This document shows, piece by piece, positions 1-64,000 of a DNA stretch of 64,000 nucleotides. Numbering within the stretch: the stretch's first letter is position 1; every line of letters begins with the position of its first letter. The stretch is taken from NCBI GenBank assembly GCA_964199315.1, contig OZ116708.1, forward strand, positions 9,548,001-9,612,000, given 5' to 3'. The notes under the pieces were generated by a model. The model made no database searches. It was given only the letters and a program-made list of their open reading frames with translations, and was not told where the DNA came from. The stretch comes from Orbicella franksi (lineage: Eukaryota). The translations under genes were made by a program, and so were the position numbers.

Positions 1-13199: not shown

Positions 13200-13414
13200 G
13201 GTGTCTGGAGCGATTGCCGTTGACATTCCGATGACATTGCGATCGACTTGTTTCCGGTTTAGTTTCCCGCCAAAATGTGCGCTGCCCAGGCTCTTTCGCA
13301 TTTGGCGCTCACGGGCAAGATGGCGGTTTTCTTCCAAATTGTTCTTTCACAAAGCAAAATGTTGAGCTGTGGAACTGGGACTACAGGTGCACTAATCCAC
13401 AATGTTAGCACCAG
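13200..13414 (+). promoter_or_regulatory. Candidate promoter and first exon
   Basis: CpG-containing stretch with TTTCCGG, TTTCCCGCC (E2F-like) and AAGATGGCG (YY1-like/start context) motifs. ORF from ATG 13275 or 13320 ends at a consensus donor CCAG|GTATGT (13415). The downstream exon partner is unresolved. Confidence 0.4.
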
Positions 13415-13559
13415 GTATGTTACCTTTCACCGAGTCACTGACAGGAAGTTGAATTAATTACACTGTATTCGGATAACTTACAGCGATCGTTTCTCGAGTG
13501 CTCTCGATTTTTTCGTGTGAAGTGACGCCGGCTTTTCGTTTTGCCTTCTTCTGGACGTT

Positions 13560-14125
13560 ATAGATCGTTTTCACGTGACGTCAACACTTTCTAAAGTCCA
13601 AAACTAAAAAGCCACCAAAGTTTTTATCCTCATCAGGTATAAGAGGCTGTGTATTTATATCTGTTTACAATTGCACAGCTGAATAGCGTGCTTCGTTTGG
13701 AAACCAGAGCATTTTGAATTTCAGTTTTATGGAGTTCGTGACACAAGGCCACGATCGAGTTTGTTGAAATATATGCTTATCTCATGATTTTGAGCCTTTT
13801 TAGAAGTTAGTGCATTAGGAAAAATGCTTATGTGAATGCTTTTTTGTTCAATACTGATAGTTAGTCGCCTAGATAGCCAAAGCAAGTTCCAGATGTTTAC
13901 ACTGTTTTCCGCGGATGTACAGCAACATGGCGTTTCCATACAGGGCTCTGTAAATTTTTGCGAAACATTTCGACGAATATCTGAAGTTTGGGGCCTAAAA
14001 CAGGCCTAAAACTTGGAGAAGTGTGTTATTTAGTTATCTTTTATACCATCACAATTTCTTAGCTTTTTCCACTGGATGGTTTTCGATTTATTTTTTTTTA
14101 TTGCGTGACCATGAAAACGATCTAT
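13560..14125. mobile_element. Non-autonomous element with 14-bp TIR
   Basis: ATAGATCGTTTTCA ... TGAAAACGATCTAT. Confidence 0.6.
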
Positions 14126-14758
14126 TGAAACGAAACTGAAGCTCGAACGCGCTGACTCAAGCCTCGGTACAATTTTTTTTTTTTTTTTTAACTGCATTTG
14201 TTTTAGATTTGTGAAATTTATCTTACCAGTTCAATCCTTGGTCATTCGAAAATTTTAACTAAGCTAAGCTTTTTCAAGTTGTTAAAATATTTTTTTGCAA
14301 GCCCACTGCAGACCACAGACAACAATTCTTTTTACCCATTTATTGTGAAGTTGCTCCGATTTTAAAATAAAATTTAAGGGCATTGGAATTTAAACTTAAC
14401 AGGCCGGCCAGGCTCTATATATCAATATTCTACCATGGCTTTTAGGCTTTGGTCACAATGACTTGATTCTAGATTTGATTCCAATCTTCAGTCTGGTATC
14501 TGACTGCACTTATGGAAATTGAAATATGATTTTATTAGAACTGATAAGTTAATTAAAACAAAAATTGTTTTGGACACTAAATTTATTGATGTCTAGGTTA
14601 GGTAACATGCGACTGGTCTGGATGTTTGTCCAGCCACAGTAGGGTAACGTTTTGGGTGTGCATAAATTTGTTGGTATGTATAGCTCAGAGCACTAGGGTT
14701 ACCCCATGAACCTCCTTGAAAACTAGGCCTAGGAAAAAGTCTTTATAGTGTGATTTAA

Positions 14759-15078
14759 AGATGATTTCCAGTCCGTACTGCACAGTCTCAGCACCATAAT
14801 GTCTATAAACATTATAAGTTCTCACTTGATGGAATGCGAATCGATATTATTTGTTACAAACCACATACCTTATCATACAGCTGCAAAGTTGATTCATAAA
14901 GTGATACGAGAAAGAACGAAGCATAAAGCTTTGCATCGATAATGGCAGTTGACATGAAACTTTGAATTTACTTCATCTAAGCAGTTGCAAAATGTTCACA
15001 TTTTGTTGTCTTACGTGACACAAAACAAAAAACGAAAACAAACTCTTGAGAGTGCGCAGTACGGACTAGAAATCATCT
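14759..15078. mobile_element. Kolobok-type MITE
   Basis: TTAA-AGATGATTTCCAGTCCGTACTGCAC ... GTGCGCAGTACGGACTAGAAATCATCT-TTAA, i.e. TTAA TSD with AG..CT ends. Confidence 0.75.
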
Positions 15079-16072
15079 TTAAAATAGCTGAATTGTTTCA
15101 TCTTAATGATGACCAACATGCTTTCATTAAACCATTATTACTTATTTATTCCTGAATCAAAAGTGAATGAATGGTTTTTGAAATGTATAATGTTCTTAAA
15201 TGTTGTTCTTGTCCCAAAGTTGAAAATTATTGTTCTCACCGAGTTAAGAGCAGTTGCAGTACAAGGGTGAATCCTTTGATTACATTTGGATTACAAGATT
15301 ACAATTACAAGATCACTCACATCATAGTTCATCAAAGGAACTGATGAATCTGTGATCAGGGTATATTCATTGGTTCCTTTGATGTACCAATTGAACTGAG
15401 GGATCTTGGATCACTGATCCTGATCCAGATCACTCCAAAGAAATGCAGCCTAAGTCAGAACTATTCCTCAGGAATGAGCTAAAGTTTGTTGGGATTAGTC
15501 TCGTGATAAGAGCATGATTCACATTTGACACAGTTGGGCAATTTTAGTTACGGAAAGAATTAAGGAGCAAGGTTGATGCCAGCAACCCCGTGAGTGTTCT
15601 CCCTTTCAGTCCCTCCTAAAGTTCATCTATAAATCAAAGAATACAAGTTACAAACACTGAATGTATTTTCAAGGAATGAACTGGGTGCTAAAAATATTGA
15701 TTCATATGCATTGCTGGCTGCGATGTTGAAATGAAGGAAGGGATTAGTTTGATTCAATTTCAATTTCTTTGATACTTTTACCATTAACTGGAACTGGCTT
15801 ATATGCCAATAACATACCATGTTCTAATACCCCATCTTGGGGTACCTTAAATGAGACTGCTAACCGTGAAGGTTTGCTCATTTCACGTGAGTTATAAGTT
15901 TACACAGATCTGAATGTTCTTCCAAGGAGTGGACTGAATACTAAAAATATTGAGTAATATGCATTGCTGGCTATGAAGCTGGTGAAGGAAAAGATTTCTT
16001 GTAGTTTTATTTTAAAATTACTTTAAAATTCTTACTGTTAACAAGATTACCTACTTATCTTCCTTTCCATAG

Positions 16073-16258
16073 GGAATTCTCTACCATCAAGAAATCCCAA
16101 GGTGGCAAATATTTCTCCTGGGTTTCCTTCAGACTCTATCAAGCACAGAGCTGAGGGGACTACAGATGATTTTACTGGAACTGGCTCATATGCCAATGAC
16201 AAACCATCTTCTAATACCCCATCTTGGGGTACTCTTAATGGGATTGCCAACCGCAAAG
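16073..16258 (+). CDS. Acid-rich membrane protein, 62-aa repeat exon 1
   Basis: tttccatag acceptor and AAAG|GT donor. 186 nt, phase 1-1, open frame. Confidence 0.6.
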
Positions 16259-16444
16259 GTTTGTTCATTTCATGTCAGTTATAACTTCCAAGGAATGGAC
16301 TGGATACTAAAAACATTGATTAATTATACATGTGTGTATTACTGGTTGTGATGTTGATGAAGGAAGGGATTAGTTTGGTTCGATTACTTTGATATTCTTA
16401 CTGTTAACACAAATAACTACTTATAATGTATTTTGTTTCCCTAG

Positions 16445-16630
16445 GGAAATCTATACCATCAAGAAATCCCGAGGTGGCATATATTTCTTCTGAGTTTGCT
16501 TCAGACTCTGTCAAGCACAGAACTGAGGGGACTACAGATGATTTTACTGGAACTGGCTCATATACCAATGACAAACCGTCTTCTAATACCCCAGCTTGGG
16601 GTACTCTTAATTGGATTGCCAACCGCAAAG
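16445..16630 (+). CDS. Acid-rich membrane protein, 62-aa repeat exon 2
   Basis: tttccctag acceptor and AAAG|GT donor. 186 nt, phase 1-1, open frame. Confidence 0.6.
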
Positions 16631-16812
16631 GTTTGTTCATGTCATGTGAGTTATGACTTTCAAAGAATGGACTGGATACTAAATGCACTGATTAATATGC
16701 ATTGCTGCTTGTGATGTTGATGAAGGATGGGATTAGTTTGGTTCGATTACTTTGATACTCTTACTGTTAACACAAATAACTACTTACAGTATACTGTATT
16801 TTGTTTCCCTAG

Positions 16813-16998
16813 GGAAATCTATACCATCAAGAAATCCCAAGGTGGCAAACATTTCTCCTGGGTTTGCTTCAGACTTTGTTAAATACAGGCCTGAGGGGAC
16901 CACAGATGATTTTACTGGAACTGGCTCATATGCCAATGACAAACCGTCTTCTAATACCCCATCCAGGGGTACCCTAAATGGGATTGCCAACAACAAAG
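16813..16998 (+). CDS. Acid-rich membrane protein, 62-aa repeat exon 3
   Basis: Same splice sites as the other copies. 186 nt, open frame. Confidence 0.6.
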
Positions 16999-17176
16999 GT
17001 TTGTTCAGTTCATGTGAGTTATAACTTCCAAGGAATGGACTGGATACTAAAAACATTGATTAATATGCATTGCTGGTTGTGATGTTGATGAAGGAGGGGA
17101 TTAGTTTGGTTCAATTACTTTGATGCTCTTACTGTTAACACAAATACATGTACCTACCTATATTTTGTTTCCCTAG

Positions 17177-17362
17177 GGAAATCTATACCATCAAGAAATC
17201 CCAAGGTGGCAAATATTTCTCCTGGGTTTGCTTCAGACTCTGTTAAACACAGGCCTGAGGTGACCACAGACGATTTTACTGGAACTGGCTTGTATGCCAA
17301 TGACAAACCATCTTCTAATACCCCATCCAGGGGTACCCTAAATGGGATTGCCAACCACAAAG
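17177..17362 (+). CDS. Acid-rich membrane protein, 62-aa repeat exon 4
   Basis: Same splice sites as the other copies. 186 nt, open frame. Confidence 0.6.
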
Positions 17363-17427
17363 GTTTGTTCATTTCATGTGAGTTATAGATGTAACTTCCC
17401 AGGAATGGACTGGATACTAAAAATATT

Positions 17428-20390
17428 TAACAATTATTCGCCAAAGGCGAAGTGAATATTCACCAATGTTCACTGAGCCTGAGGCGAATAATTGTTTTAG
17501 TATAATTTTCAGAGGTGAATATCAAGGATTACAAAATAACGGACTAAACCATAAAAACACAGACGCAATTGTTTGTGTGCATACATGTATGCAGCCGTAG
17601 TTTTAATAAAGGTTACATGGACATCGATTGTGAATAAATTTACTCATCGAGTTTGGCAGTAAAACAAACGAGCGAAACACTACAAAAAATAAATTCATTT
17701 CGTACCTTTGTTTTATCGTTGTTGACTTCATTCGCAGTTGTCATCATCGCCTAAGAATGGGGAGCTTTAGTTTGTAGAAAAATAAATTTCAGCCAATCGA
17801 TCTGACCTGCTGGGGATCGACGTAACCATTGCGTTTACAATTCTTAAAAGCTTTAAATACAGGTTCTTGAAAAGATTTTTCGTCCAAGGGCGACAGCAGT
17901 CATTTTGAAAATTTCCATCCTTTCAAATATCCTGGACTTCGAGTGATGTCTTTTGAATAAATGAAAACTTCATTCAGCAACTGTCCACCATGTTTACTTG
18001 CCGAATGAGAAAAACGATAACGAAACCAATATAAGGAAAATATATTAAATTACAATGGATGATAAAATACTAAAATTTATTAAATACTAAAATTCATCAT
18101 AAGATACTAAAATTCATTATAGAAATACTAAAGATCAGAATTAAACAAAAACGTTTTAAGCTTAGTTTTAAACGTATCCACTGATGGGGCACTTCTCACA
18201 TCAAGTGGGAGGCTATTCCACAGTGCTGGCGCACAAGAGGAAAAAGTGCGTCCCCCGTAGGTCTTTGTCCTAAACACCGGTATGTGCAGTCGCAGGTGAT
18301 CATTATTTGAACGAAGACACCTTATCGGTTGACGAAGATTAATAAGTTCCGCCAAGTAACAGGGTGCTAAACCGTTTAAAATTTTGTAAGTAAAAAGTAA
18401 AATCTTAACAACAAGTGGGAAATCACATGACATGCGCGCCGTTTGTAAAATTAGTTGAATGAAAAATTTGAAAGCGAAGCAAGTGAATTTGCTCAATGAA
18501 ATTACAATCAAGTAGAATTCAAGGAACGTCTATCAAATTAACGAGATATAACCTTGGTCAGAAAGTTTGAAAAGCGATCAAGTTCGAGTCATGGAGAGGA
18601 GCCGAATAATTGTGCACTACAAAAACAACAACAACAGCAACCATTTATTTGTACTCACAATTTATAAAATAATTACAATAAACATTAAATTAGTATAGAG
18701 TACTGCCTGGCCAAAATAACCATAAGGGCTAAAAAGAATGTACTTGTAAAATTAGTTGCACATTGCCGTTGTAATAATGCTGCGGAAAACTTTGATCGCC
18801 ATGTGATACAAACGTTGTGCCAAAATTATTCTCGACAAGACCGCTTTCAGGATTCCCTTGCTTTGAAAGCCTTGGCATTTCGAGCTGTATGTTGTTGGCC
18901 AGATTCAGAGTCAGGGACAGAAACTATCTTAGCGTCAGATTCATCTTCGAGCTTCAGAATCTCCGAGGCCTACTTCGGTTCAGCTCAAAACACTCAACTC
19001 CTGGAGGTGTTTTTTGCAAGGACACAATTGTTGGCGTTAGGTGTTGTTCATTCTCCCGTCCTCGTTGGCCAAAAAAGAGCCCGAGATAAAACTGGGGTCG
19101 TGCTCTGTAGCCGTGCTGAATTTTTGCTCTCGGCCGGTCCGAGCTCGCTTAAGTCGAACAGTTTCCTCGTCTGCTCATTTGAAATTGGTTTCTTATGGAC
19201 TACGCCGGCAATGATGCCTGTTTTCCTGAGGCCTTTTACAAATGCTGTAATAATTTATTTGCCTGGTCAGAGGTAACTAGAAAACGGTTTGTTGTGCGGC
19301 GGCTTTCGAAGGAAATTGTCAATGGCGGCTCTAATGGATTTCGCAATACGTGCCATCTTTCTTCCTCGCAGACGTGTAAAAACACTTCAGACAAACATTC
19401 AGTTCTTCCTTTGACATTTCTTACATCGGTTTCGAAATTTGGTGCCACCAGGACTAGCAAGCCATTCTGTTAAGGTAAACATTGTTTTTGTTACATAATC
19501 TTCATGAATGCGAAAATCTCGACGGTCAGATTTCAATTTTGCAACTTTTAAAGGAAACTTAACGTATACGTACCGTTAAATAATCTTATCTCGAATTTTG
19601 TGGCTTTTTTGCTTTTACTGGGACGGCATTGTCCATAATTTCCTGTATTTCTTCTGTAGATAGCTCACCGAGTCTGCTTTTTTTCATCCATTTTTTTGTC
19701 GACGAAACTTGGGTTCCCGCAAAAAGGTTTATGCCTACCGACATTTACCGCATTCGTTTCCATATAAGGACAAACGCAGGTATAATGGCTGGTAACCGAG
19801 ATCCCGTGAACCAATCAGAAAGCTAGAGTTGCATTATCCGAGGTTGAGAATTTAATAAAACGTCATATGATGAGATTTGCGACCATTCAGCTTGTCCAAT
19901 TCTTATATTCACCCCTGGAAATTATACTAATTAATCTAACTAATCGAGATTTTTATGTGGTGATAGTTGATGAGGCCAAATGCCGAATCAACTATCACCT
20001 CATAGAAATCGAGAGCGAATAATCTACTTGTTTCAGTAGAATTCTTATTAAAATTTACTTCAAATAACGGTTTCCAATTATTTCTTAACATATTATTAAA
20101 CTTTGCACCTGAAAAAGATCGCTCGCATTGAATCGTCATTTAAATTGAAGTTGTGCGTGCACGCACAACAGTTTTTTCAATAATTTCAGCTTTTTTAAAA
20201 GTCAAGAAACCCTAAATGTCTTTTGTTTAGACTTCTCAGGAATTTAATTATCCATTTGCATCAAAATTTTCCTGCAAAACTTTGGAAAAACGAAAAAAAA
20301 AACGTTGCCATTTCCTAGACGACCTCAATTCACGATAATGGCTGACAGTGTTCAATGGCTCAACCAATCAGATTACAGCATTTGCGTAAT
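17428..20390 (-). mobile_element. About 3-kb insertion carrying a decayed Crypton-like (DUF3504/tyrosine-recombinase-related) element
   Basis: Splits the repeated intron between ...aaaaatatt and gattaata... Minus-strand fragments translate to GELSTEEIQEIMDNAVPVK (about 19615-19670), FVKGLRKTG..VHKKPIS..LGPAESKNSARLQ, FYLGLFFGQRGRENEQHL (about 19030-19092) and EDESDAKI, with frameshifts. These motifs were recognised from memory, not by database search. Confidence 0.65.
18128..18410 (-). mobile_element. 3' fragment of an L2/Crack-type LINE ORF2 nested in the insertion
   Basis: KILLFTYKILNGLAPCYLAELI...LRS...YGGRTFSSCAPALWNSLPLDVRSAPSVDTFKTKLKTFLF is a typical LINE ORF2 C-terminus. Confidence 0.85.
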
Positions 20391-20504
20391 GATTAATATA
20401 CATTGCTGGTTGTGATGTAGATGAAGGAAGGGATTAGTTTGGTTCAGTTACTTTGATACTCTTGCTGTTAATACAAATACTTACTTATATTTTGTTTCCC
20501 CTAG

Positions 20505-20681
20505 GGAAATCTATACCATCAAGAAATCCCGAGGTGGCAAATATTTCTCCTGGGTTTGCTTCAGACTCTGTTAAACACAGGCCTGAGGTAACCACAGATG
20601 ATTTTACTGGAACTGGCTCATATGCCAATGACAAACCGGGGTATTCTTGGGGTATTCAAAAACGGATTGCCAACCACAAAG
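20505..20681 (+). CDS. Acid-rich membrane protein, repeat exon 5 (59 aa)
   Basis: Same splice sites. 177 nt because of a 9-nt in-frame deletion; frame is open. Confidence 0.6.
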
Positions 20682-20850
20682 GTTTGTTCATTTCATGTGA
20701 GTTATAACTTCCAAGGAATGAACTAAAAATATTGATTAATATGCATTACTGGTTGTGATGTTGATAAAGGAAGGGATTAGTTTGGTTCAAATACTTTCAT
20801 TGATACTCTCACTGTTAATACAAATACTTACTTATATTTTGTTTCCCTAG

Positions 20851-21401
20851 GGAAATCTATACGATCAAGAAATCCTGAGGTGGCAAATATTTCTCCTGGG
20901 TTTGCTTCAGACTCTGTTAAACACAGGCCTGAGGAGACCAAAGATGATTTTACTGGAACTGGTTCACATGCCAGTGGAAAACAACCTTCTAATACCCCAT
21001 CTTGGGCGACCCGAAAGGGGATTGTCAACAGCAAAGAGCTGTTCATTTCAAGTGAATTGAACAAACTGCTTAAGCTTAAGCACATCCATTTGGGAAAACA
21101 TCTTTCCAAGAAAGTTGCACATCTCCTGAAATCAAGACCAAGGCTACTGGCGTCTTTTAATAAGGAACTAAAGGATGCCAGCTATCATTCTTCTAAAGTG
21201 AGAGATGCTCAGTTACATGGACTACCAAAGTCTATGCATGGGACAACCATGAATTCAAACAAACAGGGTCCAGAGATGGATGACCAAGTGATTAACAGTT
21301 TTGCTGACTTGACGAATGCTGGCACTGTGGCTCGCGAACCTTCTGGATCTGATAACCCTGAAGCAAATCTGGCCCATGAGAGGCATGAACCACACCATAA
21401 G
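20851..21401 (+). CDS. Acid-rich membrane protein, repeat copy 6 reading through into the first basic block (ELFISSELNKLLKLKHIHLGKHLSKKVAHLLKSRP...)
   Basis: Acceptor ttccctag at 20850. The donor is lost in this copy (AAAGAG) and the ORF continues. A putative phase-0 donor CATAAG|gtacct at 21402 matches the phase-0 acceptor at 22737, but this donor is weak. Confidence 0.6.
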
Positions 21402-21548
21402 GTACCTGATCAAGACATAAATGTCCATTCACCCTCTGATATTGAGTTTGGCCTTAATGAAGCTTAACATAAGTTATCTTAACCAATAGCATAAATGCAT
21501 TGAAATTCATCCCCTGATACTGAATTAACCTAAACATAAGTCACCTTA

Positions 21549-22246
21549 GGTAAAAAAGGAAAGGAATTAAATGGTTGTCACTGGCTAAAAATATGGTTAT
21601 CGGACGTTTCGGCCACTACTGTTGCCTTCTTCAGCAAAAGATGGAAAATGCAAATGTTAAACGGCGTCCTGCTAGAATATGTAATAGATGTGTGGTAAAA
21701 CTAAATGAGCAATAGTCTCTAGAGTATTCTTAATGAGTGTAAAAACTCTGAATGCCATTGTACACGTTCGGTAGCGCTATGTGTTCGTTTATAGCGTTCC
21801 TATCTCGCACGGAATGCCAAGCTTCAAGAATTAGTCTTTGTTTCCATACTGATGATCTGTCGACAATTTCAACGTTCTCCAAATCTATTTGGTGACCGTT
21901 GAGCATATGGTGTTTGGCCAATAAAGAGTTTTTGTCCAATGTTGCTATAGCCTTTGCGTGTTCTTTCATACGTGTTTTTAACGCGCGTGATGACTGACCA
22001 ACATAAACACAGTCACAATCTTTACATTTGATCTTGTAAACAATGCCTCTGGAAGCACTCATTAAGAATACTCTAGAGACTATTGCTCATTTAGTTTTAT
22101 CACACATCCATTACATATTCTAGCAGGACGCCGTTTAACATTTGCATTTTCCATCTTTTGCTGAAGAAGGCAACAGTAGTGGCCGAAACGTTCGATAACC
22201 ATATTTTTAGCCAGTGACAACCATTTAATTCCTTTCCTTTTTTACC
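21549..22246 (-). mobile_element. 5'-truncated Penelope-like element: GIY-YIG endonuclease fragment flanked by inverted 191-bp pseudo-LTRs
   Basis: ORF 21730-22062 (GIVYKIKCKDCDCVYVGQSSR.LKTRMKEH...LILEAWH). 21549-21739 is the near-exact reverse complement of 22056-22246. Confidence 0.9.
21603..21634 (-). ncRNA. Minimal hammerhead-ribozyme-like motif in the Penelope pLTR (second copy at 22161-22192, +)
   Basis: CTGAAGA-A-GGC-AACAGTAGTG-GCC-GAAA-C-GTC: core CUGANGA and GAAA, 3-bp stem II, palindromic ACGT stem III and a GUC triplet. Stem I is weak. Confidence 0.55.
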
Positions 22247-22737
22247 AATTTTTAACATGCCTGGCTACACACCGAACATTTATAAGTCACCTTAATCAGT
22301 AAATTTATATGCATGTATTCACCCCTGGGGGTAGCGGTGTTACTTTTTGCTTGGCATGTACCACTGGCCTCTCGGAACCCCTGCCCCATTATAGTCTATT
22401 TTGTGGCCTGTGAGTTATAAACCCCATCTTAGTCACTTTTGGGCAAACGTAATTCTTCCGATCTTAACCTAGTCCTATTCTGTCTATGCATCTACAGGTT
22501 CCCTGTAAAGCGTTTAAAGTTCAAATGAACCAAAATTTAGACATTTTTTTGATTTGAGTTCAATGTGTTTACTAAGTATGAAATAAACATATTCTGAAGT
22601 TTCAAACAAATTGGACGAATCATTGCGGAGAAATCGGAATGTTAAAATCATTGTTTTTTATCCTTCATATCATAGAACCTGGGCTCTTTACGTAAATATT
22701 GCCACTATTGTTATATTGTGAGTTTTTACTGTTATAG

Positions 22738-25484
22738 GGGAATCCAAGTGCCCTTAAAGGTATAGAACCTGAAACAAAAACAGACAAAGTGTCAGAATCT
22801 GACAATGACTTGGACTCTGGTGAACCTGGAGATGAACACCCTGAATCAGAGACAGAAGAACTGTCAGGATCGGACACTAATTGGGACTCTGGTGAACCTA
22901 TAGATGAGGACCCTGAATCAGAGACAGACGAACTGTCAGGATCAGACACTGACTGGGACTCTGGTGAACCTAAAGATGAGGACCCTGAATCAGAGACAGA
23001 CGAACTGTCAGGATCAAACACTGATTGGGACTCTGGTGAACCTGAAGATATGGAGCCTGAATCAGAGACAGATGAACTATCAGGATCAAACACTCACTGG
23101 CACTCTGGTGAACATGGAAAAGAGGACCCTGAATCAGAAACAGATGAACCGTCAGGATCAGACACTGATTGGGACTCTGGTAAACCTGAAGATGAAGACC
23201 CTGAATCAGAGTCAGACAAACTGTCAGGATCAGACATTGATTGGGACTCTGGTGAACCTGGGGAAGAGTACCCTGAATCAGAGACAGACAAACTGTCAGA
23301 ATCGAACACTCATTGGGACTTTGGTGAACCTGAAGATATAGAGCCTGAATCAGAGACAGATGAACTGTCAGGATCGGACACTGATTGGGACTCTGGTGAA
23401 ACCGGGGAAGAGGACACTGAATCAGAGACAGACGAGCTGTCAGGATCAGACACTGATTGGGACTCTGGTGAACCTGAAGATATGGACCCTGAATCAGAGA
23501 CAGAAGAACTGTCAGGATCGGAAACTAATTGGGACACTAATGAACCTGAAGATGAGAACCCTGAATCAGAGACAGACGAACTGTCAGCATCGGATACTGA
23601 TTGGGACTCTGGTGAACCTGAAGATGAGGACCCTGAATCAGAGACAGACGAACTGTCAGGATCAGACACTGACTGGGACTCTGGTGAACCTGAAGATATG
23701 GAGCCTGAATCAGAGTCAGATGAACTATCAGGATCAAACACTCACTGGGACTCTGGTGAACATGGAAAAGAGGACCCTGAATCAGAAACAGACGAACCGT
23801 CAGGATCAGACACTGATTGGGACTCTGGTAAACCTGAAGATGAAGACCCTGAATCAGAGTCAGACAAACTGTCAGGATCAGACATTGATTGGGACTCTGG
23901 TGAACCTGGGGAAGAGTACCCTGAATCAGAGACAGACAAACTGTCAGAATCGAACACTCATTGGGACTTTGGTGAACCTGAAGATATAGAGCCTGAATCA
24001 GAGACAGATGAACTGTCAGGATCGGACACTGATTGGGACTCTGGTGAAACTGGGGAAGAGGACACTGAATCAAAGACAGACGAGCTGTCAGGATCAGACA
24101 CTGATTGGGACTCTGGTGAACCTGAAGATATGGACCCTGAATCAGAGACAGAAGAACTGTCAGGATCGGAAACTAATTGGGACACTAATGAACCTGAAGA
24201 TGAGAACCCTGAATCAGAGACAGACGAACTGTCAGCATCGGATACTGATTGGGACTCTGGTGAACCTGAAGATGAGGACCCTGAATCAGAGACAGACGAA
24301 CTGTCAGGATCGGACACTGACTGGGACTATGGTGAACCAGAAGATATGGAGCCTGAATCAGAGACAGACGAAGTGTTAGGATCAGACACTGACATGGTCT
24401 CTGGTGAACCTGAAGATGAGGACCCTGAATCAGAGGAAGACGAACTGTCAGGATCCGACACTGATTGGGATTCTGGCAAACCTGAAGATATGGAGCCTCA
24501 ATTAGAAACAGATAAGCTATCATTGGACACTGAGTGGGGTACCCAAAAAAAGAATGTCGATAGCAAAGAGTTGGTCATTTCAAGTGAATTGAACAAACTG
24601 CTGAAACTCAAGCACATCAATTTGGGAAAACATCTTTCCAAGAAAGTTGCACACCTGCTGAAATCAAGACCAAGCCTATTGGCCTCTTTTCATAAGGAAT
24701 TAAAGGATACCAGCCATCATTCTTCTAAAGTGAGAGATGCTCATTTACGCGGATTGCCAAAGTCCATACATGGGATAACCATGAATGCAAACGAACAGGG
24801 TCGAGAGATTGATGACCTAGTGAGTAACAGTGCACCTGAAGATATGGAGCTTCAATCAGAAACAGATAATCTGTCATCGGACACTAAATGGGGTTCCGGT
24901 GCTCCTGGAGATGCCGACCCTAAATCACAAGTAGATAAAGTGCCATTGTCTGCCATTGAGTGGGACGCTGGATCACCTCAAACTCGTGAACCTGAATTGA
25001 AGCACAATGTATTTTCATCACCGGATATTGAGTCAGATACTGCTGGAGTTCCAGGAGCAGTGGAATCCAAAGTAATGCTGCCGGAACGATCTCAGTTGTC
25101 CTCGCAAGATAACCCAGAATCTGTCCCATCAGTGGAAGCCCCTGAACAGGACACAATTAAAAAACAGAAATTGAAATTGCCCACAAAACATTCCAATACT
25201 GTGGTTATGAAAAAGCTTCTTTTCAAAGACAAGGAATTCGAGACAAAAAAAGCGAATGGTTTGCCACTGGAAATCCCAAAGAAATCTCATGGGAAAAATG
25301 GTCATGTAAATCTCAATATTAGATTGGAGTCACTTGGTAATCAGGGTGTTCATACCAAGAAAGGAAAAAGGAAAAATTCAGAAAGGGAAAGTGGAGGAGC
25401 TGTTGCTAGGGTTCTAATTACGTTATTCGTCGTTGGAGGACTGTTGGTGGTATTATTGATGGCTGCCTGTTTCGCGTTTGCTTG
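22738..25484 (+). CDS. Acid-rich membrane protein, main exon: 24 x 24-aa D/E/S-rich repeat, second basic block, linker and TM helix
   Basis: Acceptor ttttactgttatag, 2747-nt open frame, TM VLITLFVVGGLLVVLLMAACFAFAW, donor TG|GTAAGT at 25485. Confidence 0.85.
22792..24519 (+). repeat. Coding minisatellite: 24 x 72 bp (SGSDTDWDSGEPEDEDPESETDEL) with a 648-bp (9-unit) higher-order duplication
   Basis: Direct reading of the translation. Units 4-12 (23008-23655) recur almost exactly as units 13-21 (23656-24303). Confidence 0.95.
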
Positions 25485-25747
25485 GTAAGTTAAAATTATG
25501 TACTTTATTATGTTATTTCTATACTTTTGCTTGGATGTTATAAACATGTAGCTACCACCATCACGAGCTACACATATCCGGACCCTTCATTATTTAAATT
25601 TATTTTGCTAAAATTCATCCAACATTAGTTAGGATTCACAGGCATCACTATTCTCGGTGACCGAAAAATCTTGACCCCAAGCAAAATGATTCCCTGGGAA
25701 GCGCTGCCACTCATGTAGTCAGCTTACACACATATTATTGCAAAGTT

Positions 25748-25770
25748 AATAATACATGAAAAAATTACGC

Positions 25771-25803
<33 letters not shown>

Positions 25804-26130
25804 TGCAACACCAGTGCAAATTACACATCGTAATTCTGGATTATGATTGACTGAAGGACAATAGGAAATTTTCTAAGCCAATGATATCGCGTAAAGTAAT
25901 GAAGAAACTTTTGTGCGGAACCTTTGAAAAACGTTTTCTCGAATGAGGAAAAATGGCTTCAAGAAAGATCTTCTGGCACTTCCTCCACGCGAAGTTCTTC
26001 ATGTTTATATTATTAATAAGTAATAATACGATTTTTTACGTTCACTTTGGAGTTAATGTGCACTTGTGAGTTTTTTCAAAAGTTTACTCGTGCAAATCAG
26101 TTCAAAATTGAACTCGAAACCGTATTATTA
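25748..26130. mobile_element. Non-autonomous insertion in the paralog B intron
   Basis: Absent from the paralog A intron (caaagtaaatgtcttc). Ends TAATAATAC / GTATTATTA are inverted. Confidence 0.55.
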
Positions 26131-26185
26131 CCTATACAAATGACTTCAACAGACTCAATTAATGCATTGTTATGTTTTTGCTCAG

Positions 26186-26364
26186 GCCACTGAGAGAGTA
26201 TTATCAACAGTTATCCCAGCGAGTGAACAACAGAGACGTGGAATCTGGGCAGGGTGATGGCCATGACCTCCAGAGCATCAGAGTGGATAGAAACCAACCT
26301 CCAGCAAGTCAACCTCAGCTTTACTACTCAACTTATCGGCCGGAACCTACGTCAGTGAATCCAG
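26186..26364 (+). CDS. Acid-rich membrane protein, juxtamembrane cytoplasmic exon (WPLREYYQQLSQRVNNRDVESG...LYYSTYRPEPTSVNP)
   Basis: ttgctcag acceptor and CCAG|GTGCAA donor. 179 nt, phase 2 in and phase 1 out. Conserved with 1090-1250. Confidence 0.7.
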
Positions 26365-26743
26365 GTGCAAAAACATTTTCAAATCAATAGGTTAGGTTAC
26401 AATATGCGTACCTTTTGGCCTTTTTGGTCAATATACTTAATTTACATGGCGGTTGACGTTCCGTATCTTAATGTACCTGAAATTTACCCTGTAATGTGCT
26501 GAAGGAGTCGGAGTGAAAGCAGTCGAAGGCTGATATTTCACCCTATTCTTCCTTTGTGCTCTTGTTACTTCCTCGCGTGTTTTATAAACAGAACAAAAGA
26601 GATGCACAGAACAAAGCACGGCCAATCCTGTTTTGTTTTTTTTGTTTGTTTGTTTTTTTGTTTTTTGGTAATTTTGGTTAATTCATTTCATTCGTTGAAA
26701 CAGTGGTGAAGATTCAATCAATCATCAACTCTTTTTATGGCAG

Positions 26744-27315
26744 GAAATAGCCGCAATGTACGTGTGAGTGACAGGCAGGCCTACTCCCGTGGAGGGGTGC
26801 AAGCTTATCAAACCACAAGCGCACACTACAAGGGCAAGGAAAAGACAAAGGATGACGTTATTTCTGACGACAAGAAGAGGGACCCTCGAAATGTGGAAAG
26901 GAGGAAGATTATCAAACAGCAAACTTCCCAAAGAAGAACCTCGTTTGCTGACAGCATCGCTATCGCCAAATCAGTTATCGATGGGCATTCTAAGACCAAA
27001 CAGTTCGAGAAGAAGGCCTCTGAAAGGCGGCGAGTGATCAAACAATCGTCATCCACTCCTGGCTCATCAACTGGCGAGAAACAACGGTCTTTTATCCAAG
27101 AGCTTGAAACCGCTTGTTCGGTAATATTGCCAGGCGCTGATCACCAAAAGAGTGTGGAAAAGTCAAAAGACAGACGTCGCACAATTAAGGATCAATCTGC
27201 TGGAAAGAGACGGCGATCACTGGCAGAGGAGATTGGAGATGCTAAGAAAGTTATTGTGGATAGTGAGAGGAAGTACGAAATATCACCTGCTGTAGTGGAG
27301 GAGGTCAGAGATTAA
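26744..27315 (+). CDS. Acid-rich membrane protein, terminal exon (cytoplasmic tail ending VVEEVRD*)
   Basis: tttttatggcag|GA phase-1 acceptor. ORF is conserved with the paralog A ORF at 2265 onward. Confidence 0.7.
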
Positions 27316-28855
27316 AATGCAATTTCTCTTTTTAATACCAATACAGTCACCCATGCGAGAGGTCACAATCTCGGGGTGTGTGGACCCTGTTAGTCTTTAT
27401 GTAGGACACTGAAACTTTTATCCTATACTAGACCACTATCAGTTTGATTTCGCAACCCCATTCTGGAATTGGCACCAAAAACCCTACCCTATCCCAGACT
27501 TGCTATTTTCCATGCTGCAACTTTATCACTATCGTAATCCAGCATACGTTAACCAAAGAAATATCTTATGTAATCACTTCCGAGTTTCAATTTCCATCAT
27601 AGAACTCCAGGTAAATTATTTATACACTTGCCACTTCCCGGGTAAATTGTACCCTATTCTAGACCAAAACTGTCTGATATCTCTACCCTATACCGGACTA
27701 AACTACCCGAAAACCACGCCCTTCACAGCAGCATATAAATGGAATAATGACGGGAAATACCTTGTAGAAATAACGTTATGGTATCGTATCTTATCGCATC
27801 GCATCGTACATAACTATATGGCTTATATATGGAAGTACCCCTCCCCCCGGGGGTACTTCCATTTATAAGCCACTCGCCATCTATTCTATTGTAGATAGTG
27901 AGTGACCTTAAGCAGTGTGCGGTTGTTAACGAAATGGCGGCCGCTTCTTTTTAAGGATTAGATAAAGCTTTGAATGACTGGCAGTTTTATCTAAAACAAG
28001 TAAGTTGCTCGCTCCTGATTTCTAGGCGTGATAGAAATCCCGCGCACATAATCAAAGTGTTAAAGAGAAGCATGGCTTTCAGTATATGTGCAACACCTGT
28101 TGTTTTGTCTCCAGCCCAATAGGCCACATTCGATGTATCAATATTCTAGCATGGCTCCAAAGCTTTCAGGACTGACTTCTATATTTGATGCTGTCTTTGT
28201 ATCCAAGTCTCTTTTGGGAATTGAGGGACAAAAGAAACTTAAAAAATCTACAATTTTGACCCGAAAGCCTCGGAACCATGTTAGAATATTGATATATCGA
28301 ACGTGGCCTATTCACAATTTTCCTTCTTTGTTTTCGACAATGACAGATGACTGTTGGACAAAAGCCACGTACTTGCGAGAGCTACAGCTATTCTGATATA
28401 CTGGACCTCCCCCTATTTAAGGATAAGCGGTCTGGACCAGAGGCATCTAAGGCTAAGAGAGCTGCCCAGAGTCGTGATGTTGACAAGTCTACAAGGTGAA
28501 TAATTTATTATTATGGCTCATTCGCGACTGGTGCGGTGGTCCAGTTGTTAGGTCATGAATTGTTGAACTAGAATTTAGAGATCGTATCCTAAGCCCTGGC
28601 TGGCTTTGGGGTAAGATACGTCTTTCTATCAGAGTGACTCTCTCTGTTCCAGAATATAAATTATTGCCAAAAACTGGATCATTGGATAAGGTAGGTTAAG
28701 ACTTTTCATTGGCTAAGCGAGCATGGTGTATGAGTCATTAGACCATACTCTTCAAATATGGTCATCGGAAGCGTACTTTTTTGGTGCATACTTATATATA
28801 TATATTTTTTTAATTTTAGTTATCTATATTTCGGGGGAGTTTTCTAATAAAACAA

Positions 28856-29087
28856 CATTCTCGCCCCCAGAGGCCGGGCTCCTTTTGGTCGGCAACGAGA
28901 ATCGCGAACTGTGACCGGACCCGATTTCCTGAGCATGCGCAGAGTTTTCGTTTACTATTCTCAGCCAATCTGATTTGTCAGATTTGACAGAGAGTCCGTG
29001 AATCGCGGACTTCCGGTGTTGGAGCGGCCCAGAGGTCGCGATTCTTGGTGCTGACCAAAAGGAGCGCTGCCTCTGGGGACAAGAATG
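28856..29087. mobile_element. MITE with about 50-bp TIRs
   Basis: CATTCTCGCCCCCAGAGGCCGGGCTCCTTTTGGTCGGCAACGAGAATCGCGA versus the reverse complement of the right end, CATTCTTGTCCCCAGAGGCAGCGCTCCTTTTGGTCAGCACCAAGAATCGCGA. Confidence 0.8.
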
Positions 29088-29665
29088 ATAAAACAATTAT
29101 TCCACTCGCGCTTGTTGGATGTGAAATGGTTATAGCCAACTCATATCCAATGCGAGATTGTGGAATGATTGTTATATGATATTATTACTACTCGCAATAT
29201 CTTGGTTCAACAAAGGATGTGAAAGGAAAATTACTCATGATTATCAGTTGAGTAAGGTGCGACGAAAGTTTGCTGACCAGGGTTTAACGTTCAAGTTCTG
29301 TTGTTGTCACGGGCAACTGGCTCCGTTTCCTGTGGCAACTTGTCGGCCTTTGACATCATTAGCAGCCAAGTGCGCAAAATTGTAGGCGGCGATATTGTTA
29401 CCATTGGAAACAAGGAAAGTTGCCCGTGGCAACACCGTAATTGTAAGGCCAAAACTTCTTCACCAATTACTAAGCTGATAATCGTAGTATCATCTTGTTC
29501 AGGGGAAGGCAATAATTATTCTGTTCACTTCATAAGTCACTGAATGGAAACTAAAGAAGTGCCAGACAGTATTAGTCAATAATTTGTTTTTGGTAGAAAA
29601 AAAATGCGGTGTGTATTTTCTTAAACTTTTTGGTATTTTAACAGAATTCTGCTTTTCTTTGCTAG

Positions 29666-30951
29666 AGGTTTGCCTGGACGCCAGCAGGTCAGGAATAATA
29701 AGTCTGCATCGAAAAGGAGTACTTCTAAAGCTGACCAAAGTGAGGATGTTGAAGAGATGAGCAGGTAAATATTACTTACTTGTGACAGGTGTTATAAGAA
29801 TGTGTTTTATAAGAATATCGAGGCTGAAATTGGCAAAATTTTAAGAATATCTTAAGAATAAATCAGAGCCTGAGATTTTGAAAAGAGAATCACTTTGTGT
29901 GTTCAAAATTTGTAAATACAATTCAATTACATGTTTTTTTTTTAACTAAACCGTACAAGATTCTTCCTTTCTCTAGATGCAATCTAGCATGTATGTGAGG
30001 CAATTTAGGGTTATTTTGTAGCTTAGGAATTTAATTTTTGATGTTCAAAGTAAACAAGTTGTTTTCTTTTTTTCATCGCGGAATTTTCTAAAAGAAATAG
30101 AAAACATGTTCTCCGTGTTTCTATTGAGTTTTAGTATATATCTACCAGCGTTCTATCACGAATGCCGCTCTCTGACTGGCTACGCTAGGCAAAATGTATC
30201 TATTCTGTTGCAGATAGAGAGTATATAGTAGTTTTCACTGGGGGGCCGCTTCTTTGCGTTTCCGAAATGTCTTTGAAAGATAATTTAGATTAAAGTTTTG
30301 AACGACTTCTAGATTTTTACAGAAAATAATTAGCTTATTCGCTCTTGATTTCTATGCGTAACAGTTGACTCGAGCTGAGTCTTCGTCAACCATCACGCGA
30401 TAGAAATCTCGAGCTCACAATCCACTTATTAAATAGAAACACGATTTTTAACCAATAAGCGCGCATATTTTCTTTGGGCTATTGTCTAAAATCATTTGTA
30501 AATACCACCAACGCTATTTCTAGAATTGCTAATTTCTTGAGCATATACTCTGGCCAGCATTGCCAAGGTCATATTCATGTCATATTTATGATTAAAAGCT
30601 TCCCTCAAGTCTTATCTATATATTAGATTACACTTGAACCTACCAATATAGTTGAACCTCTCAATATAACAAAAACTAGTTCGAACGGATAGTTGGGGCT
30701 GGTAGCAAATGACTGAGAAAAAGCCAATATCGAAGGGAAAATAATTTGAGTATACGAGATAACGTGGAGTTTAAGCTGATCAAGGTTCATTTGTAATCAC
30801 AAGTCATGTATGCATTATTTTAAGATTCAGCTATCTGGATTTAATTGTTCACTGGTTAGGGGCTTGTCTGGGCTTGTATTCGACAGCGATGATGAGGCTG
30901 CCTGGGATCAAGTTTGAAGATGATGATTAAGACTCCATGTTTGAAACTGAG
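29666..30951 (+). pseudogene. Two orphan exon-like segments (29666-29764 and 30860-30951), possibly a decayed gene fragment
   Basis: First: tttgctag acceptor and CAG|GTAAAT donor, 99 nt, phase 2-2, open (GLPGRQQVRNNKSASKRSTSKADQSEDVEEMS). Second: phase-2 compatible (RGLSGLVFDSDDEAAWDQV*) but stops early. Confidence 0.3.
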
Positions 30952-31054
30952 GTACCTGTATCTAATATGTTATCTTAATTAACAATTATAGATCCGTAGC
31001 CCGCAAGGGCTACGGGTCAATAGCCCACCAAGCGAAGCTGAATGCTCTATTGAC

Positions 31055-31088
<34 letters not shown>

Positions 31089-34000
31089 TAATATCACCCA
31101 ACTAGTCGGACAGAAAAGGCAATAATAAAGTTTGCAAATGCAAGTTGAAGAAATCTTCATTTGGGTATAAAACAAAAGAAAGCGTCACGCTCGATTGCGC
31201 CAATTTTGCCACTCGAGGACTATTACTAATAGTCCTCTAGTAGCGCAGCCAGTTAAAATGCAGGATTTGCATTCGTTCACTAGTTGGGTGATACTAATAG
31301 ACGATATTCATACTCTCGGTGTTCTCGGTATTAGACTGGAACTAGCTTGAAACCGAGGCTAATGCGAGAAGTCTTCTCAAATGCAAATGACATCAATCTC
31401 TTTTTAGTGATATTTCCCCGCATGAACCTCCTTTGCAAGCTAGTTTAAGTCCAATACCGAGAATACGAAAATTGCCAATTAAAAGTTCAGTGTATGGCAA
31501 CCAAAGCTCTGGAATCTATTGCATAGGAACTGAATTTTACAGCGCATGTCAGATTAGTCTGGTGGCAACTTAAATTCGGTGCGAGTTGAACATGATGTAC
31601 GGGGTAAAGTTAATGGATAGTCCAGTGGTTTCTGGATCCTTGTCTTGGGAGTTATGTTATGTTTGCGATCGATACCTGTTACTCTCGTACTGCTTCTCTC
31701 CGTCCAGGATGATAAAGTGTTATTGCATGGCGAATACTAATTAAAGACACCCTTACATATAATCCTTAGGGTCAACAGCGAAATGCTGGCTAGCATCCCG
31801 TTCAGGTGGAGGTGGGGAGGGGAGAGGGGGGGGGGGGGGTTAGAAACATTCCTAGCTAGTCGCTTTAGAGCCTACCCTGTAAGCAACAATCGCAGACGAA
31901 AGTAGCAGGCCAGAGCGAGAGGGCAACTTGCTTGGTACTTGGTGCCCCAACATTTCTTTCTGGGACTGAGGATCTCGTTTGGAAATCACACGCACCAGCG
32001 GCGACGAGGCGTGAACAAGGTTCATGCTATCGCCGGTTCGTTCTTTTGCGACACAAACGTTACCCTGTGCAGGCTACTAGTGCAGTGGTTATACGGACCA
32101 CTCAAGGCTCGAACATGCTCTTGACCTTCAACGAGGATAGTTTACATATAATCGTCGGTATTATAGCAGCTCTCGTAAGCTTGTAATTCTATTTGTCGTC
32201 ATTGCAGCTGCAGTTATTGTTTTGGGGCTAGGGGCATTGTTTCTGTTTTTTGATCTATTGTTCTCTTAAAGGGTTTCAAGCCATTCATGTGAGACCTTAC
32301 GAGAGCTGCAACATGAACCAATCTTCCATGCTTTCTACTGATCAACAAAAAGAATCTGCACAACCTTCCAATTGCAAACTAACTTTCCTAAGACTATAGT
32401 GAATAACTTTTATGCTGACTATGTGTTTTTCGTTTTCTTTACTTTCAGTTACCGAGGAATTTGTGAAAATGTTTTGGACCTAAAAATTGTCTGTAGATTT
32501 CTTGAAGATGTTCTAAAAACTGTTTATTTCCAAAACAAAAAAAAACTGCTCATAACCTTAAAGTGCTTGTCAGTATATCAAGTCTGTGAAAACCGTGCAT
32601 GAAGATAATCTTGTGAAAGTGGCCTATCTTGAGCTTAATAACACTTGTGAGTTTGTAAAACTGTGGACTTTTATGAAGATGGAGTTGTAAAACCTGTTTC
32701 AAAACGTTCTGTGAGTTTATAATAAAAGTCTTCGGACTACGTGAAAATGATGTTTGTGACGTCTACTACCTTTTAAACTTGCTAGCGATACATTTTCAAC
32801 AGACGTTACCAAAATCAGTGCAGGTTTTAATAGCGTGTGCTGTGGTGAAATCAAGGATAAAAGTCGAGTCCAGCAGAAACCCAAATACACCCTAGCCGGC
32901 TAGAACGGTCTGACCATGGCTGGAAGGGCCTCGAGGGCACTGGCTGGGAGTAACGTGCCAGGGGTGGGGGGAGGGGGGAGGTGGAGAGAGGGGATTGGGC
33001 GAGAGGGGGGGGGGGTGATTGAGCAGCGGAGGCTCTTTCCCTCCCGCCCCCTCCCTACTCTCTCCTCTTTCTTCTCGCTCTCTCTTCGCCCCATCGTCGA
33101 CTAGCTAGAGAGCCTGGCTAATATAGGACGACAGGCTGATCATGTAGAGTATAAGCGAAAGACCCATATTATAGTTGTTGATTTGTCAAAGTTTCATAAA
33201 CATAAAAAAAAAGAACATGAGACCGCTTAGGTTGAATGTTCGACATCGGGGTTGAAAAATATCGATTTAATTAGAACACAGTCGGTGCGTAGGAGTCTGT
33301 CACGCATCGATCCTTTGACCCAAAAGGCACAATTGTGGGGGGGGGAGGGGCTCGTCTGAGTATCTTATATCCCGTTATCATGAGTTTCGTGACTTAAATA
33401 TCCCATATCCCGCTAATTCCTGTTGCGACTTTCTTACTCGATATCCCGTTTTATCTGATCTAAATATCCCATATCCTATTAATCCCACCCCCCCCCCCCA
33501 AATATCCCGTCACCCCAGTTTAAACGTCGCTTTCTAACGAAAAATCTTCATAGAAATGTTAGAGACCGTGACTAAGCCGTTCCACCCAAAAGGGGTGCCT
33601 TTTTCAGGCTTTTTCAGGCCGTTTTTAACCGTTTAGTCAGGTTTTTTAGCTGCCATGACGCTAAATAAGCCTAAGTTGTGCTAAAAAAGCTTTTTTTTTT
33701 TTGCTAAAAGGAGAGCTTTTTCGAGGATTAGGTACAAAATTGAGCAAAACTTCAATTACGGGCATGCGCATAAGCCAAAATTTGGACTGAATTTTTTTTT
33801 GTTTTTTGTTTTTTTTTGCCATTAACCGTTCTCAATTTCGTTTGTTGGCCCTTTCCTTTCTGTTTTTCTCTGCCCTTTTACACTGGCTACCTTTTGCATT
33901 GTATGTTCTTTCTGGCTGCGGTGAAAAGTTGGATGTTAATTACGGGCGAAGCCTAGAAATGGACCTTGATCAATCATAGGCGTTGTGGACCATTTTACCA

Positions 34001-34950
34001 CCGTTTTTGCACCAAAACTGATAACCTTGTTTTTTGATTTGCGACGTCGGAATGTCGTCGATATCTAAACCTCACCATTGTGCGGAAAGGGCTAGCCTAG
34101 TACTACTATCAGCTTATCAAGATTATCTAATGACATTTAAATTGATGACGTCACAAGTGGTACAAAGAACACGACCATTAACTACGCATATATGCGTAGT
34201 TGGTATTCAAAGGGTTAAGGTATGTAAAAGGGTAGGGATTTCACAAGTTGAGGTGTATATTTTAGGGTAGAGAAATCTGTCATATGGCAAAAGATATCAG
34301 TGACGTCACCTATTGTTATTAATATGCCAACCAGAGACCTATTGGCTAGTGAAACAAAGAATTCATCTGTTTAACGCTTTGAACACTTAAATAACAAAAA
34401 CAATGTTTGTAAACAAATATATCCCTCATAGGTTTATCGTGAACAGGAACTGAATAAATGATACTTGTTTTTTTGGTCAACATCTCTTCTAAGGGTTCAT
34501 TCCAAGGGTTTAGAAAAGAAATGCAGGGTTCTTAAGTGAATATGTGAAAGAGGTTCCTTTGTTCAATAAAAGGCAAATGAAAGGGGTACCTTGTTTGTCA
34601 AAGTGGTATTCAGAAAGGTAAGGGGATGGACCTCGGGGCAGAGACCCCACGATACAAAACTTTGTAGAGTACCCCCGGTTATCATGGTCATCTTTCCTTG
34701 TGTTATCCCAATTTAGCACCCATCCATAGAAATCCTTCTAATCTCAAATTTCCAAAGTATGCAAGTTCACACATGAAGTTGGCCTTGGCTTGGCTAGTAT
34801 TGAAATAAATCTCTGACAACTATGCATGTTTCAAAATAAAAACATCCCTTTTTAATTAAGGAAGATTTGGTCATATAACATCTGATTGTTGCATGTGAAT
34901 ATATTAAAGTGGTTTCCTACAATGATACATAATTTTCCACATTTGTCTCA

Positions 34951-36871
34951 TCACTCTGGCTTTCTTTTGCTAATACCATTCACAACACTTTGTTGATCAC
35001 CATAAACTGGTGTTTTAGCCATCCCATACAAATATGTTGCTAGCATCACCAAACCAGCCCCAGAGACAAATGGCACACTAAGTTTGAAGCTGAATAAATA
35101 AACAGACATTACACAAGAAATCACAATAGCAACTGCTGCCGCAAATCCCTTGAGGATATTATCAGCGTACTTAATGACCACACCCACCAGGAGCCCACCA
35201 AAAGCCTGCATTGCAATAATTGCCCAGACAAGTTTGTGGTATCCAAATAGAACGCCTTTTTCTTTAATCTTGTCTCCGTCGTTTATGTACATGCCAACTG
35301 TGCCAATGATGACGCCAAATGTGGCGAGCTGGAAGTTCCTTGCCCAGAGAGGAGTATGAGTGCCTTTGAGGGTCTTTTCAAAGTAAACACCTGAATGATA
35401 AAAAACAAGGTCGATCACTTGAATGTTCAACAATGTCATATTTATCTCTTGATTAGACTTGAATCACCTCCCTTTGTTAAATACAGCAACAGGTTTGTTG
35501 AGAAAGATTTGAAAAATGGAGAAAAATAAATACAGGTAAAATTGCTATGTGAAACCCAATTCCTGTTAACATCTCACTCCATTAATTATTTTCGCTTGGG
35601 AATCGATAATCTACCAGAAAGCATATCTTACAACTTACTAGTGATGCTGCTCTGCATTAGCATATAGGGCATACAACATACATAACACAGGACACCTATC
35701 AAGCTGACAGGGTTCACACTGTTTTTTTGCCCTAAAAACGTTCAGGACTTTTCAAGGTCATTGTAGGGCACAATTCCAACTTTTCAAGTCTTACAAAGTT
35801 GTTTCATGTTTTTTGGATGTATAATAAATCAGCCTCAATAGCACTCTTCCCACCCTCTGAACCACCAGCCTACATGGTCAAGGCAGCATGAAAGAGGCCT
35901 CTGCAGAGAGGACAGCCACAGTGGTCAGCCCTCAAGAATTGTAAGGGTTACACTTCACAAGCAGTAAAAACACTGTGCACTTGTCTAGTCATTCTCATAA
36001 TGCCAAAAATAATTTCAATGGAGAGCTACATGTAGCTGTTGTGGAATCAGCACTTAAATGGTGATCAGAGTGCTTTTTTAAGCTAACCAAACTGCTAAGT
36101 AAAAACCTGGTTAACCATGACTATTTCCCTTTATTCATGACTGTTCATCACTAGTTGCTGTTCATTAATCACATTTTTAAATGCTCATCTTCCATTTAAA
36201 ATTAACACACACACAATCAACGTTCAACTGACCTGCAAATCCAGAGCACATACTTGAAGCCACAACAGCGCAAAGACCCAACAATCGATTCTGTGTTTGG
36301 GACAAAGGGTTCTGTGTCGGGAGAGTCTCTTCAGGACTCTGTGCCACAGGACCATCAACAGGCTGCAACTGAACCACAGACACACCAACGAACAACATGA
36401 ACAGAGACAGCCACTGAACCTTGCCGATGGACTTCTTCAACATGGCAACTGAGAACAGAGCTGTCATCAGAATCTTCAGCTGATAAGACACCTGTTGAAG
36501 GAAATTACAATAAAAGTATAAACAATACAATGTATTAAGTAAATAGAGGATATTACATGCCCACACATGGATATGAATTTTATCTTCAAGTGTTCAACTC
36601 GATATCTCATGAGTGAGTGCAGCGAAAGAGTGAGATATGGAATTGAACACGAGAAGATAAAATTCGTATCTACAAGCGGGCATGTAATATTGTTTATTAT
36701 ATAAACATAACAATGATGACGTTTTTGACCATTTTCTGAAGATGTCCGATCACTTTCCGAAGATTTCTGAAGATTTTCCAAAATTGTTCCGAAAGGCCAG
36801 ACGAACACTTCTGAACATTTTACAAACATTAAAAACTATAAAACTATAAAAAGTGCAATATAAATTAATAA

Positions 36872-36938
<67 letters not shown>

Positions 36939-39900
36939 TGTTCTTTATAATTTTATTTGAGAAACTTCTGGTGATACAAATAAGATCCTACAAGAACTTC
37001 AAATTAACGATACAGCCATCAGACTGTAATGTAAGGTTTGTGAGATTGGTCACATGACTTGAGACCATATATTAAATCAAATTTACAATACTACAGTTAA
37101 AGTAATGTTGTGGTACATGTACTTTGTAATAAATTGCAGCACAATTTACTGTCAGACAGTTAGGTAAAGTAATATAATCCATTAGTCCTGTTTTCATTCA
37201 AGTAAAAGTAATCAGTTTTTCATAACTGCACTACACAATTGGTTTAGCAAAACTTGCACCAATTTTTCATTCAATCAGCAATAAAACCAAAACCAATCAT
37301 GACTCAATCACACATGTTGTCCTGCACTTCACATCAACAGCTACATGTATTTACTTAAAACTGAGTTTTGATTGGTTCACTGTATTCTGTGTCCTTTATG
37401 ATTTGCTAGCGTGATTACTTGGTTTTGGTTTTACGACACTCAGTTGATAACCGCTCTACATGCAAGTAAATGCAGACGCCGTAAACAACAGTAACTATAT
37501 AGTAGGTACTGTGTGTCCTGGAAAAGAGTTTTCAAAATTGAAGGCACCTTGGTGTCTGGCTGGACTTAAGTACATCCAATTTTGGAATATAGTTGTCAGG
37601 TCTGAAATCCATATTTAGTGAAACACATTAAAAGTATAGACTGAGTCGATACAGAGGCGAGCCACTCAAGTCATTTGTGGATCAGAGAAAGAATATCTGG
37701 AGAGAATTGGGGTCCTGAAATGGCTTTCGTTTGAGTTACGAAGGAAGTTTATCTGCTTGGTGCAGATGTACAAGATTATTTTCGGACACTGGGACATAGA
37801 TCCTCATATGTTTTTTGATTTTAATGTATTAGCGAAAATGCATAGGAGCCATAATTTTAAGATAAGACCAAAGAAGACAGGTACAAATTACTTTAAATAT
37901 TCATTTTTTTTTTTTTTAATCGCTACATAGCTGACTGGAACGATATTCCATCGAACATTATGCATGCACCTTCATTAAGCAGTTTTAAATTCTATCTATT
38001 AGATCATTTGTGTCAATTTTAAATCATGTGTAACTCGTGAGTGACATGTATGCAATTTAATTAGGTTAGCTTTGAGCCGTATTTAAATCTTATTTCATAA
38101 TTTTTAGTGTCAAATTAGTTTAGTATGCAATATAATTAGGCTAGTTTTGGGCCGCACTTAAATTTTACATTTCACTTCTTAATTTTTTTTGGAATGTTTA
38201 ATATCAGAGAATATTCTTTGTATGGGGATTTAGTTTCCCCCAATCATTCTCCAGACTGTCATGTACTTTTGCAATTTCTGTGATTTATTTACTTGTACTA
38301 GCATGACAAAGTATTATTAAACTTAAACTTAAACTTAAACTTATAATTGTACATGTATGTACAATAATGAATCAAGTTTGATGTTGAAAGACGAATACAA
38401 ACTAATTAATACTGGTCTCACAAGCAGAGCAATTCAAGATTATTTTGTGGGCATAATGGTTTCTATTCTGCTACCTGTCACTTGCCCACAGCTGCAACCA
38501 AAACAGAATACTACTTAGTAACATTTTCACAAGAAAACGACAACAACATCAACTCACGTTCGCACCTTGTCCATGTGAACAACTACAAGTACAAACTGTT
38601 ATGCCACAGATTAAGACTTTGTTCCCACTTTCAAATGAGAAAGCATTGGTTTCTTTCTGGCCTTTGTGGTACTAGTGCTTTCGCTATGAAATGTGACCAT
38701 TACCAGCTGTACATGTATTTTCTTAACCTACGTTAAATCTGAGTTCAGTTACTGGCCCCACAAGGAAATCCGTCCGCATTTGCAGGCTCATGTACTTAAC
38801 AAGCAGGAAGTGAACAAATAATTTCTGGCTGATGAGGAGCAGTCCTCTGAAAGCAGTATTACTATTACAATACATGTAAGAGTACTTTATCAAAGGGAAG
38901 AACGAAAAAGAGAATGAAAGGATGAAAGTTGTGTCAAGCAACATACCCAAGAACTGTTCTAAAAAAGGAAATTCACAGAAAACTGCCACAATCTATACTG
39001 AAAATGTACTCGGCTTTGCCATGTTATCAGTTAATGACTACAGTTGTTTTCAAATGCAATTACTCCAAAAATCATGTCATATAATTAAATTTATGTTTGG
39101 CAATAATTTCATTTAATATATGTAATTTAAGTGTTGATTTTAGCAATAAAGAATGGTTAGATTTTGGTATATCAAATCAATCAAATTTAAGGAGATTGAA
39201 GGTTATAAAATTAATACATGCAGTAAAAATCCCAACTGGTGGGAGGCTGACCAGTGGGCTATTTATAAAGAATGAAGTCCTAAGACCACCAAACACAGAT
39301 CCATCTAGTGGCAGGGACGACGATTTCAGCTCAATACCTCCAGATCACAAATCCGACACCCTCAACCCCTAAGCCACACTTTTTCGCTATGCCTCCCAAG
39401 GCATGCACAAAGACTGACTTACATTAAGTACGTGTAACACTTCTGGTTCTGGAATGAATGAGCTGAACCAATAATACTGGTCACGAATGTACCTGATACG
39501 TTGCAGCATCCAAATTGGAAACAGCTACATACAGCAGGTTATTTTGAACAGTGTAAATGCAAGCAGGTACAAGCATCTTGACCATATCTAGAGGGTGACC
39601 AATTGTGATAGAGTATAAGAACTTGAGCCACTCAGCTACACTTTGTTTCTCGCCCAGTAAAACAACCATTGACGAAAAAACCTTAACAATCTCTGTGATC
39701 ATCACTGCTGTACTGGCAAAGTACATGTCTCCTGGCAGTGTCCGTGTGTATCGCATTGTTAGAATGAGTGATGCATTCTGGACTGTGAGGATGATAAGGC
39801 TCCATGCCTTAATGCCAAGTTGGCCACCTGCTTTTAATTTTTTGAAAAAACAAAACAAAACAAAACAAATAGAATAAAATAGAAATCTGTAAATTTTCAG

Positions 39901-42900
39901 AAACTACATATAACATCTCTACAAAATACTGATGTTTATAATCCATCAAATATTTTCGCTCGCATGTGATTGGTCTAAATTCATGCATCACATGAGTGAA
40001 TAATTGCTCCAGTTAAAACAAGGGAACACCTGACTGATATTTCTCAATTTTTGTGTCAAGATAAATATTTGAAGGATAATAAACACAATGGCCAACATTT
40101 GGCACAAAAACATGCTTGGATATTCATCCTTGGACATTCCCTGTTCCTCAAAGCTCACAGTTTTCCTTAAGCTATGCTCTCGGACAACAGTTTGCTTCTC
40201 TGAACAGATAATGCCCACAGAAAAATATCTGAGCATATTTTCGCACCAAATGGACGCTGTTGTTTATACAGTGTATAACAATGCACAATTAGATTTATTT
40301 AGCAATCATTTAAATAGGATGTGTCAAAAACGAAGACCCAAAAACGAAGACCGAAGACCTAAGACCCTGTGGTCTAAAACGAAGACCCACCGGTCTAAAA
40401 CAAAGACCCACCGGTCTCAAACAAAGACCCACTGGTCTAAAACAAAGACCCACTGGTCTAAAACAAAGACCCACTGGTCTAAAACGAAGACCCACTGGTC
40501 TAAAACGAAGACCCACTGGTCTAAAACGAAGACCCACTGGTTTAAAACGGAGACCCACTGGTCTAAAACGAAGACCCACTGGTCTAAAACGAAGACCCAC
40601 CGGTCTAAAATGAAGACCCACTGGTCTAAAACGAAGACCCACCGGTCTAAAACCTTTTTTTTCTTCAGGAAAGACTATACACTAGGCTAAATTGCTTTCG
40701 TTTTTGTAGCGCATAAATTAAAATGTCATCTGAGCACGCGGCAAACTTGACAGTTGCTTTATCTCATTCGGTACAACGTGTCAAATTGTGTAACGCAGTG
40801 AAATTCCAACAGTATAGAAATATACATTTTAGTGACGATTTTAGTATAATTTGTCATCACCAATATTCTGTTTTTCAGATGCATATGAGCAAATTATGAT
40901 GAGGTGACTTCATTACTTTGCTTTACTGTACTTATCATATAAAGGCGCAAAGGTCCACTGTGCGTGACTCGCAAATTTATTCACCACGTGCTACAAGAAT
41001 TTGATTTTCCCAGGAAAATTACGTTATCACTCTCACATTCTTCAGGGAAATACTATACACTACAATCTTGGACAAAATAGTAAATGGAACACCTGGACCA
41101 CCCCTCCCCCTCCCTCCCTCCATTTCATTGATGCCAAAATGGCGCGTTTTTGCTCCATCGCGCCTTCATCATTGCTTTGGGGGGGGAAGGGGGTTAATTG
41201 TTCCTTTTTATTCTGTCGAAGATTGTAGGCTAAATTGCTGTCATTTTTGTAGCTCATAAATTAAAATGTCATCTGAGCGCGCGACAAACTTGATAGATAA
41301 TTTATCTCAATCGGTACAATGTGTCAAATTGTGTAACGCAATTAAATTCCAACAGAAAAAAAATATACATTTTAGTGACGATTTTGTTTCGTCACCAATA
41401 TTTGTAATTTATGATATATTGGCCAAGTGTAAAAACAAACAACAGTTACAGAACTGTTGCGGTTTTGATATATGTCAAAAGTGTCATACACCAAACTTGA
41501 AAATTTCATTTTAGTCTCATCATACAAACAAAAAATCTTATTACTTTGACTTTTTACAAAACAGGCTCTTAAATTTGAAACGTATATTTCTATACTGTTG
41601 AAATTTAATTGCGTTACAAAATTTGACACGCGTTGTACCGGCTGAGATAAAGTAACTGTCAAGTTTGTCGCGCGCTCAGATGACATTTAATTTATGCGCT
41701 ACAGAAGTGAGGGATGCATGTGAGAGTGATAACGTAATTTTCCTGGGAAAATCAAATTCTTGTAGCACGTGGTGAATAAATTTGCGAGTCACACACAGTG
41801 GACCTTTGCGCCTTTATATGATAAGTACAGTAAAGCAAAGTAATGAAGTCACCTCATCATAATTTGCTCATATGCATTTGAAAAATAGAATATTGGTGAT
41901 GACAAATTATACTAAAATCGTCACTAAAACGTATATTTCTATACTGTTGGAATTTCACTGCGTTACACAATTTGACACGTTGTACCAACTGAGACAAAGC
42001 AACTGTCAAGTTTGCCGCACGCTCAGATGACATTTTAATTTATGCGTTACAAAAACGAAAGTAATATAGCCTAGTGTATAGTCTTTCCTGAAGAAAAAAA
42101 GGTTTTAGACCGGTGGGTCTTCGTTTTAGACCGGTGGGTCTTCGTTTTAGACCAGTGGGTCTTCGTTTTAGACCGGTGAGTCTTCGTTTTAGTCCAGTGG
42201 GTCTTCGTTTTAGACCAGTGGGTCTTCGTTTTAGACCACAGGGTCTTCGTTTTAGACCAGTGGGTCTTCGTTTTTAGACCGGTGGGTCTTCGTTTTAGAC
42301 CGGTGGGTCTTCGTTTTAGACCACAGGGTCTTAGGTCTTCAGTCTTCGTTTTAGGGTCTTCGTTTTCGACACATCCCATTTAAATGAGAAATAAATAATG
42401 ACTAAATTTATTAACTTAAAGGACATTGTATTAAGGCACAATAACTCAACATTTTGTCTCCCTGGGGCTATTTACACGTGTACAAAAGTAGCTAAAGAGG
42501 CAAGAGAGTAGATTTTACAAGTGTATGCTACAAAGCTCGGCTTGGGAATTGAACTGTTAGGGACGATTTTAGTCGACCATGAACTGCGAGCTGGTTCCGA
42601 TTTCGCAGGATGCATACAAATATATTAAGCCAAAGATCTTTATAAACAGGTGGTTGTTACATTTGATTGGAATACACGAACATGTGGTAAGAAAATTCCC
42701 GAACTGATCTCTGAGTCCTGAGGCTTACCGTACCGGCAAAAAAAGAAAAACAACTTGCGATGCCGGCAAAACGAATATCGATAATAATTTTCACTGATAT
42801 TTGACTTCATAAAATGATACAATATATTGAAAATACGTCAATGCAATGAAAAAACATCAAAACAGAAGTTAGATTTAAATTGAAAAAAAAAAACAAAAGC

Positions 42901-42954
42901 AGATTCTTTTAAAAACACAAAGGACCCTCTATTTGTCGACTTACCGGCCGCCAT
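34951..42954 (-). CDS. SLC35A2: UDP-galactose translocator-like nucleotide-sugar transporter (SLC35A family), about 347 aa, 4 coding exons
   Basis: Exons 42945-42954 (ATGGCGGCCG|gtaag), 39493-39827, 36233-36491 and 34951-35390, all GT-AG and in phase. Motifs [52 protein letters not shown] and QAFGGLLVGVVIKYADNILKGFA. Confidence 0.9.
36872..36936. repeat. (ATC/ATT)n microsatellite
   Basis: attatcattatc... followed by (tat)n. Confidence 0.9.
37850..38345 (+). mobile_element. 3' end of a CR1/Jockey-like LINE ending in (AAACTT)n
   Basis: FKIRPKKTGTNYFKYSFF/NRYIADWNDIPSNIMHAPSLSSFK, then a 3' UTR and a tandem AAACTT tail. Confidence 0.6.
40316..42377. mobile_element. Foldback-like element (about 2.06 kb) with about 700-bp inverted arms containing a 21-bp tandem array, in SLC35A2 intron 1
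   Basis: Arms at about 40316-41046 and 41722-42377 are reverse complements. The (GGTCTAAAACGAAGACCCACY)n array is present in both arms. Flanked by ATTTAAAT or CATTTAAAT (8-9-bp TSD). Confidence 0.85.
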
Positions 42955-43292
42955 CTTGAAAAGATTCAGAAAGTGATGAATGCCGGGAAATATTTTTCCT
43001 AGCGAATACCGCTGGATTAAGCGGCGCCTGCGGATCACATGATGAAACGGGGATGACAATACACGCTAGAAATATTGAGCTAAAAGGAGGGAGACATTAA
43101 GATATTTATATTGCATTGCTAGCTTACTGAAGTAGCTCAGTAAATCTTTCAAGTGTACAAATGAGTACTCGAGCGTTATTTTCAAGTACAACGCTGTCAG
43201 CGAATTCCAACGCGAACCGGAAATGGGATCCTAGCAATGTTGAGCAAGGCACCTACTGCGCATTTTCAGCTCCTGGTGAAAATCTTACATCC
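42955..43292. promoter_or_regulatory. Candidate bidirectional promoter between the two SLC35A genes
   Basis: The two start codons are only 338 bp apart. Contains AAGATGGCGG (minus strand) and CCGGAAAT motifs and is CpG-enriched relative to its flanks. Confidence 0.55.
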
Positions 43293-46200
43293 ATGAAGCA
43301 AAACTCACGAAATCATGTCCAAGAAAAAGATAAAGGTAGGTTTAGGAATGTTATATCAGCTTAATTAATCTTAAGGTGTATGCAGTTTCCGTCCGCCACG
43401 TCACCGAATCCTGTTACGTTCAGTTCAAATGGCGCATAAACATACAGTAAGCTTACAGTACATATATTTTGATGCAAATTTACAATTGTACACCTATAAA
43501 TTTTTCACGATTTTACATGTAACTGAAAGAAATCGCTGGTTCTCGGGTTTGAGAAGGTCAGTGGTGCGTATAGTACCTGGTGTTTTCCCCAAAGAAGAAG
43601 ATTGCCGGCCTCTTCGTTCATTTCATTTCCCTCCCAATTTTCTGATCGCTGTATCATTTGATGTGGCGATCACATGAATTGCGAAATACGAAATCCACCC
43701 ACCCCGGGAATTTCTGTTGTTTAATTTACGGTTGATCAAGTGCCCATCCTCCAGGCGAAAAAATTAGGGTTTTCAAATGTTTTACCTTATATTGGGCCGG
43801 GTCATACAGTAGGCTTAAAAATATAATTTTAAAATATAGCCAGGCGATCAAATCCCCCTTCCCCTAGTAGCAGAAATAAGAAATGGAACAAAATATATCA
43901 AGAATGATAATAAGCATCTTTGAACACCCACATTTAACTCCCACAGTATCACAAGTTTTTTTGCTATATATTATTAAAATATACAGTAAAGGTGATGATT
44001 TTTTGTGTGATGTGATGTGAAATTTGATACCACTGAGGCATATAAAATCAATGGATGATGGTAGACTTAAAGGGACACAGTCAGCTTTGGGACTGCACTG
44101 ACCTGGACACTAGTTTTTCTCACTTCAAATGAAAAAAGTTCACCTCAACTTGAAATCAAAGTACATGTAGAAATCTGCTTCAGTCTTTGCAGTATTTTGC
44201 TTGATTTTGAATCATTTACTGAAAAACCTGGTTTTGAGTGTGCTTTAGCTCATCCTGTGATATTATCTTTATCATATTTGGTTGAAAACAGTATGGATCG
44301 CGTCTTTGTAATGTGCAAATTAGCTACAAAATGGTATCTAATACACATGTGCGCCAGCTGACTGTGTCCCTTTAATAGTGGCCTGGGTAACTCTGCAATG
44401 GCCTCAGATGTACATTGTACAGTGCCAAATGGAAAAACTTACATTACTGCTTTCATGATTGCATTTCAGAAACTACACCATTTACTTCTTCAGCATTATT
44501 TAGGACCATCATATTTGTTGTCCTAACACTCCAGGCGACATGTTACTTTTCACTGCTTCGCTACTCTAGAACAAGACCAAACAAAATGTATTTCTCCTCT
44601 ACTGCTGTGTTCCTAGCAGAAGTTGTCAAGCTCTTGGTAACACTGGTGGTGATTTTTTTTCAGTGTGGAAATCTAAGAGACTTTGTTTTATTTCTTATCA
44701 ACAATTTGTTCACAAATCCTATGGCTACTATCAAGCTCTCTGTTCCATCTGTGTTATACGTCATACAGAATAACCTTGTTTATGTTGCAATGACGCATCT
44801 GGAATCAACAACTTTTCAGGTGTGTGGTTCATTTTGATTTTTTTTTTCCTCAGGTTTGTTTGTTTTTGTGGAACAGTTGTAAGTTGCTTTATCTGCCAGT
44901 GTCAGCACACCAGCACACATAAGGCTTACAGCTAAGTTTGAAGAGTGGGCATCCAAAAGTTTCCTCGGGGCCTACGGCACTACCCTCCTAGAGTCTTTAG
45001 CATTGGGCAAAATGTATTTAAGCATATAACGTGTATTTTTATAGCTTTGAATCTGTAGCAAATAGGAATCCATGGGATACCTGGCACCCATCTAAATGAA
45101 ATCCTGCTGAAGGTAGAATTTCTTTCTGACCCAGAAAATAACTTTTTTTTAGTGTTTGAACTGACAAGAAAGACATTTTTGATTTACAATGTTGTCATGA
45201 CAGTTTTGTCATAGAGATTCTGACTGTGAGCCTTGTAGAAGTTTTTGTGTAAAAAAATCTTATTAAGGAGTCTCTTAATACTGCTGTTTGTGATATATGT
45301 GTCCGTACCAGTTGTAAACTGTGATACGGGTCTGAGTCATGATCACTTTTCTTAATCAAAGCACTTTGCTGTTCATCAGTTCTAGATCTACTTGTACAGT
45401 GCAGTTATTTCATATTCCCTTACAAGTCATTTTTAAAGCAGTTTAATCTATCTACTAGGTATATTGCCTAGCAACCTGTGGAGGGCATAAAAAGAGTCTG
45501 GGAAAAAGTCAATGTATATTGTTCCTAGTTCAGTCATGGCATTTTGAGTTATCTTGGCCATGTACAAAATAACTTTTGAATTGAAGGAAACCTGAAAATT
45601 AGTCGTTCGCTCAGATAGAAAAACACCATTTGAAGAGATAATAATAAACCATAAAGGAACAAGGATGGTTAAGGATGGAGAAGATTAACATGGATTACCA
45701 ATGACAAACTTGAAAATTTGCCAGCTTAACTATTCAAGACAGGCAAACCATGAGGTATTCCTTAAGATACTTAAAGGTGTGCATTGTACATGTACATTAT
45801 GTATAATTGTGTAACTTTATGAAGTCAGAAAACCTCTAATAAGAAAAGATTTCAAAAAATATTTAAGCTTTAAGATTAATGAAAATTGAGCAACATGGTG
45901 TTTTGACAACTTCATGTCATCATTGTCAAATTATGAATAAATTACAAATAACGGCAGGGCATATTTATAGCTGGAAATAAGGATGTGAGGAAACAAGTAA
46001 TTAGAAAAGGTGACATGAAAGCATTCACAGTGTTTTAACATGAAATTATCTTATTTAAAAAGTGTTTAGACTACATATGCAGTACACTGTATATAGTGCA
46101 CCACTTAAATCAATTACTAACAGTTTCAATTTTTATATCTTTTTCAGATCACCAACCAGCTTAAAATCCTTACCACTGCAATCTTCTCCATTGCTTTGCT

Positions 46201-46768
46201 CAACAAACAGCTAACAAGAATAAAATGGGTGTCTTTGATTCTTTTATCTGTGGGTGTCACCATGGTTCAAATTGATTCACACACTTCAGTAACCACAAGT
46301 TTACTAACAGACAGTGATAATACAAAAAAAGAACAATCTGTGCCTCTTGGTATGACTGCAGTTCTTGCCGCTTCCTTAGTGTCGGGATTTGCGGGTGTTT
46401 ACATGGAGAAAATCTTCAAGAAACAGAGAAGGACTTCATTTTGGATCTCAAATGCCCAACTGTACACTTTTGGAATGTTTTTAGGGTTAATAGGTGTCAT
46501 TTACCAAGATGGGGTTGAAATTTCTAGGATGGGATTCTTTTATGGATATGACATTGTAGTTTGTCTGGTTATACTGTTTGCATCTGCTGGTGGTATTATT
46601 GTCTCACTAATCTTAAAGTATGCCTCATGTATAACTAAAGGATTTGCGACATCTTGCGCCATTGTTCTATCTAGTATTATTTCAGTGTATTTATTTGATT
46701 TTGTTCCAAGTGTTTTGTTTGTTGCGGGTGCTTTATCTGTTATTGCTGCAGTTTTGCTGTACAGTTAA
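43293..46768 (+). CDS. Diverged SLC35A-family nucleotide-sugar transporter (SLC35A2/A3-like), about 337 aa, 3 coding exons
   Basis: Exons 43293-43335, 44470-44819 and 46148-46768 are in phase with GT-AG boundaries. Motifs RYSRT..YFSSTAVFLAEVVK, IQNNLVYVA..LESTTFQ|ITNQLKILTTAIFS, FAGVYMEK and GFFYGYD. Confidence 0.88.
44071..44371. mobile_element. Kolobok-type MITE in intron 1 of the + strand transporter
   Basis: TTAA-AGGGACACAGTCAGC ... GCTGACTGTGTCCCT-TTAA. Confidence 0.8.
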
Positions 46769-49237
46769 TGGCGTTTACTTAGTTTGTTTTTTCACATGTT
46801 CTGTGTTATACACCAATGTAAAATGCTACCTGTCCAGTGGTCCCTCCTTCGCTTGGTCCATCGTGCATGACACGCAAGAAAACCACCAGAAAAAAATGGC
46901 CATTTATTCCTCCCACTGCCAGTTTTCCTTGCAGTTTATTTACAGTCTCACTCAATGGACCAGGCAAAAGAGGGACTACTCGTAGTCTACCCGCATGATG
47001 GATACAGAAAGAAAACAAAGGTTGCTGTTAATTCAATGTGCAAAGATTATAGTAATGGAGCTTGTAGATTTTTTTTGGTCAGGGTATTGTATTCTATCTG
47101 TCACTTGCCCAATGGGAAGTGAATTTTTTGGGGGTAAAATTTGATAAATTTCAAATTACAGATTGAAGTGCTCTAAGAGTACTCTAATTACTTACTGATG
47201 ATCTAATATTCACTTAGTATACTCTAATTCTAGTTCTTTTATAATTCATTCCACTACACTGAGTGAAAGTCAATTCTGTGCATTTTAGGACAATTTTCTA
47301 TACAATTAATTATTGAATGTGTTCAGTACTGTTGTAACATAGATTGTAAAACAATTTGTAAAATAAGATCTAATTTGCCAGATGCATTATAGAAGAAAAT
47401 TTTGAAATTAGAATTATCAAGACTTGATAATTCTAATTTCAAAATTTGAAAGGGAAAGTAACAGTTTAGTTATGAATTTACATGTAATTCGATGTCAAGT
47501 AATTATTAAAAATGGGTTATAATTTATGCAGATTGGTAGACAGAATTTAACCATACATGAAGCGTTGTAGAAAAGTGGGAACATACAGTGCATGCTACCA
47601 GCATTGTTTGTATAATGTAGGAGGAATGTTAGGGTAGAAAATGTTAAAATCCAGGCCTGATTGATCGGCTGAAGATAAGTCATAGACAAGTTGTGATCTT
47701 TGAAGGAACTAAATAATACTATTAATCATATCTATAGCAAAATTCTCGATTGTGATTGGTTCTCCGCACGCCTATTTGTCACGTGGGTTCACGATCACGG
47801 GGGTGTCCAGTTACAATTATCTGATTTCGGCTTCTTGTAATTGCATACCTTCGCTATTCGCACGTCAATTACGTGAGCTTCAGTGGCTTCCTTCATGTTC
47901 CCTATAGTTTTGACAATTTATGGAAAACATTACTGACTTTTTGCTGTAAAGAAGTTCTCAAAAGACTTTTTTAATCTTGAAATTTGTTATTGATACGATT
48001 AATTAGTAACTGGACCTCGTGACGTACAGTTTAGGGGGGGCTAATCGTGCTGGTAAATTTAAATCGGCCTTGCACTGCGCGTTCGTCCGATTTTGAAATT
48101 ACTCGCCCAATTACTCCCTGTATTGTACTCCACTCGGTCCAGTTACTAATAGCCTCAGTCAAAAGGCCATTTTGCGAATGCAAATATTTCCTAGTTCCAT
48201 TCCCTCGTGGGGGCAAGAAGTGATCACTCGGCCAAAAATGGCCTCATTTAATTAGATCAAATTTTGCCCCCACAAGGGACTGGAGCTAGCATTAGCAAAA
48301 TGGTGTATTCATATCTAGTCTACCTGTAAATGTGCTTGTAATTTCAAATGTGCTTGTAATTTCAAATCGGCCTCGTGCTTCGCGCTCGTCCGATTTTGAA
48401 ATTACTCGCGCGATTACTCCCTGAATTGTACTCCACTCCGTCCAATCACTATTACTAATAATTGTTTATATGAAACAAACAGAATCTATTAGGGTTATGA
48501 ATAAAGCTCTAAAAATTGCATATCTAAATTTCATCTTGCTCTGACTATCCCAATAAAGTTGAATAGAACGTTAATCGGCTCGTGTGGTGTTTTTTCGCCT
48601 TCCTGGGCCGTCTGAAGCGTTTTTTTACGAAAGTACTGGCCGGATACCGGTCAGACGTGAGACAGAGTGGTCTACCCTTGCTGTATTTCGGGTCCAAATT
48701 CGCAGCTGAATGTTTTCCAATCCATCAAGTTGTAGCATGACATTTCAGGGTCTTAGTTTATGATCTGACTAGCTCCATACGAATGTGAAAAGCTCTGAAA
48801 GTTTACCATCCAATGCAAGCAACTTAGTACAAACTCCAACAATTATTCAAAGTAAATTTGCTTTACGAAAGCCAACGGGTTATTTCGTTGCCATGGTCTC
48901 TCTTCTCGGCCTGTCTCTCGCTCCAGGGGGCGGGAAGAAGAGAGATGTCGTGTTTATCAACAGCAAACGCATCGCCTTGTTATCACAAATATCTTAATTT
49001 TGAGTCAAATCGAGAATAACTAGTGGAATAAATGAACGACTTAGGCGGTAATGTCTATTTGCATTCAGTTAAAAAATGAAAAACAAAAACAAATAAAAAT
49101 GCGGTTAAATATTTGTGCAAATGTTCTAATGAAATAAGACAATGCCTTGGTTGAATAAATTGATGCCTAACTCGTCCAAAGTAAATTTTATTGTTTTCTT
49201 AATTTGTCTCTTAGCACATATCATTGACGCATGCGTG

Positions 49238-52200
49238 CTAGTGGATTTTTCTTGTGCCGACTGGCTCGTCCCAGGCCTTCCTGCAATGGTTTATAATCCA
49301 GTTGTGTTCTTTTTCATCTATGAAACAACAAATACGGCGTTCTAATTTTCATTTACCCGACGAATTATAGCTATTAACTTTCATTAGCTTAGATTACTTT
49401 TATATGAGAATAAGCGGAACTGAGAAAAGACTTTGTCTTGTTTTTGAAGTGCTTTCTATAAGTCTTCCCAATCTGATCTTTAGATTACTTCTCATATTGC
49501 AGTTTTGCAGTTTTCTGATCAACCATGAAAAAATCAAGAACAATTCACAAAATTTCCGCTCTTTCTGTTAGCCGAAATAACGCCAAGGTTACCTCGTTTA
49601 CACCAGCTAATGGTAACAAGACACAGGTAAATACTTTGAAACGGCTGCAAGTCTGGAGTCTGCACTAGTTTAACCATCGGTATGTGGTGAATGGGTTGGA
49701 TACTGGATCGAGCGGTTCAGGCTCGAAGCGCTGTCGGGGGACATTGAATTGTAGTCTTGGGCAAGAAACGTCTTTTCCTCTCTTCACCTTGGCTCGTTTA
49801 CCAGCTGCTGTTCGGGAAAGGAACCCCTTCCTCTCGGAGAAAAACTCCGGGAACCGAACCCGCGAGAGCGGTGATAACCGAGCCCAATTTTCACCCAGGA
49901 GTGCAGATTGCACTGCCGGTGAGTTCTCAGTTGCTTAATGATATGGTATTTGGTCGTTTAGTCTTCAAGTCGATCAATCAATCAATCAGTCAATCAATCA
50001 ACCGCTCAGCCTCCAACCAGAAAGTCGAAAACACTGTCTATTTCTCATCAAAGGGGGCTAATGGATTGGGGGCTTACCGACCAGCATGGCTAGGGCTAAT
50101 CGACTTCTTGGGGGCGAAACGATCAAAGCAAAAACCGCTCCGGCAATGAAGCGGCACATCTGCTTTCTTTGAGGATTGGAACATATTCTTTACCTATGCT
50201 TTCTCATGCAGCGCGTTTCAACTTACCAGTGTTGCGTAAAAAGACGAAGTCATAGTTAGCAACCTTCCTTGTGACAGGGTCATAAAACCCATCACCACAG
50301 TCGTACATTCCTTCCGGTATGGTCTGAGGTGGATCCTGATTGGTCAGTTGAGATCGACCTTGTAACAAAGAAACTCCTTTAAATGATTTGCTGTATTTTT
50401 GAGGGGTTCCCAGGGATTTGGGGGGACGAGGGAACACAGACCAGTTATCTCAAGGGAACATGGGATATTTTTGGGATTAATTTGAGGGAACAAGGGATAT
50501 CTCTACTAATAAAGGGAACTTTGACAAAACCTTTTAGAGAACATGCAATGGAATTTATCAATAGGGAACAAGGGAGAAAAGATAAAATTTCAAGGGATCA
50601 AGGGAAAAATCTACCTCACCCTTCCCACCTACCCCCTCCCCGTACCCACCCCCCCCCCCTCCGTCGCCCTCGCTCTATATTTTGGGGCTCTTGTGAATTC
50701 ATTTCCAGCTCTATAAAGACGTCTGAATTTGAACCAGAACGTCGCAAATGCCCTGCTTTTGCCTGTCGATATTTCACGCAGTCGAAAGCAAGAGACCGGA
50801 AATCAGTCTACGTTCGCATACTTACTAACTCAGTACCGTGAAAGTCGAAACCATTGCACGCAACGACTGATCCGGGGGAGGCAAATTCTAGCCTCATTCC
50901 CCGGACCCTGGGAACGAGGTTAAAACAAAATCAAGTTCTGTAGAGTTACGTCATCAGTATGGACATATACTGGTCAAATGTCAGAACTGAGGGGGAGGGT
51001 GGAGGGAAGCGTTTTGTTTTTTCGCTGTAATATGGACCGGTTGCTAAAAAAGGCGATGTATTGCAGATTAGAAGAGTAAATTTAATGAGATTAAACTACC
51101 AGCCGGTTTTATTCCATTTTCATCCTCAGATTTGAAAACTCTGTCGACGTCGCCATCGCAGTAATTCCAGATGTCCATTTCCATTCGAAGCCCGTCTGCA
51201 AATTCAAAGTATCCCTACGGAGGGAAAAAAAAAGTTCATAACTTACGTAAAAACACGTCACAAAGATCCCTTATCTTATTGTTAATTTAAAAGTTGCTTA
51301 TCGGTGGAGAGAAAAATTCTCACATTCCGAGTAAAAACAAATACTGGTAAACAAATGATCTCATTTATCATTGGCCGTTGATCTTTGGCACTATGTTCTA
51401 TCTCAACAATAGCAAACGTAAGTTTCCACAATTCCGAAAGTGTTAATAACTATGTTCTATCTCAGCAATATCAAACGTAAGTGTCCACAATTCTAATAGC
51501 TGTTTCCTTCAGTAATCTGTCCTTTTATGTTCATTCAAACGAGATGGGAGTTAACTTTCTAATTTTTTTTTTTTTTTTAGCAACTTCTTGGCATTCTAGT
51601 GAGCGACTTTCCAGCATTTAAAGAGCACAATATGGACAGGCCTAAACGGAATTGCTTTTCGTGGAACATTAGGGTAAAAAATAAAATCGACCCACGCCAG
51701 CAGAGCTTTAAGAGTTCCCTTAAAAAGCATCTCGTTTATACTTTTATATGAAAACTGCCCATCCAGATACTTACTTCAACTGCCTTGCCTTTTTCAAATT
51801 TTCCGATGTAGTTTACGCCTCCTGGGAACTTTAACTTTCCTTCCCCTTGAAACCTGACAAAATAAGCGTATAAAAAATTGTGCTTTATGCAAAATATCAA
51901 ATAATACTTTATGTATTCCGTTGTTAATTTTTATTATTATTCTATGACTAAGAAAATTACTTTATTGTAATTGGATGAGAGCAGGCCAATTTAATTATCG
52001 TTCATTCTTAATTATGAGTATTTGTATGAAAGCTCGAACAATTGAGAATTTACACTACTCGTAATATTTAGGAATTCTTCCAAATTTTACTCGTCTAAAG
52101 GCTAGTGTCATTTTGGAAGAATATGCAAATATCCCTCGTGGTCAGTAATTTCTTGTTCTTATTACTTTTTGAACAATCAGCCCTTGATCTTATTTTTTAT

Positions 52201-54002
52201 TTTCCAGCATGATTTTGAATCACACAAATTAAAATTAACAAAATTTGTGTTCCCAATAGATGGAAACAAACTTTCACTGTGTTACACAACAGCAGCAAAT
52301 GTAGCTGTGAACGTATGACGTCCTTGTTTTTATCACGTGGTATCAAGAAACGACCAAAGTGGGCACACCTAAGTTCTGGCTAAATCAGCTAAGTTGGGTT
52401 GCCATGATCCACAGCATGAGGTGACAAGGAGTTTTGGTATTCTCCCGGCATTCATGTCATGCTCAGTCCATTGCAGGACACCCCCGATTTTTTATTTATT
52501 TATTTTTGGGGGGGGGGGGGCGGGGAGAAGCAAGTCTTCTTGCCTTTTTTCTGTCAAAAAGTAGAAATCTGAAGGAGAGAGAGAAATAAACTGAAAAAAT
52601 AAGCGAAAAAGCCATATCACCATACAATGCAGTTTGTTCTTTCTTCCATTGACAGAGAGCCCAGCACGTGACCTGTAACTAACTGTCTAAAAATAATGGT
52701 CTGCTCGTGCGAAGTACCGTCTAATCAAATGGGTTTTGCTGCAAATAATATTCTGCTCATGCGTAATTGAAACCACGCTCTTGCGTGAAAAATGGTAGTT
52801 TGCTTCCCTGAGCTGCCAGAGAGTGATTTAAAAATGAAAACAAACATGGTGATCGAATAACAAAACAATTATTGAACTTGGTTATTGCAAAATGTCTCGC
52901 AGATCAATTATTTGCCAAAGCCGAAGGCTGCTCGCCACTGGCAAATCACGATATTTTGCTCAACCTCGTCCAATATAATTGTTAATTATTGGACAACTTA
53001 CATGCCATCTTGAAAGCCACCGTGGTATTCGCTCGCAAAGTAGCTTGGGAAGGTATAAATGGCGTCCGGGTCATCCATTCTGTTTTGAAAAACAAATCAC
53101 ATTTATTAACGTGCATAAGAAGACACGGCAAAACGTATTTCTTATAAAAAGAATAAGGTGGTATCCCTTTGAAAATAGGTGATATGTTGCAATAGTTTTC
53201 TGTCTCTAATGTTGGACCTCATCTTCTCTTGACCTTATATATTATATTAAACACCGAAGGCTAGCAAAAATGATTAACAACGCAGTATGTTGCAACATAA
53301 CAACACGTACTGATTAAGGACACGATCTATTTTGTAAACAGCTACTGCAAGAAAACGCCTTTGGTCTCATCCAGAAATACTATGTTATTAGACGTTTTCT
53401 TGAAAATAGCTTGGCAAATTTGTGAGTGATAATTTGCAATATTTCACAGTTTACGTTAAAAATAATTTATATTACGTGCTGATGGAATAAGATGTTCTTG
53501 TGAATAACAGAGAAGAGAGGAGGAACCATGAAAGAAAGAAAAGGCGATCCCCCACAGAGGAGGTTGTAAATGGGGTGGTGAATTTTACGGCTAACGGTTA
53601 ACGCATTTTAGCTTTTACGGCTAACGGTTAATTTATTTTACTTACGTTTCACAGAAATTGTAAAAACTAATTACCATTGTTTTGACAAGTTTTGACAATA
53701 GATCTCGAGACTTTCACTTTCGTGGCTAAAAGTGTTTCACGGTAAATATTTCATTACGGATAATGGTTGAAATTTTCTGGTGTTTTCCCCAAACGGCTAA
53801 ATTTTTGGCCCGTTTTACGGCGAACGGTTAACCAAACTGAGATCCTCATCCAAAAATAGTTTTCAAAGTCATAATTCATCTATCACAACAAGTTTTGGTT
53901 CCCTAATTGGATGTTTTAGCAATGAAAAAACATTTTTGCGTATATTTTCCCCTACCTTCCATTCAGTTCACATCCCTCGTAACTTGTGCCCATACACTGC
54001 AT
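49238..54002 (-). CDS. MORN5: MORN repeat-containing protein 5, about 176 aa, 6 coding exons
   Basis: Exons 53956-54002 ([16 protein letters not shown]), 53002-53079, 51775-51853 ([12 protein letters not shown]), 51100-51214 (GYFEFADGL...WNYCDG), 50227-50358 ([11 protein letters not shown]...[13 protein letters not shown]) and 49238-49317 ([16 protein letters not shown]). All are GT-AG and in phase; the motifs match MORN5 as I know it. Confidence 0.9.
49684..49930 (+). mobile_element. Degenerate tRNA-derived SINE remnant (similar remnants at about 31620-31870 and 39230-39400)
   Basis: Decayed A/B-box-like head (TGG...GGTTCAGGCTCGA), then gggacattg...cttgggcaag and a tcacccagg tail. No cloverleaf can be formed. 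Confidence 0.45.
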
Positions 54003-55866
54003 TTTTCTGATTTTGATTTCCAACAGACCAAAAATATAACCAAGACAAGTTTAATCGTTATTCATAGTTCATAAATTCTCTGTTATGTCATAACGACTTC
54101 ATCTGCTGTAATTAAGTTCTCTGCGCGCGCTAAAGCAAAAGGAACGACATTCTAAAGGGAAAAAAAAAATGGAATTTCTTATTCTGAGCTCGGCTTTCAG
54201 TAACTTTATTGAATAAACTCGGGCTGTGCGGTAAAACTGAGTGCTTATTCTCCTATGAGACTGCTTTCACCACTGCTCGTCAGCATTAACTTGAGTGCTT
54301 TTTAACAAAGCGTGTTACGTCTCATTCACATCAACTAAACTACAATAGTTTACATGTAACTAAATCAGATTTAAATAAGTTTGCTAATTTGCTAATTAAG
54401 CTTTGCAGTCATTTTAAGAAGACAAATTTCAAACCCCTTTGCTAACATTTTTATCTTGTTAAATTGTCGGGTTTGCACGGTATATACGAGCAACTAGATT
54501 TTAACCTTGTTTTGTTGAAACACTTTTAATCAGGTTTAACATGGGGTATAAAAATGTCCTTTTAGAAAGTTTACGCTTAATCCGGTATTTTTAATTTTTC
54601 TTTTTAAAACTCGATCGATAGAAAATATTTAGGGCGTTTTCTTAGAGTCTTGTGAAATTAAATATTACAAGACCACATTATTTTTAGATTAGATCTTGAC
54701 AATATATTGTTGACAATTGTTTTGCAATTATGGTCGACTACACGAGGGTTTCTTTAATATTCACACTAAGCAGTTATGAAGTCACACCATTTATTTCACT
54801 CAATTCATTTCGTTTTTCGCTCTACACGTTTCAAATATAAGATCTACGAAACGCATAATTTATCTGGATTATGATTTAGGCCAGATGTATTTTAAAAAAA
54901 ACACGACCATTTTTAAAGTAATTATGGTCAAATCAATTAGCTATGTAAAGTCGGTTTGCATCAAGAGCAAAGTGTAACACCCTCAGGCTAATTTAATTTA
55001 AAACTTAATAAAGATCCAGGGGGGTATACGTATTCCTAGAAAAAATAGATGGGGGTGTGCGGCCCGCTTCGCAAAACGCTTACCCCATTTACAACCAAAA
55101 TCTGAGATTTTTCCTACCCTATTTATGACCTGACCAAAAATTCGATAGCCTGTTTAGGACCTGACCTTTCAATCAAACACTATTTCAGACCTCCCTTATG
55201 ATGAGTTCCCTAGTTCAGACCGATGTTAAAGGCACTGTGAAGGGCTTTTGTTGATGGTTTTATCGATAATGATAAAAAAGTAGCTTCCTCTAACAAGCAT
55301 AGCCGATTCAAGACTAGAGTGCAAAAACCATACCCTATTTGAGAGCAAAATGGCTAAACTCCTTGCCCTATTTCTGATCAAAACGGCTGAAAAACCATAC
55401 GCTCTGGGGCCGCACATACCGTGAAATAGCCCATGTAAGGGATAGTCTCCCCCCCGATAAAGATTGAACAGCGTCTTCACTGTTGCATGATTTATCAGCC
55501 ACACAAACGAAGCAAAGCATGATGCGGATACATCGTACAACAGCTTTACAACAGCTTTGTGTCAGCTTTCATCTGTGTATGCGCCTCGCTGGGGCATATT
55601 TAAGACCACAAGTCCCTCTCGTTAAACCAAAACCGGCCAGCCAAGTCTATAAAAACGTCCGTTCTATCTGATGACTCATTTTACTGTTTTTCATTCAAGT
55701 GCATTGTGTCAGTATACATTTATGAATAAACAATTTCTTTGATCCAAGATCTTGTTCCAACATGAACCGAATGTGGCTTAATAATGCTCAGTGAAGTTCA
55801 GTTTCTCTGTCGAGTGACAGAACTTGAAGCGAGACACACTACTGACAAGAGACGTAAATTCTAACC

Positions 55867-57654
55867 ATGAAGCTCTGTCTGATGTTCTTATCCGTTGCCT
55901 TTCTTGGCGCGATGGCCGCGAGACTCCCACAGAACGATCAAAAGGGGTCTGGCCATAAAACAGGTACGTTTGCTTGCATTGTGTATTATTTTTTTTGTTT
56001 GTTCGCCGCGATTCCTGATAGATCTCGTTCTGCTAACAGCCAAATTCGGTAGGCAAAACGATGAAAAGGGAACTCGGCGGCTGAAAACCGAGCGAATTAT
56101 TATTGCAAAATAAACTCACCGCCGACCGACCATACCGGGCGCTAACGCTTCTTTGAAGGCACGAGACAGTTTGCTATACGAAGAAAGAGTAGTTTCAACG
56201 CTGGTTGCACAGTGCTTTAACAGTCAAAATAAACATCGTTTAGAAGAATTTCTTCATTGAGACGCGTAGGATCCGGACATACTTACTTTCCTGTACATGG
56301 CTAATTGCCTGAAATACAGCTCGCTAACTGTGTACAATGCGCTTCAGCTCGTTCAACTAAGGTTTGTACCACCGAATGCTTCTCTCAGCAACTTTAGTCT
56401 TTCGCCAGATAATTATAAGGCGTCCTAATGATACTGAATGCCTCTGAGTGTGCTTCGCAACTTGTACGTTAATTAATTGTTTCGCTTTAGTGAGTTTTCA
56501 TCAGTTTTGAACACATGAGTTTTTCAGTGTTTATTTTTGAGTTTCAAGTTAATTGCCACAACCTCAGAGACGAAAAATCTCACGTTTATCTTACAATACT
56601 GGACAGTTTGCAATTTACAACATTATAAGAAACGTTGTGGTTAGAGTTAGAAACAGGAAAATGAGATGAGGGACAAATTGGCAACTCACATGCAATGCAC
56701 TAGATTAAGTCTATAAGAATGAAACTACATGAAACTACTTGCATTAACTAGAGGTATTAGCTTAGTTAGCATTTACTTACATGTTCAGGTTTCAAGGTCG
56801 AGCTTCCAAACACGAAAATTTAAAAGGAATTTTTGAAAGTGATCTTGCGATTTTTTCCACCATCTTATACCATTTCATTCAGTTACCTCAGTCATTGGCC
56901 TTAGAATGGCAAATTAAAAACTCCTATCGAAATTTATCGTTAAGTCCCTGTTTAGCTCAATCAAAAACGAGCTCTTCGGCCCCTGCTTTCACTTGCAAGT
57001 TTTTAAAATAATCTGACACAACTTACGTGCTTAGAATTATTTTATTGTACGAAAGTCAATGTAAATGTATCTACGCAGATTAAATGTCATAGCTTACTAA
57101 AACAGGCTTGTGGCGAATGAGTTACTGCTAGTCCTAACTTAATCTAGTGTAAACCTGAAAATCGTTATATTTATGATGATTTTTTTCCTTCAGATCGTTG
57201 GCGCAAACTGAATTCCGGACCAGTGTGTTTTGGCGCGAGAGATAACCAGTTTGGCAGGTTTTATATTCCGCCTGGTGGTGGCAACGTGGGCGCTCTAAAA
57301 CTGGTGCACCTGTACGGGTACCTGTCCTGTGACACTCGATATAAAATCCACTGGTCTTACTGGGGCTGTGCTCACCATGGGGGCATTAAAGAGAAGATTT
57401 CCGTTGCCATAACAACCTCGAGTAATCACATCATTCTGCCAGCGAGTCAGCTAGTCCCAGATTCCAGTCTATGGACGACAATTCCTGGGTACGACTCACA
57501 ATCTCCAGAGATTATCCTGTCGTTTTTCAGCCACCCTCGTTCGATGACTTCCGGTGAAGAGTTACGCTTGTGGTACGGTGAAGATCTCGCGAGTCACACC
57601 GAGGGAGATAACGGAGGGCGAGTCTGCTGCGATGTCTACGCTCTCTTCATCTAA
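55867..57654 (+). CDS. Small secreted protein (about 185 aa) with a Cys/Trp-containing domain of unknown function, 2 exons
   Basis: Exon 55867-55963 encodes a signal peptide (MKLCLMFLSVAFLGAMAA) and ends at ACAG|GTACG. Exon 57194-57654 (ttccttcag acceptor, phase 1) encodes VCFGARDNQFG...KLVHLYGYLSC...WGC...RLWYGEDL..HTEGDNGGRVCCDVYALFI. Confidence 0.8.
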
Positions 57655-60131
57655 GGGAGCCTTGAAAACAAGTTCATTTTTATTATTTCTTGGTTTCAGT
57701 ATTTTCGCTTTGTTCATTTTTAACTGGTTAATAAGAAGTGACTTTGAAGAATTAAGCTGACTTTTGTCCACATTAGAAAATGCTTCATTAGATTGTAAGC
57801 TAAAATGTACAAGCACCTAGAGTCTGTGGATTAAGGGGATGTTTTGTTTAATCAATAAATAACTGCACGAGATATCAACTGAGTTCCGCTTGATTTACTT
57901 TCACCACGCGCATATGCCTGTATGGCTATTTACACCTGCACATTAAATCTTGGATGGCGTTTTACAGTTGACAATTTTTTCGAGCAGCCTAATCTGTTTT
58001 ACTGAAATTTCACGGATCAAATTTCTTAAGTCAACGGTCAGTTTTGATTGAGGAGAACATTCGTTCGATTTCAAATTTGTAGTGTCGACTTGGCCCATGA
58101 AAAGTATCGAATGTAAACAGGCAGTTTACACCTCGCACAACTGTCCGTTTTGGATATCAACCGCATTCTGACGTAGCTAATGAAAAAAAAAATGTGAAAA
58201 CGTCCATTTCTAGACTTTAAACATAATCAACACCGAACTTTTCACGGCTGGCAGAAAGGATATGAAGAGCAAAAGCTAGTAAGAGCAAAACGGGCGAGAA
58301 AAAGAAAAGGAAAAGGGCAAGAAAAAAATCGTATCAGGCCAACAAAAAAACCAAAGGTCCAAAACAACCGAGTTAACGGTAAAAAACAGCATTTTTTGAG
58401 GAAATTTGCCAGTTAAAAGAGTTTTAAAAAAGTAGTAAGTCTGTAGTTTTCTTTGTGTTAAATTGACTTTTATTATATGAACTGCGGTGTTTTACAAGGA
58501 TTTCCAGCACTAAGAGAAACCGTAATTTTACACGTAAAATTACGATTATTTTTCACTGTGATGATATTGCTCGATGACATAATGTTCATGTCTCTCTATA
58601 CTTAAAGTTGTTGGTGTATGATCGAAAAATCCTCGGATCCTCCTGACGCAATCTTTGATTATTTTCGGAAATCTCCGGAAACTTTCCGAAAATGTTCGGT
58701 AAATTTCGTGCGGCCTTCGGAAAACTTTTGGGGAATCTTCGGAAAATCGTCAAAAACGTCGTAGTATGTTTATAAATAAACAAAATAATACATGGTTGCT
58801 TGTAGATGCAAGAGCCATAATCGATTACGGCTCCTGGTAGATGTGAATTGTAGATTGTGAAATGTAAAGTCTTTTATTTATTATTTATTATTAAATTTCT
58901 TTTCTCATGTTCAACTTTATATAACGAGTACAACACTAAAAAGAAATTCCATATCTACGCGCGCCCATGTATTACTTTCTATTTTACTTATGGACTCACA
59001 ATTTCAAAGTTAAAGCAAAAGATTATGATCCAAGAAAACATATCCCCGCGCGCTCGGTCCCATGATCTTGGAGCCGCGAGACAACGTCCAACGGTCAACG
59101 CGTCGAGTCCATCTAAACCCGAAATTGAAAATCCAACGGGTTAAAAGGAAAAGAAAATACGTTTGTATTGAGCTACCGAACTGTTTGCATTGCGAAATGT
59201 CTTTTTGGACATCATTTTCAAAGCGCTGGTCGGGAAAATTATTATTCTTTTACTTCTGCGAAGTTGAAATAACAGTCGTGTCATTCCCTGCATGAATGAT
59301 TAACACAAAGCGCCAAGAGTTTTATTCTAACCTGCTCGAAAGTCGTTTCTCGGAAAGTACTGAACGGATTGAAGCCAAAAACATCTCTCTCAAAAGGTAT
59401 TTCAAAGCGCAGGACAGCTAAAATATTTGTTCCCCGTTTGTTAGAACTTTCGCTTCGAAAATCCCGGAGCAAATTTTTGAGTATATTTGATTTCGAAAGC
59501 GCAGTGTAATATTTACTAGAGTGTACAAGTCCCCGGCAAAGGAAGCTGCTTTTCCGGAACTACCGTAACCGTCTTGAATTGAATCGAGAGAGGTCTCTCA
59601 TGGAAAGCATTTTCAAAGCGCTGGGCAGGAAAATTATCTTCTATGCGTTTATCCTAAATTTACTTAGAAACTAAGTCTTGACATTTCTCTTGATGACTGA
59701 TTCATGCTGGGTGCCATGGCTGCATTCCAATCCCCCCACACCATTGCCCCCTCGGCCACTTCACTCCCCGCCAGTTCCATCTCGGCCCTTCCAGGCGCAG
59801 TCAGACCCTTCCAGCCCGAGCCTGTTAACAGGCTACTCCAGAAGTAGCAAGGTTTAATACAGAGTGGTCGTATAATTAAACCAAGTATCATTCCCACACT
59901 TTGTTGTCAACTGTATTCTAGAATATTTGCCGGAAATGTAAAAATAGAACCATAAAATTACTGCGAGCAAGGTCTTCGTCAATAGACAAAGTAATTTTTG
60001 ACTGATTATTTTTCACTGGCAGCTAACAACTGCCGATGCAAATGACGAGGCGAAGTGTTAACTTTGCAAACGTCATGACCGTATATTGAGTTTGCCATTA
60101 TAATCACGATTGTGACTCTAAGTTATCAATC

Positions 60132-61499
60132 TTAATTAGTCGGCGTTTCTTTTGTGCCCTCATTCATTACCAACTTAGTACAGATAATGCCAGCCTCATT
60201 TGCAAGGGTTTTGACCGTTTCAAAATCATTCCATTGTATTTTGCGTCCTTTTCTAATGTCCACACCAACTTGTTTGTAATGTCGATCTAAAACTGTCAAA
60301 CAGTGGTTTTTCTTGTTACCAGTGCATGGTGTTTCACCCGGTGTGACCCTTTGAAGATCGTGGTAAAAAAGAACAAAGTTATTGGCACGTGAAACTGAAC
60401 TATTGGAGCACATGGCCTGCGGGTTTCCCGCTGCCTCGTGTGACAGACAGTAGCTAATGAAGACGTTTGGGGAAAGAGGCTCTTTTGCGTAAGGTACGTG
60501 GAAAGCCGTTTGCGGCTGGGACAGAATATCCTCTGTGTCTTCTGGTGTAATTTTGTGGCCGACTGGAAGCCGTCTATTGTAAGGTTTCAGCTCACTGCAT
60601 ATCTTTAGGTTCCAGTCGTATCGGTCTCTCTCGAAGAACCAAGCGTAACTAATCACTACACTGACTGGTGAGATGGAACTAGCACCATGGTATATCTTCT
60701 GAAAGGCTTCTTCAAAGTTAGTTGTATTAAATCTCTTTAGAATATACTCTCTGCAGTGCGTGAAAGTGTCGCGGTAGATGTAGACAGGAAAATACGTCAT
60801 GAAATCTGCGACCATCGGTAACCCAAGCGCCACTTTGGTGGCGTGGGCCCACGTTTTCACTTCGCTGACCTTCATAGAGCACTGAGACCCCAGGATGCGT
60901 ATCCTTGAACCGTTAAATATGGTTACTTTTGTCACTGGTGTCAGAAATGCGACATCGCTATCCATCCATGCCACAATACGGTCGGTTGTGTATAGATCAA
61001 TAAAGAAGCTGCTCCAGAGTTGGCGGTTGTAACCCGAAGAGTTTTTAGGACCTGGAAAATTTAAAATACTTTCGTCTTTGGGTAACGGCTCGTAGGCCAC
61101 CTCAAGTTTGCGATCCGGGAAGTGTTGCTTGATTTGACTTGTGAGGTTATTGGCAAAAATATGATCCTGATCGGATTCTCCATCAAAAACTACGACTGTC
61201 CTCCCAAACGATGCAGGCCAGAAGAGAACAGCAGTTCTGAAAAGATCACAGTAAAAACGAGTCTTGTGTTCTTGTACTTTGCCCGCCATCCTCACGAACA
61301 GTGTGATCGATGAGATGCTTACAGTTGGACTTAAGTTCTCCACGTAAACATGACCCCGATTTTCTTTAGGTCGATTTTCTTTAGCAGCGGTGTCGCTCTC
61401 GTACAGCACTCTAAAACTAAAAATAAAGCAGAATAGAGCGATAAATTTGAATCCATGCCCACACCCGAACCTTCCGATCCTCAAAAATATTGCTTGCAT
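60132..61499 (-). CDS. Intronless type II membrane protein, putative GT-A-fold glycosyltransferase-like (DxD motif), 455 aa
   Basis: Uninterrupted 455-aa ORF with an N-terminal signal anchor (FKFIALFCFIFSFRVLY), a stem region, VVVFD and AWMDSDVAFLTPV. The family is not assigned. Confidence 0.7.
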   Translation of the reverse strand: MQAIFLRIGRFGCGHGFKFIALFCFIFSFRVLYESDTAAKENRPKENRGHVYVENLSPTVSISSITLFVRMAGKVQEHKTRFYCDLFRTAVLFWPASFGRTVVVFDGESDQDHIFANNLTSQIKQHFPDRKLEVAYEPLPKDESILNFPGPKNSSGYNRQLWSSFFIDLYTTDRIVAWMDSDVAFLTPVTKVTIFNGSRIRILGSQCSMKVSEVKTWAHATKVALGLPMVADFMTYFPVYIYRDTFTHCREYILKRFNTTNFEEAFQKIYHGASSISPVSVVISYAWFFERDRYDWNLKICSELKPYNRRLPVGHKITPEDTEDILSQPQTAFHVPYAKEPLSPNVFISYCLSHEAAGNPQAMCSNSSVSRANNFVLFYHDLQRVTPGETPCTGNKKNHCLTVLDRHYKQVGVDIRKGRKIQWNDFETVKTLANEAGIICTKLVMNEGTKETPTN

Positions 61500-64000
61500 C
61501 TTTGAGCGTTTCCTCTGAAGAAATGATCAGAAGTTTGATGCCGCGCCAAGCAACCTTATCGACACCGCTTGAATGTGCGCTTAGAACGGGAGTCAACTCA
61601 CATGGAGTGCACGTGATAGAAGTTGCTTTAATAGTATTAAGAAACGAGGCAGATCTTCACATCGGAACGTGAGTCTTGTTAGCTAAGTCAAGAAATGAGT
61701 GTTCTGGAAAATTCTTGTAGACATCGGAGTCCATCAGAGGAATAAAGAGTCTAGTCCTATCTAACACTTTAGTGTCGAGATGCGGGAATTAATTTTAAAA
61801 ACTTGAAATGATCAACATGTCAGTACAACCTTCGATCGTCGCTATGACAAAGCTCAACGTTCGGGCTGCTAAGAATTACTGAAAAAAAAATCGGTTCACG
61901 GCCCCAAATAATCGGTCTCTCATTACTTTGTTTCCTTCACTGTAAAGATATTAAAATTGCCACGCGTGCAAAGGAAAATGGAAAAGAAAAAAAAAGAAGA
62001 AAACAATCTCATGCCTGCATTCTATAAAGGGGAGGAAACTCGTGAAAATTTACATTCTGTTTAATCATGAATTTGTATGGAGCTGATCATGAATTGCAAA
62101 TCTTGAAATTAAAGTTCAAGCCTTAATTTTTACTAGGTAAGTTTACATTGTAACCATAGTAATAGCGGAGCGCCGGGGGCACGAAGGACCGCCAAGCCGA
62201 GCACCGTAACTATAGGAGCTGAACCACATGCACGTATAGAAATAGAAAACCATGCAACTCTTTTTTCATGGTCAACATCGCTGGCGGCATGGATCGCGGA
62301 CGCGTGCGCCCTAAGAGGACGACGACGTCGCGCAACATGGCGGCCATAGTCCAGCAAGATCATGTTCTCGTGGTTAAAGTTTATTTCTTTACATTGGCCT
62401 GGGGTAGAGCGGCTTCTCCTGAAGGAGGCTGCATGGAAGAGATATAGGGCGCTGAAGAAGCAATTTCGCTGATTGACGTCTCTGTCCCATTGTGCTTGCT
62501 GGTGCTTGGTTTTTTATTTTTTTAAATTTTTTTTCATTTTATTTTATTTTATCGTGGCTGGCTAACTATTTTTTTTTGAAGTCGAATAACGCAACGCAGC
62601 GGGGGGGGGGGGGGGGGTGGGGGAGAGGTGGTGGTTAATTAAATAAATTTGTTACCGGTCCGCAAACAGTCATGTATCAATAAGTTAAGCGTTACATCAA
62701 CCAGTACAAAGTGGTGGAGTTTCGGAAAGGGAGACCATCTGAAAAATGTGCAGATTCCTCTTTTTAAGCTTTGCTTTGTTCTGTGCCTCACTAGTCGAAG
62801 GTTAGTCCTTTTGTATAAAACGTTATAGATTCATCCGAAGCATGCGTTCTCGTTATGTCTTCTCGACAGTATTACATAAGAAATGGCGACGGTCTTAGTA
62901 AACTACAATAAGGATGTAAAGCCACAATTTATAGCACCATTTTACTTTCAGGAGACTTGTAAAAGAAATACGAGGTGTTGAGTTCAAATAGCAAAGGCAC
63001 AAATTAACGACATTAATTAGCGCATATCATCAAACGCTTGAAAGAAATTTTTTCTTTTAAATTTCTAAATATCTGTTCATCGTATGGCTCGATTTTCATC
63101 CTTTTTGGGAGAACAGTTGTCATTTTAGAAAAAGGCTGGGAAATGATTAAATGTTTATACGAGTCTTGACAAATTTTCTGTGTACAATTCAAAAATATAG
63201 ATATAAGTTCTCCTAAGAAGAAACTGTGATATCCAAAGGTGCTTTTTTAAAAACAAAAATGAGCGCCTGCAGTTTTTCGTAGGAATCTCCGCTGAAATTA
63301 TACGAATCTTTTTTAAATAATTCAGCAAAACCTTTCGGAATGGTATTTTTGCAATGTTGGAAAATATGTTGAAAGACCTGAAAACGGAAGCTACACGCAA
63401 CAAATTCCGGCAGCGATTGGCTGTTAAAATATTTTCCGAAAAGATAAAAGTGTGTCTGCAAACTAAGTGAAGACTTGGCCTAGATTTATAAAGCGTTTAA
63501 CAGTCTCCTGGAGTTTAAGAATCTCTTGTTTTGTCTGTCTTAATAAACTACCAATTTTCTTTGCCAAACTGATTGCTGACATAATTGATACTTCGGTTGC
63601 ATTATTTTATTAAATAAATTTTGATATTTTAAATACCTAAATTTTAAAAAAGGAAAAACAATATTGCCATTTTAAGCTGCGATGAGTCTTTAAGCCAGTC
63701 AGGCAAAGTGATTGAGCTAGTAATAAGCGGACTCACTTTCGTTGTAAATATTTAATGATATAGTTATAAATATCCGCCGTGTTTACTGCTTTGTATTTGT
63801 TAATATAATCTACCAGTTGCAAACCACAGGAAGAGAAAAATCAAATTAACTCGTTTTAAAAAAGAAACAAACCAAAGCAAAACACAAAGGAAGCGAAAAG
63901 AACGAACAAAACAGACAAAGGAGACACTTCTAAAGAAAGACAAGGCAGCAGCAGGGTTCAACAATGACTAATACGATAGAGTTTATAGGTAAGTAACAGG

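Follow-up and report, generated by a model that had tools for sequence, protein, structure and literature searches.

Gene structure

The window, a 64,000-nt stretch of contig OZ116708.1 from the Orbicella franksi assembly GCA_964199315.1, contains a real stony-coral protein-coding gene that is one member of a tandem pair. The gene encodes, in order, six ~62-aa S/T units, a Lys/His block, 24 acidic units of 24 aa, a second Lys/His block, a transmembrane (TM) helix and a basic tail. Its exons are as follows, with slashes marking exon borders:

16073–16258, + strand: S/T cassette exon 1 (62 aa, symmetric phase 1; AG/GT borders, frame)
16445–16630, + strand: S/T cassette exon 2 (borders, frame)
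16813–16998, + strand: S/T cassette exon 3 (borders, frame)
17177–17362, + strand: S/T cassette exon 4 (borders, frame)
20505–20681, + strand: S/T cassette exon 5 (59 aa, with a 9-nt internal deletion)
20851–21401, + strand: sixth S/T unit, reading through into Lys/His block 1 (phase-0 donor AAG/GTACCT)
22738–25484, + strand: large exon of 2,747 nt with the acidic array, Lys/His block 2, a disordered juxtamembrane region and the TM helix (donor TG/GTAAGT, phase 2)
26186–26364, + strand: cytoplasmic juxtamembrane exon (W/PLREYY...SIRV...Tyr/Pro-rich; phase 2 to phase 1)
26744–27303, + strand: tail exon, whose three repeat units lie at 26872–26979, 26998–27129 and 27145–27258 (alignment A1, unit HMM)
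28347–28499, + strand: probably the final coding exon (MTVGQKPRTCESYSYSDILDLPLFK...KSTR; stop codon 28497–28499; acceptor cag/ATG; homologous to the fourth exon of the paralogue mRNA)

All modules named in the first-pass annotation were found where it had placed them, and its picture of a giant acid-rich protein, modular in build and crossing the membrane once, is supported. The exon chain 16073–27315, formed by the first eight exons above and 26744–27315, joins into 1,657 codons with no internal stop, in agreement with the more than 1,650 residues proposed; all nine of its exons have AG...GT borders and compatible phases. With exon 28347–28499 added, the corrected model would yield a protein of ~1,721 aa, of which ~296 aa form the tail. 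The whole protein model has 22% D/E and a pI of 4.44, and its ectodomain contains no Cys. Evidence for splicing at the mRNA level comes from the tandem paralogue (contig L008) and from a distant coral homologue (P0160). Rfam gave no match anywhere in the window, and a conserved block at 30626–30989, considered as an additional exon, was rejected for want of an open frame.

A rapidly evolving ectodomain

The ectodomain is built from two tandem arrays and two Lys/His blocks, interrupted by insertions:

15667–17427, + strand: first part of a tandem array whose 368-bp unit comprises an intron and an exon (TRF, a blastn search of the window with a single unit, sequence reading)
15784–15886, + strand: degenerate pseudo-exon without an acceptor, inside the first part of this array
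17428–20389, no strand assigned: ~3-kb insertion dividing the cassette array (gap in the unit blastn matches)
21548–22282, − strand: insertion in an intron, carrying a Penelope-type GIY-YIG ORF at 21730–22062 (Pfam GIY-YIG match)
22768–24512, + strand: 24 × 72-bp acidic repeat, consensus PESETDELSGSDTDWDSGEPEDED (TRF, repeat search, unit table with lag analysis)
24580–24720 (approximate), + strand: core of Lys/His block 2, SELNKLLKLKH...KKVAHLLKSRP.LLASF.KELKD (alignment A2)

The 368-bp array (TRF score 2085) supplies five cassette exons which, with the sixth unit opening exon 20851–21401, account for the 'five or six' repeats counted previously. Their earlier description as Ser/Thr-rich holds in part: the units are present and basic, and the enrichment is only moderate (S+T 23%). 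Two cassette donors, AAAG/GTTTGT (62 aa) and CAT/GTGAGT (67 aa), are both in phase; since two orthologous cassette copies in contig L006 keep only AAAG/GTTTGT, the 62-aa exons are favoured. Both donor sites are mutated in exon 20851–21401, and dN/dS between the copies in cassette exons 2–4 is mostly below 1. The ~3-kb insertion carries ORF fragments of retroelement-derived look, one of them at 18128–18511 on the − strand, and the intronic insertion at 21548–22282 is missing from a 97%-identical contig (L007; blastn gap). In the distant coral, exons comprise an S/T unit plus a basic block and end in phase 0, the exon logic differing between lineages.

TRF counts 24.2 copies of a 72-bp unit in the acidic array (score 2370), without a single indel; they encode ~580 residues. 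The count of 24 units of 24 aa is thus exact, D/E amounts to 42% rather than the ~45% first estimated, and Trp, expected usually once per unit, occurs in 22 of the 24. Within the array, a 9-unit (648-bp) higher-order duplicate, 99–100% identical over ~500 bp, points to a recent duplication, and the short-read contig L007 has only ~9 acidic units. Because the ectodomain is short in the more distant coral, the large array is a lineage-specific expansion. An EF-hand Ca2+ loop in the acidic unit was rejected, as DTDWDSGEPEDE breaks loop positions 4, 6, 7 and 8 (by eye). Exon-plus-intron tandem duplication, in-exon minisatellite expansion and the loss and gain of splice donors together make the locus a clear case of fast ectodomain evolution.

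Could such a locus be decaying, non-functional or an assembly artefact, with its long frame a by-product of a stop-free tandem repeat? The 72-bp array lacks stops over hundreds of codons in several frames and on both strands, and both the ~9 units of L007 and the near-identical 648-bp duplicate fit this account. Several lines of evidence make it highly improbable, however. First, only the + frame crosses the whole array into the non-repetitive Lys/His, TM and tail sequence. Second, the large exon of a syntenic orthologue (L001) is open for 1,585 codons despite many changes in unit length. Third, dN/dS against the syntenic orthologue is below 1 in every segment (tail 0.30, Lys/His regions 0.37–0.42, acidic array 0.57). 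Finally, the splice sites are intact, the paralogue is transcribed and spliced, and the window is free of Ns.

Both basic Lys/His blocks predicted to surround the acidic array are present, and they are homologous to one another. Their core is nearly invariant across 14 homologues, and AF2 predicts helices in block 2 (residues 17–68 of the 24514–25482 translation). In the AF2 model of the ectodomain, which is non-globular (pTM 0.16), these helices and a confident TM helix are set in otherwise disordered sequence.

The array also contains 38 Ser-Gly dipeptides in its 24 units, all in acidic context, which brings into consideration a membrane proteoglycan following the logic of syndecan or aggrecan. 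Under this explanation, acidic-flanked Ser-Gly (ELSGSD, DSGEPED) would be xylosylated and carry dense chondroitin or heparan sulfate, and the Lys/His helices would bind GAG. Acidic-flanked Ser-Gly was reportedly recognized as a GAG attachment signal by Esko and Zhang in 1996, and similar sites recur in the S/T unit of a distant homologue (DDYSGTGSG) and in an anemone homologue (DESSGEDF, FDSGDEED). Ser-Gly is, however, conserved less well than other parts of the unit: another species has SRS in place of the first SG and a variable second site (DSAE, YFAK, DFDE), with Trp and the acidic residues kept. Likewise, the cassette motif here is DDFTGTG, with Thr for Ser, and DSGE also matches the S-x-E motif of FAM20C-type secretory kinases, an alternative modification. 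No Syndecan or other Pfam domain was matched, and overall we regard the proteoglycan reading as unlikely.

The protein does resemble syndecans and other membrane proteoglycans in its probable type I topology, its predicted disordered ectodomain with acidic-flanked Ser-Gly and a tail better conserved than the ectodomain. Syndecan tails have ~30 residues, organized as C1-V-C2 regions with a terminal EFYA; the tail here comprises ~300 residues of repeat units ending in ...KSTR. Transmembrane mucins and sialomucins of the MUC1, CD43 and podocalyxin type share the copy-variable tandem-repeat ectodomain and single TM, as well as the phosphorylatable tail and cell-surface brush function proposed here. 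The gene differs from them in that S+T reaches only 20–24%, its array being acidic and not rich in Pro/Thr/Ser, and Pfam detected no SEA, NIDO, AMOP, VWD or other mucin domain.

A conserved repeat in the probable cytoplasmic tail

25402–25484, + strand: TM helix, VARVLITLFVVGGLLVVLLMAACFAFA-W (sole internal hydrophobic segment; AF2 helix with pLDDT ~90)

The single TM helix proposed earlier is borne out by this one hydrophobic segment, which AF2 models confidently as a helix. The junction between the TM and juxtamembrane exons is the same in the paralogue mRNA (L008), the mRNA of the distant homologue (P0160) and an A. digitifera model.

Judged by sequence conservation, the tail, most likely cytoplasmic, is the core of the protein. 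It is built from units of ~40 residues. In each, an RRxS-hydrophobic site lies between a basic E(K/R)RR-V-I-K stretch and a short A(K/R)SVI helix. Coral tails have three units each, as does that of the tandem paralogue. RxxS-hydrophobic sites were found in 26 of 34 units and the stricter [RK][RK]xS-hydrophobic form in 20, and the Ser of each RRxS site is nearly invariant in alignment A1. AF2 models the tail as helical and non-globular (pLDDT 65, low pTM 0.26). An AKAP-type RII-binding helix was rejected, the hydrophobic pairs of SxADSIAIAKSVI being out of AKAP register (again by eye).

Searching the tail alignment against PDB sequence profiles gave nothing below E = 0.9. Its best feature-space neighbour in the ESM Atlas was PPP1R17 (G-substrate), at a score of 0.66 that is below evidence level. 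Like other small multi-site PKA/PKG substrates, PPP1R17 has repeated basophilic-kinase sites and is basic and largely unstructured; with no Pfam PPP1R17 match, the likeness is one of analogy only.

Gene ends and the tandem paralogue

1–9075, + strand: 3′ end of the tandem upstream paralogue (exons 1–258, 1090–1250, 2265–2830, 4299–4380 and 9059–9075, all with AG/GT borders)
11414–11468, + strand: candidate first exon, MRVIWIVLIAFTFAFLTPG (ATG and 18-aa signal-peptide-like sequence; phase-1 donor CCG/GTAAGT)
27313–27315, + strand: stop codon of the earlier model, probably intronic

The spliced model of the paralogue matches mRNA contig L008 over 1079 of 1105 nt (97.6% identity), and this contig proves the paralogue junctions TM/W-P, NP/G/NS and VVDE/. 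Since the paralogue mRNA shows a donor after VV(D/E)E followed by a further exon, the stop at 27313 is probably intronic. These comparisons place the most likely end of the tail exon at 27303, with donor GAG/GTCAGA and continuation into 28347–28499; a GT after EE is found also in distant loci. The ~250-aa basic tail first described is therefore present, and its end at 27315 is probably wrong, giving way to one of ~296 aa. The frame of exon 28347–28499 is open in both L001 and L007, and its conserved YSDI (28389–28400) is a YxxPhi motif. A tblastn search of distant Tara contigs did not find this exon, which is too short for detection; the spliced mRNA of the distant coral homologue encodes this tail too, with a YHEL motif at the C-terminus.

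At the 5′ end, no start codon or signal peptide lies within 16073–27315. The candidate exon at 11414–11468 is the sole phase-1 signal-peptide-like exon within 2990–16073, an interval in which about one is expected by chance (~1 per 13 kb). The orthologous locus in L006 stops ~0.7 kb short of the corresponding position, and distant loci begin inside the cassette array. Type I topology is supported by the anemone homologues, which combine clear signal peptides with a TM and tail.

An unnamed family of hexacorallian proteins

The modules of the gene recur in its syntenic orthologue (L001/L006), and at both loci the same nucleotide-sugar transporter gene comes next. Farther afield, the tail has 86 homologous ORFs, and a tail profile search of 1.84 billion proteins retrieved only 48 representatives, the named ones hexacorallian bar one, a weak Wolbachia match that was set aside as spurious. 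On these searches, the family with the RRxS-helix tail appears to be confined to Hexacorallia (stony corals and sea anemones) and has no name. In the databases, its relatives appear either as ORFs without a name or under the label 'uncharacterized protein'. That no named family had been recognized agrees with the lack of a Pfam match on any module (E up to 1) and of a PDB relative. Among six modules and six homologues, Pfam gave nothing for the family, matching only Sushi/HYR/Ig on one anemone ectodomain.

RRxS-helix tail units were also found in Nematostella, Exaiptasia and Oculina proteins. Unit HMM E-values are circular, as the HMM was trained on these tail sequences, and independent support comes from pairwise BLASTP and the library profile search. 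The tail of Nematostella XP_048584653.1 (LOC116610250) is homologous to the coral one at a pairwise E = 3e-15, in several registers, and LOC116610250, LOC5522360 and LOC5517363 (Nematostella) and LOC110250287 (Exaiptasia) have tail profile E-values of 1e-18 to 1e-24. Taking at least two tandem ~40-residue units as the mark of the tail-repeat family, the gene has three; two members of the family have no TM.

XP_048584653 has the whole layout: a signal peptide, a Cys-free acidic ectodomain (21% D/E, pI 4.5), one TM and a basic tail of five units. By contrast, the anemone ectodomains are not alignable with the coral one (LOC5517363 has Sushi-HYR-Ig instead) and lack the 24-aa Trp repeat, the S/T cassette and the Lys/His motif, and their tails have three to more than five units. 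All are uncharacterised and hence offer no functional hint. The juxtamembrane exon gave no significant match to the Nematostella protein, and a by-eye alignment on an ESG...D motif was dropped. The conserved cytoplasmic repeat is thus unnamed, absent from Pfam and attached to differing coral and anemone ectodomains.

A possible phospho-regulated cell-surface polyanion

The reading we favour, with about even confidence, is a Hexacorallia-restricted type I cell-surface polyanion of ~1,700 residues with a phospho-regulated tail. Its Cys-free ectodomain, predicted to be intrinsically disordered and with blocks of opposite charge, would act as a fast-evolving anionic brush on the cell surface that binds cations or matrix. 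Modification of Ser could raise its negative charge further, and the Lys/His helices may serve as a conserved binding or counter-ion element. The tail, as the conserved functional core, would serve basophilic kinases of the PKA, PKG or CaMK type as a docking array or as a substrate with several sites, and the YxxPhi signal of the last exon may control trafficking; these suggestions, like that of cation binding, come from motifs. The RRxS-helix tail is a candidate lineage-specific signalling or trafficking module, and Nematostella is genetically tractable.

Relation to calcification

The first-pass annotation had read the gene as a candidate biomineralisation or matrix protein, in effect a membrane-anchored skeletal acid-rich protein. 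On a reading of this kind, the array would bind Ca2+, amorphous carbonate or aragonite at the calicoblast–skeleton interface, the ectodomain might be shed into the matrix, and the tail would report to the cell. In composition the protein qualifies: coral skeletal proteins are classed as 'highly acidic' above 35% D+E and as 'acidic' above 14.5% D+E with a pI below 4.5 (bioRxiv 10.64898/2026.03.24.713908), values that the array and the whole protein, respectively, reach. The array is also much larger in the gene and its orthologue (24 or more units) than in the distant coral, and its strong expansion in this coral lineage could reflect a calcification-related gain of function. In addition, membrane proteins with skeleton-occluded ectodomains, the acidic SAARP2 and SAARP3 among them, are numerous in the coral skeletal matrix (PMC4890752).

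Against this, the best-conserved part of the protein, the tail, is common to the non-calcifying Nematostella and Exaiptasia, and the family layout and tail, being present in these anemones, predate calcification. The repeat unit, moreover, mixes D/E/S/T/G/P/W rather than forming a poly-Asp run. A search with 323 aa of non-repeat ectodomain plus TM (candidates of 178–565 aa) matched 12 ORFs, all unnamed, and nothing bearing a SAARP, CARP or SOMP name, at a sensitivity limited by the word prefilter; the Acropora homologue as query likewise matched none. Accession numbers of the named homologues appear in the main text of no paper, and the sample and run identifiers led to no publication either. 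We consider the skeletal acid-rich protein improbable, at a level similar to the proteoglycan.

We know of no long conserved cytoplasmic tail described for SAARPs. Database search, as distinct from direct alignment to a SAARP sequence, found no sequence relation between them and the gene. SAARP2 and SAARP3 (CARP5, acidic SOMP) are nonetheless also acid-rich stony-coral proteins with a C-terminal TM, proposed as calicoblast–mineral anchors (PMC4890752), and their publication leaves the novelty claimed for a membrane-tethered acidic coral protein unsupported. Their sequences combine runs rich in Asp with a non-acidic domain that is conserved (PMC4890752), as against the strict 24-aa D/E/S/T/W units, Lys/His motifs and 300-residue conserved tail of the gene.

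Because the tail and overall layout are common to non-calcifying sea anemones, a skeleton-specific role is possible but unsupported, and the evidence does not require a calcification-specific one. Coral origin and high acidity are not enough to make a protein one of calcification when its layout is older than skeletons. A more speculative extension of the polyanion model, which we think quite improbable, is that the three-unit RRxS-helix tail is a new Hexacorallia-specific phospho-switch. It would connect a polyanionic sensor of cations or matrix outside the cell with PKA/PKG-type signalling and YxxPhi endocytosis, and in reef corals an explosive growth of the acidic Trp repeat would have drawn this ancient module to the calicoblast–skeleton interface. 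If true, the gene would link mineral or Ca2+ contact straight to cell signalling.

A full-length coral model was not found in the protein collections searched, which yielded only an exon-sized fragment and the partial A. digitifera model. Public annotations split or miss the gene, and the corrected model could serve for renewed searches of coral skeletal proteomes and single-cell atlases.

Exon chain and evidence for the gene

The first-pass annotation had proposed a chain of phase-compatible exons encoding Ser/Thr (S/T)-rich repeats, two Lys/His (K/H)-rich blocks, an acidic repeat array, a transmembrane helix (TM) and a basic tail. These modules and their exon chain were recovered as described, the joined exons giving 1,657 codons without a stop.

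Features of the gene and of its tandem upstream paralogue (all + strand)
1-258, 1090-1250, 2265-2830, 4299-4380 and 9059-9075: exons of the paralogue's 3′ end (window 1-9075), with AG/GT borders throughout
11414-11468: candidate first exon
15667-17427 and 20390-21058: tandem copies of a 368-bp unit, one exon plus one intron
22738-25484: large exon, a single open frame of 2,747 nt
26186-26364 and 26744 onward: the two exons after the large exon
28347-28499: probable last exon

Because several frames of the acidic array are stop-free, the array alone is no proof of a gene; the other evidence for a real gene is strong. First, 86 homologous open reading frames of the tail exon were found in coral assemblies, one of which, 85% identical, sits in a syntenic locus of another species (L001/L006). 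Second, reading along this locus, S/T cassettes and a K/H exon come first; the next exon is 1,585 codons long and holds five K/H blocks and acidic units of irregular form. A TM and two tail exons follow, and after them the same nucleotide-sugar transporter gene that lies downstream in the window. Third, dN/dS against the orthologue species is 0.30 in the tail core, 0.37–0.42 in the K/H regions and 0.57 in the acidic array.

Ser/Thr cassettes

The window is eukaryotic sequence, with a GC content of about 40% and no Ns. Within it, tandem-repeat search and blastn delineated the 368-bp array, which an insertion of about 3 kb divides into two parts. In each intact unit the acceptor is CCCTAG|GG, and either of two in-phase donors could serve: AAAG|GTTTGT would give a symmetric phase-1 exon of 62 codons, CAT|GTGAGT one of 67. 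As two cassette copies of the orthologous locus retain only the first donor, the 62-aa exon is more likely than the 67-aa version. The sixth unit has lost both donors, and its exon continues into the K/H-rich block to end at 21401 (AAG|GTACCT, phase 0). Among cassette copies dN/dS is mostly below 1.

In a distant coral and several paralogues, the S/T unit and basic block lie within a single exon; read from these sequences, the exon logic of the family varies from lineage to lineage. The distant coral's cassette exons (218-7300 of Tara Pacific contig L002) each join an S/T unit carrying DDYSGTG, a canonical-looking glycosaminoglycan site, to a basic block; they start in phase 1 and end in phase 0, so direct chaining is impossible.

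Large exon

In the large exon, 24 exact units of 72 bp, free of indels, are accompanied by a second K/H block that is a homologue of the first, by a disordered stretch and by the protein's only internal hydrophobic segment. The acidic array is 42% D/E, with Trp in 22 of the 24 units, 38 Ser-Gly dipeptides and hardly any tryptic sites, and a 9-unit (648-bp) block is duplicated within it at 99–100% identity; the ectodomain has no Cys. The degenerate last unit (24514-24560, KLSLDTEWGTQKKNVDSKEL) can be aligned with the end of an S/T unit (20990-21040, KQPSNTPSWATRKGIVNSKEL), which suggests that the 24-aa acidic repeat may have arisen from the Trp-containing end of the S/T unit by amplification and acidification. 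The preceding intron holds a Penelope-type GIY-YIG fragment (21548-22282, ORF 21730-22062, − strand); it is absent from a 97%-identical short-read contig (L007) and is thus a recent or polymorphic insertion.

Spliced transcripts and a corrected 3′ end

No transcripts were found for this gene itself; the spliced mRNAs come from the paralogue and a distant homologue. The window starts inside the last large exon of the paralogue, whose spliced mRNA is represented by a 1,722-nt contig (L008, P0150) from the public, metatranscriptome-type JGI sample 3300008047. The paralogue model built from window segments matches this contig at 1079/1105 positions (97.6% identity), which is proof of two junctions that our model of this gene also uses, ...FAFAW|PLRKYY and ...NP|G|NS. 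In addition, the contig reveals that the paralogue's tail exon stops short of the in-frame stop: splicing after VVDE (GAG|GTC) joins it to an exon of 82 nt, which encodes ...SYSYTDILDLLPQFK, and a short exon comes last.

The same tail donor is present in this gene (27303|GTCAGA), and the homologous next exon begins at 28347 (cag|ATG). In the tail alignment, conservation ends precisely at the Val after an acidic pair (EE), and a GT follows EE in distant corals also. The paralogue's downstream donor is mutated to GATAAG here and to AATGAG in the orthologue; the frame from 28347 continues to a stop at 28497-28499 and is open in L001 and L007 too. The last two exons of the paralogue differ from those of this gene because the paralogue has kept a splice donor that this gene has lost.

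In the protein encoded by the second spliced mRNA, from a distant coral (Logan runs SRR10968379 and SRR13022825), the acidic ectodomain is short; a TM, W|PVRKYY and three tail units follow it, and the sequence after them reads LVEE|M...LSYHELDL. This ending, beside the YSDI of exon 28347-28499, marks the C-terminal Y-x-[DE]-[IL] motif as conserved. With the candidate first exon and the new last exon, the model comes to 1,721 residues; chance alone would produce roughly one hit like 11414-11468 in every 13 kb, which leaves that exon a candidate only.

Conserved tail and fast-evolving ectodomain

The alignment identifies the tail as the best-conserved part of the protein. It comprises three units of about 40 residues; within each, a basic stretch leads up to an RRxS-hydrophobic site of basophilic-kinase type, and a short helix comes after it.

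Consensus of the tail units
Unit 1: KKRD.RN.ERRKIIK..TS.RR.S(L/F)ADSI.IAKSVI
Unit 2: K.FEKKASERRRVIK...R.(M)SF..EL.TACSVI.P
Unit 3: ..S.E(K/R)SK(D/E).(R/C)R.IK....GKRR.SL.EEI..AK.VIV

A profile of the tail matched 48 proteins among 1.84 billion representatives. The named matches are all hexacorallian (three uncharacterised Nematostella proteins, one from Exaiptasia, a partial Acropora digitifera model, one from Oculina and a Desmophyllum fragment), except for one weak Wolbachia match (E about 2.5e-4), which we treated as spurious. By BLASTP the tail aligns with Nematostella XP_048584653 at E = 3e-15, in several registers because of the repeats. Behind the signal peptide of that protein lies a Cys-free ectodomain of 885 residues (21% D/E, pI 4.5, reaching 35% D/E over one stretch of 200 residues) and, after a TM, a basic tail that holds five units; in another anemone protein the same tail follows Sushi-HYR-Ig domains. 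Searches of Pfam, PDB sequences and the literature gave no family, structure sequence or paper for this protein or its tail relatives, in agreement with the earlier view that no named family has this architecture.

Ectodomain evolution, judged from the same comparisons, is rapid. Acidic units are more numerous and less regular in the orthologue, number about nine in the 97%-identical contig (possibly a collapsed short-read assembly), are reduced to a few acidic Trp motifs in a distant coral and are wholly absent from family members P0151 and P0153. Two elements nevertheless persist in the ectodomain, namely the S/T-unit motif DD(F/Y)(T/S)GTG and, most strongly, the K/H core LGKHLSKKVAHLLKSRP.LLASF.KELKD, which is nearly invariant across 14 sequences and predicted to be helical within an otherwise disordered model.

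Possible functions

The first-pass annotation read the gene as encoding a candidate biomineralisation or matrix protein. This function is not supported: the layout and tail occur in skeleton-less animals, and the sequence comparisons show selection preserving the cytoplasmic module and the K/H helix rather than the acidic array. Acidic, membrane-anchored coral skeletal proteins are already known (SAARP2/3; PMC4890752). Because the array has expanded strongly in this lineage, we still allow for a calcification role, at low probability.

We instead picture a lineage-restricted polyanion at the cell surface, with a tail that would be phospho-regulated and sortable. Motifs point to possible tail phosphorylation and YxxPhi-driven trafficking and, on the array, to glycosaminoglycans at acidic-flanked SG, phosphorylation in the secretory pathway (DSGE fits S-x-E) or plain cation binding. 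The proteoglycan idea, in which the acidic-flanked SG would carry the chains, is slightly weakened, since Trp and the acidic residues are better conserved than SG.

Neighbouring features

Other features in the window
30626-30989: non-coding block, 89–97% identical to the orthologous locus (surroundings 73–80%)
34951-39858 (−) and 44415-46768 (+): head-to-head SLC35A-type nucleotide-sugar transporter genes (Pfam Nuc_sug_transp, E = 1e-47 and 1e-59)
40361-40653 (14 copies) and 42102-42332 (11 copies): two arrays of one 21-bp minisatellite
55867 (MKLCLMFLSVAFLGAMA...) and 62746 (MCRFLFLSFALFCASLVEG), both +: signal-peptide-like first exons with phase-1 donors
60132-61499 (−): single-exon 455-aa ORF with an N-terminal hydrophobic anchor

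Neither strand of the non-coding block has an open frame, and Rfam gave no match to it. The transporter gene at 34951-39858 is syntenic in L001. Between the two transporter genes, the minisatellite arrays lie about 1.45 kb apart in opposite orientation and may together form a transposon that has repeat arrays at its ends. The 455-aa ORF, which has no Pfam match, resembles a type II membrane protein or a Golgi protein, and the two signal-peptide-like exons are probably part of other secreted-protein genes.
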